DNA from: an uncultured Chloroflexia bacterium
GTDB lineage: Bacteria; Chloroflexota; Limnocylindria; Limnocylindrales; CSP1-4
DNA: 64,000 nt
Reading direction: 5' to 3'
Assembly (NCBI GenBank): GCA_963812745.1
Contig: CAWEWE010000004.1
Span: 188,760-252,759 of the forward strand
In this document: one piece after another, positions 1 through 64,000 of the stretch
Layout of the letters: each line of letters opens with the position of its first letter
Position numbering within the stretch: position 1 is the first letter of the stretch
Position numbers and translations under genes: made by a program
The notes under the pieces: generated by a model
What the model was told of the DNA's origin: nothing
The model's database searches: none
The model's input: only the letters and a program-made list of their open reading frames with translations

Positions 1-1663
1 ACCGCGACGCGGGTCTGTCGCAACGCATCGAGGTACGCATCGTTCTGGTTCAGGAGGAGGTGCCAGAACAGGAACGTGGCGAGCCCGAACAGCCCGGCCC
101 AGACGAGCTTGCTCCAGTCGAAGACCGTGGCGCCGTCCATGAACGTGATCGGGATCATCGCGTAGAAGAGCCCCTCGATACCCGCGACGAAGATCGTCAC
201 CAGGGCAGCCTGGAGCAGGACGAGCCACCACGCCCCTTCGGTCTCGGCGATCGGCCGCACGGCCGGGATGGCCGCCCACGCGAGCAGACTCGCGGCCAGC
301 AATGCCAACGCCGGCAGGATGACCAGGGTCGCCGACTGACGGCGGTCGAGCACGACGGTCCCGGCGATCACGCTCGAGGCCACGAAGCCGTACAGGATCC
401 CCGGCTGGAAGTCCATGAGCCGGGTGAGTCCCACACACACCAGCGCGATCGCGACGGCCGCCACATACAGGCGCACCGACGCAGGCGCCCGCATGCGTCT
501 TGAAGCGAGCAGCGCGCCGCCACCCTCGGACAGGAAGGTCACGAAGCCCACGCCGAGGATGATCGAGCCGAAGAGCAGGACGCTCGTCGCGTCGAGCCCG
601 AAGTCGGGTGACAGGAACCCGTAGACGAGCCCGGTGATGCCGAGGATCGCTGCGATTCGAATCGGGCGCGCCACGAAGCGCCGACCGGGCAGTCGCCCCA
701 CCACGCTACCGACTGCATGCCCTGGCGCGGCGACCGGTCGGAGGTGTCGCGCCGCGGCCGCCACCCAACCGTCGATCTCCTCGCGGTTTGACTTGATCGT
801 GCTGTTGAACAGGGAGGAGGTCAGCCCGAACGTGATGACGACGACGACCGTCAGGAAGAGGTTCGTGCCGAGGACCCCGAGGTCGGTCGACAGCGACGCT
901 GGACCCACCACCTCGGCGGTAAGCGCCGGGAGCGGGACGTGCTCGAACGAGGCGGCGATCGCGCCAAACGCGTCAGCGCTGGCAGCGTCGACCGGCCTGG
1001 GGCTGCCGACCGCACCGAGGACGGCGCCGGTCAACGTGGGGCTCGGTGTCGGCGTCGCGGCTGCAGGAGCCACGACCGGGGTCGGGGTCGGGGTCGGCGT
1101 CGGCGTCGGTGAGGGCGAGGGCGTCGGGCTCGGTGTCGGGCTCGGCGTCGGGCTGGGCGACGGTGTCGGGGTCGGGGTTGGGGTGTGTACCGGCGCAGCC
1201 GTCGGCTTCGCGGTCGGCTTCGGCGTGGGCTTCGCGGTCGGCTTCGGCGTGGGCTTTGCCGTCGGTTTGGGCGTGGGGGTCGGTGGAGGTGGCGGCGGAT
1301 CGATGATGTAGACGTCCCTGGCGGCGTCCACGCAGGCACCGCTAACGTCGAGCCAGCACGCGTCGATGGCATGCCGGCCGACCGCGTCGGCGCCCGACGG
1401 CGGCGTGGCCGTCAGCGTGACCGTGCAGTTGGCGTCGAGCTTGGTGTCACCGAGCGGCTTGCCGTCCCACCCGAAGAGCACCGCGGCGCCGGCACAGCCT
1501 CGCCCGTCCGTCCGGTACGTCACATCGAACGCGTCGCCGGCCTGACCGCTGCTCGGCGACACCGACAGCGACGACGCCGCTCCTGCGACCCCGGCCACCG
1601 CGAAAACGAGCGCAACCGCGGCCGCTCCGGCCATCAACCGAGATCGTCCCCTCGGAGCAACCA
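1..1663 (-). CDS. Secreted/polytopic membrane protein, 3' end beyond window start. It has an N-terminal signal peptide and a small extracytoplasmic domain. A Pro/Thr/Lys-rich repeat linker is followed by a C-terminal multi-TM domain.
   Basis: Manual reverse-strand translation reads [28 protein letters not shown]... then a [30 protein letters not shown]...[14 protein letters not shown] linker, then multiple hydrophobic helices. The frame stays open to position 1. GC3 is high. The track omits it because it is edge-truncated. The start is either GTG at 1663 or ATG at 1633. Confidence 0.6.
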
Positions 1664-2189
1664 CACCAGACCCCACTGCACGTCCCTGGACCGAACGAGC
1701 AAACGCCTCGGGCGTGGGGCGCGTCAATCGTCAAGCCGACACCTCGGGATGGACGTTTGTCCATGTCCGCGGCGCGGCCGGTCGTCACGCGGGGCGGGGC
1801 AGCTCCCAGCCGGGCTCCGGCAAGATCACCCGGCGCGCGGTCTCCCCGTGTGTCTCCGCGAGGTGGGCGAAGAACCGCGCGCGTCGGTGCGAGACGATGC
1901 GGGGGTCCTTGCATGGACAACCGGCGGCCAGGCAACCGGATCGAGCCTCCCGATCCGATCTGGTCCTCGTCGTGGTCTCGTTCGTGTCCATGGTCCTTGC
2001 CTCTGCACCTTGTATGGCGCCGCGGCTCCGGTTTTCGTTCGATGTTCGACCCGGCGCCCGTACGAAGATGACGTCGGCTGGGGCGATTTCGTTGCAGCGA
2101 TACAGCACGTTGTCTGCCATCGGACACTCGACGCCACGCGCCGACGAACCGGGGCGTCCTGACCGGCATCAGATGATCGAACGCGCCGC

Positions 2190-2204
2190 AGGAGGGAGCC
2201 GATC
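2190..2204 (+). promoter_or_regulatory. Shine-Dalgarno-like AGGAGGGAG followed 6 nt later by in-frame ATC. This is a candidate non-canonical start for the sigma factor.
   Basis: Seen in sequence. No ATG, GTG or TTG lies in-frame between the stop at 2160 and ATG 2286, although conserved sigma-70 region-2 residues are encoded there. Confidence 0.3.
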
Positions 2205-2285
2205 TCACCCGCGACAGACCGCTCGCTCGTCGAACGGGCTCGCAACGGCGACCTCGACGCGTTCGAGGAGATCCTGCGTGTCCGG

Positions 2286-2753
2286 ATGGATGGCGTGTAT
2301 CGACTGAGTGTGGCGATCCTCGGCGACGAGGCCGACGCACGGGATGCTGCCCAGGAAACGTTCATCGCCGCGTGGCGGCAGATCCGCTCGGTGCGCGATC
2401 CCGCGAAGTTCGACGCGTGGCTCCAGCGGGTGGCTGTCAACGCTGCGCGGATGACGCATCGTGCGCGGCGCCGTCGAGGCGTCCGCGAGATCCCGCAGAG
2501 CCGGATGAGTACCCACGGCGTGGAAGCGCAGCCGACCGACGGTGCCGCCGCGGATGCCCGCGTGCTCGACGCGGCGCTGCGGACGCTCGATATCGACCAA
2601 CGGTCGATCCTCGTCCTCCACCACCTCGAGGGCCAGTCGGTCGCCGCGATCGCCGCGATGCTCGACATCCCGGTCGGCACCGTGAAGTCGCGGCTGCACA
2701 CGGCACGCAAGGCGCTGCAGGGCGCCATCGATGCCGAGGCGGCCGATCGATGA
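2286..2753 (+). CDS. ECF-type RNA polymerase sigma factor (sigma-70 family regions 2 and 4)
   Basis: Region 2 motif RLSVAILGDEADARDAAQETFIAAWRQI and region 4 motif SVAAIAAMLDIPVGTVKSRLHTARKAL. The conserved N-terminus (TDRSLVERARNGDLDAFEEIL) lies in-frame upstream of the first ATG, so the true start is probably upstream (see finding). Confidence 0.85.
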   Translation: MDGVYRLSVAILGDEADARDAAQETFIAAWRQIRSVRDPAKFDAWLQRVAVNAARMTHRARRRRGVREIPQSRMSTHGVEAQPTDGAAADARVLDAALRTLDIDQRSILVLHHLEGQSVAAIAAMLDIPVGTVKSRLHTARKALQGAIDAEAADR

Positions 2754-4810
2754 CGTTGCCGACCGTTTCGCGCGAGCCCTGGGACGACCGTCGACTCGAG
2801 GCTGCATTCGCGATGCGCGCGTCGACCGTTCCGAGACCGCGGGAGCTCGTCGACGAGACCCTCGACCGCGTCCGGACGGCGCCGCGACCAGCACCGCCGT
2901 GGCAACGCTGGCTGCCAGCCGCCGCGGTCATCGTGCTCGCCATCGGCGTAGCTGCAGGTGGCCTCGCGCTCACAGACCAGGTTCGTGGCCGCGCGTTGTT
3001 CCGGCCCGGCCCGACGGCCGACCTGAGAACGCTCGATACCGGCGAGTTCGCCTTCGATTACCCGGCTTCATGGCTCGCGTACGACGCGTCGGCCTCATCC
3101 AGCGGAGGCTCTTCGACTGCAGTCCTCGGCACGCTGCCGGTCGAGCGTCGATGCGGCGACGAGCGCCACGTCGATATCAACTGCGTCTACCAGCAGCGGC
3201 TCGAACCAGGTCATGTCCGACTGGACGTGGGCACCGGTACCTATCGGGGTGGCACGATCCAGGACCTCCCGATCAACGACCTCCCGATCAACGAGATCGG
3301 CAGGATCACGCGCGTCGAAGTCGGGGGCATGCCGGCTCTCTTCGTCGAGTCCGATGGCTCGCCGGACTCCTACTACCGCGAGGACAAGACCCTGCACTGG
3401 GAGATCGCTCGTCCGGGGACGGACGGCTCGAGCGTCGTGGAACTCGAGGCGCGACTGACGGAGCCCGGCGTCGCCGAAGGCCTTGCACAGCTCGAAGCGC
3501 TGATCGCGAGTTTCCGGTTCACGAACGGCCCCGACCCGTCCACACCGCCGACGCCCGAGCCGACGCCGACCGAGACAGCGCCCCGCCTCGCCGACCTCCG
3601 GGTGACGACCGTCGAGGAACTGCTTGCCGCCGCCGAGTCGCCGACCCCTGAGGAGATCATCGTCCATGGCTGGCTGACTCAGACGAACGTGGTCCGTAGC
3701 TGCCCCCTGGTGCTCGACCCCCGGCATCCACTCGTCCGGTCTTGCGAACAGCTCGGGCTGACCCTGACCGATCAGCAGGTTCCGATCGATCGGGGCTTCG
3801 TCACTTGCCGGCCGAACGCACGGTGCGCATGGGTACCGCCTGCTCAGCCCATCCCGGTCATCGTGCCGCTGCTGGGCATCGACGCAAACGTTGGTGTTTC
3901 GACCCTTCCTGGCAGCTCGATCAAGGTCCTAGCCATCGGACACCTCCTCGACCACCGATGGACCACGTGTCCGGAGCGTGACCAAGCCGAATGCAAGTCG
4001 AGGTTCGTGATCGATCGGGTCATAGCAGCGGATCAGCCCATCGCCGATGACCTGCCGGATCCGTGGGCCATCCCGAGTAACCATTCACTGGACGGCGCCG
4101 GAAATTCCGTCGAGGTCCTGCGGTCGGTGCTTGGTGGGATCACTGTGGTGTCGATCGGCGTCGCAGATGCAGAGCCGTTGCGCTCGATCGAGCCGAGCGG
4201 GGAAAACATCAACAACGGTGAGGGAGCATGGGTGATCCGGGCGCTGGTGGCCGGCGACGCTCAGCCGATCGCTCGGACGTTCCTGATCGGCCATATCGGT
4301 TGGTGGACAGTGTTCGAGGTGACCGAGGAGGGTCTCGTCGACCGCAGCCCGCCTGTGGAGGGCGTGCCGACTGCCGTCCCGAGCGACGACCCACACCGGA
4401 CGTTCCCGCCGGCAGGTTCGATCGTCGTGTCCCTGGCCAAGGACGGCGGGTTCGAGCTGCCGAAGTTCCGCGCCGCGCTCGTCGATCTGAGTGGCCGCGT
4501 CACCGCGGTTCGCGCGCCGAGGCCCGATGAACCGCGCCTGATCGATCGTGTCGGACAAGGACCCGCCTTCCTGATGCCTGATCCGGCGGTGCCTGGTCGC
4601 TATCAGCTGGTGTGGACGGGCGGTATGTGCGATGGCGAGACCGTCATCACGATCGATGACGACCTCCGGACGGTCAGCGTCGAGGCGGCCCAGGTCGGCG
4701 GTTGCGATGCCATCGGCGTCGAGCGTCGCCTGGTGATCGATATCGACGGCCCTATCGATCCCGCCGCCGTGGAGGTGCGCTACACCGAGACGAGCGCAGG
4801 CGCCTCGTAA
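2750..4810 (+). CDS. Anti-sigma-factor-like membrane protein with a short cytoplasmic N-terminus, one TM helix and an extracytoplasmic domain of roughly 600 aa
   Basis: ATG at 2750 overlaps the sigma stop (ATGA), indicating translational coupling. TM segment WLPAAAVIVLAIGVAAGGLAL. A PTPEPTPTETAP linker follows. Confidence 0.6.
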   Translation: MTLPTVSREPWDDRRLEAAFAMRASTVPRPRELVDETLDRVRTAPRPAPPWQRWLPAAAVIVLAIGVAAGGLALTDQVRGRALFRPGPTADLRTLDTGEFAFDYPASWLAYDASASSSGGSSTAVLGTLPVERRCGDERHVDINCVYQQRLEPGHVRLDVGTGTYRGGTIQDLPINDLPINEIGRITRVEVGGMPALFVESDGSPDSYYREDKTLHWEIARPGTDGSSVVELEARLTEPGVAEGLAQLEALIASFRFTNGPDPSTPPTPEPTPTETAPRLADLRVTTVEELLAAAESPTPEEIIVHGWLTQTNVVRSCPLVLDPRHPLVRSCEQLGLTLTDQQVPIDRGFVTCRPNARCAWVPPAQPIPVIVPLLGIDANVGVSTLPGSSIKVLAIGHLLDHRWTTCPERDQAECKSRFVIDRVIAADQPIADDLPDPWAIPSNHSLDGAGNSVEVLRSVLGGITVVSIGVADAEPLRSIEPSGENINNGEGAWVIRALVAGDAQPIARTFLIGHIGWWTVFEVTEEGLVDRSPPVEGVPTAVPSDDPHRTFPPAGSIVVSLAKDGGFELPKFRAALVDLSGRVTAVRAPRPDEPRLIDRVGQGPAFLMPDPAVPGRYQLVWTGGMCDGETVITIDDDLRTVSVEAAQVGGCDAIGVERRLVIDIDGPIDPAAVEVRYTETSAGAS

Positions 4811-6156
4811 GCGACCCTGCCGCCGGCCATCGTCAACAGCACCCGGCCGGGCAGGTCCATCCCGAGCAGCGGCGTGTTCTTGCCCTTCGATTCGAGCGCG
4901 TCCGCCGAAACCGTCCAGCGCTCCGAGCGATCGAAGACCACGAGATCGGCGGGCGAGCCCTCGACCAGCCCGCGAGTCTGACCCAGCACCGCCGCCGGAC
5001 CGACCGTCAGCGCCGCGATCGCCCGGCCGAGCGTGAGCTGACCGGCATCGACCGCCGCGAGCACCAGGCCGAGCGCGGTCTCGATGCCGCTGATCCCGTT
5101 GGCCGCCAGCCCGAACTCGACCGCCTTGTCAACCTCGGTGTGTGGCGCATGGTCGGTCGCGATCGCGTCGACGGTGCCGTCGGCAAGCGCGCCGAGACAG
5201 GCGAGCGCGTCGGCCGGCGTTCGCAACGGGGGGTTCACGCGGAGCGCAGATGCATATGGCGAGGCGGTGATCACGTCGTCCTGCCACGGATCGCCGTCTG
5301 GGCCGGCATCCCACGAGAACCGCCGCGCACCGGCGACCCATTCGTCGGTGAGCGCCAGGTGATGTGGCGTGACGTCGCAGGTGACCGGCAGGCCGGACGC
5401 CTTCGCCCGCCGGATGAGCTCGAGTGCACCGGCCGTCGAGACGTGGGTCAGGTGGAGTCGAGCGCCCTGCACGTCGCGGTGCACATCCGCGAGGATCGCG
5501 ATGTCCCGCCCGACCGCCGAGTCCTCGGCCGAGGAGGGCCAGCCGCGCAGGCCGAGCACGGTCGCGACGAACCCGTCGTTCGCCTCGGCCCCGTCGGTCA
5601 GCGTCGGGTCCTCGGGGTGGTCGACGATCGGTATGCCAAACGAGCCCGCGTACGCGAGCGCATTTCGGAGGATCGCCGCGGATCGGATCGGCGCGCCGTC
5701 GTCGGAGAACCCGACAACGCCCGCGTCAGCAAGCTCGCCCAGGGCGGCCAGGGTCTCCCCCATCCGGCCGGTCGACACCGCACCGTGCGCCAGGAGCTCG
5801 ACCGGCGATCCGGACGCCGCGGCCGCGCCGCGGATGGCCGCCAGCACCCCGGGCTCGTCGAGGGCCGGCGTCGTGTTGGGCATCGCGCAGACCGTCGTGA
5901 AACCACCATGCGCGGCGGCCGCGAGACCCGTCGCGACGGTCTCGGCGTCTTCGTTGCCGGGCTCACGCAGGTGTGCGTGGAGATCGATGAACCCGGGCGC
6001 GACCACCACGCCTTGGGCGTCGATCCCATCCGCGTCGGCACCCTCGAGCCAAGTCACCGCCTCGAGGAAACCGTCCCGGACGACGATCTCGCCAGGCCCC
6101 TCGCGACCCGACGCGGGATCGACCACCCAGACTCGGCTCAGGTCGAGGTCGGTCAT
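4780..6156 (-). CDS. pyrC: Dihydroorotase
   Basis: GFIDLHAHLREPG metal-binding motif, ...ATDHAPH..., length typical. The track ORF uses TTG at 6183; ATG at 6156 (MTDLDL) is the alternative start. Confidence 0.88.
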   Translation of the reverse strand: MTDLDLSRVWVVDPASGREGPGEIVVRDGFLEAVTWLEGADADGIDAQGVVVAPGFIDLHAHLREPGNEDAETVATGLAAAAHGGFTTVCAMPNTTPALDEPGVLAAIRGAAAASGSPVELLAHGAVSTGRMGETLAALGELADAGVVGFSDDGAPIRSAAILRNALAYAGSFGIPIVDHPEDPTLTDGAEANDGFVATVLGLRGWPSSAEDSAVGRDIAILADVHRDVQGARLHLTHVSTAGALELIRRAKASGLPVTCDVTPHHLALTDEWVAGARRFSWDAGPDGDPWQDDVITASPYASALRVNPPLRTPADALACLGALADGTVDAIATDHAPHTEVDKAVEFGLAANGISGIETALGLVLAAVDAGQLTLGRAIAALTVGPAAVLGQTRGLVEGSPADLVVFDRSERWTVSADALESKGKNTPLLGMDLPGRVLLTMAGGRVAYEAPALVSV

Positions 6157-6319
6157 CGGCCAGCGTTGCGCCAGACGTGACAAGGAGCACCCAAGCGCTC
6201 GGACTCGCGCGGTCGTCCGCCATCCGTTGCATTCAGCGTTGCGATCGACGAACGAAGGGCGATTCGGGCATGGCGCATCACCGTTCGATCGTCACTTGTC
6301 ACTTGGGACGCAACGCGGC

Positions 6320-7954
<1,635 letters not shown>

Positions 7955-8010
7955 ACGCGGGCGGCATCACGGTGCCGCAGCCGAAGGGTCAACAGGAAGG
8001 ATACAGCGGG

Positions 8011-8568
8011 CTAGTACACGTACACCGTGACGTCGGTGATGCCGCTCCACGATGGGCAACCGCAGATCTTGAAGAAGTCGGGCCGGTACAGGTCGACGAT
8101 CCGGCGCTCCAGCTGCGGGCCGTAGTCGTTCACGACCCGTTCGATGCAGCCCGCTGCGCCGCAGATGATCACGACGGTGCCGCGTGGCAGACGCATCGCG
8201 GTGGTGCCGTGATCGTAGAACGTGGCCTCGCCCTTGAGCGTGTATTTCTCGGGCTTGCGGTCGGATCGTGCCCCGCTGTCGGGCTGGTCGACCGAGGCAC
8301 GACCGAGTGGGCCTGTCTCCGGCGTCTCGCCCGGTTCGAAGAAGGTCGTCTCGGCATCGACGACGCCCACGGAACGGTACGCGCCATCAAGCCCGGCGAT
8401 CTCGATGAGCGATCGCTCGGCGGACGCGGGGATCGAGTACGGCTGGAATGCTCCGGCCGGGACGGGCTCCACGGCGCTGGGGACGCGGGAGCCGGCCAGG
8501 CCCGGCAGCGAGACCAGGGCGAGGGCGGTGCTGATCACCGACCCTACGACCAACCATCTCGGTCGCAC
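8011..8568 (-). CDS. Secreted RlpA-like double-psi beta-barrel (septal ring lytic transglycosylase RlpA family) protein
   Basis: Signal peptide MRPRWLVVGSVISTALALVSLPGLAG. The C-terminal GEATFYDHGTTAMRLPRGTVVIICGAAGCIERVVNDYGP...RIVDLYRPDF matches the RlpA/DPBB pattern. Confidence 0.55.
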   Translation of the reverse strand: MRPRWLVVGSVISTALALVSLPGLAGSRVPSAVEPVPAGAFQPYSIPASAERSLIEIAGLDGAYRSVGVVDAETTFFEPGETPETGPLGRASVDQPDSGARSDRKPEKYTLKGEATFYDHGTTAMRLPRGTVVIICGAAGCIERVVNDYGPQLERRIVDLYRPDFFKICGCPSWSGITDVTVYVY

Positions 8569-8649
8569 GATAAGGCGGGAACCATACGCCGCCGGACCGC
8601 CCCGTGCAAAGCCCCTGGCGCCAACACCGCCGCCGTCTGGGCGCAGGGC

Positions 8650-8937
8650 TCAGGGCAGCCGGCGGATGACCGTGGCCCGGAAGGAGCCCGCTAGGAGCTC
8701 GAGCACCGGGTCATAAGCACCGGCGGCCATGGCCTCCCCGAGATGCGTCGTCCGTGCTTCAGGCGACTCCCAGTCGGCGATGTCGATGAGGACGTCAGGG
8801 TCGTCGAGCGACTCGTAGTACGTGCTCCCGTGGTAGCCACTCGGCCGATCGCGTGTGGCGAGCTGCTCGATGAGCGATCGCAACTCGTCCCGCCGCCCTG
8901 GGTTGGCCTTCAGCTCGACGATGACCTTGACCGCCAT
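8650..8937 (-). CDS. Antibiotic biosynthesis monooxygenase (ABM) domain protein
   Basis: A 95-aa protein MAVKVIVELKANPGRRDELRSLIEQLATRDRPSGYHGSTYYESLDDPDVLIDIADWESPEA... with GGAGGAG SD just upstream. The long N-terminal extension in the track ORF is Arg-rich junk. Confidence 0.6.
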   Translation of the reverse strand: MAVKVIVELKANPGRRDELRSLIEQLATRDRPSGYHGSTYYESLDDPDVLIDIADWESPEARTTHLGEAMAAGAYDPVLELLAGSFRATVIRRLP

Positions 8938-9010
8938 GGCACTCCTCCTGCCAGGACCCCGATCGGGCCGAGCCCCGGCGATGCCGGGAGGCGATCGTAG
9001 CGAAACGGCG

Positions 9011-10735
9011 TCAGCGGATGACGACGATGTCGTCGCCTGGACCGCTCTCGACGATGCCCACGCCGTCTTCCGACCACGCGGCGATCTGGATGCGACTGCC
9101 CTCGCCGCCCTCGCCCGGCGGCGATGCCCATGCGAGGCGGCCCTCGCCCATCGAGAAGCCTGGGAGCGCGGATTCCTGGACGGGTGCACCGTCCACGCGC
9201 TCGAGGCGGCCGTTGGCCTGATCCACGTGGTACAGCGTCAGCTTCCCGACGCTCGACTCGGGCTTCTCGGCGACCCACACGGCGACCCATTCGCCCGCCT
9301 CGTCCCAGCGCACGTCGAAGTCTCCCGCGGCCGCATCGGCCACGACGCGGGATCGCTCCGATCCCGTGGCGTCGCGCGGCCCCGTATCGGTCCATCGCCG
9401 CAGCTCGAGCGTCCCGTTCGCCGGCGCCCACGTCGTATCTGCACGCTCGACCGAGCCATCCCAGGCGATCGCGAAGCGACCGGTCGGGTCGACGACGGGT
9501 CGCCACAGGTCGCCGGCCTCGGCCTCCGCCCGTGTCGCCGGATCGATCCTGACCGACACGGGACGGGCGTCGTCCGATCCCGGTTCGCTCGGCCGACTGG
9601 CGATCATCTCGTTCCCGGACCACGAGGCGAAATACGACATGCCGTCGTCGGTGGCCTTCACGGCTTGCTCGTCACCGACGCGCCAGACATACACGTCCGC
9701 ACCGCCTGACCCGCCCGCCGAACGGGCTGTGAAGGCGAACCACGAGCCATCGGCCGAGAACGCCGCCGACTCGCCGACGACTTCGATCCCACTCGCGATC
9801 GCCACGTTCGCGGCCATGGTCGGTTCAGGGCTCAGCGTCGGGCTGGCCGAGGGTTCGACGGACGCGGCGACGCTCGTGCTGGCCGACGGCTCGCTGGACG
9901 CCGTGACGACCGGCGATGCGCTCGGCGTCGCCGGTACGGGTGTCTCGGCCGGCGGCTTCGCTGATGGGGCTGGTGTCTGGTCGGGCTCCGGGAGCGCCAC
10001 GACGACGACGTCGTCGCCTGCTGTCGCGCTCTTCGCGATGGCGACCGCTTGCCGGCGGGTCGGGGAGCCGACGATCGTCTTCGTCGCGCCCTTGAAGGCC
10101 ATCGCGCTATCCCTGTCGGTCTCGAGGGTCGGACAGCCCGCAGACGCCTTGACGGGGCAGACCTCGTTCACCCTCGCGGTGACGACACCGGCATTCGGAC
10201 CCTGGTCGATCCAGCCGACGGCGCCGGCATCGACTGCGAAGGGCGTCGCTTCTACCCCGGTCGGTACGGCTGCCACGCTCGTCCCCGGCGGCAGCTCGAT
10301 GCCATCATCGCCTTTCACCCCATTTCCGGTGTCGTCATAGAACAGGATGGTCCCGGACAGCAGGGTTACCCCGACAGCGATCGCAACGACGACGATCCCC
10401 GACATGGCCCCGACCGGCACGCTCCGTCGGGCCGGACCGGCCGCGTCCCCGGCCCCGCCCGAGGCCTCCGCCTCGATGGCTGCCGCGGTCCGCGCCCACA
10501 GATCGCGCGGTGGCTCCGGCAGCTGGTCGCGCAATGCCCGCAGCGCGACTCGATCGTCCTCGAACGCAGCGGCGATGGCGGCGCACGACGGACAACCGGC
10601 GAGGTGCTCGTCGAGCCAGGTCGATTCCGTGAGGCCCAGTGGGCCGTCGAGGCGCTCCGCGAGCCGGGTCCGGGCATGGGCGTGCTCGTCGGACCAGCGA
10701 TCCTGCCGCCGACGGAGGTGCGGGAAGCGGCTCAT
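9011..10735 (-). CDS. Zinc-finger (ZAS-type HxxxCxxC) anti-sigma factor with a TM helix and a large extracytoplasmic domain
   Basis: N-terminus ...WLDEHLAGCPSCAAIAAAF contains the H-x3-C-x2-C motif. TM segment GIVVVAIAVGVTLLSGTILFY. An Ala/Ser/Pro-rich linker follows. It overlaps the upstream sigma gene stop by 4 nt. Confidence 0.7.
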   Translation of the reverse strand: MSRFPHLRRRQDRWSDEHAHARTRLAERLDGPLGLTESTWLDEHLAGCPSCAAIAAAFEDDRVALRALRDQLPEPPRDLWARTAAAIEAEASGGAGDAAGPARRSVPVGAMSGIVVVAIAVGVTLLSGTILFYDDTGNGVKGDDGIELPPGTSVAAVPTGVEATPFAVDAGAVGWIDQGPNAGVVTARVNEVCPVKASAGCPTLETDRDSAMAFKGATKTIVGSPTRRQAVAIAKSATAGDDVVVVALPEPDQTPAPSAKPPAETPVPATPSASPVVTASSEPSASTSVAASVEPSASPTLSPEPTMAANVAIASGIEVVGESAAFSADGSWFAFTARSAGGSGGADVYVWRVGDEQAVKATDDGMSYFASWSGNEMIASRPSEPGSDDARPVSVRIDPATRAEAEAGDLWRPVVDPTGRFAIAWDGSVERADTTWAPANGTLELRRWTDTGPRDATGSERSRVVADAAAGDFDVRWDEAGEWVAVWVAEKPESSVGKLTLYHVDQANGRLERVDGAPVQESALPGFSMGEGRLAWASPPGEGGEGSRIQIAAWSEDGVGIVESGPGDDIVVIR

Positions 10736-11322
10736 CGATCGACCTCGGCCGGGCGGCCGTGGTCACGGCCAGCATCCCGGGCGGCCTCGGCGGCGGCGTC
10801 CGCGTCACGCTCCGCGGCGAGTGCCTGGCGCAGGGATTCGCGCGCGCGTGTCAGCAGCGCCCGCGCCGCCACGTGGCTGACGCCCAGGGCGGCTGCCAAC
10901 TCGAGACCGGTCAGGTCGTGCAGCTCGGCTAGCAGGAGCGCGGCCCGCTGGCGCTCGGGGATCCGGGCCAGGGCACGCTGCAAGTCGCCGGATAGTCGGG
11001 CGTCCATGACGAGATGCTCAGCCGACGGCGCCGACCCCTTCGACTCGCCGGTCCACGGCAGGAACCGGACGATCTTGCGCCGGCGGATCTCGTCGAGGGC
11101 CACGCGGTGGGCGATCTGGTACAGCCACGCCCGCGCGTTCTCGGGCTTCTCGAGCGTGTCGTAGTTCTTGTACGCCTTGATGAAGGCGTCCTGGGTCATG
11201 TCGGCCGCGACCTCCGGATCGCGCATCATCCGGAAGAGGTACGCGTAGATCTCGCCGTGGTGCTTGGCGAAGATCTCCTCGACGAAGCTGCCCGCCTCGT
11301 CGCGATCCCAGATGCCGCTCAT
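10732..11322 (-). CDS. ECF-type RNA polymerase sigma factor
   Basis: Region 2 motif EEIFAKHHGEIYAYLFRMMRDPEVAADMTQDAFIKAYKNYD and region 4 motif LTGLELAAALGVSHVAARALLTRARESL. The likely start is MSGIWDRD at 11322. The track ORF extends upstream through non-coding-looking sequence. Confidence 0.8.
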   Translation of the reverse strand: MSGIWDRDEAGSFVEEIFAKHHGEIYAYLFRMMRDPEVAADMTQDAFIKAYKNYDTLEKPENARAWLYQIAHRVALDEIRRRKIVRFLPWTGESKGSAPSAEHLVMDARLSGDLQRALARIPERQRAALLLAELHDLTGLELAAALGVSHVAARALLTRARESLRQALAAERDADAAAEAARDAGRDHGRPAEVDR

Positions 11323-11521
11323 CGGGCGACCTCGATCGGCACCGCGAACGGCGGTTCGGCCGAATGGATCGCGTAGCTGTGCGGTTGACGGGTCGAAGGG
11401 CACGGCGGCTCCGGGCGGATGGGATCCTCGAGCACACGGAGTGGGCAGCGCACGCTCGATGCGCCAGAGACGAGGCATCTCCCCCACATGTGACGCCCGG
11501 CGCCATCGGGCAAGGCCCACA

Positions 11522-12523
11522 TCAACCCGATCCACCTCCCTCCGGATCGGCGCGGCCCAGCAATTCCTCGACCGCGTCCTCCGGTGAGACGGGGTTCACG
11601 GGCAGCCCGGTTCCCAGCTCGAGGCCGGCGATCTCGCGCAGCCGCGGGTGGATCTCCCAGTGCCAGTGGTAGGTGCCGTCGACCTGCTCGCGCAACGGCG
11701 CTGTGTGGAGCACGAGGTTGTACGGCGGCCCATCGAGCGACCCGGCGAGACTGCCGAGGACCTGGCGGAGCGCTTCGGCGGTGGCCTTGATCGTGTTCGC
11801 GTCGGCCCGGCCGAAGTCGGCGTCGTGACGGCGCGGGACGATCCAGATCTCGAACGGCGAGCGCGACGCGTACGGGGCGAACGCCACGCTGTCGTGATCC
11901 TCCCAGACGAGGCGGTCGGGCCGCACCGACTCCTCGCGGACCAGCCGGCAGAACGGGCACTCGCCCTCGCGGATCACGAAGCGGGCAGCGCCGCCGAGCT
12001 CCTCGGCGATCCGATGGGGGATCTGCGGCAGGTCGTACAGGTCGAGACAGAGGTGGTTGGTCCGTGCGCCGGCCTGGGCGCCCCAGTTCTGGACCACTGT
12101 CAGGTACTCGGTCTGCGGGTCGTCCCGCGCCTCGGCGAGGGCATCGCGAGCGCCGGCCACGAGGCCTTCGATCAGATCGGTGCCGACGGCATGCAGCGGT
12201 CGATGCTCGCCCGCCGGGGCGATGACGGTCCGCCACGATCCGGTTGCCCGCGCCTGGGCCAGCGACACCTGGGCGATCCCGTGATCGCGGTCGAGCTCGC
12301 GCGCCTCGCTATCGGTCCCGACGACGTGGAACGCGTAGTCCTTGAGGACGCGCGTGCGCACCCCATCGCCCGGGGCGGCGCAGTTGCCACAGCCGAACAG
12401 CCGGTCGTCGACGGGCTCGGCCGCTCGTGCGAACCGGTCGAGGTGGAAGGCGCGGTCCACCACCGTGGCCACCCACCAGCTGGTGATCGGGTCCTTTCGG
12501 AGCTCGAACAGACCGCTCGGCAT
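11522..12523 (-). CDS. Galactose-1-phosphate uridylyltransferase-like (HIT superfamily) nucleotidyltransferase
   Basis: The N-terminus LRKDPITSWWV resembles the GalT DPLTGEWV signature. Also present: CPFC zinc motif, ...NWGAQAGARTNH..., and a C-terminal HWHWEIHP motif. The canonical HPH nucleophile motif is not obvious. Confidence 0.5.
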   Translation of the reverse strand: MPSGLFELRKDPITSWWVATVVDRAFHLDRFARAAEPVDDRLFGCGNCAAPGDGVRTRVLKDYAFHVVGTDSEARELDRDHGIAQVSLAQARATGSWRTVIAPAGEHRPLHAVGTDLIEGLVAGARDALAEARDDPQTEYLTVVQNWGAQAGARTNHLCLDLYDLPQIPHRIAEELGGAARFVIREGECPFCRLVREESVRPDRLVWEDHDSVAFAPYASRSPFEIWIVPRRHDADFGRADANTIKATAEALRQVLGSLAGSLDGPPYNLVLHTAPLREQVDGTYHWHWEIHPRLREIAGLELGTGLPVNPVSPEDAVEELLGRADPEGGGSG

Positions 12524-12530
12524 CGACCGG

Positions 12531-13259
12531 TCAGGCCTCGGCTACGAGCGGTGCATCGATGGCCGATGCGAACGAGCGAGCGAAGATCCAGGCGGCTTCC
12601 TCGACCGATGCCGTCGACGGGCGGTCGGCTCGGCCGAGCTCCCGGGCGATCGACGTCGAGACGACGCCCGGCATCCCGCAGGCGTCGATCAGCGCAAAGT
12701 CGTCGAGATCGACCGTGACGTTGAGCGCGATCCCGTGATAGCTGACGCCGCGCTCGATGCGAAGACCCAGGGCGCCGATCTTGCGCGGTGCCGTGGAAGT
12801 GGGTTCGCACCAGCACCCGGGATGGCCGTCGCGACGCGCGGCGCTGACGCCGAGTGCCGCGCAGGTGTCGACCATCGCGGACTCGAGCGCCCGGACCAAC
12901 GGGCGGAGAAGCAGGCCGCGCTCGTGGATCCGCAGGATCGGATAGGCCACGAGCTGCCCCGGGCCGTGATAGGTGACCTCCCCTCCCCGCTCGATCCGCT
13001 CGACGGCGATGCTCCTCGCCTCGAGATCCTCGGGGCCGGCCAGGATGTGGGCGGGGTCGGAGTTCCTCCCGAGGGTCAGGACGGCGGGATGCTCCAGCAA
13101 CAGGAGCTGATCGGCGATCTGACCCGCGGCTCGCTCGTCGACGAGCCGCTTCTGGAGCGCGTACGCCTCCCGATAGTCGATCCGACCCAGCCAGCGGGCA
13201 TGGAGCGGCGCGGGCGCGCCGAGCGCGCCACGGTTTGGTTCAGTGAGGGTCGCCTCCAC
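12531..13259 (-). CDS. lipB: Octanoyltransferase (lipoyl(octanoyl) transferase)
   Basis: LLLLEHPAVLTLGR, ERGGEVTYHGPGQLVAYPIL, and catalytic region ...RKIGALGLRIERGVSYHGIALNV. Confidence 0.88.
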   Translation of the reverse strand: MEATLTEPNRGALGAPAPLHARWLGRIDYREAYALQKRLVDERAAGQIADQLLLLEHPAVLTLGRNSDPAHILAGPEDLEARSIAVERIERGGEVTYHGPGQLVAYPILRIHERGLLLRPLVRALESAMVDTCAALGVSAARRDGHPGCWCEPTSTAPRKIGALGLRIERGVSYHGIALNVTVDLDDFALIDACGMPGVVSTSIARELGRADRPSTASVEEAAWIFARSFASAIDAPLVAEA

Positions 13260-13407
13260 GCTCGCACGATAGCAGGGGACCCTTGTTCGGCCGTTCGGGG
13301 TGGCCCAAGGGTACCGGGGGAGCCCCGCCGACCGGGTCGCTGCACTTTCGTTGCAAACCGGGTAGCGTACGCCCGCTCACCGTCACGACACGAAGATCGG
13401 ATCCCGA

Positions 13408-13620
13408 ATGTCCGCATACCTCGTACGTCCTCGCTCGTGCATCGCCGACCCCGAGCTCGCCCGCGCCGCGGTCGTCGACCTGCCCGCACCGTTCAAGTAC
13501 CCGCGGCCGGAGCCCCGGGAGGCGATCGCCAAGGCGCTCGCCGCCTGGCGCGGCTCGATCGAGCCGGAGCGCATGATCGTGATGACGCTCGCACCGGTGC
13601 CCGCCCGCTCGCGACGCTGA
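13408..13620 (+). CDS. Hypothetical small protein (70 aa)
   Basis: A complete ORF with strongly GC-biased third codon positions, typical of this genome. No recognisable motif. Confidence 0.4.
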   Translation: MSAYLVRPRSCIADPELARAAVVDLPAPFKYPRPEPREAIAKALAAWRGSIEPERMIVMTLAPVPARSRR

Positions 13621-13805
13621 GCCGGCCAGCTGGGCAACCAGCGACCCATCAGGGATTGCAACACTTTCGAGATTGCCAGCGCTGCCGGTTTGGCAGATAG
13701 TCTTCCTGGGCACCCGTAAGAGCTGAGTCCCGGACCTCGGATCGACGGTCGATCGACGCGCGCCGCCTGCGCCGGACGACGCGCACTGAGATGAGGTGAC
13801 TCGCC

Positions 13806-14243
13806 ATGATGGAGTCCAGCCTGTACGACCGCCTGGGTGGGGCGTTCGCGATCGCGGCCGTCGTCGACCAGTTCAGCGACGCGCTCTTCGACAACCCCAA
13901 AGTCGGCACCCGCTCGGATAATCCGCAGCTCCAGCAGTGGCACGCGAACCAGCGGGATCGACTGCCTGGACTCAAGTTCATGCGCACGCTATGGGTGTGC
14001 AACGTGGCCGGTGGACCATTCGAGTTCACCGCCACGCGACCCGGCAGCACGGCACTCGGCCTCGAGGAGGCGCACCGCGAGCTCAAGATCTCGCCGGAGG
14101 AGTTCGACGAGGTGGCAGCAGAGCTCGGCCGGACGCTCGACGCGTTCAAGATCCCGGAGAAGGAGAAGGGCGAGGTGCTGGCTGCCTTCGCCGCGCACAA
14201 GGGTGAGGTGACCGAGGGCCACATGGCGCTCGCCGGGCGCTAG
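13806..14243 (+). CDS. Truncated (2/2) haemoglobin family protein
   Basis: N-terminal LYDRLGGAFAIAAVVDQFSDALFDNPKVG matches the trHb pre-A/B-helix signature (YxxxGG...VxxFY..L..D). Length 145 aa. Confidence 0.7.
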   Translation: MMESSLYDRLGGAFAIAAVVDQFSDALFDNPKVGTRSDNPQLQQWHANQRDRLPGLKFMRTLWVCNVAGGPFEFTATRPGSTALGLEEAHRELKISPEEFDEVAAELGRTLDAFKIPEKEKGEVLAAFAAHKGEVTEGHMALAGR

Positions 14244-14250
14244 CGAGTCC

Positions 14251-15369
14251 CTACGAGGGCCGGACGTCCCCGACCGTGTCGTTGAGTCGCAGGAGGGCGG
14301 CCTTCCGCATCCACGGCTCGTAGACCGCGATCCCGTCGTCGCGTCCCTTGGCGGTGTACATCGCGGTGTCCGCCTGCCGCAGCAGGGTCTCAGGCGAGCC
14401 GTCGGGCGCCACGTAGGCGATCCCGATCGTGACCGACACCCGCAGCGAATGGCCACCGATCGTGGTGGCGCCGTGGACGGCGGAGCGGAGCCGTTGGGCG
14501 ATCGTCACGGCCGTGTCGCGCTCGCCGATCGAGGCCAGCACGCAGAACTCATCGCCGCCGAAGCGCGCCAGGATGTCGGCCGGCCTGGTGGCGCTCGCGA
14601 GCCGCTGGGCCACGATCCGGAGCACCTCGTCCCCGATCGAGTGGCCGAGGCCGTCGTTGACGTCCTTGAAGCCGTTGAGGTCGAGGAACAGCAGCGCCCA
14701 CGGTTCGGGCAGCTGGTGCACGCGTTCGAGCTCGATGTCGAGCTGCTCGCGGTTCAGCAGGCCCGTCAGCGTGTCGTGGGAGGCTCGATACGCGAGCGAC
14801 TCCTCGGTGCGCTTCTGATCGGTGATGTCGATCATCACGCCGACGAGCCGGTGACCCGATCCGTCCGCTTTGCGGATGACGCGGATCACGTCAGAGAACC
14901 AGCGGTACTCGCCGGTCGCGATCTGGAAGCGGTACTCGATGCGGATGCTGGTCAGGGCCTTGATCGCCGCATCGGTCACGGACATCGCGCGTACGCGGTC
15001 CTCCGGGTGCAGGTGGCGCTCCCAGAACTCCGGCTCGTTGAGCCAGCGCTCCGGCGGGTAGCCCACGATGTCCAGCGCCCGCGGCGAGACGAACGTCATC
15101 TTGTAGTCGTCGCCATCCGCCTCCCACACGATGGCGTCGAGCGAGCCGACGAGGTCGTCGAACCGGCTCTGGCTCAGGAGCGGTTTGGCTGGGAGGGCCG
15201 GCGCCGACGACCCGTCAGCGGCGGCCGGCAGGCGAGGCAGGGCCGGATGTCGGAGCGGCCGGGCTACGCCCACGGCGGTCGGCGCACGGGGATCCGACCG
15301 AGGCGATTCCCCGGCCTGCGAGCCGGGCGACCTCGGACTGGACGCGGTCCGTTGGTGCGAGCGGGACAT
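14251..15369 (-). CDS. PAS-GGDEF diguanylate cyclase
   Basis: GGDEF active site RFGGDEFCVL and LTGLLNR. A PAS-like region (IEYRFQIATGEYRWF) sits upstream. The low-complexity N-terminus makes the true start uncertain. Confidence 0.8.
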   Translation of the reverse strand: MSRSHQRTASSPRSPGSQAGESPRSDPRAPTAVGVARPLRHPALPRLPAAADGSSAPALPAKPLLSQSRFDDLVGSLDAIVWEADGDDYKMTFVSPRALDIVGYPPERWLNEPEFWERHLHPEDRVRAMSVTDAAIKALTSIRIEYRFQIATGEYRWFSDVIRVIRKADGSGHRLVGVMIDITDQKRTEESLAYRASHDTLTGLLNREQLDIELERVHQLPEPWALLFLDLNGFKDVNDGLGHSIGDEVLRIVAQRLASATRPADILARFGGDEFCVLASIGERDTAVTIAQRLRSAVHGATTIGGHSLRVSVTIGIAYVAPDGSPETLLRQADTAMYTAKGRDDGIAVYEPWMRKAALLRLNDTVGDVRPS

Positions 15370-15485
15370 GCTTGATCCATGGTGGCGAGCGATCTCGGCG
15401 CGAAGCCTAGGGGCTCAGTCCCGTCGCACAACCTACCTATCCGTACCACTCCGGTCCGCCTTCGCGTTCGAGGGCAAGCCCGATG

Positions 15486-15890
15486 TCAGTCGAGCCAGAC
15501 CCTGTCCTGGTTCTCGGGATCGTCGATCGGTGACGAGATGAACAGGACCTGCGGCGCGTCCTCGAACTGGCCGCCGTGCGGCGTGTTGGCCGGGATCACC
15601 CAGACGTCACCGCGCTTGACCGGTCGCGTGACGCCGCCGACCGTGACCGAACCCGTGCCCTCGAGCACGTAGCCGATCTCATCGTGCGTCTCGTGGACGT
15701 GGGACCGGAACGGCCCGGCGTGGCCCTGGAACACGAACACGCTCGATTGCGACCCGTGACCGAGATACGTCCGCTTGAACACATCGGCGTCGGTCAGCTT
15801 GTCGGCCTCGACCGCGGCCGCCACGTCGACGACGTCGATCTTGGTCAGGTGGCTCAGGTCCTTGGCCGGGCGGTCGGCCTGGTCGGTCAT
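15486..15890 (-). CDS. Cupin domain protein
   Basis: Cupin metal motifs HVHETHDEIGYVLEGTG ... GDVWVIPANTPHG. A 4-nt overlap with the upstream aldolase gene suggests an operon. Confidence 0.6.
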   Translation of the reverse strand: MTDQADRPAKDLSHLTKIDVVDVAAAVEADKLTDADVFKRTYLGHGSQSSVFVFQGHAGPFRSHVHETHDEIGYVLEGTGSVTVGGVTRPVKRGDVWVIPANTPHGGQFEDAPQVLFISSPIDDPENQDRVWLD

Positions 15891-16561
15891 CGTCGATCCT
15901 CCGTGTGGCGGTCGCGCCGCGCGACCAGCGCCTCGAACAGGAAGTGGTAGACCTCGGTGTGCCGTTTCGCGTCGAGCACGTCGGCGCCCCAGATGTAGGC
16001 ACCATGGTCGCGCACCACCACGGCCTGCGCGGCGGCGAATCGCGGATCGGCCAGCGCCGCCTCGAGTTGGCTGACGAGCTCGGGCTCGCGTGGCGTATTA
16101 CGGATGACCGGCACGAGGTGCGTGTCGGTGTTCGTCACGCCGGGGATGCCCTTGAGCATCTCGAGTTCTCGGATGGCCAGGTGGTCGGCGCCGGCATCCG
16201 CCGCCAGATCGCCGGCGAGGACGGCCGCGAGCGCGTGCGAGTGCACGACGCTCCACGACCCGCGCGAACGGTGGACGAGACAGAAGATCGCATTGCATTC
16301 GCTGGGCCTCAGGTCGGGGCGATCGGGCGAGCGGACGACGCGGCCGTCAGCGGGGTCGACGGTGAAGAACTCGTCGGTCTGGACCCGTTCTTTGTGGACG
16401 CCGCTCGGTGCCAGGAGGAGCCCGCCGTCGTCGGCCGGGCCGCAGATGCCGCCGCCGGTGCCGGACACCCACGCGCGGCGGTGGAAGTCGCGCAGGAGCT
16501 CGACGAGGAGCTCGCGGGTCGCCTGCTCAGCGGTCATCGCTCGATTATCGCCGCGACCCAC
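15887..16561 (-). CDS. Class II aldolase/adducin family protein, most similar to methylthioribulose-1-phosphate dehydratase
   Basis: GTGGGICGP...LLLAPSGVHKERVQ..DEFF..D...G and HSHAL metal ligands. Confidence 0.65.
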   Translation of the reverse strand: MGRGDNRAMTAEQATRELLVELLRDFHRRAWVSGTGGGICGPADDGGLLLAPSGVHKERVQTDEFFTVDPADGRVVRSPDRPDLRPSECNAIFCLVHRSRGSWSVVHSHALAAVLAGDLAADAGADHLAIRELEMLKGIPGVTNTDTHLVPVIRNTPREPELVSQLEAALADPRFAAAQAVVVRDHGAYIWGADVLDAKRHTEVYHFLFEALVARRDRHTEDRR

Positions 16562-16598
16562 TCGCTGATTGCGGTCGACGAACGGTCCGTGCTAGGTT

Positions 16599-16621
16599 GT
16601 GACTTGCAAGTTGCAAGTCAC
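16599..16621 (+). promoter_or_regulatory. Perfect 23-bp palindrome GTGACTTGCAAG TTGCAAGTCAC (11-bp arms). It is a candidate operator between the divergent aldolase and protease genes.
   Basis: Seen in sequence. The reverse complement is identical except at the central base. It lies 17 nt upstream of the protease ATG, immediately 5' of the AGGAG SD. Confidence 0.55.
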
Positions 16622-16637
16622 AGGAGCAAGCGGTCTC

Positions 16638-17630
16638 ATGGTCTCCACGCTCGAGCGGCCTGACCCCCGCTCGGTAGCCCCGGAAGTCGATAGCGATGAC
16701 AGCGCGGTCCTCGATGCGTATTCGATGGCCGTCAGCGCGGTCGCGGAAACGCTCATCCCGTCCGTCGCGAGCTTGCGCATCACCCGGCAGGTCAACGGCT
16801 GGACCGCAGGCGGCGCAGGGTCGGCAGTCTCGTTCACCCCGGACGGGTTCCTCGTGACGAGCGCCCACGTCGTGGCAGGCGCCGATCGCGGGTCCGCGGC
16901 ATTCGTCGACGGATCGGAGCGTGACTTCCGGGTCGTCGGACGCGACACGCTCAGCGACCTGGCGATCGTCCGTTGTGACGGCGACCTCGTCGCGGCGCGG
17001 TTCGGTGACGCCGCTCGACTCAAAGTCGGACAGCTGGTGGTCGCCATCGGGAATCCGCTCGGCTTCACCGGCTCGGTGACGGCCGGTGTGGTGAGCGCAC
17101 TCGGCCGATCCCTCGCCGTCCGCGAAGGACGGAATAGCCGGATGGTCGAGAACGTGATCCAGACCGACGCGGCACTCAACCCCGGCAACTCCGGCGGAGC
17201 GTTGGCCGATTCCCGCGCCCGCGTGGTCGGCATCAATACCGCCGTCGCAGGGATCGGGCTCGGGCTCGCCGTCCCCATCGACGACCAGGCCCGCGCCATC
17301 CTCGCCGCCCTGATGCGCGAGGGACGCGTTCGGCGCGCCTACCTTGGCGTCGTCGGCGGGCCGAGGCCGCTCCCACCCCGGCTGGCGGGATCGCTCGCCC
17401 GTCAACGCGGGCTCGAGGTCGCCCAGGTCCTGGGCGGGTCGCCCGCCAGTGCGGGCGGCATCCGCGAGGGTGACCTGATCCTCGACCTTGACGCACAGCC
17501 CATCGAAAGCGTCGCGGATCTCCAGCGACGGCTCGTGGGGGACGCCATCGGACGGCGGTTGACGGTCCGCGTCGCCCGCGGCGATCGCCTCGTCGATCTC
17601 GACGTTACGCCGATCGAACTGACGGCCTAG
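16638..17630 (+). CDS. HtrA/DegP-like trypsin-family serine protease with a C-terminal PDZ domain
   Basis: Catalytic triad context: VTSAHVV (His), TLSDLAIV (Asp), GNSGGAL (Ser). PDZ-like region GLEVAQVLGGSPASAGGIREGDLILDLD. The ATG at 16638 is preceded by AGGAG. The track ORF start at 16599 falls inside the palindrome. Confidence 0.8.
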   Translation: MVSTLERPDPRSVAPEVDSDDSAVLDAYSMAVSAVAETLIPSVASLRITRQVNGWTAGGAGSAVSFTPDGFLVTSAHVVAGADRGSAAFVDGSERDFRVVGRDTLSDLAIVRCDGDLVAARFGDAARLKVGQLVVAIGNPLGFTGSVTAGVVSALGRSLAVREGRNSRMVENVIQTDAALNPGNSGGALADSRARVVGINTAVAGIGLGLAVPIDDQARAILAALMREGRVRRAYLGVVGGPRPLPPRLAGSLARQRGLEVAQVLGGSPASAGGIREGDLILDLDAQPIESVADLQRRLVGDAIGRRLTVRVARGDRLVDLDVTPIELTA

Positions 17631-17740
17631 TCGGGCGGCCCGAAGGGCGGCCACGCGCACAGCAAGGCGGACCATCGGCGGCAACGCGCAGACATTCGAC
17701 CCCTCGTGGCGCTCGGGGGAGGCGCTAGGATGCAGGCCTC

Positions 17741-18613
17741 ATGACCGATCAGCCCCGCGCCGAAACTCCCGACGCCTTTGCCTTGGGAGGCCCGCCGCCG
17801 GCATCAAGCCAGCGCCCGCTGCCGCTCCGGCAGATGGGGATCGGCGAGCTCGTCGACGGCGCCGTCAAGCTCTATCGGCGCGACTGGCTCGCGCTCATGG
17901 GGATCTCCGCCTTGGTCCTCGTCCCGGTCACGTTCATCCAGCTCTGGGTGACGCAGACCATGGTCGCGTCGGTGGACGTGTTCGCGACCGACGAGGAGTT
18001 CCAGGCGATGACCACCCAGCTCATCATCGTCACGCTCGTCTTCGTCGTGGTCCAGGTGTTCATCGTCCAGCCGTTCCTCGTCGCCGCGATCTCGCGCGCC
18101 GCCGCCGACGCGTACCTCGGGAAGAGCGTGACCCTGGGGCAGACCCTCCGCTACGCGCTGTCGAGGTTGCCCGCGATCCTGTGGGTCACGATCATCACGC
18201 TGGTCGTGACGACCATCGGGTTCATCCTGTTGATCATCCCTGGGGTCCTCGCGCTGGTTCGTCTCACGCTGACGCCGGCCATCGTGGTCGTCGAGGACGT
18301 GCGCGGGACCAGCGCCGTCAGCAGGTCCTGGAGCCTCACTGGGGGCCATTTCTGGCGGGTGTTCGCGACGTTGATCCTGTCCGGCATCATCGCGGCGGTC
18401 GGGGCGGCGATCATCCAGATCCCGACCGAGGTGATCGCGACGATGCTCGGACCCGAGGGCTGGCCGGTGTCCGCGCTCGGTACCGCGCTGGCCAGTGTGG
18501 TCGTCACTCCGTTCAGCCTCCTGATCGTCGTCCTGCTCTACTTCGACTTGCGCGTGCGCAAGGAGGGCTACGACATCGAGGTGATGGCGCAGGAGCTCGC
18601 ACCCGCTTCGTGA
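17741..18613 (+). CDS. Polytopic membrane protein (glycerophosphodiester-phosphodiesterase-membrane-domain-like). First gene of the conserved MoxR-associated cluster.
   Basis: At least 5 hydrophobic helices. The C-terminal motif is LLYFDLRVRKEGYDIEVMAQEL. It is translationally coupled (GTGA) to the next gene. Confidence 0.55.
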   Translation: MTDQPRAETPDAFALGGPPPASSQRPLPLRQMGIGELVDGAVKLYRRDWLALMGISALVLVPVTFIQLWVTQTMVASVDVFATDEEFQAMTTQLIIVTLVFVVVQVFIVQPFLVAAISRAAADAYLGKSVTLGQTLRYALSRLPAILWVTIITLVVTTIGFILLIIPGVLALVRLTLTPAIVVVEDVRGTSAVSRSWSLTGGHFWRVFATLILSGIIAAVGAAIIQIPTEVIATMLGPEGWPVSALGTALASVVVTPFSLLIVVLLYFDLRVRKEGYDIEVMAQELAPAS

Positions 18614-19542
18614 GGCGGAGGGGCTGGCTGCGTGCGCCGCTCGCGGCGCTGGTCGGCATCCTGGCGCTCGCCTCGCCGGGCCTCGCGCAGACCCAGCTCA
18701 GCCAACAGGAGTTCCTGGATCGGCTCGAACGCGCGACGGAGATCGCACGCCTGGACGGCGCCGTTCCGTCACCGCAGCGCATGGCCGACCTGCGCGCCGC
18801 CCTCGGCCTGCCGGTGGAGATCGTCATCGGCCACTGGTCGGCTGAGATCGAGCGCGACCCGCTCCTCGAACGCTTGTCCGGCGAGAACGCCGACGACTTC
18901 GAGCGGGCGGATCTGCGGCTGGCGGCGATCGGCAGCGCGCTGGACGATGCGATCTCGCGCGAGGCACGTTCCTCCGCCGACATCGCGAATGCCCTCGCGG
19001 GCGCCTATAGCGGCGTGGTCCCGCCGCGTCCTGACCCACTCCTTATCGTGCTCCAGTACTTCGAAGACGTGATCCAGGGGATCCTGCAGCGCCTCGGAAA
19101 CGTGCTGCCCAACGCCGGGAGCGCCCTCGCGTGGGTGGTGCTGGTCGGGATCGTGGTGTTCGCCGCCTGGTTCGCGTTCCGGTCCCGGCTCGTACCCGAC
19201 CGCGCATCGCGGGAGGGTACCCAGCGTGGCCGCACCACGAGTTCGGTGGACTGGGCGGCACGGGCGGAGGAGGCGCTGCGGGCCGGCGATCTCCACGAGG
19301 CGGTCCGGGCCTCCTACCTTGCACTGCTGGCCGTCCTGGCTGGCAAGGGCATCGTGGCGAACGCTCCCGCCCTCACTGCGGGCGAGGCGCGCTTCGCCGT
19401 CCAGCGCCTACGACCGGCGCTCTTCCCGACGATCGCCCGCGCCACCGACTCGTACGAGCGGGTGATCTACGGTGGCGCGCAACCGGACCGACGCGACGTC
19501 GAGCAGCTTCGCGAGGCGACCGCCGAGGCGAGGAAGCCGTGA
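18610..19542 (+). CDS. DUF4129-like secreted/membrane-anchored protein
   Basis: GTG start overlapping the upstream stop. Signal peptide MRRRGWLRAPLAALVGILALASPGLAQ. A C-terminal TM helix (LAWVVLVGIVVFAAWFAF) is followed by a cytoplasmic tail. The family assignment is from pattern memory and not verified. Confidence 0.5.
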   Translation: MRRRGWLRAPLAALVGILALASPGLAQTQLSQQEFLDRLERATEIARLDGAVPSPQRMADLRAALGLPVEIVIGHWSAEIERDPLLERLSGENADDFERADLRLAAIGSALDDAISREARSSADIANALAGAYSGVVPPRPDPLLIVLQYFEDVIQGILQRLGNVLPNAGSALAWVVLVGIVVFAAWFAFRSRLVPDRASREGTQRGRTTSSVDWAARAEEALRAGDLHEAVRASYLALLAVLAGKGIVANAPALTAGEARFAVQRLRPALFPTIARATDSYERVIYGGAQPDRRDVEQLREATAEARKP

Positions 19543-20594
19543 TCACCCGTCGCCGGCTCCTCTTCGCCAGTGCGATCGTGGTATTGGCCGTGCTCGTGTT
19601 GCTCACGCCACGCAGCGAGGACCCTGATTCGATGCTCGCGCTGCGGCGCTTCTACGAGAACCTCGGCCTTGACGTCAGCGAGCGCGACGGATTGCCATCG
19701 AGCGGCGGGACGCTCGTCCTCGTCGCCGACATCCGTGGTCCGGACGAGACCGGGCCCATCCTGGACTGGGTCGATGGTGGCGGCCATCTGGTCGTGGCGG
19801 ACCCGACGTCCGAGTTCGTCCAGATGGCCGGCGGCTCGGCGGCCGCGACACTCGGGTTCGGCGGCACGGTGGACCTTGCACCGGGCTGCGTGACGCCGGC
19901 CGTCGTCGGTGTCGACCGCATCGTCGCGCGGTCGTCCGACCTCATCCTCGTCGCCGATGATCCGGCGTTGGTGCCGTGCTTCCCGGTCGGTGATGGCGCA
20001 CTCGTCCTGACGCGCACATACGGCGAGGGCTCGGTCACGTTGCTCGGCGGCGCCAGCGCGTTCACGAACGCGCTCCTGCGCGAGGCAGACAACGCCGTGT
20101 TCGCCGCCGGCATCGCGGGTCCGGGGTCGGAGGTCGTGTTCGGCCCGCCGACCTCGGCCCTCGGCGGCTCGACCGGGCTGTGGGACACGTTGCCGGATCG
20201 TGCCCGGGCGGCCGTGTGGGCGATCATCGTGGCGGCGGTGGCGTTCGCGCTCGTCCGGGCCCGGCGGCTCGGACGACCCGTGGTCGAGGCGCCGATCGCG
20301 CCGATCCCCGGCAGCGAGCTCGTCCGGGCGGCGGGACGCATGTACCGACGGGCTCGCGCGACACCGTATGCCGGCACGCTGATGCGGCAGGCTACGGTGG
20401 CGCGGTTGTCGCGACGCTTCGGGGCGGCGGGCGCGCACGACCTGTCCGCAGCGGTGGCACGAGCAAGCGGGCAGCCGCGGGATCGCGTCGAGGAGATCCT
20501 CGCCGGGCGCGACCCCCAGAACGACGATGAGCTGATGGCACTCGGAGCAGAACTGGAAGGCCTGTCGGCCGGAGCAGAGATGGGAGGCAGATGA
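19539..20594 (+). CDS. DUF4350-like membrane-anchored protein
   Basis: GTG start overlapping the upstream stop (GTGA). N-terminal TM LLFASAIVVLAVLVLL, a periplasmic domain, and a second TM AAVWAIIVAAVAFALV. Conserved neighbour of MoxR/DUF58 genes. Confidence 0.5.
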   Translation: MITRRRLLFASAIVVLAVLVLLTPRSEDPDSMLALRRFYENLGLDVSERDGLPSSGGTLVLVADIRGPDETGPILDWVDGGGHLVVADPTSEFVQMAGGSAAATLGFGGTVDLAPGCVTPAVVGVDRIVARSSDLILVADDPALVPCFPVGDGALVLTRTYGEGSVTLLGGASAFTNALLREADNAVFAAGIAGPGSEVVFGPPTSALGGSTGLWDTLPDRARAAVWAIIVAAVAFALVRARRLGRPVVEAPIAPIPGSELVRAAGRMYRRARATPYAGTLMRQATVARLSRRFGAAGAHDLSAAVARASGQPRDRVEEILAGRDPQNDDELMALGAELEGLSAGAEMGGR

Positions 20595-21541
20595 ACGACC
20601 CGCGCGAGTCACTCGATGCGGTCCGCCGCGAGGTGGCCAAGGCCGTGGCCGGCCACGATGACGTCGTCGACGGCCTGCTGGTCGCGCTGCTGGTCCGCGG
20701 GCATGTCCTGCTCGAGGGGGTGCCCGGCGTTGCCAAGACGCTGACCGTCAAGGCGCTGGCCAGATCGCTCGACCTCGGGTTCCGCCGGATCCAGCTGGCG
20801 CCTGACCTGATGCCGTCGGACATCACCGGCAACGTCGTCTACGTGGCGGGCTCCGGCGAGTTCCGCTTCCGGCGCGGGCCGGTCTTCACGAACTTCCTGC
20901 TCGCCGACGAGATCAACCGGACCCCACCGAAGACGCAGGCAGCGCTCCTGGAGGCGATGGAGGAGCGACAGGTCACGGTCGAGGGCGAGAGCTCCGCGTT
21001 ACCCGATCCGTTCCTCGTGGTCGCCACCCAGAACCCGGTCGAGTTCGAAGGCACCTATCCCCTTCCTGAGGCGCAACTCGACCGTTTCCTGTTCAAGCTG
21101 GCGGTCGGCTACCCGAACCGGGACGACGAGCGAGCCGTGCTCCAGATGCACAACGAAGGCCGCGATCCGCACGACCTCGCGAGCCTCGGCGTCGAGCCCG
21201 TCGCCGGTGCGGACGTCTTGCGCGAGGGCGCCAAGCAGGTGCGTGATATCGAGGTCGCGACCGAGGTCATGGACTACGTCCTCGACCTCGCCGCCGAGAC
21301 ACGGCGGGCGCCATCACTCGTCCTCGGGGTGAGCCCTCGCGCGGCGGCGATGCTGCTCGTCGCAGTCAAGGGCTGGGCCTACCTGCGCGGGCGCGCGTTC
21401 GTGACGCCCGACGACGTGAAGGCCGTCGTCAAGCCCGCGTGGCGACACCGGGTCGTGCTCCGACCAGAGGTCGAGCTGGAGGGAGGCACGGCCGACTCGG
21501 TGGTCGACGCCGTCGTCGAGCGCGTGCCCGTCCCGCGCTAG
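20591..21541 (+). CDS. MoxR-family AAA+ ATPase
   Basis: Walker A LLEGVPGVAKT, Walker B FLLADEINR, ...VVATQNP..., and the characteristic MoxR length (316 aa). Confidence 0.88.
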   Translation: MNDPRESLDAVRREVAKAVAGHDDVVDGLLVALLVRGHVLLEGVPGVAKTLTVKALARSLDLGFRRIQLAPDLMPSDITGNVVYVAGSGEFRFRRGPVFTNFLLADEINRTPPKTQAALLEAMEERQVTVEGESSALPDPFLVVATQNPVEFEGTYPLPEAQLDRFLFKLAVGYPNRDDERAVLQMHNEGRDPHDLASLGVEPVAGADVLREGAKQVRDIEVATEVMDYVLDLAAETRRAPSLVLGVSPRAAAMLLVAVKGWAYLRGRAFVTPDDVKAVVKPAWRHRVVLRPEVELEGGTADSVVDAVVERVPVPR

Positions 21542-21543
21542 CG

Positions 21544-22848
21544 ATGTACCTCGGACGGCGGCTGCCGCTGGCGATCCTGCTGGTCGCGGCCGCGGCGTTG
21601 GTCGCGCCCGGAATGCCCTGGCTCGTCCTGGCCGTCGGTCTGTTGGCGGTGCTCGCCCTCGTCGTGCTGGACGTGGTGTTGGCACCGCGCGCCGCCGCCC
21701 TCCAGCCGCGCAGGGAAGCACCAAGCGTCCTACGGCTGCGCCGGCCGGCCGCGACGACGCTGTCCCTTTACAACCCGACGGGGCGCTCGCTCGACGTGGC
21801 CGTCCACGACGCCGCGCTGCCGTCGGTGGGTCGGACGCCGCGCCGTGATCGGGCATCGATCGAACCCGGAGGCTGGCTGGAGCTCGGCGCGGAGCTCGAA
21901 CCGAGCCGCCGAGGCCGGTTCCGGCTCGGACCGCTCACGCTGCGGACCGCCGGACCGCTTGGCCTCGCCGGGCGACAGGCGACGCTGCCCCAGGTCCAGG
22001 ACGTCAAGGTCTACCCGGCGTTGAAGGGCCGCGACGAGGTCGCGCTGCGCCTGCGCCGCGGCCGGCTGCTCCAGGCCGGCGTCCGCTCGTCGGCGATCCG
22101 CGGCGGCGGCAGCGAGTTCGACGCGCTGCGCGAGTACCTGCCCGACGACGAGTTCCGACGCATCAACTGGCGCGCGACCGCCCGATCGTCGTCGGCCATC
22201 ACGAACCAGTTCCGCGAGGAGAAGAACCAGCAGCTGATCCTGCTGCTCGATGCGAGCCGGGCGATGGCCGGCCAGGTCGAGGGCGTGTCACGCCTGGAGC
22301 ACGCGCTCGACGCGGCGGTCGCGGTCGCCGAGCTCGGCACGCGGATCGGCGACCACGTCGGGGTCGTCGCGTTCGGCCAGGCAGTGCGCGCCCAGCTCGA
22401 TCCGCGCGGCAGCCGGGATCAGCCGCACCGGATCATCGACGTGTTGTTCGGCATCGAGCCGCTGCTCGAGGCGCCCGACTACGGCGGCGCCTTCGCGAGC
22501 GTGCTGCGCCGCCATCGACGGCGCGCGCTGATGGTCCTGTTCACCGACCTCTCGGAGCGCTCCGTCCTCGAGCCGCTGCTCAAGGCAGTGCCGGTGCTCC
22601 TGACGCGCCACGTCCTGATGATCGCGGCGGTCCGCGACCCGGAGGTGGAGTCGATGGCGCGGGCTACACCGACGACGTCGGCCGAGGCCTACGAGAAGGC
22701 CGCGGCCTCCGAGTTCCTCGAGTGGCGCGATGGCGCGGCGGCCCTGCTGCGACGCATGGGCGTGCCGACGTTCGACCTCCACCCGGATGCGCTCGCGGGT
22801 CGGATGGCCGACGAGTACCTGCGCATCAAAGCGCTGGGGCGCCTCTGA
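21544..22848 (+). CDS. DUF58 domain protein (VWA-like partner of MoxR ATPases)
   Basis: Two N-terminal TM helices, a GGGSEFDALREYLPDDEFRRINWRATAR motif, and a MIDAS-like segment LLLDASRAM. Confidence 0.8.
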   Translation: MYLGRRLPLAILLVAAAALVAPGMPWLVLAVGLLAVLALVVLDVVLAPRAAALQPRREAPSVLRLRRPAATTLSLYNPTGRSLDVAVHDAALPSVGRTPRRDRASIEPGGWLELGAELEPSRRGRFRLGPLTLRTAGPLGLAGRQATLPQVQDVKVYPALKGRDEVALRLRRGRLLQAGVRSSAIRGGGSEFDALREYLPDDEFRRINWRATARSSSAITNQFREEKNQQLILLLDASRAMAGQVEGVSRLEHALDAAVAVAELGTRIGDHVGVVAFGQAVRAQLDPRGSRDQPHRIIDVLFGIEPLLEAPDYGGAFASVLRRHRRRALMVLFTDLSERSVLEPLLKAVPVLLTRHVLMIAAVRDPEVESMARATPTTSAEAYEKAAASEFLEWRDGAAALLRRMGVPTFDLHPDALAGRMADEYLRIKALGRL

Positions 22849-23794
22849 ACCGCGCTAGGCGCGGCAGGCGGGGTCCGAACAGGAACACGACATACCCTGC
22901 CGCGACGGCTGCACCGAGCGCGATCTCGAGGGCCGGCATCCCCGTCCGGCCCGTGACGAACCCCTCGATGAGCGCGGCGATCAGGAACGCCGGGATGACA
23001 CCGATGACGATCAGCACCGCATCCCGCGCCTCCTCCGCCAGGGCCGTGGTGCGCAGCCGGTCACCCGGATCCACGATCGACCAGCCGATGCGCAACCCGG
23101 CGCCACCCGCGATGCAGATCGCAAGGAGCTCGAGGAAGCCGTGGGGCAGCACGAGTGCAAAGAAGATGTCGGCCTTGCCCGCCGCAACGGCTCCACCCGC
23201 GAGGACGCCGATCAGGGCCGCGTTCTGGACGATCACGAAGATGGTCCCGATCCCGAGCGTGATGCCGAGCGCGAAGGCGAGGAACGCCACCTGCACGTTG
23301 TTCTGGAAGATGAAGGCCGACATCTCCGGGCTACCGAGATCGTCAGCGACCGACCCGTCGGCACGCTCGAGGGCTTCGCGGGTAGCGGGCGGGAGCACGC
23401 CCACCCGCGCCTCTTCCGAGGTGGCCACCCAGACGCCCGTCGCAACCATGAGGCCGAACAGCAGCGCTGCGATCACCACGATGTGCGGCACGGTGCGCCG
23501 GATGGCCTGGCGGTAGCGGGCGCCGAAGAGCTCCAGCGTCCCGCGCAGCGAACGGGCCTCGGTGCCGTAGATCGCTGCGTGCGCACGCGCGACCATGCCG
23601 TTGAGGTAATCGACCAGCGTCGGGTCGTGATACCGCGACTGGACCTCGGCCAGGTGCGAGGACACGCGCAGATACAGCCGGATCATCTCGGTCACGTCCG
23701 CGCCCGCGTTCGAACCCTGGTACGAACGGCTGACGGCGCTGTCCAGCGCGTTCCATTCAGCACGGTGCTTGGCGATGTAAGAATCGAGGTCCAT
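22826..23794 (-). CDS. Stage II sporulation protein M-like (DUF95) integral membrane protein
   Basis: A soluble N-terminal region followed by several TM helices (HIVVIAALLFGLMVATGVWV; FLAFALGITLGIGTIFVIV; IIPIV...). Convergent with DUF58, with a 23-nt overlap. Confidence 0.6.
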   Translation of the reverse strand: MDLDSYIAKHRAEWNALDSAVSRSYQGSNAGADVTEMIRLYLRVSSHLAEVQSRYHDPTLVDYLNGMVARAHAAIYGTEARSLRGTLELFGARYRQAIRRTVPHIVVIAALLFGLMVATGVWVATSEEARVGVLPPATREALERADGSVADDLGSPEMSAFIFQNNVQVAFLAFALGITLGIGTIFVIVQNAALIGVLAGGAVAAGKADIFFALVLPHGFLELLAICIAGGAGLRIGWSIVDPGDRLRTTALAEEARDAVLIVIGVIPAFLIAALIEGFVTGRTGMPALEIALGAAVAAGYVVFLFGPRLPRLARFRGAPAL

Positions 23795-23817
23795 CCTGCG
23801 CAGAGTATGAGGGGGCG

Positions 23818-24579
23818 ATGACGGCCGACTACGCGGCGAGCACGGTCACACCCGAGGCAGTCCAGCTCAACGCCGACATCGCCGGCGTCGGGTCCAGGAC
23901 GATCGCCCTCCTGGTCGACACCTTCCTCCAAGGGATGGTGCTGCTGCCCGTCCTGTTCGTGAGCCTCGAGCAGGGGCCGGGTGGGACCGGCCAGGCGATC
24001 GTCATCGGCATCATCGTGTTCTTCGTGGTGTGGTTCTACTACCCGGCATTCGAGCTGCTGTGGCACGGCCAGACGCCGGGCAAGCGGTTCCAGGGGATCC
24101 GTGTCGTGCGGACCGACGGCCAGCCGGTCGGCCTGGCACCCGTGCTCGTGCGCAACCTCATCCGGATCATCGACGTGATCCTGCTGCCGTTCCTGGCGTT
24201 GATCTCGATGGTCATCACGCGGCGCAGCCAGCGGCTCGGCGATCTGGCCGCCGGCACGATGGTGGTCCGGGAACGGGCGCTGCCGGCACCGAGCATTCTG
24301 CCGTTCGGCGTCCCAGGCGTCTCGGGCGCCCCAAGCATTCCCGCGTCGACGCTCGACACGTCCGCCATGACCGAGCGGGACTACACCGTCCTGCGGACGT
24401 TCCTGGCGCGCCGTTCCACGCTGGACTGGAAGGCCCGCCAGCAGCTCGCGACTCGGCTGGCGGCGCGGGTGCGCGAACAGCTCCGCGAGCGACCCGGTGA
24501 TACCGGCCTCACGGACGAGCAGCTCATCGAAGCCGCCGCGCAGTCGTACCGGGCAAGGTTCACGGATCGCCCCGGCTGA
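23818..24579 (+). CDS. RDD family membrane protein
   Basis: The R..D..D signature is spread over the TM region (TIALLVDTFLQ...GKRFQGIRVV...RRSQRLGDLAAGTMVV). A C-terminal soluble domain follows. Confidence 0.65.
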   Translation: MTADYAASTVTPEAVQLNADIAGVGSRTIALLVDTFLQGMVLLPVLFVSLEQGPGGTGQAIVIGIIVFFVVWFYYPAFELLWHGQTPGKRFQGIRVVRTDGQPVGLAPVLVRNLIRIIDVILLPFLALISMVITRRSQRLGDLAAGTMVVRERALPAPSILPFGVPGVSGAPSIPASTLDTSAMTERDYTVLRTFLARRSTLDWKARQQLATRLAARVREQLRERPGDTGLTDEQLIEAAAQSYRARFTDRPG

Positions 24580-24625
24580 TCCGTTGCCCGCCCCTCGAGC
24601 GGCCAGTAGACTGTGATCCTCCCGA

Positions 24626-24701
24626 GCGGGAGTAACTCAGTTGGCAGAGTGTCTGCTTCCCAAGCAGGATGTCGCGGGTTCGAGCCCCGTCTCCCGCTCC
24701 A
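24626..24701 (+). tRNA. tRNA-Gly: tRNA-Gly (anticodon CCC)
   Basis: Cloverleaf folded by eye. Acceptor GCGGGAG/CUCCCGC. D-arm ACUC-AGUUGGCA-GAGU. Anticodon stem UCUGC/GCAGG with loop UUCCCAA. T-arm GCGGG-UUCGAGC-CCCGU. A 3' UCCA is encoded. Confidence 0.85.
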
Positions 24702-24756
24702 GATCCCCCTGATCGACGAACGCCGCATCCCGGCTTGCCACCTGGGCGGGGAGTCC

Positions 24757-24957
24757 CTAGACGCCCTCGAGGAACGTGCCCAGGAGCAGCAGCACGAAGG
24801 CGACGATGGCGGCGAAGAGCGCCAGGGTGCCGGTGGCGAATCCGGCGATCGTGCCCGGCAGCAGGCTCGTGAAGAACACGAGCGCCGCGAAGACGGTCAG
24901 CAGGGCAGCGAGCGCGATGGTGCCTGCTCGCGGCGCGTGGTTGCTGCGACGCCGCAT
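24757..24957 (-). CDS. Hypothetical small membrane protein (66 aa, two predicted TM helices)
   Basis: Hydrophobic ORF with GC-rich third positions. It shares ATGA start/stop overlap with the upstream small ORF. Confidence 0.4.
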   Translation of the reverse strand: MRRRSNHAPRAGTIALAALLTVFAALVFFTSLLPGTIAGFATGTLALFAAIVAFVLLLLGTFLEGV

Positions 24958-25181
24958 CAGAGCCCTCGCACCAGCGAGCCGACGATCAAGAGCGCCGGTG
25001 AGGCGACGATCAAGATGCGAGCGAATTCCCGGCCGGCCGTGACACCGACCATCGCGAGCGCATCACCGACCACCTGGTTGAGCGGCGCGATCGAGAAGAT
25101 GCTGCCTTCCAGTGAAAGCCCGATCACCATCAGCACGACCGCGATCACGATCGTGACCATGTAGGGCGGGTTCGGTTTCAC
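24957..25181 (-). CDS. Hypothetical small membrane protein (74 aa, two predicted TM helices)
   Basis: Hydrophobic ORF with GC-rich third positions, paired with the 66-aa ORF directly after tRNA-Gly. Confidence 0.4.
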   Translation of the reverse strand: MKPNPPYMVTIVIAVVLMVIGLSLEGSIFSIAPLNQVVGDALAMVGVTAGREFARILIVASPALLIVGSLVRGL

Positions 25182-25240
25182 GTGGCGAGTATAGGTCCGC
25201 CGGTTGACCTCGCCGTGCTCGCGCCCCTACCGTCGCAGGC

Positions 25241-26335
25241 GTGAGCGGCCGTCCTGACGCCTCGATCCGCAAGCTCTTCGAGCCGGCCGATGGCATGACC
25301 TACCTCGACGCGGCCACGTACGGGCTGCCGCCACGGTCGACCGTCGCGGCGATGTCGGAGGCACTGGCGGCCTGGCAACACGGCACCGCCCGCTGGATCG
25401 ACGACTGGGATCGACCCGCCCAGGCGGCCCGCGGCCTGTTCGCCGAGCTGATCGGTGCCAGCGCCGAGGAGATCGCCCTCATCCCGTCGGTCTCGATCGG
25501 CACCGGCCTCGTCGCGAACAGCCTCTCCCCGGGCGACGTCGTCCTCGTCCCCGACGACGAGCACGTGTCCGACCTCTATCCGCTGCTCGTCGCGGAGCGC
25601 CGGGGTGTGGTCGTCCGGCAGGTCCCCTTCGCCTCACTGCCGGACGCCATCAACGCGTCCGTGACCCTCGTCGTCACGAGCCTCGTCCAGATGCAGACCG
25701 GCCGCGTCGCCGACCTCGCCGGGATCACGGAGCGAGCCGCGTCCGCCGGCGCGCGGGTCTTCGTCGATTCGACGCACGGGACGCCGTTCGTCGACGTCGC
25801 CGAGCACATCGGGGCCGTCGACTATCTCGTCTGTCACGCCTACAAACACCTCCTCGGCGCCCGCGGCTGCGCGTTCCTGTATGTCCGCCGCGACCGCGTC
25901 GACGATCTCGAGCCGGTCCACGCGAACTGGCGTGGGGCGGCGGCGCCATGGACGACCTTCTTCGGTGGCCCGCTCGACCTCGCTGCCGACGCCGGCCGGT
26001 TCAATGTCTCACTGGCGTGGCTACCGTGGGTCGCCACCGTCGAATCGCTCCGGCTCATGCTGACCTGGCGCCGCGACGGGGTCCTCGCCGAGGTCGTCGC
26101 GCTCGCCGGCCGCTTCGCACGGGCGCTCGATCTCGAGCCGACGGGGTCGTCGCTCGTGTGCGTCCCGGTCGCCGATCCGGAAGCGGTCCGCGAGAGCCTC
26201 GACGCGCGGCGTATACGAGCTGCCGTCCGCGGCGAGTCGATCCGCTTCTCGGTCCATATCTGGAACGACGACGTCGATGTCGAGCGTGCCGTCGAGGCCA
26301 TCAGACCGCTGAGGGTCGAGGCGACGCAGGCCTAG
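25241..26335 (+). CDS. Class V aminotransferase (cysteine desulfurase / epimerase-like, PLP-dependent)
   Basis: PLP-lysine motif HAYKHLLGARG. N-terminal LDAATYGLPP resembles the class V signature. GTG start. Confidence 0.75.
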   Translation: MSGRPDASIRKLFEPADGMTYLDAATYGLPPRSTVAAMSEALAAWQHGTARWIDDWDRPAQAARGLFAELIGASAEEIALIPSVSIGTGLVANSLSPGDVVLVPDDEHVSDLYPLLVAERRGVVVRQVPFASLPDAINASVTLVVTSLVQMQTGRVADLAGITERAASAGARVFVDSTHGTPFVDVAEHIGAVDYLVCHAYKHLLGARGCAFLYVRRDRVDDLEPVHANWRGAAAPWTTFFGGPLDLAADAGRFNVSLAWLPWVATVESLRLMLTWRRDGVLAEVVALAGRFARALDLEPTGSSLVCVPVADPEAVRESLDARRIRAAVRGESIRFSVHIWNDDVDVERAVEAIRPLRVEATQA

Positions 26336-26345
26336 CCGCCACGGA

Positions 26346-26377
26346 AACGGGCCCGACTCTTCCGAGTCGGGCCCGTT
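26346..26377. terminator. Bidirectional intrinsic-terminator-like hairpin between convergent genes
   Basis: AACGGGCCCGACTC-TTCC-GAGTCGGGCCCGTT, a perfect 14-bp stem with a 4-nt loop. Confidence 0.6.
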
Positions 26378-26420
26378 CTGGTCGCGTCGCCAGCCATCGT
26401 TCCGGCGGCGCTCCTTCTCC

Positions 26421-27110
26421 CTAGGCGGGCATCGGCTGCGGGGCAGCCACCCTCTTCGGTGCCTTCTCCTCGGCTGCTCGCGTCGCCCACACCAGCCCGA
26501 GTCCGGCGATGAGGACCGTGAACCCGATCCCTGCGAAGAGCCCGGCGAGGCCGAGGCCCATCTGCAGGGTCGACGCCGTCACGGTGCCGACACCAAGGTT
26601 GGCGATCAGGGCGTGTGCCGTGCCCGTCCAGGCCTTGTCGCGCGCCGGCCCCTCGATGGGATGCTGGCGGTCGAAGTCGGTCCAGTAGCGGCCGTCGACG
26701 GCGAACTCGTACTCACCGGCGGGGAAGATCTCGCCGTTGTACTCCGTCTGCTCGTCAAGGACGATCGTCTGGGTTCCGTGCAAGGTGTGATAGGCGACCG
26801 TCGCCATCTGGTACATGTACTCGGTCGGGGTGTTGACCAGCGGATCGTTCGGGTTCAAGTCACCCTCCACGACCGGATACCCCCACTCCTCGCGCAGCAG
26901 CGCCAGGATCGACTGCGCGCCCTCGGGCTCGCCGCGATCGACGAGCACGCCCTGCTCGTTGTAGCTGAGCTGGATGTCCTGCGCGGCGCTGAACGCCTGC
27001 AGCGACCGGACACCCTCCTGGGTCCGGATGAACGCGTAGGCGCCGCCGGCCATGAAGACCAGGCCGAGGACCGCCAGGATGAGGCCGAGGCCTCGCAATC
27101 GTCCGATCAT
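26421..27110 (-). CDS. Hypothetical bitopic membrane protein with N- and C-terminal TM helices flanking an extracytoplasmic domain of roughly 170 aa
   Basis: Likely start MIGRLRGLGLILAVLGLVFMAGGAYAF at 27110, with GGAAAGGGA SD. C-terminal TM GLGLAGLFAGIGFTVLIAGLGLVWA. The upstream part of the track ORF lies in low-GC non-coding sequence. Confidence 0.5.
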   Translation of the reverse strand: MIGRLRGLGLILAVLGLVFMAGGAYAFIRTQEGVRSLQAFSAAQDIQLSYNEQGVLVDRGEPEGAQSILALLREEWGYPVVEGDLNPNDPLVNTPTEYMYQMATVAYHTLHGTQTIVLDEQTEYNGEIFPAGEYEFAVDGRYWTDFDRQHPIEGPARDKAWTGTAHALIANLGVGTVTASTLQMGLGLAGLFAGIGFTVLIAGLGLVWATRAAEEKAPKRVAAPQPMPA

Positions 27111-27273
27111 CGAAGTATCCCTTTCCACTTTGTTCCTTGTCGTTGACCTGACATGACTTTGGCGGTCCTGATGGCCTCCGCCTGTTGCCGAACGGACCCA
27201 TTCGCAAGCCCGATGGCCCGGGTCCCTGGGGTCCATTCGTCACATGACCCACGGGACCTAGCCCGACTCCGCA

Positions 27274-27735
27274 TCAGTCGACCGGGACGATCTCAACGCG
27301 GCAGGGGGCCCCGCCCGCCACCTTCGAGGAGACGCTCCCGAGGAGGCGAGCCATCCAGCGGTGCTGGCGAGCGCCGACGACCACGACGTCAGGCCGCTCC
27401 GTCCACGCCGCCTCGAGGATCGCGTCCGCTGGCTTCCCGTGCCACACGAAGGAGGTCGCCAGGACGCCCGCCGCGCGGGCACGGCGACGAATAAGGTCGA
27501 CCCCAGGCTCCAGGCGCTTGCGGTCGCCGTGATTGCGTGCCACGGCCAGGATCTGCAAGACCGCGTTCTCGCGGGCGGCGAGTGTGATCGCCTGCTCCGT
27601 CGCACGGCCTGAGGATTCGCTCAGGTCGGTCGCCAGCAGCACGTGGTAGACGGGCCGCGTCCCGCGTCCGGTTTCGGCGCCTTGACCCTGCGATGTGTCG
27701 CGCATATCGATCGCTGTCATCGTCGTATCCCTCAA
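27274..27735 (-). CDS. Universal stress protein (UspA family)
   Basis: VLLATDLSESSGRATEQAITLAA...DVVVVGARQHRWMARLLGSVSSKVAGGAPCRVEIV. Confidence 0.75.
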   Translation of the reverse strand: MRDTTMTAIDMRDTSQGQGAETGRGTRPVYHVLLATDLSESSGRATEQAITLAARENAVLQILAVARNHGDRKRLEPGVDLIRRRARAAGVLATSFVWHGKPADAILEAAWTERPDVVVVGARQHRWMARLLGSVSSKVAGGAPCRVEIVPVD

Positions 27736-27824
27736 TGCGGATTGGCGTGAGCCTGCGCACGACGAGGCCGCTCGGAAAGTGCCGGTCGGCTCTTTCGGAT
27801 GGGCTCTGACGGCCTGCGCCAGCT

Positions 27825-27841
27825 GGGACCAAGGCGTCCCC
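27825..27841. promoter_or_regulatory. GGGACC-AAGGC-GTCCCC inverted repeat in the divergent usp/flavodoxin promoter region
   Basis: Seen in sequence. GGGAC/GTCCC half-sites resemble NarL/DosR-family boxes, but the spacing differs from the mycobacterial DosR consensus. Confidence 0.25.
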
Positions 27842-27980
27842 CTCGACCGCTGCCCGGAAGGCCCATGTCTGGGGGCCGAATGGCCGTGGCGCCATGGCGT
27901 GAACCTCCCTACAACGGCAGAGACCCATGCTGGGCAACGGGATATACGCCCTGCTTCGGGCTGAGGGCTGAGGAGGCGTC

Positions 27981-28436
27981 ATGAGGATCCTGATCGTCTA
28001 CGCATCGCAATACGGGAACACCCAGAAGATCGCCCAGGCCATGAGCAAGGCGTTGGCAGCGGAGCACGACGTGCGCGTCTTGCATGCACCGGCCGCGCGC
28101 ACCATCACGGCCAAGGGCGTCGATCTGCTCTTCGTGGGCGCACCGACCCAGATGCGCGGCCTACGGCTCCTTGCGAAGCCCTTTCTCGCCGGCCTCGAGG
28201 GCCGCGGGTTCGGGGGCGTTCCCGCCGTGGCATTCGATACGCGGATGGCCGACTTCGTCCAGACCATCGCGTCGGATGTCATCGCGCGCCACCTCGTCGG
28301 GGCCGGCTGCCGTCTGGTCGCGCCGCCGGCGAGTTTCCTCGTCCTGGGCCTGGACGGCCCGCTTGCCGCCGGCGAGGAGGCGCGCGCTGCGAGTTGGGCT
28401 CGCTCCGTGGTGGGGGGTCTGTCGGTCCGCGCCTGA
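27981..28436 (+). CDS. Flavodoxin-domain protein
   Basis: MRILIVYASQYGNTQKIAQAM (FMN-binding T/S-x-T-G-x-T-like loop) ... LLFVGAPTQ. AGGAGG SD upstream. Confidence 0.65.
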   Translation: MRILIVYASQYGNTQKIAQAMSKALAAEHDVRVLHAPAARTITAKGVDLLFVGAPTQMRGLRLLAKPFLAGLEGRGFGGVPAVAFDTRMADFVQTIASDVIARHLVGAGCRLVAPPASFLVLGLDGPLAAGEEARAASWARSVVGGLSVRA

Positions 28437-28439
28437 ATG

Positions 28440-29570
28440 TCAGCCGCCAGCGAGACCGATCGTGGCGGTCGCGATCACGAGGTCCTCCCTGGCCCGCACC
28501 TTGAGGACGGAGACGCCGGTCGAAGCTCGCGTCAGTACGACGTCTCCATCCGGATCCAGATCCGGGATCTGCGGCACGCCCAGCAGCCCGAGACGAGCGC
28601 AGATGCGAGATCGGATGCTCCCGGCGTGCTCCCCGATCCCGCCTGTGAACACAAGGGCGTCGAGCCGCGGCAAGGAAGTCGCCATCGCGGCGATGCCCGC
28701 CGCTGCCCGACGAACGAACAGGTCGAGCGCGAGGATCGCACGCTGATCGCCGCTGGTCTCCATCTCGCGGAGTCGGCGCATGTCGGATGAACCGGCAACG
28801 CCCAGCAGACCGGACTCGCGGTCCAACTGGCGCTCGAGATCGTCGGCCGACATCCCATCGCGGATGAGTCGCGTCACGATGCCCGGATCGATCGAGCCGG
28901 CTCGTGTCGTCATCATCAGGCCCTCGAGCGGTGTGAGCCCCATCGACGTGTCGATGGAACGTCCACCGTCGACCGCGGTGACCGATGAGCCGCCACCGAG
29001 GTGGACGACCAGCATCGGCAGATCTTCCCGCTTACGGCCGAGCAGGCTCGCCGATCTGCCGACCGACCACTCGACTGAGAGTCCGTGAAACCCGTAGCGC
29101 CTGATGCCGTGATCCCGGACCCAGGCTTCAGGGACGGGATAGCGTCGTGCCACTTCCGGGAGGGTGGCGTGGAATGCGGTGTCGAAGACCGCGACGTGGG
29201 GCGTCTCCGGCAGTCGCTGTCGAGCCGCCCGGATCGTCGCGATCGCGATCGGGTTGTGAAGCGGGGCAAGATCCGCGAGGTCGTCGAGGGCTGCGACGAC
29301 GTCGTCGTCCAGCGTCGTCGGCGCTACGAACAGTGCCCCTCCGTGGACGACTCGATGGCCGACTGCCACGATCGACGATCGGTCGATGCCGGAGCGCGCT
29401 GCTGCGTCAAGGGCGCCCTCGACCAGGTCGGACACGACCGAGTTCGATCCCGGTTCCCAACCGACCGAGTGATCGAACCGTGGCTCTGTGTCGGGCAGGT
29501 CCAGAACGGTCATCTTGAGCGTGGCTGATCCTGCGTTCAGGACGAGCACCCGGCCCGCCGGCGACGTCAT
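28440..29570 (-). CDS. ackA: Acetate kinase
   Basis: N-terminal VLVLNAGSATLK (acetate/propionate kinase signature) and ...HLGGGSSVTAV. The start MTSPAG at 29570 was chosen over the longer track ORF. Confidence 0.85.
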   Translation of the reverse strand: MTSPAGRVLVLNAGSATLKMTVLDLPDTEPRFDHSVGWEPGSNSVVSDLVEGALDAAARSGIDRSSIVAVGHRVVHGGALFVAPTTLDDDVVAALDDLADLAPLHNPIAIATIRAARQRLPETPHVAVFDTAFHATLPEVARRYPVPEAWVRDHGIRRYGFHGLSVEWSVGRSASLLGRKREDLPMLVVHLGGGSSVTAVDGGRSIDTSMGLTPLEGLMMTTRAGSIDPGIVTRLIRDGMSADDLERQLDRESGLLGVAGSSDMRRLREMETSGDQRAILALDLFVRRAAAGIAAMATSLPRLDALVFTGGIGEHAGSIRSRICARLGLLGVPQIPDLDPDGDVVLTRASTGVSVLKVRAREDLVIATATIGLAGG

Positions 29571-29580
29571 CGAGCAACGG

Positions 29581-31959
29581 TCAGGATGGCCAGGTCCAGT
29601 CACGGATCTCCGGCGGATCCTCGCCGTGCTCCCGCGCAAACGCGCGAGCCCGGAGCCGTTCGTCCACAAGGTCCTGGCGGATCCCGGCGGCGGAGGATCC
29701 CAGATCAGCCACGCGGTCGATCACGTCGATTGCCAGATGGAAGCGATCGAGATCGTTGCGCATGACCATGTCGAACGGCGTCGTGACCGTCCCCTCCTCC
29801 TTGTAGCCACGCACGTGCAGGTTGTCGTGGTTGGCTCGGCGGTACGTCAGTCGATGGATCAGCCATGGGTAGCCGTGGTACGCGAATACGATCGGCCGGT
29901 CCGTCGTGAACACGGCGTCGAACTCGCTATCGGGCAGTCCGTGTGGATGCTCCTTCGGGTCCTGGAGCCGCATGAGGTCCACGACGTTGACGAACCGCAC
30001 GCGCAGCTGCGGCAGCCGCACGCGCAGGATCGACACTGCGGCGAGCGCCTCGAGGGTCGGCACGTCACCACAGGAGGCGATGACGACGTCGGGGTCACCC
30101 GCGTCGTTGCTGGCCCAGTCCCAGATCCCGAGTCCGCGCGTGGCGTGCAGGACGGCATCGTCCATCGACAGGTACGTGAGCGCAGGCTGCTTGCCGGCCA
30201 CGATCACGTTCACGTAGTCGCGGCTGCGCAGGCAGTGGTCGGCGACGGACAGCAGCGTGTTCGTATCGGGCGGCAGGTACACGCGGATCACCTCCGCCTT
30301 CTTGTTGATGACGTGATCGATGAAGCCAGGGTCCTGGTGGCTGAAGCCATTGTGGTCCTGCCGCCAGACATGGCTGGTGAGGAGGTAGTTGAGTGACGCG
30401 ATGGGGCGGCGCCACGGGATCTCCCTGGTCATCTTCAGCCACTTTGCGTGCTGGTTGAACATCGAGTCGACCACGTGGATGAAGGCCTCATAGCAGCTGA
30501 ATAGCCCGTGGCGACCTGTGAGGAGGTACCCCTCCAACCAGCCCTGGCACAGGTGCTCCGACAGGACCTCCATCACCCGACCATCGGGTGCCAGGTGGTC
30601 GTCCGTCGATCGCACCTCGGCGACCCACGTGCGGTCGGTCGCGTCGAACACGGCATCAAGCCGGTTGGAGGATGTCTCGTCTGGGCCGAACAGCCGGAAT
30701 GACGACGGGTTGGCCGCGATCACGTCGCGCAGGAAGGCCCCAAGCACGCGCGTCGCCTCACTCGACGTCGTGGCCGGCGAACTGACCTCGACCCCGTACG
30801 CGCGAAAATCCGGGAGCCGAAGGTCCTTGAGGAGCACGCCGCCATTGGCGTGAGGATTGGCGCTCATCCGGCGCTGGTCCAGCGGGGCCAGCTCGGCAAC
30901 CTCAGACACGAGCGCGCCCGACTCGTCGAACAGCTCTTCCGGTCGATATGACCGCAGCCATGTTTCGAGTTGGCCCAGATAGCTCGGATTCGTCCGTACG
31001 TCCGACAACGGGACCTGGTGCGATCGCCACGTACCCTCGGTCGGCTTTCCATCGACCTCCTTGGGTCCCGTCCAACCCTTCGGCGTGCGCAGGATGATCA
31101 TCGGCCAGCGAGGGCGCTCGACATCTCCCGCGCGGGCGGCGGCCTTGATCCGTCCGATCTCATCGAGGACCTCGTCGAACACTTCAGCCATCGCCCGGTG
31201 GACGAAGGCCGGATCGTCGCCCGCCACGATGTACGGCGCGTACCCGTAGCCCTCGAACAGGCTGATCAGCTCTGGCTCCGGGATGCGATCGAGGACGGCG
31301 GGGTTGGCGATCTTGTACCCGTTGAGCGCGAGGATGGGGATGACCGAACCGTCGGTCGCGGGGTTCAAGAACTTGTTGGAGTGCCAGCTGGCGGCCAGGG
31401 GACCCGTCTCCGCCTCGCCATCGCCCACGACGCAGAACACGACGAGGTCAGGGTTGTCGAATGCTGCGCCGAACGCGTGGACGAGCGCGTAACCGAGCTC
31501 GCCACCCTCGTGGATGGATCCGGGTGTCTCCGGGGTCACGTGGCTGCCGACGCCGCCCGGAAAGGAGAACTGGCGGAAGAGCCGGGTCATCCCGGCTTCG
31601 TCGGACGTCAGATCCGGATAGACCTCGCCGGATGTGCCCTCCAGATAGGCGTTGGCGACCGCCGCCGGCCCGCCGTGCCCGGGACCGACGATCCAGATCG
31701 CGTCGAGGTCGCGGGCCTTGATGACCCGGTTGGCGTGGGCGTAGACGAGGTTGAGGCCGGGCGTCGTGCCCCAGTGACCGAGCAGCCGCGGCTTGGTGTG
31801 CTCCGGGCGGAGCGGCTCGCGCAGGAGCGGATTGGCCATCAGGTAGATCTGGCCGACGGACAGGAAGTTGGCCGCGCGCCAATACGCGTCGATCAGGCGG
31901 AGCTCGTCGTCGCTCAGCGGAGACGAGCCGGCCTCAGCCGGCGATGCGGTCTGGGTCAT
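29581..31959 (-). CDS. xfp: Xylulose-5-phosphate/fructose-6-phosphate phosphoketolase
   Basis: N-terminal [19 protein letters not shown]-binding [10 protein letters not shown]...GPGHGGPA, and [24 protein letters not shown]. About 792 aa from the start at 31959. Confidence 0.9.
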
Positions 31960-32030
31960 CGATACCTCGTCGGTCGCCTCTGGGGTCACCAGGTCCAGCC
32001 TACCCCGACGGCTCGACCGACGGGTTCTGG

Positions 32031-32969
32031 TCAGGCCGTCGCCACGACGGCGGTCTCCTCTCGATGCGCGACCCCTGCCCGCGGCCGGGCGATCAGCACC
32101 GACGCCGCCGCAAGGTGCAGGACAGAGCGCGACACGCTGCCGACGAGCCACCGATGCAAGCTGCCCATATCCCTTGCCCCCAGGACGATGACATCGGCCC
32201 GCCACGTTTCGGCCTCATCGAGGATCCTCTCGACGACTTCCCCGTCCGCGACCACCGAGGCTCCCTCCACGTGACGCTGCCGTAGGCGCTCCGCGGTCAC
32301 CTCTGCCGCCGTCTGGGCTCGATGCTTGGCGATCTCGACCGCGTCGGCGTAGACCTCGATCGACGTCGTGCCGTCGACAGGCGAGATGCCCGTCCACCAG
32401 GGCATGCCTGGATCGGCAACGCTGACGACCCGGATCCGGGCCTCGTCGAAGAGACCGCTCCCGGCGATGAAGTCGGCCGCGGCGGCGGCGCCAGGCGAGC
32501 CGTCGGTCGCGAGCATGACCCGCTCGACGCGGGCGTGACGGGCGACGAGGACGGGGCATGAGGCGTGGTCGACAACCTCGGACGAGACTGAACCGAGCAG
32601 GAGCCGGCGCACGGTGCTCAGGCCGCGCGCACCCATCACGATGAGGTCAGCGCCGAAGTGGGCGGCCTCGGCGACGATCTCGGTCGCCGGTCTACCCTGG
32701 AGGACGCGAACCCCGGTGTGGGTCTCGCCTTTCCGCACGCGATCCGCGATGTCAAGAAGGCGGCGTGCGACGTCGTCACGTATGCGCTCTCGGTCGGTGG
32801 GCGGATCGACACGGATCACGTTGGGCCACGTGCTCCCCTCGGGCGCGAACGAATCCGGGATGACACTCACGACCTCGATCGTGGATTCGGCCGGCATGGA
32901 TAAGGCGGCCGTCGCCGCAACAGCGGACATCGACGCATCGGAGCCGTCGACCGCGAGCAGGATCTTCAT
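32031..32969 (-). CDS. Tandem-domain universal stress protein
   Basis: Two Usp repeats, each ending in the ...GARG(L/M)...LLGSVS..V...A..PVL(V/I)AR-like motif. Start [13 protein letters not shown] at 32969. Confidence 0.75.
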
Positions 32970-33093
32970 TCGTATGCCTCCTTCGATCGTCACGGTGCGG
33001 CACGAGCGGGCGACCTGGGATGTGCCACTTGCACCGCTTCCGCGTGACGCTCGGCCCGACCACGGACTCGGCTCCTCGTGGGAGCATGGGGCC

Positions 33094-35640
33094 ATGTCTC
33101 AGGTCGTGACCGGCTTCGATCGGCCGGATGTGTCCGGCGCACATGCGATGGCGGTGGATGCGGTCGCAGCGAGGCTCGCGGTCGAGCCTATGCATGGCCT
33201 GACGCCGCACGAGGTGGAGCGGCGTGAGGCGTTGTTCGGGTCGAACGAGGTCGAGCCGGCCGCGCGACCGACGCTCTGGTCGATCGCCTGGCACGCCGTG
33301 CGCGAGCCGTTCGTCGTCCTCCTGTTCGTCGCCGGTGTCCTCGCGGTGCTACTCGGCGAGGTGCGCGACGGTGCGCTCGTCCTGGTCGGCCTTCTGCCCA
33401 TCGTGGGTGCTGACGTGCTCACGACGTATCGCTCGGAGCGGGCCTTGGAGACGCTTCGCGCGGCTGGGGCGCCGACCGCGCGGCTACGCCGGGGCGGCGT
33501 CGTCGAAGACGTACCCGCCGCCCGACTCGTTCCTGGTGACGTCGTCCTGCTCCGGGGAGGCGAGATCGTACCGGCCGACGTCCGGCTGACGCTCGCTGAT
33601 CGCCTATTGATCGATCGGAGCGCGCTGACGGGCGAATCGATCCCCGAGCTCAGCTCGGTCGAGCCAGACCCGGGGCCAGCGCCCATCGCCGACCGGCGAT
33701 CCGTGGCGTATGCGGGCACTGCCGTCGTCGCCGGGCGTGGTGAGGGCATCGTGATCGCGACCGGTCCGGCGACGGAGTTCGGCCGTATCGCTCGCGGACT
33801 CGCCCAAACCGAGCGCCGCAGATCGCCCCTTCAGCGCGAGCTCGACCGGCTCGTACGGATCCTTCTGGTCGTCGCGATCGGCCTGATCGTGATCACGTCG
33901 GGACTGGGCTTCCTGCGCGGGAACTCGTTGGGCGAGAACGTCCTCGCCGGTATCGCTGCCGCGATCGCGGCGATCCCCGAGGAACCACCTGTCCTGCTTG
34001 CGGTGATCCTCGGACTCGGCGCCTTTCGCCTATTACGGCGCGGGGTACTCGTCCGGCGGCTCTCCGCGGAGGAGACGCTCGGTGCCGTGGATCTGATCAT
34101 CACCGACAAGACCGGCACGCTGACGGCCAACCGCCTCGCGATCAGCGAGGTCCTGACGCCGGCGGGGGCCGTCCTCGACCCGTCTTCCAGGACCGCTGTG
34201 CTCGCGCTCGCGATCCGTGCCGAGGAGGACGCGTGGCACCTCGACGCCGGAGCCCGGCCCGGATCGTTCACGCAGGCGCTCCTGACCGAGGTCGGCGGCG
34301 ACGCGGCCATGGCGCAGCTCGATCGCGACGCGCTCATCTCCGCGGACGGGCCGAGCGACGGACGCCCGTGGTCGCGTACCTGGAGCCGACGGGCCGGGGT
34401 CGAGGAAGGCTTGGCCATCGGGGCACCCGAGGCGGTCCTGGACCTGTGGGAAGGCGATGGCGACCAGGGTGCATGGCGCGGACTCGTCGAGCGCGAGGCC
34501 GCTCGCGGCGGTCGTCTCCTCCTGCTCGCACGCGCGATCGACCCAAGGTCGTGGCGTCCAGTCGCGGTCATCGCGTTCGCCGATCCCCTGCGCGATGGCG
34601 TCAGCGAGGCCATCGGACTCGCGCGGGGCGCTGGCATCCAGACGGTCGTCGTCACGGGCGATCACCCGACGACGGCCACCACCATCGCCCGCGAGGCGGG
34701 CATCGATCCGGACCGTGTCGTCCTCGGCAGCGACCTTGCGGCGTGGTCGGACACTCAGCTCCGAGAGCGCCTTGCGGGTCTGTCGGTCGTAGCGAGGGCC
34801 GTGCCCGAGGACAAGCTTCGGCTCGTCGATATCGCGCGGACGGCCGGGCGGACCGTCGCGGTAACCGGGGACGGCGTGAACGATGCGCCGGCGCTCCAGC
34901 ACGCAGACGTCGCGGTCGCGATGGGGAGTGGGACCGCCGTCGCCAAGGAGGCGTCGGATCTGGTCCTCGGCGATGACTCCTTCGCGACGCTGATGTACGG
35001 GTTGCGCGAGGGCCGGCGGATCGTCGCGAACGTGCAAAAGGGCCTCGTATTCCTCGTTTCGACCCACGTCGCGCTGCTCGGTTTCATCCTGATCGCAACG
35101 CTCGCGGGAATCTCGCAGCCCCTGCTCCCACTCCAGATCCTGTGGCTCGAGCTGTTCATCGACCTGTCGACATCGGTCGCGTTCGAGCGTGAGCGCGAAG
35201 AGCCGGACGCGATGACGCGCCCGCCGCGCCCCCGCGGGCGGCCGCTCCTGGATACCCCGCTCCTGGTCAGGATCGCGATCGCGGGCGGCTTCAGTGCAGT
35301 GGCTGCTCTCGTGCTGATGCTCGTGCATGACGGCTCCGATGACCACGTTCGGTGGCTCGCCTACACGGCGCTGGTGGTCGCCCAGGTCGTGCGCGCCTAT
35401 GCCAATCGCAGCTTGACCCGACCGGTCGTCACGCTTCCGCGCAACGGAGTGCTGCTGGCGGCATGTCTCGTGGTCGTCGCGGTGCAGATCCTGATCCCGC
35501 TGGTCCCGCCGCTGGCAGAGGCGTTCCACGCGACGCCGCTCGACCTCGTCGACTGGGGCTTCGTGCTGCTGATCGCTTTGGCGCCTGCCGTCGTCGCCGA
35601 GGTCATCCGGGCCACGACGCACCGCGAGTGGGTCGCCTGA
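33094..35640 (+). CDS. P-type (HAD-like, P2-type) cation-transporting ATPase
   Basis: Phosphorylation motif DKTGTLT, TGES, GDGVNDAPAL, and the cation-ATPase N-terminal domain (LTPHEVERREALFGSNE). The start at 33094 avoids the antisense overlap with usp. Confidence 0.88.
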   Translation: MSQVVTGFDRPDVSGAHAMAVDAVAARLAVEPMHGLTPHEVERREALFGSNEVEPAARPTLWSIAWHAVREPFVVLLFVAGVLAVLLGEVRDGALVLVGLLPIVGADVLTTYRSERALETLRAAGAPTARLRRGGVVEDVPAARLVPGDVVLLRGGEIVPADVRLTLADRLLIDRSALTGESIPELSSVEPDPGPAPIADRRSVAYAGTAVVAGRGEGIVIATGPATEFGRIARGLAQTERRRSPLQRELDRLVRILLVVAIGLIVITSGLGFLRGNSLGENVLAGIAAAIAAIPEEPPVLLAVILGLGAFRLLRRGVLVRRLSAEETLGAVDLIITDKTGTLTANRLAISEVLTPAGAVLDPSSRTAVLALAIRAEEDAWHLDAGARPGSFTQALLTEVGGDAAMAQLDRDALISADGPSDGRPWSRTWSRRAGVEEGLAIGAPEAVLDLWEGDGDQGAWRGLVEREAARGGRLLLLARAIDPRSWRPVAVIAFADPLRDGVSEAIGLARGAGIQTVVVTGDHPTTATTIAREAGIDPDRVVLGSDLAAWSDTQLRERLAGLSVVARAVPEDKLRLVDIARTAGRTVAVTGDGVNDAPALQHADVAVAMGSGTAVAKEASDLVLGDDSFATLMYGLREGRRIVANVQKGLVFLVSTHVALLGFILIATLAGISQPLLPLQILWLELFIDLSTSVAFEREREEPDAMTRPPRPRGRPLLDTPLLVRIAIAGGFSAVAALVLMLVHDGSDDHVRWLAYTALVVAQVVRAYANRSLTRPVVTLPRNGVLLAACLVVVAVQILIPLVPPLAEAFHATPLDLVDWGFVLLIALAPAVVAEVIRATTHREWVA

Positions 35641-35690
35641 CCCTGGCCAGGAGTCCTGGGATCGGGTGACGTTCGGCCCTCGCGCGCCCG

Positions 35691-36239
35691 ATGACGTCGG
35701 CGCAGCCTGTGGTCATGAGCGACCCTCGACTGCCGCCGGGCATCCACATCCGCCCTATTCGGCGCGGCGACACCGTCGCGCTCGAGCGCTTCTATGCCGG
35801 GCTGTCGCCCGATTCGCTCGACGCGCGGTTCCATGGCGCGACTCGCGGCATCGAGGACCTGACGGCGCAGCTGTTCTGCGGGCCCGACCATCGCCACCGC
35901 GAGGGGCTGGTCGCTGTCGAACGTATGCATGCCGGGCGCGAGGTGATCGTCGGCCACCTCTGCCTGGAGCCGATCGACGGCACATCCGATCTCGAGATGG
36001 CCGTCGCGGTGGCCGACGCATGGCAGCGCCGCGGCATCGGCCGCGCCCTGCTCGCGGCTGCCATGGAGTGGGCTCCCGCCCATGGCGTCGCCGCGTTGCG
36101 CGCCGCGATCCGCTGGAGTAACCCGGCGATCATCGGCCTGCTGCGTTCGGTCAACCGACCGATGACGATCGTGAACGATGGCGGGGGTGATCTCGAGGCC
36201 GTCATCCAGGTCGGTGGCGAGATCCCGGTCGCGGCCTGA
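35691..36239 (+). CDS. GNAT family N-acetyltransferase
   Basis: Acetyl-CoA-binding motif WQRRGIGRALLAAAMEWA. Confidence 0.65.
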   Translation: MTSAQPVVMSDPRLPPGIHIRPIRRGDTVALERFYAGLSPDSLDARFHGATRGIEDLTAQLFCGPDHRHREGLVAVERMHAGREVIVGHLCLEPIDGTSDLEMAVAVADAWQRRGIGRALLAAAMEWAPAHGVAALRAAIRWSNPAIIGLLRSVNRPMTIVNDGGGDLEAVIQVGGEIPVAA

Positions 36240-36274
36240 CCCAAGTCGCTTGCAGAGCCCCGGACACGGACGAC

Positions 36275-36293
36275 GCGAGCCGTGTCGGCTCGC
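36275..36293 (+). terminator. Terminator-like hairpin downstream of the GNAT gene
   Basis: GCGAGCCG-TGT-CGGCTCGC (8-bp stem) with no U-tract, as is common in high-GC genomes. Confidence 0.35.
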
Positions 36294-36541
36294 GCGCAAA
36301 TCCGGGTTCAACGGCAGATGCCAAAGTATCCGCATCCCCATGTTCCACCAGGGCGAGCGAGGCCGGATGCGCTGCGAACGTCGGGGGCTGAGGTATTTGA
36401 AACCAAGTGCTGCCCCGATGCGATGTAGCGACGCGAATCAGAACATCGCGACGCCCCGGTGTCGGTCAACGGCGAACGGGCAGGAGCCGACCACGGGGGC
36501 GACGTCTGGCAGATGCGAGCCACCATCCCCGGCCCGTTGGA

Positions 36542-36916
36542 TCAGTGGTGCTTTTCGCTCGCGTCCGCCTCAGCCTTGGTGCGATGGATCGTTCCCTCGG
36601 CATGCTGAGGGGGTGCATAGACCGTATAGAGCTTGAGGTCGCCCGTTCCCGCATTCACCAGGTTGTGGCGAGTGCCCGCCGGCACGTGGACCAGGTGCCC
36701 GGGATGGACGGGGCTCCGCTGGCCCTCGAGCACAGCAAGCCCCTCCCCTTCGAGGCAGACAAGCACCTGATCGACGCGGTCGTGGACCTCCTCTCCGATC
36801 TCCCCGCCCGGCGGGATGCTCATCACGACGATTTGGCAGTGCGGCCCGGTCGAGAGCACCTCCCGGAACCAGCCGTTGGCCTTGGCGCGTGCCACGATGT
36901 CCTGGTTGAACGACAC
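36542..36916 (-). CDS. Cupin domain protein
   Basis: GGEIGEEVHDRVDQVLVCLEGEG ... PAGTRHNLVNAG cupin motifs. Confidence 0.65.
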   Translation of the reverse strand: MSFNQDIVARAKANGWFREVLSTGPHCQIVVMSIPPGGEIGEEVHDRVDQVLVCLEGEGLAVLEGQRSPVHPGHLVHVPAGTRHNLVNAGTGDLKLYTVYAPPQHAEGTIHRTKAEADASEKHH

Positions 36917-37266
36917 GTCGACCTCCTTGTAGCCCGAAGTCTCCCCACGCAGGCGGCCACTGACCAGAGCCGCATGGACCCAAACGCGAAGCGGAATGGG
37001 CCTCGTACTCGCGCCCTCGAAGCCTATGGTCTGTCGGCCGATGACGGCCTGAAGGCGGTGCAGCGGTGGCCGCCCAGCCGATCTGATCGAACATCGACAC
37101 TCCCGGCGGGCGTCCGAATCGGCAACGAGAACGACCTGGGCAAGTGGTTGATTTCGCGCTCGTTGTCGACCGCCGTGAAGTCACCCATCGCAACGTCGAA
37201 CGTTGGCAGCAATCGTTCCCTTGACGAATTCGAGCGCGGCACCGATGGCGCCGCGCCCGACACGGT

Positions 37267-37668
37267 TCAGCGTGCGACGACGACTGTCGCGGCCGCGTTG
37301 GTCGCGACGTGCTCGGACACGCTTCCTTGCATGATCCGACCGAGCGTCCCTAGACCGCGGGACCCGACGACGATCATGTCGAACTTCCCAGCCTCGGCGA
37401 TCTTCTCGATCTCCTTCGCAGGATCGCCCGCCGATTCGATCATCTCGGCCGCGATCCCGTTCTGGGTGAGCAAGTCCCGCGCCTCGCGCAGCTCCTGCTC
37501 ATGTACAGAGCGATCGTCCCACGGATCCACCGGCGAGCGCCCAGGATGCACCGGGACGACACTTACGACCGAGAGGCTCGCATCGAGCTTCTTGGTCAGG
37601 TCGATGGCGACGTCGAGCGCCTTCCGCGCGGGTGCTCCGCCATCGTAGGCCAGCAGAATGTTCTTCAT
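37267..37668 (-). CDS. Universal stress protein
   Basis: MKNILLAYDGGAPARKALDVAIDL...MIVVGSRGLGTLGRIMQGSVSEHVATNAAATVVVAR. Start at 37668 with AGGAGACGGG SD. The track ORF upstream extension is Arg-rich junk. Confidence 0.8.
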   Translation of the reverse strand: MKNILLAYDGGAPARKALDVAIDLTKKLDASLSVVSVVPVHPGRSPVDPWDDRSVHEQELREARDLLTQNGIAAEMIESAGDPAKEIEKIAEAGKFDMIVVGSRGLGTLGRIMQGSVSEHVATNAAATVVVAR

Positions 37669-37865
37669 CTCCCGTCTCCTCGTGCCTCCGCCCCTGCCGG
37701 CGATCCGGGGCCCGGCGCCGCGACAGGATGGCGTCCGGGCCCCGTTGAGTCGCCCTACGGTCCACTCGGTCCCGCTTGGACGGCTGTCATGCCGATCGTC
37801 GAGTTCCGGATGGACGGAGCCTAGAGCCGGGCGTCCCGAGTTCATAGGCGGTCTGGCAGGGTGGC

Positions 37866-38597
37866 CTACGCGACCCGCAGTGTCCGCCCGACGTCGGCGA
37901 GCAGCGCGGCGCCATCGCCCCACGCCGCCGGGTGATCCGGTCGCAGATGCGCGGCTTCGGAAAGCACGGTTCGCGCGAACGGCCGCAGGTCTCGAGCAGC
38001 GATCGACATGCCCCGGTGCCGCGCCGCTGCGTCCTGGATGAACGCGGCATATCGCGCCAGCGGCGTTGCGCGGGCCAGCTGCTCCTCGAAGCCCGGCACG
38101 TAATCGACCGTCACGAGCAGTCGACCGAAGAATGCACCGACGGCGTCGGCTCCTTCGTCCCATCCCTGGGAGTGCCCACCCCGGCGGAGGATCGGCGCCG
38201 ACGATGTGAACGCCACGATCGCCGTGCCGTCGATGAGCTCCGCATCGCAACGTCCACCGAAGCCGAGATAGCCGTTCGACTCGCCGAGACGGTCGAGGAT
38301 GCGGATCTCGCCCCACGAGACACCTGTCGAGAACGGCATTCGACTGTCACGGGTGATCGTCTGATGCGTGCCGCGACCTCCACGGCTCGACCAGAACTCG
38401 ACCACCTCGGGGTCGTAATGGCGGAGGGTCGGGCGCTCACGCAGCGCGACGATCAGCGACGCCGGCCCGGGTCGGTCGGGTAGGTCGGGATCCGCCAGGA
38501 AGCCCCACGGCTCAAGGCGGCGGGCAGCGGACTGCAGACTCGGTCGCGGCTCGCTGCCCCCTGGTGGGTCCGCTCGCGAGGAATCCACTGCAGTCAC
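37866..38597 (-). CDS. Hypothetical protein
   Basis: A 243-aa ORF with GC-rich third positions and a 4-nt overlap with the downstream GlsB-like gene. No motif recognised. Confidence 0.45.
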   Translation of the reverse strand: MTAVDSSRADPPGGSEPRPSLQSAARRLEPWGFLADPDLPDRPGPASLIVALRERPTLRHYDPEVVEFWSSRGGRGTHQTITRDSRMPFSTGVSWGEIRILDRLGESNGYLGFGGRCDAELIDGTAIVAFTSSAPILRRGGHSQGWDEGADAVGAFFGRLLVTVDYVPGFEEQLARATPLARYAAFIQDAAARHRGMSIAARDLRPFARTVLSEAAHLRPDHPAAWGDGAALLADVGRTLRVA

Positions 38598-38914
38598 GCG
38601 GACATCGGCCGGCGATGGAATGGGCTGCTGCCGGTAACGAAGCGACCGACCAGCGTGGCGAGCACACCGCCGATGAGCCCACCAAGCAGCGCCTCGTCGA
38701 AGGCGAGGCCATCCACGATCGGCTGGATCTCATCGATCGTCGCCGTGGCGAAGAGCGCCTCGCTCATGTATAGCCCGCCGACGAACCAGCCGGCCGCGCC
38801 GAGGACCCACAGCCACGGCGTCTCGGCTCGGCCGACGAGCTGGGCGACCGCGCCGAAGGCGAGCGCGACGATGACCAGGATGCCGAGCCCGGTCAGTCCG
38901 AGGTCGTACTGCAT
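38594..38914 (-). CDS. GlsB/YeaQ/YmgE family stress-response membrane protein
   Basis: Small Gly-rich membrane protein (GLGILVIVALAFGAVAQLVG...GAAGWFVGGLYM...GGLIGGVLATLVG). Paralogue of 61910..62227. Confidence 0.55.
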   Translation of the reverse strand: MQYDLGLTGLGILVIVALAFGAVAQLVGRAETPWLWVLGAAGWFVGGLYMSEALFATATIDEIQPIVDGLAFDEALLGGLIGGVLATLVGRFVTGSSPFHRRPMSA

Positions 38915-39131
38915 GTCGTCCGCGCTCCTTTCCCTGTGTGACGGACGTGTCCAAGCTCATGCTCGGAGGAAGGTCATCGAGCCGCCAGTGCCGTGTAGCG
39001 CTCCGCGAGAAGGCCGAAGTGCCTGATGTCCATCCCGGGCGACACGACGTGCCGGGCGGCTCCGGCGTTGGTGACAGATGGCCCGTGATGCCGCTTTCGC
39101 GGACCGGCACGATCGGCACAAGGAGCGTGCC

Positions 39132-39371
39132 ATGAGCGCAGGTGCCTTTCACGGACGCCGGGATCCCACGGAGCGCGCCTTGCGCGTGGAGGCGGGCGAG
39201 GTCGTCTGTCCGCGGCGCGGCCTCGTCGATATCGAGGATTGCTGGATCTGCCCGGACTACCGGGGATTGTCCGACGGGCGTGTCGAGTCGTTGATGTGTG
39301 GCCTGACCGAGGAAACGCTGGCCAGCGCGTACTGGGCGCTCGACCGCAGCCCTGGCTCGGATCGCGACTGA
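39132..39371 (+). CDS. Hypothetical small Cys-containing protein (79 aa)
   Basis: AAGGAG SD 6 nt upstream of ATG 39132. Sequence contains CPRRG...CWICPDY...MCGL. GC-rich third positions. Confidence 0.4.
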   Translation: MSAGAFHGRRDPTERALRVEAGEVVCPRRGLVDIEDCWICPDYRGLSDGRVESLMCGLTEETLASAYWALDRSPGSDRD

Positions 39372-39374
39372 GCC

Positions 39375-39845
39375 GTGATGGAGCGCCTGACCGAGCCACT
39401 CGTCGCCCTGATCGGTCGCCTGCTGCCCGGTCTGCCTGCGATCTCGATGCGGACCCTGGCCGCCATCGGCCGCGACGAGCGACCAGCGCCCGGAACCTTC
39501 CTCATGCGAGAAGGTCGCCCGACGCTCGACCTCGGTCTGATCGTCGAGGGCCGGCTGGCCGTGCGTGACCGGATCCGCCAGGACGACGTCACGCTCATGA
39601 CCCTCGAGGCCGGTGACGTCTTCGGCTGGTCGGCGGTACTCGACGGCGTCTCGACCGCGTCGATCGTCGCGCTCGACGGCGCGCGGGTCCTCTTGTTCAG
39701 GCGGGAGGCGATGCTTTCTGCGTTCGAGGGCGACAGTACGATCGCCATCGTCATCTACCGGCGCCTCCTCGAGGCGGTGGCGAGCCGACTCGATGCAACC
39801 CGCCTCCTCATGCGCGACGTGTATGCCGGGGGGCGCGCGTCATGA
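39375..39845 (+). CDS. Cyclic-nucleotide-binding (cNMP/CAP-effector) domain protein without a DNA-binding domain
   Basis: FLMREGRP..DLGLIVEGRLAV...LEAGDVFGWSAVL... resembles the cNMP-binding beta-roll. The stop overlaps the hydrogenase diaphorase start (ATGA). Confidence 0.55.
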   Translation: MMERLTEPLVALIGRLLPGLPAISMRTLAAIGRDERPAPGTFLMREGRPTLDLGLIVEGRLAVRDRIRQDDVTLMTLEAGDVFGWSAVLDGVSTASIVALDGARVLLFRREAMLSAFEGDSTIAIVIYRRLLEAVASRLDATRLLMRDVYAGGRAS

Positions 39846-41839
39846 CGGCAGCCCTACCGCCGACCGCTGCGACGACCGCATATCTGCCCCGGGGCGAGCT
39901 CGACCGTCTTCTCGCCGTGCTCAACGCCGACGGACGCACGGTCGTCGGTCCGACCATCCGCGATGGTGCCGTCGTGTACGCGGAGATCGCCGATGCCAGC
40001 CAACTTCCCGTCGGCTGGCGGGCTGACAGCGCGCCTGGCAGCTATCGGCTGGAGACCACCGCGCGCGATCGAGCCTTCGACTACGGCATCGCGGTGACCG
40101 CGTGGAAGCGGTTCACCCACCCGCCGCGCGTCCCACTCACGACGACGGGCCAGGACGGGCTCGTCGAGCCGGTCGAGCCGGATGTGCCGCGCGTGGCGTT
40201 CATCGGCGTGCGCGCCTGCGAACTGGCCGCGCTGGACATCCAGGAGCGTGTGTTTCGTGCCGGGCCCGCAGGTGACGCCGACCATGCCGCCCGGCGTGAG
40301 GCGAGCCTCGTGGTGGCCGTCGAGTGCGCGGTCGCGATGTCGACCTGTTTCTGCACGTCGATGGGCACGGGACCGGAGGTCAGCGACGACGCGGACATCG
40401 TCCTTGCCGAGCTCGACGACGGCTTCACGGTCCGGGCGCTGACGCCGGCGGGTGAGCGGATCGTCGCGATGCTTGGGCTTGGAGAGGCCTCGGTCGCACA
40501 GATCCGGTCCGCGGCCGCGCAGGTGGCCGGCGTCCGCGCCTGGATCGGCGACCCGGTACCCACCGAAGGGCTCGCGGAACGCCTGCGCGCCGCGCCCGAA
40601 CATCCCCGCTGGGCCGAGGTCGCGGAACGGTGCCTCGCGTGCACCAACTGCACGCTGGTCTGCCCGACCTGCTTCTGCACGAGCGTCAGCGTCAGCTCGG
40701 ATCTCGACGGCGTCAGCGGCGCGACCGAGCGGACATGGGATAGCTGCTTCACGCTCGGGTTCGGCCGGGTGGCTGGCGGTGCCAACTTCCGCCCGCGGGT
40801 CGCCGACCGCTATCGCCAGTGGCTGACCCACAAGTTCTCGACCTGGTGGGACCAGTTCGGGTCGACGGGCTGCGTGGGCTGCGGAAGGTGCATCACGTGG
40901 TGCCCGGTGGGCATCGACGTCCGCGAGGAGCTGCTCGCCATCGCGCCGCCAGGCGCCACCGCGGCGCCCGTGCCCTGGCCGCCCTCCCCCGCTGCCGGGC
41001 ACGCGCCGGCGCCGCTCGCGACCGTCGATCAGGCGCGCGATATGCCCGTCGAGGTCACCGCCGTCGGGCGTGAGACCGCCGATACCGTCACGCTCTCGCT
41101 CGCGACCGACGATCCTGGCCTGCTCGCGAGCCGCGCAGGACAGTTCGTCATGGTCGCGCGTGCCGCGCAGGCCGTGCCGCCCATCTCCATCTCACGCATC
41201 CGCTCGGATGGTCTGGACCTTACGATCCGCAAGGTGGGCCCGGCGACGGCGGCCCTCACCGCGAGCCAGCCCGGCGACCCTCTCTCGCTCCGCGGTCCGC
41301 TCGGCCGGCCGTGGCCGATCGAGTCGGCGTCCGGCGGCGACGTCGTGATCGTCGGCGGCGGCATCGGGTTGGCGCCCTTGCGACCGGTCATCGACGAGGT
41401 GATGCGCGAACGACATCGCTTCGGCGCCGTGCGCATCTACATGGGCGCGCGAACGCCGCACGACCGACTGTTCGTCGCTGAGATGGCGGCTCTCCGCGGT
41501 CGCACCGACCTGGAGCTCGAGGAGATCGTCGACCGCGGCGGACCGGAGTGGCTGGGCCGAGTCGGCGTCGTGACCCAGCTCTTCGAGCGGGCGACGTGGA
41601 CCGGCGAGCGGACCACGGCGTTCGTCTGTGGACCGGACCGGATGATGCAGGCCACGGCAAGGGCGCTCGCCGGCCGCGGCGTCGATCCGGGACGGACATG
41701 GGTGACGCTCGAGCGCAACATGGCTTGTGGGGTCGGGCTGTGCGGTCGCTGCCAGCTCGGACCGTACTTCGTCTGCCGCGACGGGCCCGTCTTCTCGGTC
41801 ACCGAGCTCGGCGACACCTTCACCGTGGAGGGTCGCTGA
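39842..41839 (+). CDS. Fused hydrogenase diaphorase subunit. The N-terminal Fe-S (HydB/AsrA-like) part is joined to a C-terminal FAD/NAD(P)-binding [2Fe-2S] (HydG/AsrB-like) part.
   Basis: Ferredoxin-type motifs CLACTNCTLVCPTCFC and CVGCGRCITWCP. An FNR-like fold (GGGIGLAPLRPV). C-terminal [2Fe-2S] motif CGVGLCGRC. Confidence 0.7.
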   Translation: MTAALPPTAATTAYLPRGELDRLLAVLNADGRTVVGPTIRDGAVVYAEIADASQLPVGWRADSAPGSYRLETTARDRAFDYGIAVTAWKRFTHPPRVPLTTTGQDGLVEPVEPDVPRVAFIGVRACELAALDIQERVFRAGPAGDADHAARREASLVVAVECAVAMSTCFCTSMGTGPEVSDDADIVLAELDDGFTVRALTPAGERIVAMLGLGEASVAQIRSAAAQVAGVRAWIGDPVPTEGLAERLRAAPEHPRWAEVAERCLACTNCTLVCPTCFCTSVSVSSDLDGVSGATERTWDSCFTLGFGRVAGGANFRPRVADRYRQWLTHKFSTWWDQFGSTGCVGCGRCITWCPVGIDVREELLAIAPPGATAAPVPWPPSPAAGHAPAPLATVDQARDMPVEVTAVGRETADTVTLSLATDDPGLLASRAGQFVMVARAAQAVPPISISRIRSDGLDLTIRKVGPATAALTASQPGDPLSLRGPLGRPWPIESASGGDVVIVGGGIGLAPLRPVIDEVMRERHRFGAVRIYMGARTPHDRLFVAEMAALRGRTDLELEEIVDRGGPEWLGRVGVVTQLFERATWTGERTTAFVCGPDRMMQATARALAGRGVDPGRTWVTLERNMACGVGLCGRCQLGPYFVCRDGPVFSVTELGDTFTVEGR

Positions 41840-42687
41840 TGCTGGCCTCGACAGCACCCCGTCAGGTCGCCCGGCACCGACCGCGTATCGGGGTGGTCAA
41901 GTTCGCGTCGTGCGACGGCTGCCAGCTGACGTTGCTCGACCTCGAGGATGACCTGCTGGCCATCGCCGACCGCGTCGACATCGTCGAGTTTGCCGAGGCT
42001 ACCTCGAACCGCTCATCCGGGCCGTTCGACATCCTGTTCGTCGAAGGCTCCATCAGCACGCTGGAGCAGGCGGAGGAGATCGTCCGGTTGCGGGGGGCGG
42101 CGACGACGCTCGTGACGATCGGGGCATGTGCCACGTCGGGCGGCATCCAGGCGCTGCGCAACTGGGCGGATCACGACGCGATCCGGTCGCTCGTGTACCC
42201 GCGACCGGACTACGTGGAGTCGCTCGCCACCGCCACGCCGATCGCCGATCACGTAGCGGTCGACGCGGAGCTGCGCGGCTGCCCCATCTCGCCCGACCAG
42301 CTGCGCGAGTTCGTCACCGCCACGCTCGTGCGACGCCGTCCGAACCTACCGGACGAGGCGCTCTGCGCTGAGTGCAAGCGGCGTGGCGTGGTGTGCGTGG
42401 CGGTCGCCGATGGCGTCACTTGCCTCGGCCCCATCACCAGGAGCGGCTGTGGCGCTCTGTGCCCAGCGTTCGGACGGGGGTGCTACGGCTGCTTCGGGCC
42501 ACGCGAGGGGGCCAACGGCCCGGGCCTCGCTGTCTGGCTTGGACGCACGAACGACGACGCCGACATCGCTCGCGCATTCGCCCTGTTCAACGCCTGGGCG
42601 CCGCCGTTCCGGAGCGTCATCGACGACGCGGGCGGCCCCCCAGGCCCCATCGACGGGTCGCCACCAAAGGAGCAACCCGATGCATGA
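41839..42687 (+). CDS. [NiFe]-hydrogenase small subunit (group 3 type)
   Basis: Proximal cluster motif FASCDGCQ and ...GACATSGG.... C-terminal Cys-rich cluster-binding region CAECKRRGVVCV...CLGPITRSGCGALCP. Confidence 0.75.
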   Translation: MLASTAPRQVARHRPRIGVVKFASCDGCQLTLLDLEDDLLAIADRVDIVEFAEATSNRSSGPFDILFVEGSISTLEQAEEIVRLRGAATTLVTIGACATSGGIQALRNWADHDAIRSLVYPRPDYVESLATATPIADHVAVDAELRGCPISPDQLREFVTATLVRRRPNLPDEALCAECKRRGVVCVAVADGVTCLGPITRSGCGALCPAFGRGCYGCFGPREGANGPGLAVWLGRTNDDADIARAFALFNAWAPPFRSVIDDAGGPPGPIDGSPPKEQPDA

Positions 42688-44002
42688 CGCCGTCGTGGCC
42701 CCGGGCGGCAGCGATCTCACCGTCGACGTGCGCAACCTGACCCGCGTCGAGGGCGAAGGGTCGCTGCACCTGCGGGTACGCGACGGCGCCGTCGAATCCG
42801 CACGCCTGGAGATCTTCGAGGCGCCGCGCTACTTCGAGCGACTCGTCGTCGGCCGGTCGATGGACGAGGTCATCGACATCGTGGCCCGCATCTGCGGCAT
42901 CTGCCCCGTCGCCTATCAGATGACCGCGGTCCACGCGGCCGAGGCCGCGTTCGGGATCACGGTCGATCCGGCGACGGTCGCGCTGCGTCGCCTGCTCTAC
43001 TGCGGCGAGTGGATCGAGAGCCACGCGCTCCACATCTACCTGCTTCACCTGCCGGATCTGCTCGGCTACCCGAGCGCGCTCGACCTCGCGCAGCACGATC
43101 GGGCGACGGTGGAAGGCGGGCTGCGGCTCAAGCGCGCCGGCAACACGATCGTGTCGCGCATCGGCGGTCGGGCGATCCACCCGGTGTCCGTTCGGGTCGG
43201 CGGGTTCTCGCGCGTCATCCGGCGCGACGAGATCGCGCCACTCCGCGCCGACCTGGAGGAGGCACAACGGCTGGCCGATGCGACGATCGACCTCGTCGCG
43301 GGCCTTCAACCGCCACCGTTCCGGCGGGAAGCGCGTCTCGTCGCGTTGCGTGCCGCTGACGAGTACCCGATGAACCATGGCCGCATCGTGTCGAACGACG
43401 GGCTCGACATCCCCGCGTCGGCGTGGGAGTCGATGTTCGAAGAGCGGCAGGTACCGTGGTCGCACGCTCTCCAGGCGCTGAGCCGCGACGGGCGCCCCTA
43501 CCTGCTCGGTCCGTCGTCGCGTGTGACGCTCGACAGCGACCGCCTGCATCCCCGGGCCGCAGACGCACTCGCTCGCCTGGATCTCGCCGACCGCATCGCT
43601 CACGAGCCAAACTGGAGCATCGCGGCGCGGGCTGTCGAGCTGGTCCACTCGGTGGCGGTGGCACTCGACATCGTCGATGCCTATGAGCCGCCGGCGGCGG
43701 GCGCGCTGCCGTGGCTGCCTAGCCCCGGGGTCGCCGCCTGGGCGACCGAGGCGCCACGAGGCCTGCTGTTCCAGCGGTTCCGACTCGACGGCGACGGTCG
43801 CGTCATGGAAGCCCGCATCGTCCCGCCGACCAGCCAGAACCAGGCGGCCATCGAGGCCGACCTGGCGCTCTTCGCGCCGACGATCCTGGATCGTCCGCAC
43901 GCCGAGGTGACGCACCTCCTCGAGGCGCTCATCCGCAGCTACGACCCGTGCATCAGTTGTGCGACGCACTTCCTGGATCTCGAGGTGGAGGACCTGCCAT
44001 GA
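42680..44002 (+). CDS. [NiFe]-hydrogenase large subunit
   Basis: N-terminal Ni-binding RICGICP and C-terminal DPCISCATH motifs. AAGGAG SD. An 8-nt overlap with the small subunit. Confidence 0.85.
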   Translation: MHDAVVAPGGSDLTVDVRNLTRVEGEGSLHLRVRDGAVESARLEIFEAPRYFERLVVGRSMDEVIDIVARICGICPVAYQMTAVHAAEAAFGITVDPATVALRRLLYCGEWIESHALHIYLLHLPDLLGYPSALDLAQHDRATVEGGLRLKRAGNTIVSRIGGRAIHPVSVRVGGFSRVIRRDEIAPLRADLEEAQRLADATIDLVAGLQPPPFRREARLVALRAADEYPMNHGRIVSNDGLDIPASAWESMFEERQVPWSHALQALSRDGRPYLLGPSSRVTLDSDRLHPRAADALARLDLADRIAHEPNWSIAARAVELVHSVAVALDIVDAYEPPAAGALPWLPSPGVAAWATEAPRGLLFQRFRLDGDGRVMEARIVPPTSQNQAAIEADLALFAPTILDRPHAEVTHLLEALIRSYDPCISCATHFLDLEVEDLP

Positions 44003-44568
44003 CTGCCGTACTCGACATCGCCCCGGCCGTTCGTCCACCGGACATCCATGACGGTCTGGACGTCGGCCCACCCGTCCCCACGATCCTCGTCGAGGTCCTC
44101 GCGTGCGGTGCACCCGATCGCGGCGATGACGCTGCCGGGGTGATCGCCGTCGGACGGCTCGCCGATGCGCTGCCCGACGACGTCCGCACGCGGATCGTCG
44201 GTCAGCTCGATATCGACGATCTCCTGGCCGTCCCGGCGGGCGCCGGGGCGATCGTCGTGGATACCGCCCTCGGCGTCGACCCAGGCTGGATCGTCGAGAT
44301 CCCATTCAGCGGACTCGCTGGCCGCGAGTCAGGCATCCGCCCGCGGTCATCACACGCACTCTCGATCCCCGAGACCATCGCCGTCGCTTCGATCATCCGC
44401 GGCCGACCGCTGCCCGGGATGGTCGTGGCCATCGGCGGCATCGACTTCGGGCTTGGGGAGGCGCTGAGCTGGCCGGTCACCGCGGCGATGGACGCCTTCG
44501 TCCTGGCGATCGACGACGCGATCAGACGCGTCCGGGCGCTTGTCGTGGGCACCACACCGGCGCGCTGA
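43999..44568 (+). CDS. Hydrogenase maturation endopeptidase (HycI/HoxW family)
   Basis: ILVEVLACGAPDRGDDAAG...AIVVDTALG matches the protease pattern (GN..xxDDG ... D[AT]). ATGA overlap with the large subunit stop. Confidence 0.65.
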   Translation: MTAVLDIAPAVRPPDIHDGLDVGPPVPTILVEVLACGAPDRGDDAAGVIAVGRLADALPDDVRTRIVGQLDIDDLLAVPAGAGAIVVDTALGVDPGWIVEIPFSGLAGRESGIRPRSSHALSIPETIAVASIIRGRPLPGMVVAIGGIDFGLGEALSWPVTAAMDAFVLAIDDAIRRVRALVVGTTPAR

Positions 44569-44583
44569 CCGGTCCCTGGTGGG

Positions 44584-44601
44584 CCGTGCCGAACGGCACG
44601 G
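44584..44601 (+). terminator. Weak hairpin (CCGTGCCG-AA-CGGCACGG) between the hydrogenase operon and the PFOR operon
   Basis: Seen in sequence. The loop is very tight, and the function is uncertain. Confidence 0.25.
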
Positions 44602-44656
44602 AGTAACGGGCCGGACGCCACATTCGTCCCGGTGACGGCCCCGGCACGCTTGGACC

Positions 44657-46648
44657 ATGAGCAACGGTTCGTTGCGGCCGACAGTCCGTTACCCCGGCAT
44701 CCCCTCGATCGTCGACGGATCCGAGGCGATCGCCCACGTCGAGACGCGCTTGTCCGAGGTGGCCTGCGCGTACCCGATCACGCCGTCGACCACGATGGCC
44801 GCCGTGTTCCAGTCGGCCGTGGCCAATGGCCTAACGAATCTCTGGGACACGCCCCTGCGGTTCGTGGAGCCCGAGTCCGAGCACAGCTCCGCGTCGGCTG
44901 CCGAGGGCGTCGCGCTGGCCGGCGGTCGCGTCACCAACTTCACGGCTGGCCAGGGGCTGGTGCTGATGAAGGAGGTCCTGTACGTCATCAGCGGCAAGCG
45001 GCTGCCCGTGGTGTTCCACGTCGGCGCTCGGGCGCTGACCAGCCAGGCGCTCAACATCCACGCCGGTCACGACGACGTGATGGCGGTGGCCGACACGGGC
45101 TGGGGGATCCTGTTCGCCCGGAACGCCCAGGAGGCCGCGGACCTGACCGCCATCGCTCGCCGCGTCGCCGAGGCGACCGAGACGCCGTTCTTCGTCGTCC
45201 AGGACGGGTTCCTCACGACCCACACGCTCGAGAACGTCCTGCTCCCCGAGGACGAGTTGCTGCGCGAGTTCGTCGGCGACCCGCGACAGCGGATCCGCTC
45301 GATGTTCGAGCCGGCCGAGGCGCTGATGACCGGTGTCGTCGAGAACCAGGACAGCTACATGAAGGGCCGCATCGGCCAACGCGCCTATTACGACCGGATC
45401 CGTCCGGCCCTGGACGAGGCGTTCGCACTCTGGGCTTCATTGACGGGCCGGACCTACCTCCATGTTCGTGACCATCGGTGCAGCGATGCGGACGAGATCG
45501 TCGTCTCGATGGGCACGATCGACGACACCGCGGTAGCCGTGGTCGATGCGCTTCGAGGCGAGGGTCGGTCGGTGGGCTGCGCCGCGGTCACGACCTTCCG
45601 GCCATTCCCCGCGGCGGATCTCCGGCGCATCCTCCGACGGGCGCGAACGGTCGGGGTCGTCGAGCGAACGGATGAGCCCGCGGCAGCCGACAACCCGCTG
45701 ACCCGCGAGACGAAGGCCGTGTTGTACGGCGCCGCCGCCGAAGGCGTTATGGTGCCGCGGGTCCTGTCGGTGTCGGCCGGCCTCGGGTCGCGCGACGTCG
45801 GCGCGGGCGATCTCGCCGCAGTGTTCGACTGGCTTTCCCAACACGGCGAACGCGCGCGCGACTACGCCGTGGTCGGCATCCGCCATCCGCTGGCGCTGCC
45901 AGCCCGTCCGATCGACGTGCGGCCCACAGGGGCGTACTCGCTGCGCGGACACTCGATCGGCGGCTTTGGCTCGGTGACGACGAACAAGCTCATCGCCACG
46001 ATCGTCGGCGAGGTCTTCGGCAAGCACGTCCAGGCGTATCCGCGCTACGGCTCGGAGAAGAAGGGCCTCCCGACGACGTACTACCTCACGATCGCGGACG
46101 AGCCGATCCACACGCACGCCGAGCTCGACCGGGTCGATATCGTCCCGCTTCACGACGTATCGGCCTTCGGCCTGGGCGATCCGCTCGCGGGTCTGGTCGA
46201 CGGCGGCACGCTCTTCCTCCAGTCGGTGCTGACCGACCCGGCGGCCATCTGGGCGTCGATCCCGGTCGTCGCGCGGGCCGACATCGTCCGCCGCCGGATC
46301 CGGGTGACCGCGCTCGACACCGCAGGCCTGGCTCGGGCCAGATCGCCTCGCCCGGATCTTGTTCTGCGGATGCAGGGCATCGCGTTGGTCGGCGTCTTCC
46401 TGCGGGTAGCGCCATTCGCCGCCGAAGCCGGCCTCGATCGGCGAGCACTGCTGGCGGCCGTCGGCGAGCGGCTCGGCCGTTTCTTCGGCAAGCGCGGTCG
46501 CGCCGTGGTGGACGCCAACCTCGAGCTGGTCACTGCCGCCTACGACAGCGTGATCGACGTCAGCCAGGCGCTGGGTCTGCCAGCGGGTGTCGAGCGTCAT
46601 GTCACCGTCCGCACCCAGCCACCGAGCCTGATCGGAGCCACGCCATGA
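44657..46648 (+). CDS. Pyruvate (2-oxoacid):ferredoxin oxidoreductase, fused alpha (PorA) and gamma (PorG) domains
   Basis: GSEAIAHVETRLSEVACAYPITPST (POR N-terminal), ...TAGQGLVLM..., and a gamma-domain C-terminal half. Length 663 aa. Confidence 0.8.
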   Translation: MSNGSLRPTVRYPGIPSIVDGSEAIAHVETRLSEVACAYPITPSTTMAAVFQSAVANGLTNLWDTPLRFVEPESEHSSASAAEGVALAGGRVTNFTAGQGLVLMKEVLYVISGKRLPVVFHVGARALTSQALNIHAGHDDVMAVADTGWGILFARNAQEAADLTAIARRVAEATETPFFVVQDGFLTTHTLENVLLPEDELLREFVGDPRQRIRSMFEPAEALMTGVVENQDSYMKGRIGQRAYYDRIRPALDEAFALWASLTGRTYLHVRDHRCSDADEIVVSMGTIDDTAVAVVDALRGEGRSVGCAAVTTFRPFPAADLRRILRRARTVGVVERTDEPAAADNPLTRETKAVLYGAAAEGVMVPRVLSVSAGLGSRDVGAGDLAAVFDWLSQHGERARDYAVVGIRHPLALPARPIDVRPTGAYSLRGHSIGGFGSVTTNKLIATIVGEVFGKHVQAYPRYGSEKKGLPTTYYLTIADEPIHTHAELDRVDIVPLHDVSAFGLGDPLAGLVDGGTLFLQSVLTDPAAIWASIPVVARADIVRRRIRVTALDTAGLARARSPRPDLVLRMQGIALVGVFLRVAPFAAEAGLDRRALLAAVGERLGRFFGKRGRAVVDANLELVTAAYDSVIDVSQALGLPAGVERHVTVRTQPPSLIGATP

Positions 46649-47073
46649 ACGCGAGTCCACAGACCGGTCGCCCGGTGACCGTTGGCGACCTGATGGCGAA
46701 CGATCCGATCGTGGTCCGCCCCGACGCCTCCCTGACCGCTGCGGCCCGACTCATGGACGAGTACGACATCAGCGGGCTCCCGGTGGTCGCCCCGGCCGGC
46801 CGGGTGATCGGGGTGATCAGCGAGACGGACCTGGTCCGCGCGCGCGCCACGGAATGGCTGTGGGCGAACTGGACGGGGCTCAAGGTCAGTCACCTCATGT
46901 CCAGCCCGCCACTCACCATCGGACGGTCCGCCTCCCTCCAGACCGCGGCGATCAAGATGGAGGACAACCACGTGCATCGGCTCGTCGTGGTCGCCGATGA
47001 TGATCCGCAGCTCCCGATCGGCGTCATCTCGACCAGTGACGTCGTACGCGCCCTCACGGGGGGCGACAGATGA
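46645..47073 (+). CDS. CBS-domain pair protein
   Basis: Two CBS motifs (VTVGDLMANDPIVVRPDASL...; VSHLMSSPPLTIGRSASL...HRLVVV). Both the start and the stop overlap the PFOR genes by 4 nt. Confidence 0.7.
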   Translation: MNASPQTGRPVTVGDLMANDPIVVRPDASLTAAARLMDEYDISGLPVVAPAGRVIGVISETDLVRARATEWLWANWTGLKVSHLMSSPPLTIGRSASLQTAAIKMEDNHVHRLVVVADDDPQLPIGVISTSDVVRALTGGDR

Positions 47074-48758
47074 CCGCCGACCTGCGATCCCCACTGACGA
47101 AGGAGGCCGGAGCCCTCAAGGAGCAGCACGAGGCCGAGCTCGCGATCGCGACCCCGCTGTTCGATATCCAGTCGTACGTCGAGGAGTTCGGCGCATCGAT
47201 CGTTCCGGCCTACCGCCGTGGTGTGGCGGACGAGGAGTGGCCCGCGGACGTCGGCCTCGCGCGGAGCGTCATCCCACCCGGCACGGCCGCGGTCCGTGAC
47301 TTCAGTCGGCTCGCGCCCCGCCTGCCGCAGTTCGTTGCCGAGCGATGCGTCGGCTGCATGGCGTGCGTCAGCGCCTGCCCCGACAGCGCGATCCTGGGGA
47401 TCGCCGTTCCCGAGGGAGACCTCGCGGAGCGCGTCGCCACGTTCGCCGCCGAGGAGCGCACGCCAGACGTTGCCGGTGAGTCGGCACAGGCACATTTCGT
47501 CCATACAGCCAAGTACGCGGAGGTCCCCGCGAAGCGCGGCCTCGAACCGGCGAGCTTCGGGATCTTCATCGAGCCGATCCACTGCAAGGGCTGCGCCGAG
47601 TGCGTCGAGGTATGTGCGGCGCTGGGCCATGACGCCCTGTTCATGGCAGACAAGTCGGACGAGGATGCGACCGGCGAGACCGTGCTCGACCGTGCGATGC
47701 GCGACATGCGCTTCTTCCGATCGCTGCCGCCGACACCTCCGGCATACCGCAACGAGAAGGCCCTCGCCGACCTGATGCTGGGCGAGCATGCGATCGGGTA
47801 TGTCGGCGGCGCCGGCTCGTGCGCGGGCTGCGCGGAAGCGTCGGCGATCCGGATGATGGTCGCGGCGACGCGGCAGGTCCACGGCCCGGAGTCGATGGGC
47901 ATCGTCGCCGCGACGGGCTGCAACAGCGTCTTCGGGAGCACGTATCCGTTCAATCCATACCTCGTCCCATGGACGAACTCGTTGTTCGAGAACGCGCCGG
48001 CGGTGGCGGCCGGGATCCGCGCCCGCTGGGACCAGGCGGGCCACCCGGAGCGCAAGTTGTGGGTGATGGGCGGCGACGGGGCGATGTACGACATCGGCTT
48101 CCAGGCGTTGTCCCGGATGGTTGCCTCGGGCGCCGACATCAACGTCCTCGTGCTGGACACGCAGGTCTACTCCAACACCGGCGGGCAGGCGTCGACAGCG
48201 TCCTTCGGCGGTCAGGTCACCAAGCTGACCGCGTTCGGTTCGGCAGAGCATGGGCGTCCCGAGGCGCGCAAGGAGCTGGGCCGGATCCTGATGGCGCACG
48301 GCAACGCCTATGTCGCCCAGACGACGCCCGCCCACCTGAACCACTTCTACCGCTCGGTGATGGAGGCGAACGCCTTTCCGGGCCCCGCGGTCGTCATCGT
48401 CCATACGGCGTGCATGCCGGAGCACGGCATCGCCGACGACGCGGCGTCGCGGCAGGCCAAGCTGGCCGTCGACTCGCGGGCGTTCCCGCTCTTCACGTAC
48501 GACCCGCGGCGCGGCACGACATTCGCCGAGCGGCTGTCGCTCCAGGGCAACCCCGCCTTGCGCGAGGACTGGTCGGCGCTACCGGGCGGGCAACGCATCG
48601 ACTTCCTGACCTTCGCCCGATCCGAGGGCCGGTTCGGTCCGCACTTCGGGACGGACGGCGCGCCGAGCGTGGAGATCCAGGCGACGCAGGCGGACCGCCT
48701 GGCCAACTGGCGGACGCTCCAGGAGTGGGCCGGCTTTCGCCCGACGGAGGCTGGCTGA
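47070..48758 (+). CDS. Pyruvate:ferredoxin oxidoreductase, fused delta (2x[4Fe-4S]) and beta (TPP-binding) domains
   Basis: CVGCMACVSACP and CKGCAECVEVC ferredoxin motifs. TPP motif GDGAMYDIGFQAL...VLDTQVYSNTGGQ. Confidence 0.85.
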   Translation: MTADLRSPLTKEAGALKEQHEAELAIATPLFDIQSYVEEFGASIVPAYRRGVADEEWPADVGLARSVIPPGTAAVRDFSRLAPRLPQFVAERCVGCMACVSACPDSAILGIAVPEGDLAERVATFAAEERTPDVAGESAQAHFVHTAKYAEVPAKRGLEPASFGIFIEPIHCKGCAECVEVCAALGHDALFMADKSDEDATGETVLDRAMRDMRFFRSLPPTPPAYRNEKALADLMLGEHAIGYVGGAGSCAGCAEASAIRMMVAATRQVHGPESMGIVAATGCNSVFGSTYPFNPYLVPWTNSLFENAPAVAAGIRARWDQAGHPERKLWVMGGDGAMYDIGFQALSRMVASGADINVLVLDTQVYSNTGGQASTASFGGQVTKLTAFGSAEHGRPEARKELGRILMAHGNAYVAQTTPAHLNHFYRSVMEANAFPGPAVVIVHTACMPEHGIADDAASRQAKLAVDSRAFPLFTYDPRRGTTFAERLSLQGNPALREDWSALPGGQRIDFLTFARSEGRFGPHFGTDGAPSVEIQATQADRLANWRTLQEWAGFRPTEAG

Positions 48759-48988
48759 TGTGCCTGACGTTCCCGGGTGAGGTGGTCGCGCTGGACGGCC
48801 TGGAGGCCGTCGTCCTGACGGACGGCCGGCTCCGTCGGGCAACCACCCTGGGCCTACCAGACGCCGCGGTCGGCGACCGGGTCGTCGTGGCCGCCGGATC
48901 GATCATCGCCCGACTCGACACCCAGCAAGCGGATGACATCGAGCGACTCGTCCGGGTCGCGCGAGGAGACGAAGGAGCAACGACATGA
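48758..48988 (+). CDS. hypC: Hydrogenase maturation factor HypC/HupF
   Basis: Begins MCLTFPGEVV, matching the HypC signature MC(L/I)(A/G)(I/V)P. 76 aa. The start overlaps the PFOR stop. Confidence 0.7.
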   Translation: MCLTFPGEVVALDGLEAVVLTDGRLRRATTLGLPDAAVGDRVVVAAGSIIARLDTQQADDIERLVRVARGDEGATT

Positions 48989-49929
48989 TCGCGGTCAACG
49001 GCTCGCGCCCGTGGCGGGCGCTGACCATCCCACGGACCCGGGCCATCGGCCTGTGCCTCGCCGCCGCTACGGCGACGATCAGCGGGGTGTCCGTCTTCAT
49101 CAACGCCGCGGCCGTCAAGCACGTCCCGGACGCCGCCGTGTTCACGACGTTGAAGAACGCGGTGGCGGTCGCCCTGCTCCTTGCGGTCGCCGTGGCCGTC
49201 GTCCGCCCGGCGGAGGTCCGGGCCGTAAATGCGCGGGATCGGGCCCGGCTCGTGATCATCGGCACGCTCGGCGGCGGTGTCGCGTTCCTGCTCTTCTTCT
49301 CCGGTCTGGCGATGGCCAGTGCGCCGTCGGCCGCATTCATCCACAAGACGATGTTCCTCTGGGTCGCACTCATGGCCGGCCCCTTCCTGGGCGAGCGCCT
49401 GGGCTGGGCACCGATCGCGGCGCTCGGCGTGCTCCTCCTCGGCCAGGTCCTGATCCTCCCGCCGCTCGGTATCTCATGGGGCACCGGCGAGACGCTCATC
49501 GCCATCGCGACCGGCCTGTGGGCCATCGAGGTCGTCCTCGCGCGGCGCGTTTTGGGCCGCGTGCGATCGCCCATCGTGGGCGTCGCGCGACTGGGCATCG
49601 GCCTCGTCGTCCTGGTCGGTTTCCTGATTGTGACCGGACGGATCGCCGGCATCGCCGCTCTCGATGGCACGGCCTGGCTGTGGATCGCGATCACCGGGCT
49701 GTTCCTCTCGGGCTACGTCGGGACCTGGCTTGCGGCCATTCGTCGGGCACCGGCCACGGAAGTGACGTCGATCCTCGTCGTCGGCGCAGTGATCACCGGC
49801 GCGCTGACAGCCATCTCGCGCGGTGCCGTCCCGGACCCGTTGACGGCCGGCGGGTACCTGCTGGTGGCGATCGCCGTCGTCGGGCTGGCGGGTCTCGGCT
49901 CGCGACGCCCGGCACCAGTCATCGCCTAG
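48985..49929 (+). CDS. EamA/DMT family transporter
   Basis: Ten predicted TM helices in two 5-helix repeats. 314 aa. Confidence 0.65.
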   Translation: MIAVNGSRPWRALTIPRTRAIGLCLAAATATISGVSVFINAAAVKHVPDAAVFTTLKNAVAVALLLAVAVAVVRPAEVRAVNARDRARLVIIGTLGGGVAFLLFFSGLAMASAPSAAFIHKTMFLWVALMAGPFLGERLGWAPIAALGVLLLGQVLILPPLGISWGTGETLIAIATGLWAIEVVLARRVLGRVRSPIVGVARLGIGLVVLVGFLIVTGRIAGIAALDGTAWLWIAITGLFLSGYVGTWLAAIRRAPATEVTSILVVGAVITGALTAISRGAVPDPLTAGGYLLVAIAVVGLAGLGSRRPAPVIA

Positions 49930-49936
49930 GCCGCAG

Positions 49937-50725
49937 ATGGCCACATCGAGCCTGGTCCCACCGCCCGAGCGCCAGAGGATCGCGCGCCCTCCCGCGTCGG
50001 GCCCGGTCCTGTTCGCACGATACGCCTACGGGCCGAACCGCTACGGCTACTGCGGTCCGGATGACGCCGACGAGCTCCTCGAGGCCGGGGCGGCAAACCA
50101 GGATCCGATCCTTCGCAACCTCGCGAGCAAGTTCGAGGGCGCGTATCCCTACCTCGCCCTGATCGCCCGGTCCAATGGCATACCCGACCCGCTCGACCGA
50201 CGCGTGGTCGAGGCGTACTGGCTGGGCAACGACCTGTTGGCAGCCGTGCCGATCGGAGCCCTGGGTGCGTCCCTCGATGAACGATTCCGGGCGCGCCTGC
50301 GATCGGACGACTGGCGCTGGTTGGCCAGCAAGCCGGTGAGCGGAGCGCGTCCGGTCCACGCGTTCCACGTGCTGGACGTGTTCCCGCGCGTCGGACTGAT
50401 CCGCGGAGGACGGGTCGATGGGATCCTCGAGATCATGGATTCGTGTCGCATCCGGTGGGGGCGCGTGCTGGAGCGGATCGGCGACCAGCTCATCGTCTCG
50501 GCCACGCGGCTCGAGCTCGTCGAAGGGCAGCTTCGGCATGGCAAGCCCGCGCCCGAACGCGTCCAGGCGTGGCGCGATGCGACTGGCTTCATCGACGTTC
50601 CTGAGCCGGGTGACGCAGTGTCCATCCATTGGTCGTGGGCGTGCGATCGACTGGACGCACGACAGCTCATGAACCTCGTCGCCTGGACCGACCGTCAGCT
50701 TCTGATCGCGAACCAGACCATCTGA
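49937..50725 (+). CDS. Conserved hypothetical protein
   Basis: A 262-aa ORF with genome-typical codon usage. Contains YAYGPNRYGYCGPDD. No assignable domain. Confidence 0.45.
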   Translation: MATSSLVPPPERQRIARPPASGPVLFARYAYGPNRYGYCGPDDADELLEAGAANQDPILRNLASKFEGAYPYLALIARSNGIPDPLDRRVVEAYWLGNDLLAAVPIGALGASLDERFRARLRSDDWRWLASKPVSGARPVHAFHVLDVFPRVGLIRGGRVDGILEIMDSCRIRWGRVLERIGDQLIVSATRLELVEGQLRHGKPAPERVQAWRDATGFIDVPEPGDAVSIHWSWACDRLDARQLMNLVAWTDRQLLIANQTI

Positions 50726-50730
50726 GGGCG

Positions 50731-52539
50731 ATGGTGCTTGGCAAGGCCGCGACCGATATGAGCGCGCTCGAGGCGGCGCGGCTTCGCCTGCCTGTCCACC
50801 GCCGAGGCCGCGAGCTGATCGGCCAACCGCTCCTCAACAAGGGCACCGCCTTCAGTGACGAGGAGCGCGATATGTTCGGCCTCCGCGGCCTCCTGCCGCC
50901 GCGTGTCAACACGATCGAGGAGCAGGTCTCCCTCGAGCTCGAGCACGTCCGCCGCAAGGCCGACGACCTCGAGCGCTACATCGGCCTGGCAGCCCTCCAG
51001 GATCGGAACGAGACGCTCTTCTACCGGGTCCTGGCGGAGAACCTCGAAGAATTCCTGCCCATCGTCTACACGCCGACCGTCGGCCGTGCCTGTCAGGACT
51101 TCAGCCACATCTTCCGGCGACCGCGGGGTGTCTGGATCACGCCGGACGACCTCGGGCGCATCGACGACATCCTGCGGGCTGCCGCGGATGCCGAGATCCG
51201 GCTGATCGTCGTGACCGACAACGAGCGGATCCTGGGCCTCGGGGACCTCGGTGCCGGCGGGATGGCGATCCCCGTCGGCAAGCTCGCTCTCTATACCGCC
51301 GCGGCCGGCATCTATCCGGCCTGGACGTTGCCGGTATCGCTCGATGTGGGGACGGACCGTGCTGAGCTGCTGGAGGACCCACTCTATCTCGGCTACCGAG
51401 CGCCTAGGTTGCGAGGCGGGGCGTACGACGAGGTCCTCGAGGCGTTCGTCGACTCGGTGCGACGGGTCTTTCCCGCGGCCGTCGTCCAATGGGAGGACTT
51501 CAAGCAGCACAATGCGCTCCGGATCCTCGACCGGTATCGCCATCGGCTGACGAGCTTCAACGACGATGTCCAGGGCACCGGGGGCGTCGTCCTAGGCGGT
51601 CTGCTCGCCGCTCGTCGCGAGACGGGCGGCCTGTCGGGTGAACGGTTCCTATTCCTCGGCGCAGGTGCCGCCTCCGTCGGGATCGCCGGGCTGCTTCATC
51701 GGCAGCTCGGCCTGGAAGGCGCGGCATCTGCCGCCGAAGGTCCCGCGATCGCGCTCATGGATCGCGGTGGCCTCGTCCATCTCGATCGGCCCGGGCTCCC
51801 CGACGACCAACGACCGTTCGCGGTGGATCAGCGCTGGTTCACCAAGGCCGGGCTCAGCCCACAGGACTTGACGGACCCGGTGGCGATCGCCCGGGTCCTC
51901 CGGCCGACGGTCCTCATCGGCACGACAGGCTGTCGGGGCGCATTCTCCGAGTCGCTCGTACGCGAGGTCGCGCGGCACGCACCGGTGCCGATCATCCTGC
52001 CGCTGTCGAACCCGGGCGATCGGGCAGAGGCCCAGCCGCACGACATCCTGGCGTGGACCGGGGGTCGTGCTCTCGTGGCGACTGGGAGCCCGAGCCGCGA
52101 CGTGACACTGGCCGATGGGCGGCGGACGACCGGCCAGGCGAACAACGTGTTCATCTTCCCCGGCGTCGGTCTGGGCGCGATCGTCGCCGAGGCGCGGGAA
52201 GTCACCGACGACGCGTTCCTGGTGGCCGCCCGGGAGCTGGCCGCCCTGGTATCGGAGGAACGACTGGCGGCGGGCGCGATCTATCCGCCGGTCGGCGATC
52301 TCCGTCGGATCGCGCGAGCGATCGCGATCGCGGTCGTACGCGAGCTCAGGGACAGTGGCTACGGCCGGCAATATCGCGACGAGGAGATCGAGCCTGCCGT
52401 CGACGAGGCGATGTGGTGGCCGGCATATCACCCGCTTCGTTCCCGGATGCCTGTGACCGAGGCACAGCGCGCCCCTTCGCACCTGAGGGCGACGTCTACG
52501 ACAACGCTGAGCGAAGGAAACGGCAGGCCCGGAGCGTGA
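50731..52539 (+). CDS. NAD(P)-dependent malic enzyme (large form)
   Basis: FNDDVQGTGGVVLGGLLAA (dinucleotide site), LPIVYTPTVGRACQ, FLFLGAGAASVGIAG. The C-terminal 40 aa are atypical and overlap an antisense gene remnant. Confidence 0.85.
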   Translation: MVLGKAATDMSALEAARLRLPVHRRGRELIGQPLLNKGTAFSDEERDMFGLRGLLPPRVNTIEEQVSLELEHVRRKADDLERYIGLAALQDRNETLFYRVLAENLEEFLPIVYTPTVGRACQDFSHIFRRPRGVWITPDDLGRIDDILRAAADAEIRLIVVTDNERILGLGDLGAGGMAIPVGKLALYTAAAGIYPAWTLPVSLDVGTDRAELLEDPLYLGYRAPRLRGGAYDEVLEAFVDSVRRVFPAAVVQWEDFKQHNALRILDRYRHRLTSFNDDVQGTGGVVLGGLLAARRETGGLSGERFLFLGAGAASVGIAGLLHRQLGLEGAASAAEGPAIALMDRGGLVHLDRPGLPDDQRPFAVDQRWFTKAGLSPQDLTDPVAIARVLRPTVLIGTTGCRGAFSESLVREVARHAPVPIILPLSNPGDRAEAQPHDILAWTGGRALVATGSPSRDVTLADGRRTTGQANNVFIFPGVGLGAIVAEAREVTDDAFLVAARELAALVSEERLAAGAIYPPVGDLRRIARAIAIAVVRELRDSGYGRQYRDEEIEPAVDEAMWWPAYHPLRSRMPVTEAQRAPSHLRATSTTTLSEGNGRPGA

Positions 52540-52673
52540 CCCACTTGCTGGGTTGTCCCTGCCGATCGATGTCGACCCAGGCCTTGCGGTTGTAGGCGTA
52601 CTCGTTCTTCCAGCGGCCGCGCGCGTCCTGCTTCGCAAGCAGCCAGCCGATCGCGCTGACATCGTCACAGCGG
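52494..52673 (-). pseudogene. Gene remnant: C-terminal fragment of an unidentified protein (...SAIGWLLAKQDARGRWKNEYAYNRKAWVDIDRQGQPSKWVTL...) with no start codon
   Basis: A 59-codon stop-to-stop ORF on the minus strand with coding-like composition. It is antisense to the malic enzyme 3' end and missing from the ATG-anchored track. Confidence 0.3.
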
Positions 52674-52824
52674 CATCAAGCCCCGGGGCATCCGGGCCTG
52701 AGGAGCCGAACGGCCCACTGATGGGTGACGTTTGCCCCTCGAACTGCCGTCGCCGGACGCCCAGGATGCGCGTCAAACCGGACTACGCGGACCGGACGAG
52801 GCGGATCGCGCCGAGGTGGTCACC

Positions 52825-53223
52825 ATGACTCGCGTGCTTGTCGTCCATCACGACCTCGATCTGGCCGGCCAGGAGGCCGACTCGCTTCGAAGGTTCGGCT
52901 ATGACGTGGTCGAATGCGGCGGGCCGACCCGGAACGTGTGCCCCGTCCTCGCCGGACGGCCGTGCGACCTCGCAGAGCGTGCCGATGTCCTCGTGTACGA
53001 CGTGTGGGCGAGCGGCGACGCCGAAGGCGCGCGCACGCTGATCGAGAACATCCGTGACATCCATCCCGAAACACCAGTCGTCCTGACGTCGCCCGGGCTG
53101 CAGCTCAGCTGGGAGGAGACGACCGGTCGTCATTCCGTCACGGTGCTCTTGGGCCAGCCGACCGGCGCGCGCCTCCACGACGCGATCCAGGCTGCCCTCG
53201 GGGGGAGTACCGTAACCACCTGA
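52825..53223 (+). CDS. Stand-alone receiver-like (CheY-fold) protein with a degenerate acidic pocket
   Basis: VLVVHHDLDLAG...ADVLVYDVWASGDAEG resembles a response-regulator receiver, but the usual DD pair is HH. Confidence 0.4.
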   Translation: MTRVLVVHHDLDLAGQEADSLRRFGYDVVECGGPTRNVCPVLAGRPCDLAERADVLVYDVWASGDAEGARTLIENIRDIHPETPVVLTSPGLQLSWEETTGRHSVTVLLGQPTGARLHDAIQAALGGSTVTT

Positions 53224-53243
53224 GCGCTCGGAGGAGGATCGAC

Positions 53244-53735
53244 ATGGGTCGGATCGCGATGCGGCGGGCCATCGCCGCGCTACCGGCCGTCGTGCTCGTC
53301 ATGTCTGCCTGCACGTCGGCCCCATCGAGTACGGCCGTCGCGAGTGCCCCGCCGTCCGCAGCGGGCGGGGCTGGCACGATCGCGGTGACCCTCCAGGAGT
53401 GGGCCGTCGTCCCAGCATCGACATCGACGGCGGCCGGGGACGTGAGCTTCCAGATCACGAACACCGGTCCGGAGGACGTCCACGAGTTCGTGGTGCTCAA
53501 GACCGACCTTGATCCCGGCGCGCTGCCGACCGATGCGAACGGTGCCGTGACCGAGTCCGGTGAAGGGATCGAAGTGATCGGCGAGGTCGAGGACGTCCCG
53601 GTCGGGGAGACGAAGGAGCTGTCGGTGACGCTTGCCGCAGGCAAGTACGTGCTGCTCTGCAACATCTACGACGAGACGGAGAAGGAAGCCCATTACAAGC
53701 TGGGGATGCGAACTCCGTTCGACGTGACTGGCTAG
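53244..53735 (+). CDS. Cupredoxin-like (type-1 copper) lipoprotein
   Basis: Lipobox LVMSAC. Candidate T1Cu ligands are His in EDVHEFVV and the C/H/M triplet in LLCNIYDETEKEAHYKLGM. Confidence 0.5.
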   Translation: MGRIAMRRAIAALPAVVLVMSACTSAPSSTAVASAPPSAAGGAGTIAVTLQEWAVVPASTSTAAGDVSFQITNTGPEDVHEFVVLKTDLDPGALPTDANGAVTESGEGIEVIGEVEDVPVGETKELSVTLAAGKYVLLCNIYDETEKEAHYKLGMRTPFDVTG

Positions 53736-53793
53736 ACCTCGACATCGCCGACTGTCGGTTCGCCCCGGCCGACGGGGCCGAGATCGTCACCGA

Positions 53794-54942
53794 TCAGGCG
53801 ATCGCCGCACCGACGAGGCTGCCTATGCCGTAGGTGATCGCGGCAGCAACCAGACCGAACACGACCTGCCGCGCGCCGGAGCGAAGCGCGTCGGCACCGG
53901 TCACGACGGTGATGGCGGCACCGACCGCCATCAGCGCGACACCGCTCACAACGACCGAGGCGACGATCGCCGGCTGCCCGGTCGTGACGAGGAACGGCAC
54001 GATCGGGATGATCGCCCCCAGCGCGAACAGCAGGAACGACGTCGCGGCGGCGACCCAGGCCGAACCACCCAGGGCCTCCGGATCGATCCCCAGCTCCTCG
54101 CGGGCGAGCGTATCGAGCGCCCGCCCCGCATCGCCCGTGATGATCGTCCGAGCCGTCTGCCGCGCCAGGTCGGGCGCCAGGCCCTTGGCCTCGTAGATGA
54201 GCGCCAGCTCTTCTTCCTCCTCGTCCGGCACCGCCCTGAGCTCCTCGCGCTCGACCGCGATCTGATGGCTGTACAGCTCACGCGCGCTCTGGACCGACAG
54301 CCACTCGCCGAGGGCCATCGAGAGTGCGCCGGCGAGTAGGCCGGCGAGACCAGCGACCTGGACGGCCGGGCCGCCAGTCGACGCGCCCGCCACGCCCATT
54401 GCGAGGGCGAGGTTCGAGACCAGCCCATCGTTCGCGCCGAGCACGGCAGCCCGCAGGGCATTGCCGCCCGTGGTTCGGTGTCGACCCTCGATCCGGGCTA
54501 GCGTGCCGCCCGCGAGCCCTCGCCCCTTGGCGAGCTCCCGGAACAGCCGAGCGTGACTGCGCTCGTCGGCCGGCATGTCGGGCATGGCCTCTGGCTGCGC
54601 GTCGTACATCGTCTGGTCGGACGATTCGAGCTCCGAGATCGTGGCCACGACCGTGGCCGGCCCGAAGCGTCGCGCGACGAGCATCAGGATCCGCGCCCGC
54701 CACGACGGTGCCATCCGGTCGGTGGCGGTGCCTGCCGCCGAGAGTCGCTCGCGCCATACCGCGCCGTGGCGCGTCTCGGCCTCTGCCAGACGCCGGTAGA
54801 GTTCGCGCAACGCCGGCGTGGACTCCGCGTCGGCCATCGTCCGGTACAGCGCGGCCCCATCGATCTCGGCCTGGAGGTTGGCCCGATACCGGTTGATGTC
54901 CTCGCGGCTGACCTCGGCGTGGCCGCTCGTCTGCTCTGCCAT
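53794..54942 (-). CDS. VIT1/CCC1 family iron/manganese transporter with an N-terminal ferritin-like domain
   Basis: N-terminal rubrerythrin/ferritin-like Glu/His pairs (AEAETRHGAVWRE...), then a VIT TM domain (LGANDGLVSNLALAMGVAGA...). Confidence 0.7.
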   Translation of the reverse strand: MAEQTSGHAEVSREDINRYRANLQAEIDGAALYRTMADAESTPALRELYRRLAEAETRHGAVWRERLSAAGTATDRMAPSWRARILMLVARRFGPATVVATISELESSDQTMYDAQPEAMPDMPADERSHARLFRELAKGRGLAGGTLARIEGRHRTTGGNALRAAVLGANDGLVSNLALAMGVAGASTGGPAVQVAGLAGLLAGALSMALGEWLSVQSARELYSHQIAVEREELRAVPDEEEEELALIYEAKGLAPDLARQTARTIITGDAGRALDTLAREELGIDPEALGGSAWVAAATSFLLFALGAIIPIVPFLVTTGQPAIVASVVVSGVALMAVGAAITVVTGADALRSGARQVVFGLVAAAITYGIGSLVGAAIA

Positions 54943-55107
54943 GCATAGAGTCTGCGCGACCGCCTGTCGCTGGGTCAGTGCCGGAGGTCACACCCGAGTA
55001 CCTCACGCGGCGGTTGCGAGGATGACGCCGGTCGGCGCTGGGGTCCCCTCTCGGCCTGATCCCGATGACATTCGGCCCTATCGACGCGGGCGCCCGGACC
55101 CCACGCT

Positions 55108-55536
55108 TTGGTCATGAACCGCCACGCCGTCGTCGACCAGCTTGTGGTGGCCGACCTGATGACCCTTGATCCCGTGGTCGTCGGTGTCGACGACCCCATC
55201 GAAGAAGCAGAGCGCCTGATGCGTGAGCGCCGAGTCACCGGCCTTCCGGTCGTGGACCCCAATGGCGCTCCCGTCGGGGTCATCAGCCAGACCGATGTGA
55301 TCGAGGATGGCGGCGCTCCGTTGGCCATCCTGTTACGCCGCAAGCCGAGTGGCCTTCGCGTCGGCGAGCTCATGACCTCGCCCGCTGTGACCATCGCGGA
55401 CACTGCGCGTCTCGGCGAGGCCGCCCGGCTCATGCGCGACAACCGCATCCATCGACTGGTCGCCGTCGATGAGCACGGCCGAACCGTCGGCGTCCTTTCG
55501 GCGAGCGACTTCGTCGCCCTGTACGCGGACGGCTGA
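55108..55536 (+). CDS. CBS-domain pair protein
   Basis: Two CBS motifs (LVVADLMTLDPVVVGVDDPI...GLPVVD; VGELMTSPAVTIADTARL...HRLVAVD). Confidence 0.7.
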   Translation: MVMNRHAVVDQLVVADLMTLDPVVVGVDDPIEEAERLMRERRVTGLPVVDPNGAPVGVISQTDVIEDGGAPLAILLRRKPSGLRVGELMTSPAVTIADTARLGEAARLMRDNRIHRLVAVDEHGRTVGVLSASDFVALYADG

Positions 55537-55539
55537 ACG

Positions 55540-56429
55540 ATGCAGATCCGCGATGTGTCGCTGCACGTCGAGGTCGTCGGACACGGCGACCCGCTGCTGC
55601 TGATGCACGGCGGGCCCGGGCTCGACCACGTGTCGCTGACACCGTTTCGAGAACTCGCGGGCCGCCACACCGTCATCCTGTACGACCACCGCTGCAACGG
55701 GCGGTCGACCGGTGCACCGGTGACGACGATGACCTGGGAAAACCTCACCGCGGATGCTGACGCGCTCCGCGAAGTGCTCGGGTCGAGCGGTGGGCAGTCC
55801 TTGGGCATTCGTTCGGCGGCCACGTCGCCCTTGAGTACGCGCTGCGCTTTCCAGGACGCGTGTCACGACTCGTCCTGCTGGACACGGCGGGCGACGCACG
55901 ATGGTCGCAAGAGAACGCGGCCGACGTCCTCGCCGACCGCGGGTTCAGCTCGAAGACGGTTGCCGTCGCTCGCCGGTTCTATAGCGGCCGGGTCCAGCCG
56001 AAGGATTTCGTCCGGGCGTCGATCCGGCTCCTGCCCGCCTACGACCATCGGTTCAGCCTCGTTCGGCTCGCGCGCGAGATGATCAAGGGCGGGTGGCGGA
56101 TGAAGACGCGGCCTGAGGCGCTCACCTTCGGCGGGCAGATGATGCGCGGCTGGAGCGTCATGGACCGACTTGGTGAGATCGGCGTGCCGACCCTGGTCAT
56201 CGCAGGGCACGACGACTTCCTCTTCCCGCCCGAGAGCCAGGCCCTCCTCGCCGCCGGCATCGCGAACGCTCGGCTGCGCATCATCGAGCGTGCCGGCCAT
56301 AACCCGCAGTCCGAGCGGCCGGCCGAGACACTGGCGGCCGTCGCGGACTTCCTCGCCACGGCGCCTGCGCTCCCGGCTATGCCAGTCTCGAACGCGGTCG
56401 TCACGTCGCCGGCGCCCGGGAGTGCCTGA
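55540..56429 (+). pseudogene. Alpha/beta-hydrolase (proline iminopeptidase-like) gene interrupted by a frameshift
   Basis: Frame 1 encodes HGGPGLDHVS...ADADALREVLG. The nucleophile elbow LGHSFGGHVALEYAL continues in another frame. The switch maps to a GGG run at 55780-55782, consistent with a 1-nt deletion in GGGG. Confidence 0.65.
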
Positions 56430-56554
56430 CGGCTGAAGAGCCGGATCGTCGGCCGGGCGACGGATCGTAACGGGCGTCATCGGCCTCCGCTACTACCTCG
56501 ACGCCGCGCTGCCGTCGACGATCGACTTCGTCGCCCGGTACGCCAACGGCGGAA

Positions 56555-56583
56555 GGTCCGGCGGACGCGACCTCCGCCGGACC
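56555..56583. terminator. Bidirectional terminator-like hairpin between convergent hydrolase and nirK genes
   Basis: GGTCCGGCGGA-CGCGACC-TCCGCCGGACC, a perfect 11-bp stem. Confidence 0.55.
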
Positions 56584-56598
56584 GACGCGCGAGACCCC

Positions 56599-57999
56599 CT
56601 AGTTCGTCGGGTCGCCGTCCCCGGCCTGGACGATGCCGAGCGCACCGCGGCCCACGAAGTTGAACGCGTGGGTCACGATCGGGTACTGGCCGTCCTCCTG
56701 GGTGGTGAACTCGACGATGCCTCCTTGCGCGGGCGCGAGGTCCAGCGCCTGCGAGCCCCATGACCCGGGGTTGCCCTTCGTCAGGTGGACCCCCTCCTTG
56801 ATCACGGTGTCGAAGATCGTGCCGACGATATGGAACGAGCTGTCGACGCTCGGACCGGCGTTGAGGACGAAGATCCGGTTGGTCTCGCCCGTCCCGACCT
56901 CGATCGGTCCGTCGGCGTACTGGTTGGCGACGCCGTTGAAGACCACGAAGTCCGGGGCGGGAGCGGCCGCGGATGCCTTGGTCAGGTCGGTCGGTTCCTT
57001 CTGCGGCCCGAGATACCACTCGCTCTGGACGAGCGCGAACTCATTGTCGACGGGCGACAGGCCCTCCCTGGGTTCGACGATGACCATGCCGTACATGCCG
57101 TTGGCGATGTGGTGCAAGGTCGGTGCCGTGCCGCAGTGGTACATCCACACGCCGGCGTAGTCGGCCGTCCATTCGTAGAGCAGTTCCTCGCCGGGCGCGA
57201 TCGAGCGCATCTCGTCGTTCCAGGCGACCTGACTTGCGTGGAAGTCGATCGAGTGGGAGAGCTGGTTCTCCGGTGGGTTCTTCAGATGGACCCGGATGGT
57301 GTCACCGACCTTGACCCGGATGACCGGGCCCGGGACGGTGCCGCCGAACGTCCAGACCTTCTGCACGAACCCCTCCGCGACCGTCATCTCCTGCTCGGTC
57401 ATGACGAGATCGATGTCGTGAACGGTGCCAGGCAAGAGCGTGGGTGCGGTCGGGTCGAACCGGACGGGAGCGGGAGCTTTGGGATCGGGCTCGACGTCCG
57501 TCGTCGGTGCCGGACCACCGTGCCCGTTCGGGTCGTCGCTCGGTGCCGCGGCGCCGGCCACCATCACCTCGCCGGTCATGCCAGCCGCGGCGTGCCCCGG
57601 GACGGAGCACAGGAATGTGGTGCCGCCGGCCGGGATGTCGACCTCGACCGACTCCGACTCGCCGGGTCGCGCGGTCGCTACTTCTCCGGTCGGGAACGTG
57701 ATGTCATGCACGACTCCGCCCGTGTTGTTCAGGTTGATCTCGTATCGGCCTGCGGCCGGGACTTCCAGCACCGCGGGCTTGAAGCCGAGGTCGAACGCTT
57801 CGACCTCAAGGACCTCGCCGGACGGAGCGACCGGGGCCGAGGGGCTGGGAGGAGCGACAGGAGCGGAGGGGCTCGCTTGCGAGCCAGGGCTCGACGCGGG
57901 CGGATAGGTCCATCTCGGCGCTGCCGAGGCGGGCGCACAGGCGACCACCAACGACAGGAGCACGGTCAGCGTCAGGCCAGATCGAAGCATCGTGATCAC
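56599..57999 (-). CDS. nirK: Copper-containing nitrite reductase (NirK) with an N-terminally fused cupredoxin domain. Lipoprotein.
   Basis: Lipobox LVVACAP. The N-terminal cupredoxin carries T1Cu ligands (VHDITF...FLCSVPGHAAAGM). The NirK core is HSIDFHAS...VWMYHCGTAPTLHHIANGMYGMVIVEP. Confidence 0.75.
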   Translation of the reverse strand: MITMLRSGLTLTVLLSLVVACAPASAAPRWTYPPASSPGSQASPSAPVAPPSPSAPVAPSGEVLEVEAFDLGFKPAVLEVPAAGRYEINLNNTGGVVHDITFPTGEVATARPGESESVEVDIPAGGTTFLCSVPGHAAAGMTGEVMVAGAAAPSDDPNGHGGPAPTTDVEPDPKAPAPVRFDPTAPTLLPGTVHDIDLVMTEQEMTVAEGFVQKVWTFGGTVPGPVIRVKVGDTIRVHLKNPPENQLSHSIDFHASQVAWNDEMRSIAPGEELLYEWTADYAGVWMYHCGTAPTLHHIANGMYGMVIVEPREGLSPVDNEFALVQSEWYLGPQKEPTDLTKASAAAPAPDFVVFNGVANQYADGPIEVGTGETNRIFVLNAGPSVDSSFHIVGTIFDTVIKEGVHLTKGNPGSWGSQALDLAPAQGGIVEFTTQEDGQYPIVTHAFNFVGRGALGIVQAGDGDPTN

Positions 58000-58026
58000 T
58001 CCTTCAGAAGGTAGCCGAATCGCTGG

Positions 58027-59322
58027 TCAGCCGAGGAGAGGAACGGCACAGGCGAAAGCGGTCGACCCCGCCGCCCGGGCCGCCTGCGCGACCGCCGAGC
58101 CGTCGGTCGAGCGCTTGGCGCTCGGCTCCTGGACCACGAGGGCGGTCACCATCCCGAACATGCCGTCGGGACCCTCGGCGTGCTGCAGGATGTGGCAGTG
58201 GAATGCCCATGCGCCGGGCTCCTCGCAGCGGATGACCACGTCCCAGCGCTCTCCCGGGTTGACACCGAGGGTGTCGCATGTGAATGCCGCCGGCCCGAGG
58301 GGGTACCCGTCACGCGCCACGACCCGCATCGGCATCCCGTGGAGATGCCACGGATGCATCATGTTGCCCTCGTTCATGAAGCGGATCACGATCGTCTCCC
58401 CGAGCGTCGCGACGATCGGAGACGTCGCCGGGAAGCCGCGACCGTTGATCGTGAAGCCGCCCAAGGCATCATTCGAGATCCACACGATGTCTTGCGTCGC
58501 GCCGTACAGCTTGTCGTAGCGCTGCTCGGTGTCCCGCGGCTCCACGATGAACGCCCCAAGCAGCCCACGGCCGACCTGGTCCGTGGCGTTGTGGTGGCTG
58601 TGGTACATGTGCGACCCGGGCGTCCGCGCCGTGAACTCGTAGGTGAACGACTCCCCGGGCTTGATCGGGTCCTGGGTGACGTGCGGGACGCCATCCATGT
58701 TGTTCGGCAGCCGCTGCCCATGGAAGTGGACACCGGTCGTCTCCTGCATGTTGTTGGTGAACGTCGCACGAATGCGGTCACCCTCGACGACGGTCAGACG
58801 GGGTCCAGGCCAGGTCCGGTCGAAGCCGAGCCCTGGGACGGAGTCCTTCATCGCGTCGATCCGGTGGTCGACCTCGTCGATCGTCAGCTCGAAGACCTTG
58901 ACCCCGTCGACCACACGCGGTTCCAGCGGAACATTGCCATGGTTGGGCATCGACGCCCCCTCACCCTCGAGAAAACGCTTGACGACCGCCAGTGCGTTGG
59001 CGTCGTGATCCACGGCCGAGGGGCTCGCAGAAGCTGATGGTGCCGGGCTGTGGCTCATCGTCGGAGCGGCAGGCGCCGATGGGGACCCGGTCGGGGCCGA
59101 TGGACTGGCCGCCGATCCATACATCGAGCCGGGTGGGTACCGGTAGCCCGGAGCTCCGACGACCGGGGCACAGGCGGCGACGCCGGCGGCGACGAGGCCG
59201 CCTCCTGCGGCACGGAGCAGCGCGCGCCGGCTGAGCGCGTCACGGGCGGGCGACGGCGGTTCCCGGTAAGTCGGCGGACCTGCGCCGTCCGCAGGGCGAG
59301 TCAACGTATCCATGACGCCCAT
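58027..59322 (-). CDS. Multicopper oxidase (small laccase-like), Tat-secreted
   Basis: Tat motif SRRALLRAAGGG. Copper motifs HFHG, HSHH, HPWHLHG and HCHILQHAEGPDGMFGM. Confidence 0.8.
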   Translation of the reverse strand: MGVMDTLTRPADGAGPPTYREPPSPARDALSRRALLRAAGGGLVAAGVAACAPVVGAPGYRYPPGSMYGSAASPSAPTGSPSAPAAPTMSHSPAPSASASPSAVDHDANALAVVKRFLEGEGASMPNHGNVPLEPRVVDGVKVFELTIDEVDHRIDAMKDSVPGLGFDRTWPGPRLTVVEGDRIRATFTNNMQETTGVHFHGQRLPNNMDGVPHVTQDPIKPGESFTYEFTARTPGSHMYHSHHNATDQVGRGLLGAFIVEPRDTEQRYDKLYGATQDIVWISNDALGGFTINGRGFPATSPIVATLGETIVIRFMNEGNMMHPWHLHGMPMRVVARDGYPLGPAAFTCDTLGVNPGERWDVVIRCEEPGAWAFHCHILQHAEGPDGMFGMVTALVVQEPSAKRSTDGSAVAQAARAAGSTAFACAVPLLG

Positions 59323-59395
59323 CTTCCCGGGGACGTGCGCGGCGAAGAAGGGACCTCCGGCCCGTCGCGCCGGGCCGATCGGCCCGGTCCGGGCG

Positions 59396-59803
59396 TCAGG
59401 TTCCGAGTGCGTAGGGCGACCAGCGGGACATGAACACGATGGCGAGGAAGCCGACGTCGATCAGCAGCCCAAGCACCAACCAGGGATGGAAGAAGAGCAG
59501 CAGGAGGGCGATCGACGAGCCGGCTCCGGCAGCCACTGCGGCGGGCCACAGGGCCGCCGGTGCGAGGCCGAGGACACAGGCCGCGGCGAGCGTGAACGCG
59601 GCAAGGGTCGCTACCACCAACACCGTTCCGACCGTGCGGGTCAGATCCGATCCGGAACCGATCAGGGAGAGGATCCCCGAACGGCCGAGCGTAAAGGGCC
59701 AGGCGGGCCCGTCAGCAGTCGCTTGGGGACGGGGCGCAAGATAGCTGACATGGATCGCGCCGTGCGCGAACACGAATGCAGCGAGGAGCACTTTCAGCAG
59801 CAC
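59396..59803 (-). CDS. Hypothetical membrane protein (4 predicted TM helices)
   Basis: A hydrophobic 135-aa ORF with genome-typical codon bias. Confidence 0.45.
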   Translation of the reverse strand: MLLKVLLAAFVFAHGAIHVSYLAPRPQATADGPAWPFTLGRSGILSLIGSGSDLTRTVGTVLVVATLAAFTLAAACVLGLAPAALWPAAVAAGAGSSIALLLLFFHPWLVLGLLIDVGFLAIVFMSRWSPYALGT

Positions 59804-59878
59804 GGCAGGACGCCTCCGAAGTGGGTCACGATCCGAGCCTACTCACGGGCCGCGCCGGGGACCCAGAGCCGGATGGCC

Positions 59879-61189
59879 TCAGGTCGCGCTCCGAACGGCC
59901 CCCGCCAGCGCCGCGCTCGGTCGGTCGCTCCGCACCGCCGCGCGGAGCTCGTCACGGAAGTCGGGGTGGGCGATGGCGATCAGGGCCTTCGCGCGCTCGT
60001 CGAGGCTCTTGCCGAACAGCTCAGCGACTCCGTACTCGGTCACGACCGTACGGACGTGCGCCCGGGTCGTGACGACGCCGGCGCCCGGCTGCAGCGTCGC
60101 GGCGATCCGTGACACGGTCCCGCCCGCGGCGGTCGACGGCAGCGCGATGATCGCTCGTCCCTCCGGCGCGAGTGCCGCGCCACGGATGAAGTCCATCTGC
60201 CCGCCGACGCCCGAATACATCCGTCGGCCGACGGAATCGGCCACGACCTGGCCGGTGAGGTCGACCTCGATGGCGGAGTTGATGGCGACCATCCGCCGAA
60301 AGCCCCGGATCACAGCCGAGTCGTTGGTGAAGTCGACGGGTCGCATCTCGACCATCGGGTTGTCGTGCATGAAGTCGTACAGCCGCTTCGTGCCCAGCAC
60401 GAACGCGGTAACGATCTTGCCCCGGTTGCGCTCCTTGGCGTTCCCGGTGATGGCGCCCGCCTCGACCAGGTCGACGACCGAGTCGGTGAACATCTCGGTA
60501 TGGATGCCGAGGTCGCGCTTGTCACGCAGGAACAGAGCCGTCGCGGCCGGGATCGCCCCGATGCCGAGCTGGATCGTCGCCTCGTCGGGAATGAGATCGG
60601 CGACGTACGCGCCGATGCGGCGCTCGACCTCGCCGATCGGCCCGATCGGGTGCTCGTACGGCGACACATCGACATCGACCGCAAGGTCGATCTCATCGAC
60701 GTGGATGAAGCTGTCGCCAAGCGTCCGCGGCATGGCGCGGTTGAACTGGACGATGACGGTCTGCCCGGCGCGCATCGCCGCGTGGATCGCTTCAACGGAC
60801 GTGCCCAGCGAGCAGAAACCGTGGCGATCCGGGGGCGTGGCGTTGATCAGAACGGCATCAAGAGGAAGGGCACCGGACGTGAACAGATGTGGGACGTCCG
60901 ACAGGAACACCGGGACGTAGTCGGCGCGGTCTTCCTCGACGGCCCTTCGCGCGTTGGGGCCGATGAACAGCGCCCGGTGCCGGAAGTGGCGGGCCATTTC
61001 AGGCGCGAGGTGAGGCCCCGGCCCCTCGATGTGGAGATGAACGACGCTGATGTCCGTGAGGTCTTCGGCCGTGGCGCGGTCGACCAGGGCGTCGAGCAGG
61101 ACCGATGGGGCGGCCGCGGCGCAATGGACGTACACCTGCTGCCCACTATCGATGGCCGAGACAGCTTCAGCCGATGTGACGATCCGCAT
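59879..61189 (-). CDS. Acetyl-CoA hydrolase/transferase family protein (4-hydroxybutyrate / succinyl-CoA:acetate CoA-transferase-like)
   Basis: Characteristic ...GIGAIPAATALFL...HTEMFTDSVVDLVEAGAITG...YSGVGGQMDF. Confidence 0.75.
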   Translation of the reverse strand: MRIVTSAEAVSAIDSGQQVYVHCAAAAPSVLLDALVDRATAEDLTDISVVHLHIEGPGPHLAPEMARHFRHRALFIGPNARRAVEEDRADYVPVFLSDVPHLFTSGALPLDAVLINATPPDRHGFCSLGTSVEAIHAAMRAGQTVIVQFNRAMPRTLGDSFIHVDEIDLAVDVDVSPYEHPIGPIGEVERRIGAYVADLIPDEATIQLGIGAIPAATALFLRDKRDLGIHTEMFTDSVVDLVEAGAITGNAKERNRGKIVTAFVLGTKRLYDFMHDNPMVEMRPVDFTNDSAVIRGFRRMVAINSAIEVDLTGQVVADSVGRRMYSGVGGQMDFIRGAALAPEGRAIIALPSTAAGGTVSRIAATLQPGAGVVTTRAHVRTVVTEYGVAELFGKSLDERAKALIAIAHPDFRDELRAAVRSDRPSAALAGAVRSAT

Positions 61190-61255
61190 CGCGTGACTCT
61201 ACTCGGGGATGACGGGCCAGGGCGGGATACGCGACCCTGGCCCGTCCCCGGCTGC

Positions 61256-61762
61256 TCAGGAAACCCCGTCCTGGGCAGCCGTCGCGAGCGCAGCGCCCCA
61301 CTGCCGGGCTCGCTCGAGTTCGCCGTCCTTGAGTGGGCCGTACTTGCCGGTGACGAGGAACTTCTGACCTTTGGAAAGCAGTCGATAGCCGGCGCGCTCG
61401 AGTTCGTGGGTGATCGTCCCGATCGACCCGCCAGGTGAGAATTCGAATCTCGTCTCGAAGGCGGCGACGCGCGCCTTGCCCGCCGGAACGGCGTCAAGCC
61501 ACGACCGCATCGATCGGTGGCTCGTGTCCGCCGGCGTAGGGGCACCATACTCACGAAGCAGCCCCGCCCGAATGTCGTCGGTCGGGAGGCGGAACCCCAA
61601 GACCGGCGCGCCGACGATCACTAGATCCGCGCTCGACATGACGTCCGGGCTGGCTTCGTCGGTCGTGATCGCCGACGCGTCCGGACCGATCCCCTCGGCG
61701 ATGGCGCGGGCGACCGCTGCGGTGTTACCCCAAAAGGACTCATAGACGACGACTGCGTGCAT
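61256..61762 (-). CDS. Flavodoxin-domain protein
   Basis: MHAVVVYESFWGNTAAVARAIAEG...DLVIVGAPV. The start at 61762 is preferred over the longer track ORF. Confidence 0.6.
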   Translation of the reverse strand: MHAVVVYESFWGNTAAVARAIAEGIGPDASAITTDEASPDVMSSADLVIVGAPVLGFRLPTDDIRAGLLREYGAPTPADTSHRSMRSWLDAVPAGKARVAAFETRFEFSPGGSIGTITHELERAGYRLLSKGQKFLVTGKYGPLKDGELERARQWGAALATAAQDGVS

Positions 61763-61909
61763 GTTGTGGTACCTCCGTCGGCTCGATCGTGCGACACCGC
61801 GGGTCGACGCGGCAGGGCCAAACGGCCTGCACGATGCGGGCCACCCGCACATGAAACGACCCGCCGGCGCGATGCCGACGGGTCGTCTGCCGGTCAGCCT
61901 GACCGAAGG

Positions 61910-62227
61910 TCAAGCGGACATCGGCCGATGGGCGGTATACGTGCCACCCGTGGCATACCGAGTGACGAGCTCGACGATCCCGCCAAGGACCACGCCACCA
62001 ACGAGCGCGGGAACGAGCGCGAGCCCATCCCACACTGGGGCGAATGCCTGCAGGCCGACGATGAACTCGCTCGCGATGATCGCGCCGAAGGCGGCAGCGA
62101 TCCCGTCGACGATCCACTCGTAGCCGGTGTTGGCTTCACCGATGAACTGGGCGACGACGCCGAAGACGACTGCTCCGACGATCAGCAGGAGCCACCCGCC
62201 GAGACCGAGAGTGATGGCGAGCTCCAC
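61910..62227 (-). CDS. GlsB/YeaQ/YmgE family stress-response membrane protein (paralogue)
   Basis: Gly-rich small membrane protein whose C-terminus ...TYTAHRPMSA parallels ...SPFHRRPMSA of the 38594..38914 copy. Confidence 0.55.
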   Translation of the reverse strand: MELAITLGLGGWLLLIVGAVVFGVVAQFIGEANTGYEWIVDGIAAAFGAIIASEFIVGLQAFAPVWDGLALVPALVGGVVLGGIVELVTRYATGGTYTAHRPMSA

Positions 62228-62295
62228 CTGACTACCTCCTTTCTCGACGCCAGGTCGGCGCCTCGGTAGTCATCGTCGCTCGTCGTGGTCGACGC

Positions 62296-62317
62296 TCCCA
62301 GTGCCAGGCGACTGGGA
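62296..62317. promoter_or_regulatory. Inverted repeat TCCCAGT-N8-ACTGGGA upstream of the GlsB-like gene and downstream of the response-regulator gene
   Basis: Seen in sequence. Perfect 7-bp arms. The right arm contains GGGAC. Confidence 0.25.
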
Positions 62318-62402
62318 CACGGAAGGCATTCGGACCTATCGCTCGGTCCACCGAACGCTCCGCAGGGGCCGAATCGCCCGGAGGATTAGTCGATCGGACC
62401 TG

Positions 62403-63089
62403 TCAGGTCGGGTGTTCGGAGCGGTGCTTCGCGACGAAAGCAGCCGCTTGGGCGCGTCGTTCGAGGTTGAGCTTCGATAGGATCGAGCTGACGTAGTTCT
62501 TGACGGTCTTGTCCGAGAGGAAGACCTGGGCGGCGATCTCCTTGTTGGTCATTCCTTCGGCTACCAGCGCCAGGATCTTCTGCTCCTGGGAGGTCAGCTG
62601 CGAAAGCTCATCTTGATAGGTTCCGGACGCGATCCGGCGGACGCGCTCGAGGACTTTCTCAGTTACCGCCGGATCGAGGAGCGACTCGCCGCGCCCGACC
62701 GACTCGAGCGCGGCGACCAGGTCGCGCGCCCGGACCTGCTTCAGGAGGTAGCCGGAGGCTCCCGCGACGATCGCCGAGAGGACTGCGTCATCGTCCGGAT
62801 ACGACGTCAGCATCACGATGCGGGTCTCGGGGAACTCGGCCCGGATCTCGCGACACGCCTCGATGCCGGAGCCATCCGGGAGCCGGACGTCCATGACGAC
62901 GATGTCCGGCCGGAAGCGGCGGGCAGCCTCGATCGATTCAGCGACGGTGCCGGCCTCCGCTACGACCTGAAAACCAGGGCGACGGTCGAGGAGCGCGACG
63001 AGCCCCTGACGGACGACTTCGTGGTCGTCGACGACTAGCAGTCGAAGTTGCCTGGCCGGCGCTGTCTCGCCTGCAGTTGCGTCAGTCAC
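62403..63089 (-). CDS. NarL/LuxR-family response regulator (DosR/DevR-like)
   Basis: Receiver LRLLVVDDHEVVRQGL...DIVVMDVRLPDGSG. C-terminal LuxR HTH LTSQEQKILALVAEGMTNKEIAAQVFLSDKTVKNYVSSILSKL. Confidence 0.85.
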   Translation of the reverse strand: MTDATAGETAPARQLRLLVVDDHEVVRQGLVALLDRRPGFQVVAEAGTVAESIEAARRFRPDIVVMDVRLPDGSGIEACREIRAEFPETRIVMLTSYPDDDAVLSAIVAGASGYLLKQVRARDLVAALESVGRGESLLDPAVTEKVLERVRRIASGTYQDELSQLTSQEQKILALVAEGMTNKEIAAQVFLSDKTVKNYVSSILSKLNLERRAQAAAFVAKHRSEHPT

Positions 63090-64000
63090 CGAGTCGCCTC
63101 TTCCTTGTCGGTGGGCCGATCGGCCGTTGATGCGCCGATGGGCACGCGGACGATGATAGTCGTCCCGTTGCGGCCGCTCTCGACCTCGAGTGTCCCGCCC
63201 AGCCGGCCCGCGCGGTCGCGCATGTTGGCGAGCCCGAGATGGCCACCGGGAGTCGCTGCTCGGCTATCGAAGCCCTTCCCGTCGTCCACCAGCTCCAAGC
63301 GCACCTGGTCCGCATCACACCGGAGCAGGACGCGCGCATTGGTCGCGTTCGCGTGGCGCGCGGTATTGGACAGTGCCTCACGCGCGATCTGCAGCAACTC
63401 GCCCCTCGCGTGGGCCGGCATATCGATCCGCTCGGCGGGTACCTCGAGGTCTACATCAATCACGTGGTTCTGCCGGATCTGCTCGGCGAGCGCGGCCAGC
63501 AGGCCGCCGAAATCGGTCGTATCGACGAGTTCCGGCCGGAGACCCACCACGAACTGGCGGAGATCGGCGATGGCGCCGTTGAGGGTGTCGATGGCGCGGT
63601 CAACACGATGGAATGCCTCCGCGCTGTCCGTCTCCATCAGGTCTGGGACGTCCTCGAGGGATAGGGAGATCGCATAGAGCGTCTGGATGATCCCGTCGTG
63701 GAGGTCCTTGCCGATCCGCTCGCGCTCGTCGATCACGGCAAGGTGCTGGACCGCTTCGTGGAGGCGGGCGTTCTCGATCGCGATGGCGGCATGCAGAGCG
63801 AACAGCTCGACCAGGCGCTGATCGTCTTCTGTGAACCCCTCCTCCGAGGCCTTGTCGGTCAGGTACAGGTTCCCGATGGTCCGGTTCTTCAGGCGCACCG
63901 GGACACCGAGAAGAGACGACATCGGGGGATGGTTCACGGGAAAGCCATGACTGGCTGGATGTGCCGCGATTTCCGGGATCCGGAGCGAGCGACCCTCGGT
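63086..64000 (-). CDS. GAF-domain sensor histidine kinase (HisKA_3 / DosS-like), N-terminus beyond window end
   Basis: H-box ERERIGKDLHDGIIQTLYAISL. HATPase motifs ...EALSNTARHANAT... and DDGKGF...GHLGLANMRDRA. A GAF-like segment LLGVPVRLKNRTIGNLYLTDK lies at the window edge. It overlaps the regulator start by 4 nt. Confidence 0.8.
   Translation of the reverse strand, partial: TEGRSLRIPEIAAHPASHGFPVNHPPMSSLLGVPVRLKNRTIGNLYLTDKASEEGFTEDDQRLVELFALHAAIAIENARLHEAVQHLAVIDERERIGKDLHDGIIQTLYAISLSLEDVPDLMETDSAEAFHRVDRAIDTLNGAIADLRQFVVGLRPELVDTTDFGGLLAALAEQIRQNHVIDVDLEVPAERIDMPAHARGELLQIAREALSNTARHANATNARVLLRCDADQVRLELVDDGKGFDSRAATPGGHLGLANMRDRAGRLGGTLEVESGRNGTTIIVRVPIGASTADRPTDKEEATR

Follow-up and report, generated by a model that had tools for sequence, protein, structure and literature searches.

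A group 3b [NiFe]-hydrogenase operon with a fused β-γ diaphorase subunit and a CNB-fold partner in a soil Chloroflexota bacterium

Organization of the locus

The window, the whole 64,000-nucleotide stretch of DNA that was analysed, carries five plus-strand genes between positions 39375 and 44568, all of them open reading frames, which code in order for a cyclic-nucleotide-binding (CNB) fold protein, a fused β-γ subunit, a small subunit, a large subunit and a protease. The CNB-fold gene (39375–39845, +; PF00027, 5.1e-11) codes for 156 residues from a GTG, while an alternative start, the ATG at 39378, gives the 155 residues of the public record P0271. The fused HyhB-HyhG (β-γ) diaphorase subunit (39842–41839, +; 665 residues) is recognized by Pfam, NCBIfam and the PDB chains 9nez_B and 9nez_C. 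The small (δ) subunit HyhS (41839–42687, +; 282 residues; PF01058) has its true start at the ATG at 41839, and the large (α) subunit HyhL (42680–44002, +; 440 residues; PF00374) starts at the ATG at 42680, which has an AAGGAG ahead of it. The last gene codes for a hydrogenase maturation endopeptidase (43999–44568, +; 189 residues from its ATG) that matches TIGR00072 of NCBIfam with 53.8 bits against a cutoff of 47.45 bits.

Each of the five genes overlaps its neighbour. Read from the sequence, the junctions are ATGA between the CNB-fold and fused genes (4 nt), TGATG between the fused and small-subunit genes (1 nt), ATGCATGA between the small- and large-subunit genes (8 nt) and ATGA between the large-subunit and protease genes (4 nt), in keeping with the translational coupling, CNB-fold gene included, that the earlier note had proposed. 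The same gene order occurs in 80 independent genome loci, the CNB-fold gene lies directly upstream of the fused gene in all 79 related loci whose upstream DNA is available, and its stop overlaps the start of the fused gene in 66 of 77. Because of these three regularities, the arrangement is far above chance level, and the conservation in relatives of both the fusion and its CNB neighbour, raised earlier as a question, is evident. The operon is intact and belongs to a soil Chloroflexota (Limnocylindria) bacterium; its layout is common yet undescribed.

A small conserved protein with four cysteines is encoded just ahead of these genes (39132–39371, +; about 79 residues from the ATG at 39132, in a mechanical open reading frame that begins at 39078). 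An AAGGAG lies 6 nt before this ATG, and the gene ends 3 nt short of the CNB-fold gene. A Pfam search with the protein gave no match. In the 12 closest loci, tblastn places homologues that are 52–69% identical directly upstream of the CNB-fold gene, and all aligned sequences share C44, C55, C58 and C74. In this sub-clade the operon probably begins with this gene.

On the other side, and on the same strand, a region for pyruvate/2-oxoacid:ferredoxin oxidoreductase (PFOR) starts 88 nt past the protease gene (44657–48758, +; Pfam POR_N, PFOR_II, POR, CBS, Fer4 and TPP_enzyme_C, and NCBIfam). It consists of PFOR α-γ (44657–46648, +), a CBS-pair protein (46645–47073, +) and PFOR δ-β (47070–48758, +), joined by ATGA overlaps. 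Genes identified by Pfam follow for the HypC chaperone (48758–48988, +), an EamA-family transporter (48985–49929, +), a DUF6390 protein (49937–50725, +) and malic enzyme (50731–52539, +; malic and Malic_M, 6e-74), whose mechanical open reading frame begins at 50629 and whose start is probably the ATG at 50731. Of the 80 related loci, 23 have a PFOR homologue at some position, 13 of them immediately behind the protease gene. Where 7 kb or more of downstream DNA is available (63 loci), HypC is found in 47, EamA in 48 and DUF6390 in 39. USP, identified by Pfam, is also among the neighbours of the hydrogenase cluster.

The hydrogenase subunits and their class

The large subunit has the two CxxC pairs for Ni-Fe, C72/C75 (RICGIC) and C424/C427 (DPCISCATH), and a tail of 10 C-terminal residues past His430. 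Its NCBIfam scores are highest for ShyA (253 bits) and HydA (238 bits), as against 138 for FrhA and 120 for VhuA. Among PDB entries, the best matches are the α subunit of Pyrococcus furiosus SHI (1.9e-66) and the Thermococcus kodakarensis enzyme 5yxy (3.9e-63), with Mvh (3.4e-43), the NAD-reducing hydrogenase SH (1.2e-37) and Frh (2.5e-34) matching less well; in bits, SHI α scores 228 against 152 for Mvh, 134 for SH and 123 for Frh. Since all scores are under the NCBIfam equivalog cutoffs, the large subunit is classified as a distant 3b member. The small subunit matches ShyD (2.7e-40) and HydD (1.3e-38) in NCBIfam and has 12 Cys, the first cluster Cys being residue 25. It begins MLASTAPRQVARHRPRIGVVKFASC and, judged from this start and the position of that Cys, has no long signal peptide and no Tat signal. 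No cytochrome b gene was found in the cluster in the list of open reading frames or with Pfam, and there is no membrane subunit.

The β and γ modules of the fused subunit are distinct. Residues 75–360 match P. furiosus SHI β (9nez_B) with 1.2e-40 and residues 430–656 match SHI γ (9nez_C) with 2.7e-38; therefore, both modules are whole within one reading frame, as the earlier note had described in assigning HydB/AsrA-like and HydG/AsrB-like modules to a single 665-residue gene. The β module (about 14–368) has two CxxCxxCxxxCP motifs, C264–C274 and C344–C354, plus further Cys. A disordered Pro/Ala-rich linker of about 30 residues (about 368–400) leads to the γ module (about 400–665), which has an FNR-like FAD/NAD(P) domain with GGIGLAP at 506–512 and a C-terminal four-Cys [2Fe-2S] motif (C629, C634, C637 and C645). 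The Pfam domains are Fer4_22, NAD_binding_1 and DHODB_Fe-S_bind, and the NCBIfam matches are HydB, ShyB, HydG, ShyC, AsrA and AsrB. The AF2 model, of moderate confidence (pLDDT 71.7, below 50 at 377–389 in the linker), superimposes on SHI γ with a TM of 0.76–0.78 and on SHI β with 0.72–0.73.

The fusion is a real single gene, widespread and abundant in public data, and not an assembly artefact, a possibility that the earlier note had kept in view. The best 120 of about 8000 candidate database proteins are near-full-length homologues of 569–672 residues, 80 genome loci, mostly from Limnocylindria, carry the fusion, and in Pseudomaricurvus, Geoalkalibacter and a Bacillota MAG the fused gene adjoins genes for 3b-type small and large subunits.

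All four group 3b modules are thus found, namely α, δ, the AsrA-like Fe-S module β and the FAD/NAD(P)/[2Fe-2S] module γ, with β and γ fused. The large subunit and all its partners match 3b best, and on sequence grounds the enzyme is a cytoplasmic group 3b (Hyh/sulfhydrogenase type) [NiFe]-hydrogenase. The earlier proposal of a group 3 cytoplasmic enzyme is borne out and narrowed to 3b by the NCBIfam and PDB rankings, the large subunit not falling outside group 3. The predicted activity is that of a reversible NAD(P)-linked hydrogenase, whose sequence is compatible with a preference for either NADPH or NADH and with catalysis in either direction.

The archetype of group 3b, and the best match of all four modules, is P. 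furiosus SHI/sulfhydrogenase (HydBGDA; PDB 9nez and 9nf0), with which the enzyme here has cysteine motifs and NAD(P)/FAD domain in common. However, a single polypeptide holds both β and γ here, CNB-fold and protease genes are added to the operon, identity is only about 30%, and the host is a high-GC Chloroflexota rather than a hyperthermophilic archaeon. Anaerobic sulfite reductase is also similar, the β module matching AsrA with 1.2e-33 and the γ module AsrB with 8.3e-43 (NCBIfam), but these scores are far under the family cutoffs. At this locus the two modules are partnered by subunits of a [NiFe]-hydrogenase, and the sirohaem subunit AsrC is not present. The actinobacterial and proteobacterial Hyh enzymes (Mycobacterium smegmatis Hyd3, MSMEG_3931-3927, and those of Rhodococcus, Frankia and Burkholderia) are of the same class and have translationally coupled genes. 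The cluster of Pseudomaricurvus alkylphenolicus (GCA_011683955.1; WP_167000795.1) has the identical order of CNB, fused β-γ (670 residues), small subunit, large subunit and protease, followed by Hyp genes. In contrast to the locus here, it has no PFOR and a gammaproteobacterial host, and the two fused subunits are only 42% identical. No characterization of this cluster was found, its annotation being generic only.

The CNB-fold partner

The CNB-fold protein belongs to an unnamed family that is confined to the β/γ gene neighbourhoods of bacterial 3b hydrogenases, those of Nocardia included. Over its full length, the family profile gives 102.9, 102.6 and 92.7 bits on the 3b-linked partners from Rhodococcus, Burkholderia and Pseudomaricurvus, as against 44.5 on human PKG, 38.6 on HoxI and 26.7 on CRP. 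The similarity spans nearly the whole length, including the C-terminal RLxATRLxxLDxY helix. The protein diverges faster than the enzyme (median identity 39% versus 60–70%). In Rhodococcus, Burkholderia, Frankia and Rhodococcus equi, β and γ are separate and the CNB gene sits between them, in Burkholderia and Rhodococcus with overlaps, whereas here it precedes the fusion (PMC11879354; PMC13332983). The neighbours of the Rhodococcus and Burkholderia operons, which carry the same CNB family, are likewise related to stress or fermentation (USP, CBS, PEP synthase or PFOR). The earlier note overstated the novelty of the architecture: the fusion is abundant in public data, and a CNB-fold gene within 3b clusters had already been remarked in Frankia (PMC11879354), a methanotroph (PMC12319191) and R. 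equi (PMC13332983). Geoalkalibacter and the Bacillota MAG have fused 3b-type clusters without this partner, and the gene table of M. smegmatis Hyd3 lists no CNB-fold gene (PMC2799521); the partner is therefore not needed by all 3b enzymes.

The CNB gene is tightly coupled to the β and γ genes and not to those of the [NiFe] subunits, and it is kept in loci that have β-γ-δ but lack α. Such a distribution would also suit a factor that helps to assemble or mature the Fe-S/flavin diaphorase module but stays outside the mature enzyme. We know of no Fe-S or flavin assembly factor with a CNB fold, which counts against such a factor. The only characterized hydrogenase-linked CNB protein, HoxI of the Cupriavidus necator NAD-reducing hydrogenase (group 3d), is instead a subunit of the completed enzyme, HoxHYFUI2, to which it binds loosely (PMC3189943), and an assembly role is considered unlikely.

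HoxI, of about 160 residues, is likewise a CNB-fold protein that stands alone, and it comes from a soluble hydrogenase operon. However, its gene follows the protease gene, away from the diaphorase genes, its diaphorase is of the Complex I type, and its hydrogenase belongs to another subgroup. An orthologous relationship was ruled out, the family profile scoring HoxI (38.6 bits) below PKG (44.5 bits); BLASTP identity is 27% over 120 residues, and pHG1 was not retrieved at E ≤0.01 when plasmids were searched by tblastn as a test of HoxI orthology. HoxI is said to bind NADPH and not a cyclic nucleotide, according to a citation of Burgdorf et al. 2005 in PMC12319191.

PF00027 is the sole Pfam domain of the CNB-fold protein (42.8 bits against a cutoff of 27.5 bits). 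In the AF2 model (pLDDT 84.8), a CNB β-barrel is followed by one long helix of about 30 residues (121–151). The best structural matches are the CNB domains of PKG, PKA, Epac and CRP, with a Foldseek probability of 1.00 to PKG, PKA and Epac, and a structural search with the model found no solved hydrogenase structure with a CNB-type chain. A canonical cAMP/cGMP receptor has, besides the barrel, a Glu in the phosphate-binding cassette for the ribose 2′-OH and an Arg for the phosphate. The barrel is present here, but the cassette is degenerate: in alignments to PKG I and mycobacterial Pat, FGW85 stands where FGE is expected, and S93TA where R(T/S)A is expected. Trp takes the place of the Glu in all 74 family members compared, and 73 of the 74 have Ala or Ser instead of the Arg; neither residue is kept in the orthologues from Rhodococcus and Burkholderia, the Pseudomaricurvus protein has the GWS motif, and HoxI, unlike the protein here, retains the Glu. 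CNB-fold proteins without the cassette Glu and Arg, such as CooA, FNR, CprK and the KCNH CNBHD, usually bind other ligands or none.

The CNB-fold partner thus probably does not bind cAMP, although the degenerate cassette may be compatible with non-canonical cyclic-nucleotide binding. The cAMP-linked control of H2 metabolism suggested in the earlier note, in which a true cAMP/cGMP receptor would couple the enzyme allosterically to cyclic-nucleotide signalling, agrees with the Pfam cNMP_binding threshold being passed and with the cGMP- and cAMP-bound domains nearest in structure, but it is hard to reconcile with Trp85 and Ser93, substitutions that relatives keep, and is given little credence. 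A Crp/Fnr-type transcription factor for the operon is very improbable, despite source annotations as 'Crp/Fnr family transcriptional regulator' or 'CRP-like cAMP-binding protein' and the term small transcriptional regulator in Frankia (PMC11879354), as neither Pfam nor the AF2 model, which ends in one helix, reveals a helix-turn-helix or other DNA-binding domain in the 156 residues, and a 4-nt overlap and a position embedded among structural genes are atypical of regulators.

Proposed working and role

The reading that we favour, and hold to be somewhat more probable than not as a whole, is that of a complete 3b hydrogenase with a dedicated accessory or regulatory CNB subunit that does not bind cyclic nucleotides, and with a role in H2 disposal. 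By analogy with P. furiosus SHI, electrons would pass reversibly from NAD(P)H through FAD, the [2Fe-2S] cluster, the β clusters and the δ clusters to the [NiFe] site. The fusion would fix the β:γ ratio at 1:1, and synthesis of the CNB-fold protein would be matched to that of the diaphorase subunit. This protein would sit on the β-γ module, probably as a dimer, and may sense a ligand other than a cyclic nucleotide; from the analogy with HoxI, which is no orthologue, a pyridine or adenine nucleotide is most plausible.

The PFOR, malic enzyme, USP and HypC neighbours suggest fermentative H2 production at low oxygen. NADPH and pyruvate would come from malic enzyme, PFOR would oxidize the pyruvate, and excess reductant may be released as H2 under oxygen limitation, in the manner of M. 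smegmatis Hyh, a hypoxia-induced, H2-evolving 3b enzyme (PMC2799521; bioRxiv 10.1101/2023.09.11.557286). One point against this role is that PFOR produces reduced ferredoxin, an electron donor that no classical 3b enzyme is known to use.

The opposite emphasis, on H2 oxidation for NAD(P)H supply, has a minor but real share of probability. Group 3b enzymes are bidirectional, which counts in its favour, and H2-driven NAD(P)H generation has been proposed for methanotrophs (PMC12319191), but the neighbours (PFOR, malic enzyme, USP) are catabolic and fermentative and the bacterial homologue that has been studied most produces H2 under hypoxia (bioRxiv 10.1101/2023.09.11.557286). The closeness of the PFOR genes to the protease gene and their linkage in part of the related loci could instead point to a pyruvate-to-H2 module, in which electrons come from the ferredoxin-like domain of PFOR and not from NAD(P)H, the more so as no stand-alone ferredoxin was noticed among the products of the cluster genes examined. 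Yet the NAD(P)-binding domain of the γ module is intact, the position of PFOR is variable and most related loci lack it, and the 3b enzymes characterized so far work with NAD(P) (PDB 9nf0 is the NADPH-bound SHI complex), so that direct coupling to PFOR is improbable.

More tentatively, and with all its parts taken together less probable than not, the 3b enzymes of oxygen-exposed bacteria could have five components, with an obligate CNB subunit docked on the β-γ diaphorase; the lineages named are Limnocylindria, Mycobacteriales, Frankia, Burkholderia, Pseudomaricurvus and methanotrophs. In this wider reading the CNB-β-γ-δ module might also combine with other catalytic units, because in some loci without 3b α the genes next in line are HoxEFUYH or one for a lactate/malate dehydrogenase. 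If this were so, the aromatic, non-cNMP pocket of this probably dimeric subunit would sense the pyridine-nucleotide or redox state and gate or reactivate the enzyme, and the subunit would match HoxI by convergence, being missing in archaeal and strictly anaerobic 3b enzymes.

Gene layout and class of the enzyme

The hydrogenase genes occupy 39375-44568 of the forward strand, in DNA with a G+C content of about 70% whose closest relatives are MAGs of Candidatus Limnocylindria/CSP1-4 (Chloroflexota). The set consists of five genes. The first encodes a protein of 156 residues (39375-39845; the CNB protein), whose sole Pfam domain is cNMP_binding (PF00027, 5.1e-11). The second (39842-41839) encodes a diaphorase subunit of 665 residues in which beta and gamma are fused, with the Pfam domains Fer4_22, NAD_binding_1 and DHODB_Fe-S_bind. 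These are followed by the genes for the small subunit (from 41839; Oxidored_q6), the large subunit (from 42680 and preceded by AAGGAG; NiFeSe_Hases) and a maturation protease (from 43999), which matches the superfamily model TIGR00072. The true starts of the last three genes were fixed from the junction sequence. Read directly, the junctions are, in order along the operon, overlaps of ATGA, TGATG, ATGCATGA and ATGA.

By sequence comparison, the large subunit is nearest to the group 3b references. Among the NCBIfam models, the 3b models ShyA and HydA score 253 and 238 bits, as against 138 bits for FrhA and 120 bits for VhuA. In the PDB, its 3b matches are the alpha subunit of Pyrococcus furiosus soluble hydrogenase I (SHI; 1.9e-66) and the T. 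kodakarensis cytosolic hydrogenase (3.9e-63), while Mvh (3c, 3.4e-43), the NAD-reducing SH (3d, 1.2e-37) and Frh (3a, 2.5e-34) are more distant. Both metal-binding pairs are present, C72/C75 and C424/C427, the latter within DPCISCATH, and His430 is followed by a 10-residue tail, consistent with a protease gene in the operon. Twelve cysteines occur in the small subunit, which lacks a long signal sequence and matches HydD/ShyD. The fused protein aligns with SHI beta over residues 75-360 (1.2e-40) and with SHI gamma over residues 430-656 (2.7e-38); iron-sulfur clusters in the beta module are assigned by motif only. Its AlphaFold model has a pLDDT of 71.7, with low values at the cofactor loops and the linker 377-389, and its four best matches in the PDB are SHI gamma (TM 0.76-0.78) and SHI beta (TM 0.72-0.73). 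Given these matches and the identities of the large and small subunits, the locus specifies every part of a group 3b enzyme, with beta and gamma in one chain. Since all scores lie below the NCBIfam equivalog cutoffs, it belongs to the class as a distant bacterial representative; the class itself is ordinary. The earlier note had described the five genes and their overlaps correctly in all details, judged by ORFs, Pfam matches and junction sequence, and had placed the enzyme in group 3, which agrees with the best-scoring models and structures, just as its two-module reading of the fused subunit agrees with the SHI alignments.

Distribution of the fused subunit

The fusion is genuine. Full-length matches to the fused subunit, with 50-87% identity, occur in 80 genome loci, and in a word-indexed database search the best 120 of 8000 candidates are nearly all 651-672 residues long. 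Among representatives at 50% identity, searched exhaustively, stand-alone beta subunits of about 370 residues form the majority of relatives, and fused forms of 598-773 residues recur at 29-56% identity. The fused forms include clusters from Pseudomaricurvus alkylphenolicus (Gammaproteobacteria), Geoalkalibacter subterraneus (Thermodesulfobacteriota) and Syntrophomonadaceae/Bacillota, and the small and large [NiFe] subunit genes come after the fused gene in each of them. In a tree of the beta module, a rough neighbour-joining tree with no support values in which fragments were counted as split, the fused forms fall into at least three separate clusters, which suggests repeated fusion, fission or transfer. 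No paper describing the beta-gamma fusion was found in the literature searched; the architecture is common in public data yet apparently undescribed. Two of the 80 loci, L014 and L017, have fused subunits at 69-71% identity and the same gene order, and are labelled as Verrucomicrobiia and Candidatus Sulfotelmatobacter MAGs. Among otherwise Chloroflexota records, these labels look like mis-binning or recent transfer.

The 3b large subunit and protease genes are absent from eight of the 69 loci with sufficient downstream DNA (L061, L062, L063, L064, L066, L067, L070 and L074). Each has genes for the CNB protein, the fused beta-gamma subunit and a 3b-type small subunit at about 7500-11000, a diaphorase-plus-delta module without a catalytic partner. 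In L061, a lactate/malate dehydrogenase gene comes next. In L070 (10983-17517), the module runs directly into a second hydrogenase gene set, with a HoxE/NuoE-like gene and then an uncharacterised stretch at the place expected for HoxF, an ORF whose N-terminus, read by eye, is ferredoxin-like, plus another small subunit and a large subunit whose best-scoring model is VhuA (408 bits). A further locus, L087 (7846-9634), has CNB, beta, gamma and delta genes followed by NuoE-like and NuoF-like genes. In L070 and L087, two diaphorase systems may serve one [NiFe] dimer.

The CNB protein and its family

The most strongly conserved feature is the linkage of the CNB gene to the fused gene. The CNB gene was found directly upstream by tblastn in 77 loci and by a family HMM in two apparent exceptions, and thus in all 79 loci with upstream DNA; the one remaining locus begins inside the fused gene. 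Among the 77, the CNB stop and the fused start overlap by 4 nt in 50, by 1 nt in 14 and by 7 nt in two. The CNB protein diverges faster than the enzyme subunits, with a median identity of 39% versus 60-70%.

Aligned by HMMER to PKG I and mycobacterial Pat, the CNB protein reads FGW85...S93TA where the phosphate-binding cassette has FGE...R(T)A. Trp85 is invariant across 74 relatives, 73 of which have Ala or Ser at position 93; the Rhodococcus and Burkholderia orthologues have Val/Ala at the Glu position of the cassette and Trp at the Arg position. Based on these residues, the protein probably has no canonical cyclic-nucleotide binding. Its AlphaFold model (pLDDT 84.8) shows an ordinary CNB barrel and, after it, one helix of 30 residues (121-151) that resembles the CRP dimerisation helix. 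No DNA-binding domain was found in the model or by structure search, and a search of the PDB found no similar chain in any solved hydrogenase structure. The degenerate cassette and the lack of a DNA-binding domain therefore argue against both cAMP control and the label 'Crp/Fnr transcriptional regulator'. A Crp/Fnr transcription factor is unlikely, as the protein is a barrel with a single helix. Public records nevertheless widely give the names 'Crp/Fnr family transcriptional regulator' or 'CRP-like cAMP-binding protein' to relatives in this family of 150-170 residues. Thus the earlier interpretation stands for the group 3 enzyme, for a real fusion in one gene and for the conserved neighbour, and is not supported for cAMP-linked control of H2 metabolism, both cassette contact residues being replaced.

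A second label for such proteins is HoxI, the name given to the 3b-linked CNB protein of a methanotroph (PMC12319191). HoxI proper is a dimer that attaches loosely to the C. necator enzyme as a subunit (PMC3189943). A family profile made from 74 Limnocylindria members was run on hydrogenase-linked proteins and controls. The 3b-linked partners of Pseudomaricurvus, Rhodococcus and Burkholderia score 102.9, 102.6 and 92.7 bits, and their matches span nearly the whole length. HoxI scores 38.6 bits, below the CNB domain of human PKG (44.5 bits), and E. coli CRP scores 26.7 bits. Because of these scores and the near-full-length matches, the CNB proteins are a distinct family linked to bacterial 3b operons; HoxI orthology is rejected, the pairwise identity being 27%. 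A tblastn search of plasmids with the CNB protein did not retrieve HoxI of pHG1, and the direct comparison used the HoxI sequence taken by accession. The database labels 'Crp/Fnr transcriptional regulator' and 'HoxI' are thereby corrected for this family.

The family is also found with unfused diaphorase genes. On Burkholderia and Rhodococcus plasmids the CNB gene lies between separate beta and gamma genes and overlaps both, and on one metagenomic contig it precedes them. The fused clusters of Geoalkalibacter and the Bacillota MAG have no CNB gene. In a word-indexed search, the Rhodococcus protein matched only Rhodococcus, Nocardia and a few MAGs. A CNB gene between separate beta and gamma genes has been remarked on in passing in Frankia (PMC11879354) and R. 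equi (PMC13332983). Both the fusion and the CNB partner occur widely, and earlier papers have thus had the partner briefly in view. HoxI, which reportedly mediates NADPH activation (Burgdorf 2005, as cited in PMC12319191), is its only characterised precedent, as an analogy and not as a family member. Our best inference is that the CNB protein would serve the diaphorase module as a dedicated accessory or regulatory subunit and would bind a ligand other than a cyclic nucleotide.

Genomic setting and significance

The hydrogenase genes are part of a nearly gap-free forward-strand run from 39132 to about 52539. Its first gene (39132-39371) encodes a protein of about 79 residues with four invariant cysteines (CPxxG...CWxC...C) and no Pfam match; it stops 3 nt short of the CNB gene and keeps this position only in the 12 closest loci, at 52-69% identity. 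PFOR genes begin 88 nt past the protease gene (44657-48758), as alpha-gamma and delta-beta fusions with a CBS-pair gene inserted, all three joined by ATGA overlaps. Relatives such as L001, L038 and L046 share this arrangement, and PFOR is linked in 23 of the 80 loci. Genes for HypC, an EamA-family transporter and a DUF6390 protein (48758-50725) follow, and a malic enzyme gene downstream of these ends the run; no other hyp genes were seen near HypC. HypC (47 of 63), EamA (48 of 63) and DUF6390 (39 of 63) accompany the hydrogenase in most related loci, which suggests a hydrogenase-related role for DUF6390 and EamA.

Upstream of the run are cupin and universal stress protein genes, the latter at 37267-37737 on the reverse strand; an uncharacterised ORF of 142 residues lies at 55108-55536 on the forward strand. 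A GAF/HisKA_3 histidine kinase and a NarL/LuxR-type response regulator, so assigned by Pfam (62403-63937, reverse strand), have a domain make-up like that of DosS/DosR. Together with the universal stress protein, this pair would be consistent with a hypoxia-type regulon; a search for a shared operator motif found none. The near-palindrome ACGGACGTGTCCAA, at 38941 in the divergent intergenic region, was dropped as a DosR-like box, since its 14 matches with up to three mismatches (7.4 expected) include none in an informative position, and an inverted-repeat search gave nothing informative. Between 38400 and 49200, a promoter consensus scan found no promoter-like sites and a terminator scan found four terminator-like hairpins, all within genes and near the shuffled expectation. 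Rfam, at gathering thresholds, had no matches in 36000-53000. The 3b clusters of Rhodococcus and Burkholderia have USP, CBS and PEP synthase genes as neighbours. In M. smegmatis, hypoxia induces Hyh, which evolves H2 (PMC2799521; bioRxiv 10.1101/2023.09.11.557286). By analogy, the enzyme most likely serves to shed reductant as H2 under oxygen shortage.

Few hydrogenases are as widespread in soil and aquatic bacteria as those of group 3b, on which mycobacteria depend for producing H2 under hypoxia. To our knowledge, the group is known structurally only from archaeal enzymes of four subunits. In many bacteria the beta and gamma subunits are fused, and a CNB partner without the cyclic-nucleotide contacts travels with the diaphorase genes in at least four lineages. 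If this partner is dispensable, the locus is one more group 3b operon of an uncultured Chloroflexota bacterium. Together, the fusion and the CNB partner are a candidate for the regulation or stabilisation of 3b enzymes in aerobes, and they pose a testable question, whether bacterial group 3b hydrogenases include a member of this CNB-fold family as their fifth subunit.

Follow-up and report, generated by a model that had tools for sequence, protein, structure and literature searches.

A predicted pyruvate:ferredoxin oxidoreductase split around a codon-chained CBS-pair gene, beside a hydrogenase operon, in uncultured Chloroflexota

OFORs hold a central place in anaerobic carbon metabolism, and none is known to us to carry an allosteric nucleotide sensor. 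The locus described here, from an uncultured member of the Chloroflexota and analysed within a window of 64,000 nucleotides (the whole stretch of DNA that was studied), raises the question of what a CBS-pair gene is doing between the two genes of a split pyruvate:ferredoxin oxidoreductase (PFOR), and whether its product could be a regulatory partner of that enzyme. The initial annotation had drawn four open reading frames at this point (alpha-gamma, CBS, delta-beta and hypC) and all four are present where it placed them; they are given below with the features that surround them.

39375..39845, + strand: 156-aa stand-alone cyclic-nucleotide-binding-domain protein, heading the hydrogenase operon (Pfam cNMP_binding, 5.1e-11)
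39842..44002, + strand: group 3b-type [NiFe]-hydrogenase (Pfam and NCBIfam), comprising the next three genes
39842-41839, + strand: fused HyhB-HyhG (Pfam Fer4_22, NAD_binding_1, DHODB_Fe-S_bind)
41839-42687, + strand: hydrogenase small subunit (Pfam Oxidored_q6)
42680-44002, + strand: hydrogenase large subunit (Pfam NiFeSe_Hases)
43999..44568, + strand: hydrogenase maturation endopeptidase (TIGR00072, 53.4 bits against a cut-off of 47.45)
44586..44621, + strand: pair of palindromic boxes at 22-nt spacing, GTGCCGAACGGCAC (44586-44599) and GGGCCGGACGCCAC (44608-44621)
44657..46648, + strand: PFOR alpha-gamma subunit, 663 aa, domains I (Pyr), II and III (Pfam POR_N, PFOR_II, POR)
46645..47073, + strand: stand-alone CBS-pair (Bateman module) protein, 142 aa (Pfam CBS twice)
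47070..48758, + strand: PFOR delta-beta subunit, 562 aa (Pfam Fer4 families and TPP_enzyme_C)
48758..48988, + strand: HypC/HupF-type hydrogenase maturation chaperone, 76 aa (Pfam HupF_HypC)
48985-49929, + strand: EamA-family transporter (Pfam EamA, 1.8e-20)
49937-50725, + strand: DUF6390 protein (Pfam DUF6390, 5.6e-79)

That the two large genes encode PFOR components, as had been proposed, was upheld by profile matches and also by alignments with PFORs of solved structure. The product of 44657-46648 matched POR_N (1.3e-58, 198.9 bits), PFOR_II (2.1e-16, 60.6 bits) and POR (8.9e-26, 91.5 bits), all above the Pfam cut-offs, and that of 47070-48758 matched 4Fe-4S motifs and TPP_enzyme_C (1.7e-13, 51.1 bits). 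Residues 19-631 of alpha-gamma found the PFORs of D. africanus and M. thermoacetica as top solved relatives (E ~1e-76), while delta-beta aligned with residues 660-1106 of the D. africanus enzyme; its N-terminus resembles domain IV and is followed by a ferredoxin domain with two [4Fe-4S] clusters and by the TPP-binding domain VI. The ferredoxin domain (V) carries CxxCxxCxxxCP and CxxCxxCxxxC motifs in delta-beta (CVGCMACVSACP and CKGCAECVEVCA), and the TPP motif GDG...N (GGDGAMYDIG...VYSNTGGQ) and the cysteines of cluster A, the proximal [4Fe-4S] cluster (CAGC, ATGCN, HTACMP), also aligned to D. africanus PFOR. Ile30, Thr31, Glu64, Arg114 and Ile123 of that enzyme are identical in alpha-gamma, and Asn996 in delta-beta (phmmer alignments); we take Ile30, Thr31, Arg114, Ile123 and Asn996 to form the pyruvate site and Glu64 to be the TPP-activating residue. 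The NCBIfam scores lay below their cut-offs throughout: TIGR02176 (pyruvate:ferredoxin oxidoreductase) gave 331 and 204 bits against an equivalog cut-off of 911, PorA_Arch 260 against 550 and PorB 156 against 405. Judged by these profiles the split enzyme is a divergent member of the PFOR branch and no equivalog, and pyruvate is its probable substrate, as deduced from about six residues with every NCBIfam score under the equivalog cut-off. GC3 was computed for open reading frames of at least 80 aa (hypC, at 76 aa, falls below this) and was 0.87-0.90 in the three PFOR and CBS frames, as expected of real genes in a genome of 70% G+C.

The order of domains is that of the single-chain enzyme (I-II-III / IV-V-VI) cut into two genes, with the CBS gene exactly at the cut. 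ATGA was read from the sequence at both of its junctions, 46645-46648 (alpha-gamma stop and CBS start) and 47070-47073 (CBS stop and delta-beta start), confirming the 4-nt overlaps noted earlier on either side. Relatives of the enzyme are encoded in 449 GTDB species-level genomes, of which the closest 80 were inspected at the locus together with two metagenome contigs (all related loci being from metagenome-assembled genomes or metagenome contigs), and this gave 75 evaluable species-level loci with alpha-gamma 69-90% identical. The CBS gene lay between alpha-gamma and delta-beta in 70 of these 75, so its conservation in orthologous operons, on which the earlier proposal depended, is borne out; in 67 of 74 loci a possible CBS start shares exactly 4 nt with the alpha-gamma stop, and the overlap of CBS with delta-beta was 1-14 nt in 65 of 70. 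Independent gene calls on metagenome contigs showed the same overlaps around the CBS gene. The arrangement is thus no product of chance, and the trio is conserved across the Limnocylindria, other Chloroflexota and a few neighbouring lineages. It occurs in many soil and freshwater Chloroflexota. As the three genes are chained by overlapping stop and start codons, the prediction that they are translated together is well founded, and the suggested co-translation of CBS with PFOR is strengthened by the family-wide conservation of these overlaps.

The CBS protein itself gave two CBS stretches in Pfam (3e-30, 104.8 bits against a cut-off of 24), and its AlphaFold2 model (pLDDT 88.1, pTM 0.79) has a Bateman fold which Foldseek matched to many CBS pairs with probability 1.00 (TM-scores up to 0.79 by query and up to 0.90 by target). 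The nearest solved folds include CBSX2 with AMP, MJ0100 with SAM/MTA, AcuB with AMP/ADP/ATP and, at rank 34, Hrp1. Both halves contain a ribose-binding G-h-h-S/T-x-x-D motif (GVISETD and GVISTSD), and in an alignment of 82 sequences G56, D62, G126 and D132 never vary and S59 and S129 are kept in at least 90%. The family-wide motifs are GLPVV, GV(I/L)SxTD, LWANWxGL and HRLVVV, the last of these an AMPK-gamma-like strand which is at least 90% conserved in the broader 82-sequence alignment; AMPK gamma-1 matches the protein over residues 23-141. Orthologues in related loci are 45-77% identical, which indicates that the gene is under purifying selection. Given both ribose-binding motifs, the HRLVVV strand and solved neighbours holding AMP, ADP, ATP or SAM, an adenylate or adenosyl compound is a plausible ligand. 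Among the 150 best representatives the CBS pair was nowhere naturally fused to a PFOR subunit; two long candidates for such a fusion, P0249 and P0343, proved to be frameshifted assemblies.

Immediately upstream of the trio lies a whole [NiFe]-hydrogenase with its maturation endopeptidase (39842-44568), the gene for which starts in an ATGA overlap with the large-subunit stop. The initial annotation had overlooked these genes when it stated that no other hyp genes occur in the window, a statement that does hold for the approximately 50 annotated open reading frames. The hydrogenase has the motifs RICGIC and DPCISCATH, and all four group 3b modules are present (large, small, AsrA-like Fe-S and FAD/NAD(P)-binding, with B and G fused). 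Its top NCBIfam matches were the four sulfhydrogenase subunits HydB/G/D/A and ShyB/C/D/A, all under cut-off, the best ShyA and HydA scores being 253 and 238 bits against cut-offs of 700 and 880; "3b-type" is thus a provisional class, assigned from profiles. The cyclic-nucleotide-binding-domain gene precedes HyhBG in 21 related loci. Downstream of the trio, the hypC start at 48758 lies inside TGATG and overlaps the delta-beta stop by 1 nt; its product begins with MCLTFPG and matched HupF_HypC (7.9e-14, 52 bits against a cut-off of 28.5) but not TIGR00074 at its NCBIfam cut-off (30.9 against 48). This real overlap had been read as hypC linking PFOR to hydrogenase maturation, but hypC travels with the hydrogenase in relatives: HypC, EamA and DUF6390 move as a unit (L017, L018, L019, L036, L043, L054, L057, L063), and because the block directly follows the protease and precedes PFOR in L054 and L057 (and likewise in L059, where the HypC match was under the coverage filter), the three appear to be part of the hydrogenase module and not of PFOR. 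The genuine link between PFOR and hydrogenase is synteny, the trio being inside or beside a group 3b-type hydrogenase operon. The gene order of the window recurs in L001-L003, L005, L018 and L036, and L004 matches over the part covered. HyhL was found in 24 of the 48 loci having at least 6 kb of upstream sequence, and hydrogenase was absent within 10 kb in half of the loci with enough flank.

The two palindromic boxes sit in the 88-nt gap before alpha-gamma. Close relatives, once aligned, preserve them and show a compensating change in the stem or half-sites. In 66 of 78 loci the 160 nt ahead of alpha-gamma contain a site of the GGGCC-N4-GGCCC type (background 0.11 per 160 nt), and frequently there are two, spaced by 22-23 nt. 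The window as a whole has 14 matches to the palindrome where 3.2 are expected, and with a relaxed form 29 of 63 matches are intergenic, although only 22% of the window is intergenic DNA; among these 29 are four ahead of the hydrogenase operon and two in the space separating Usp from flavodoxin. The element matched no Rfam family. Commonly neighbouring families were acetyl-CoA hydrolase/transferase (27 loci), GAF-HisKA_3 kinase (21), Response_reg-GerE (21) and Usp (14). The window also holds phosphoketolase, malic enzyme (downstream) and flavodoxin. The boxes are probably an operator, still putative, for a NarL/DosR-type regulator: the DosR consensus, TTSGGGACTWWAGTCCCSAA (PMC2275270), has the same 5-N4-5 layout, but a different half-site, GGGAC in place of the GGGCC found here.

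The explanation which we favour, and hold with moderate confidence, is a hypoxia-regulon PFOR with a stoichiometrically co-made and probably nucleotide-sensing CBS partner. The enzyme would oxidise pyruvate to acetyl-CoA and CO2, reducing its own ferredoxin domain, and the CBS protein would be made in step with both PFOR subunits. Bateman modules regulate IMPDH, AMPK and CBS-pyrophosphatase, and in the same manner the CBS protein would most likely take an adenine nucleotide or another adenosyl compound as its ligand and tune PFOR activity or stability to the energy state. The trio would be under its own upstream operator, the tandem GGGCC-N4-GGCCC palindrome, and would belong to a hypoxia/redox-stress set comprising the GAF-kinase/NarL-type regulator, Usp and acetyl-CoA hydrolase/transferase, joined in this window by phosphoketolase, malic enzyme and flavodoxin. 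Together PFOR and hydrogenase would probably dispose of pyruvate electrons fermentatively as H2 once oxygen runs out. Hydrogenases of group 3b are considered to be linked to NAD(P)H, and so the ferredoxin reduced by PFOR would be without an established route to the hydrogenase.

The CBS protein might instead be a free-standing stress protein of the hypoxia regulon, like M. tuberculosis Hrp1/Rv2626c, that is co-transcribed with PFOR and has another target (the hydrogenase, or a general redox/energy pathway) or no enzyme partner. Hrp1, one of its structural neighbours, is a stand-alone CBS pair of similar size, and L001-L005, L015, L059, L069 and L077 have additional CBS-pair paralogues (31-48% identity) at a distance of a few kb. 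One lineage, L083 (P0119, read as 24 short contigs), encodes a 64%-identical, family-typical CBS protein right behind the hydrogenase protease, and the rest of that 3.8-kb contig has no gene for a split PFOR, which suggests that the CBS protein could serve the hydrogenase or the regulon at large. In addition, the CBS gene has been lost cleanly from five loci, where the same ATGA connects alpha-gamma with delta-beta; their alpha-gamma C-termini and delta-beta N-termini look like those of CBS-containing loci, implying that the CBS protein is dispensable, and comparison of these ends between the two kinds of locus identified no docking segment for it. Against this, the position between the PFOR genes is fixed in those 70 of 75 loci while hydrogenase and other neighbours vary, the exact ATGA coupling in 67 of 74 would be unusual if the genes merely shared a promoter, and six of the seven CBS homologues whose contigs were looked up have PFOR genes or overlapping open reading frames alongside. 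We consider a free-standing role rather unlikely.

The same CBS-less loci weigh against a structural or assembly role without sensing, whereby the CBS protein would bridge or chaperone PFOR halves that lack a covalent III-IV link, or shield the clusters from oxygen in largely aerobic bacteria, as these loci are equally split and ATGA-joined and so the split enzyme needs no CBS protein. The gene does lie exactly at the domain III/IV split, and the coupling order alpha-gamma, CBS, delta-beta would place the protein between the nascent halves, but its translation contains zero cysteines and both ligand-site motifs are conserved, which would not be required of a pure scaffold, making this role quite improbable. 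Finally, PFORs are reversible, and the adjacent hydrogenase and the malic enzyme downstream would suit an enzyme running reductively as a pyruvate synthase, with hydrogenase-derived power fixing CO2 onto acetyl-CoA and CBS gating the costly reaction. Group 3b enzymes, however, give electrons at the NAD(P)H level, too weak without bifurcation, and no bifurcating module is present; the commonest neighbours (acetyl-CoA hydrolase/transferase and CoA-transferases) consume acetyl-CoA, and the regulon resembles a hypoxia-survival set, so that we regard the reductive direction as highly improbable.

Returning to a PFOR with a nucleotide-sensing partner, a bolder extension of it would be that PFOR, CBS and group 3b hydrogenase form one adenylate-gated 'pyruvate hydrogen-lyase', in which a CBS dimer senses energy charge and turns on a direct flow of electrons to the HyhB Fe-S chain from the ferredoxin domain of PFOR. 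This is a long shot, but if true, aerobic Chloroflexota would vent pyruvate electrons as H2 only when ATP drops under hypoxia, and the complex would be the first OFOR under allosteric control and would reveal a donor at the ferredoxin level for a class of hydrogenases that is considered NAD(P)H-linked. In mycobacteria, the best-studied case, the electron source of the hydrogenase is only presumed.

Full-text literature searches that paired PFOR or OFOR, CBS, group 3b hydrogenase or the host lineage brought up no OFOR with a nucleotide sensor or CBS partner, and the split PFOR with CBS may be the first of its kind to have an energy sensor built in. A CBS partner codon-chained to both PFOR subunits in many uncultured Chloroflexota would be a new control of pyruvate oxidation, and its linkage to a group 3b hydrogenase and a DosR-like set suggests a route by which 'aerobic' bacteria could ferment to H2 at oxygen shortage. 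The system is small (three genes, approximately 4.1 kb) and thus suits heterologous expression.

Among known systems, the homodimeric single-chain PFOR (NifJ/Por; D. africanus 1B0P/7PLM, M. thermoacetica 6CIN) is closest, as it has the same domain order I-II-III-IV-V-VI, is the best solved sequence match (E ~1e-76 and 5e-45) and has the pyruvate-site, TPP and cluster residues in common with the split enzyme. The differences are that the chain is here cut between III and IV with the CBS-pair gene at the cut, and that approximately 70 residues of domain VI (D. africanus ~880-950) have no counterpart in the delta-beta alignment. Neither the solved-structure matches nor the literature searched contained a PFOR with a CBS partner. 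The multi-subunit OFORs, PorABCD (e.g. 9BT4) and oxalate oxidoreductase (5C4I), have the same catalytic domains, and PorA and PorB profiles hit alpha-gamma in its N-terminal parts and delta-beta in its C-terminal part, but they match less well than the single-chain type does, and these enzymes have four (or three) separate small subunits and no CBS gene, compared to two fused pairs here.

The CBS protein has the fold and the ribose-binding and His-Arg motifs of AMPK gamma, IMPDH, CBS-pyrophosphatase, CBSX1/2, AcuB and Hrp1, and resembles plant CBSX and M. tuberculosis Hrp1 in size and stand-alone format. It is only 20-33% identical to any solved CBS pair and has its own conserved LWANWxGL linker, and a gene context between OFOR subunit genes is described for none of these proteins. 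The hydrogenase and its setting are most like the group 3b Hyh of M. smegmatis, a DosR-controlled fermentative hydrogenase (bioRxiv 10.1101/2023.09.11.557286), with which no PFOR or CBS gene is mentioned in that study. Mycobacterial Hyh, under DosS/T-DosR control, has the same subunit set as the hydrogenase here, and the likeness extends to the GAF-kinase, NarL-type regulator and Usp near related loci and to the 5-N4-5 layout of the palindrome; the Chloroflexota operon differs in that the half-site is another one, that HyhB and HyhG are fused and that a cNMP-binding protein leads it.

The window has a G+C content of 70%, and its nearest relatives are Chloroflexota assembled from metagenomes, which carry the label Candidatus Limnocylindrales/Limnocylindria. 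On its + strand a list of ORFs, their G+C at third positions and profile searches defined a single unbroken gene run, from 39375 to the end of a malic enzyme gene at 52539. This run includes a complete group 3b-type hydrogenase, left out of the initial annotation, immediately upstream of the trio formed by the two PFOR (pyruvate:ferredoxin oxidoreductase) genes and the CBS gene, and it reads as follows:

39375-39845, +, stand-alone cyclic-nucleotide-binding (cNMP-binding) protein (ORF and profile)
39842-41839, +, fused HyhB-HyhG (AsrA-like Fe-S part and FAD/NAD(P)-binding part)
41839-42687, +, [NiFe]-hydrogenase small subunit
42680-44002, +, [NiFe]-hydrogenase large subunit (RICGIC and DPCISCATH present)
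43999-44568, +, maturation endopeptidase
44569-44656, gap of 88 nt
44657-46648, +, PFOR alpha-gamma
46645-47073, +, CBS pair
47070-48758, +, PFOR delta-beta
48758-48988, +, hypC
48985-49929, +, EamA transporter
49937-50725, +, DUF6390
ending at 52539, +, malic enzyme

The 4-nt overlaps initially reported on both sides of the CBS gene each read ATGA in the sequence, and hypC does overlap the delta-beta stop, sharing 1 nt in the junction TGATG; no further hyp genes had been noticed in the window, and hypA, B, D, E and F were indeed absent among its approximately 50 annotated ORFs. At the head of the hydrogenase operon, before the cNMP-binding gene, lies a short ORF (39133-39372, about 79 aa) that contains Cys, a counterpart of which was called in the related loci L001 and L002. 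The cNMP-binding-domain protein (39375-39845, 156 aa, without a DNA-binding domain) overlaps the HyhBG start, and its gene is found upstream of HyhBG in 21 loci; together with CBS, this gives the cluster two sensor domains for small ligands, each coupled to a redox enzyme. HyhB (Fe-S) and HyhG (FAD/NAD(P)-binding) form a single 665-aa ORF (39842-41839) and are fused in most relatives too; the top HyhBG match in L018 and L036 spans part of the protein only, suggesting a split or rearranged form. A 243-aa protein without a Pfam match (37866-38597, - strand; cluster 13 of the neighbouring proteins) is kept near the trio in 13 loci, and a tRNA gene at 24626-24698 is the sole Rfam match in the window at the gathering threshold.

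Residues 19-631 of alpha-gamma align with the PFORs of D. africanus and M. thermoacetica (E about 1e-76) and delta-beta aligns with residues 660-1106 of D. africanus PFOR; for alpha-gamma, archaeal PorA (5e-48) and oxalate oxidoreductase are far poorer matches than these PFORs. Counted along the D. africanus/M. thermoacetica alignments, the equivalents of Ile30, Thr31, Glu64, Arg114, Ile123 and Asn996 are identical, and delta-beta has both CxxCxxCxxxC motifs, the proximal-cluster cysteines and the GDG...N TPP motif; the roles assigned to these residues are those known from D. africanus PFOR structures. As these alignments, residues and motifs fit while neither PFOR gene reached any NCBIfam equivalog cut-off, the two-gene enzyme is, judging by its sequence, a PFOR-branch member that is split and has diverged, and its substrate is probably pyruvate. 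Relative to the single-chain enzyme, the gene split separates domain III from domain IV, and the CBS gene lies exactly at the split.

One genome per GTDB species was scanned with alpha-gamma, which gave a relative in 449 genomes, and the window proteins were mapped by tblastn onto the best 80 of these 449 loci (69-90% identity, 10-kb flanks) and two metagenome contigs, all comparison loci being MAG or metagenome contigs under their depositors' taxon labels. Lack of conservation of the CBS gene in orthologous operons had been named beforehand as what would speak against the initial annotation; among these loci, 75 were evaluable (at least 700 nt downstream of alpha-gamma) and the CBS gene lay between alpha-gamma and delta-beta in 70 of them, with 45-77% identity to the window copy, so this objection falls. 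In 67 of 74 loci the end of alpha-gamma and a possible CBS start share exactly 4 nt, and in 65 of 70 the end of CBS and the beginning of delta-beta share 1-14 nt, counts biased toward overlaps by the choice of the start codon nearest each stop; despite this bias the exact overlap in 67 loci is far beyond chance, and the gene calls of others on metagenome contigs have the same overlaps. In the five loci without the CBS gene (L006, L007, L019, L032 and L050) alpha-gamma and delta-beta are joined by the same ATGA, and because the alpha-gamma of L006 and L007 is closer to that of the window (82% identical) than are those of most CBS-containing loci, the absences look like repeated clean losses. 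The CBS gene is thus dispensable in some lineages. An 82-aa CBS remnant with the middle of the pair deleted, an intermediate toward loss, lies between alpha-gamma and delta-beta in L052 (7686-7910). CBS-pair paralogues 31-48% identical to the window CBS are found a few kb away from the trio in L001-L005, L015, L059, L069 and L077; one such paralogue in each of L001 and L002 overlaps the final part of a conserved ORF of 133 aa for which no Pfam hit is recorded.

Hydrogenase linkage was scored in the 48 loci with at least 6 kb upstream of alpha-gamma, and the hydrogenase subunit HyhL was within the locus in 24. The gene order of the window is repeated in L001-L003, L005, L018 and L036, and L004 agrees over the part covered; in L054 and L057 the protease is followed by HypC-EamA-DUF6390 and then by PFOR, L059 has this order with HypC itself under the coverage filter, and L017 carries its hydrogenase cluster on the other strand, downstream of the trio. 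The initial annotation had seen in hypC a link from PFOR to hydrogenase maturation, a claim that needs correction: since HypC-EamA-DUF6390 follows the protease ahead of PFOR in L054 and L057 and gene orders vary, hypC is part of the hydrogenase module, next to which the PFOR trio is often docked as a module of its own. HypC, EamA and DUF6390 (48758-50725) always move jointly, and with a group 3b hydrogenase (L017, L018, L019, L036, L043, L054, L057 and L063); DUF6390 is possibly an accessory factor of this enzyme that has gone unrecognised.

The 88-nt alpha-gamma leader contains two palindromes 22 nt apart (44586-44621), kept in close relatives with a compensating change. In 66 of 78 loci the 160 nt preceding alpha-gamma contain a GGGCC-N4-GGCCC-type site (background 0.11 per 160 nt), often paired at a spacing of 22-23 nt. 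Because it recurs as such tandem copies, a DNA palindrome is a better reading of the hairpin-like element than an RNA element, and Rfam searches of the leader gave no match, neither at the gathering threshold nor with E allowed up to 5. The window has 14 matches to the palindrome against 3.2 expected, and 29 of 63 matches to a relaxed motif are intergenic, intergenic DNA being 22% of the window by the gene list used; four relaxed copies precede the hydrogenase operon and two are placed between the Usp and flavodoxin genes. The intergenic palindromes (44586-44621, 39019-39119, 27779-27886, 52703, 59350-59385, 61815 and 62366) precede PFOR, the hydrogenase operon, the divergent Usp/flavodoxin pair, ORF 52732, a multicopper oxidase and an acetyl-CoA hydrolase/transferase. 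A sigma-70 promoter search returned zero promoter-like sites, and a search for intrinsic terminators four weak candidates, all within genes and not above the expected count.

The CBS protein is a stand-alone pair of 142 aa with no cysteine, ruling out thiol-based redox sensing by it. Its AlphaFold2 model (82 sequences) is confident (pLDDT 88.1), and the nearest solved folds are stand-alone or CBS-plus-small-domain proteins, several of which (CBSX2, MJ0100, AcuB, SSO3205 and PAE2072) were solved with AMP, ADP, ATP, Ap4A or SAM. Each half carries the ribose motif G-h-h-S-x-T/S-D and the second half HRLVVV, as in the CBS motifs of AMPK gamma (AMPK gamma-1 matches residues 23-141); these positions are invariant or nearly so across the family, to which a linker motif, ATE(W/Y)LWANWxGL, is specific. 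These ligand-bound fold neighbours and conserved motifs make nucleotide or adenosyl binding plausible.

Gene order and translational coupling are strong evidence for co-production of CBS with PFOR and only suggestive of a complex between the two proteins. When the CBS protein was searched against 1.84 billion representatives, 13 matches were obtained at 1e-30, several being long multi-CBS proteins of about 30% identity, and no genuine fusion to a PFOR subunit was present among the best 150. The apparent fusions P0249 and P0343 are frameshifted assemblies, and P0238 (872 aa, from a 305,779-bp contig) is not a CBS fusion: its maturation protease reads into alpha-gamma without a stop, either a true fusion or a lost stop codon, which underlines the tight packing of the hydrogenase and PFOR modules. 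Nor was a docking signature found: comparing CBS-containing with CBS-less loci, the alpha-gamma C-termini and delta-beta N-termini showed no difference that tracks the CBS gene. In the converse test, six of the seven CBS homologues whose contig was looked up had PFOR genes on their flanks or, where the contig was very short, overlapping ORFs there. The seventh, P0119 (contigs L083-L086), is a CBS protein 64% identical and with the family motifs, and directly follows HyhL and the hydrogenase protease on a 3.8-kb contig with no split PFOR, where the gene of another OFOR gamma subunit converges with its own. The main rival explanation takes the CBS protein for a Hrp1-type stress protein acting at regulon level, and M. 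tuberculosis Hrp1 is also among the nearest folds of the model. We hold it an evenly balanced question whether the CBS protein acts as a regulatory partner of PFOR.

All proteins around the trio in the related loci were clustered, and the neighbours were counted as follows:

acetyl-CoA hydrolase/transferase, 27 loci
GAF-HisKA_3 kinase, 21 loci
Response_reg-GerE regulator, 21 loci
Usp, 14 loci
CoA-transferase subunits (A/B), 10-12 loci

The commonest neighbour, acetyl-CoA hydrolase/transferase (59879-61189, - strand, in the window; cluster 4), often lies 1.4-2.2 kb upstream of alpha-gamma in related loci. The window also encodes phosphoketolase, Usp, flavodoxin, malic enzyme, acetyl-CoA hydrolase/transferase and a GAF kinase; the Usp and flavodoxin genes diverge around two palindromes and adjoin the phosphoketolase gene (27274-28436, 29581-32205), and the flavodoxin is a candidate electron acceptor of PFOR. 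In the open-access full-text literature we came across neither an OFOR operon containing a CBS gene nor a PFOR embedded in or beside a group 3b hydrogenase operon. A picture that fits the trio and its neighbours is a hypoxia or redox-stress gene set, in which the split PFOR would oxidise pyruvate, the acetyl-CoA would pass to the CoA-transferases and reducing power would leave as H2; the scheme would need a route from reduced ferredoxin to an NAD(P)H-type hydrogenase, and nothing found here supplies one.

Among known systems, the group 3b hydrogenase Hyh of M. smegmatis is under DosR control and carries out fermentation to H2 during hypoxia (bioRxiv 10.1101/2023.09.11.557286). The window palindrome has the same layout as the mycobacterial DosR box, TTSGGGACTWWAGTCCCSAA (PMC2275270), with 5-nt half-sites and a 4-nt spacer, but a different half-site. 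The CBS protein is a Bateman module of typical form, and the enzyme encoded around it is a split relative of single-chain PFOR that would work alike.
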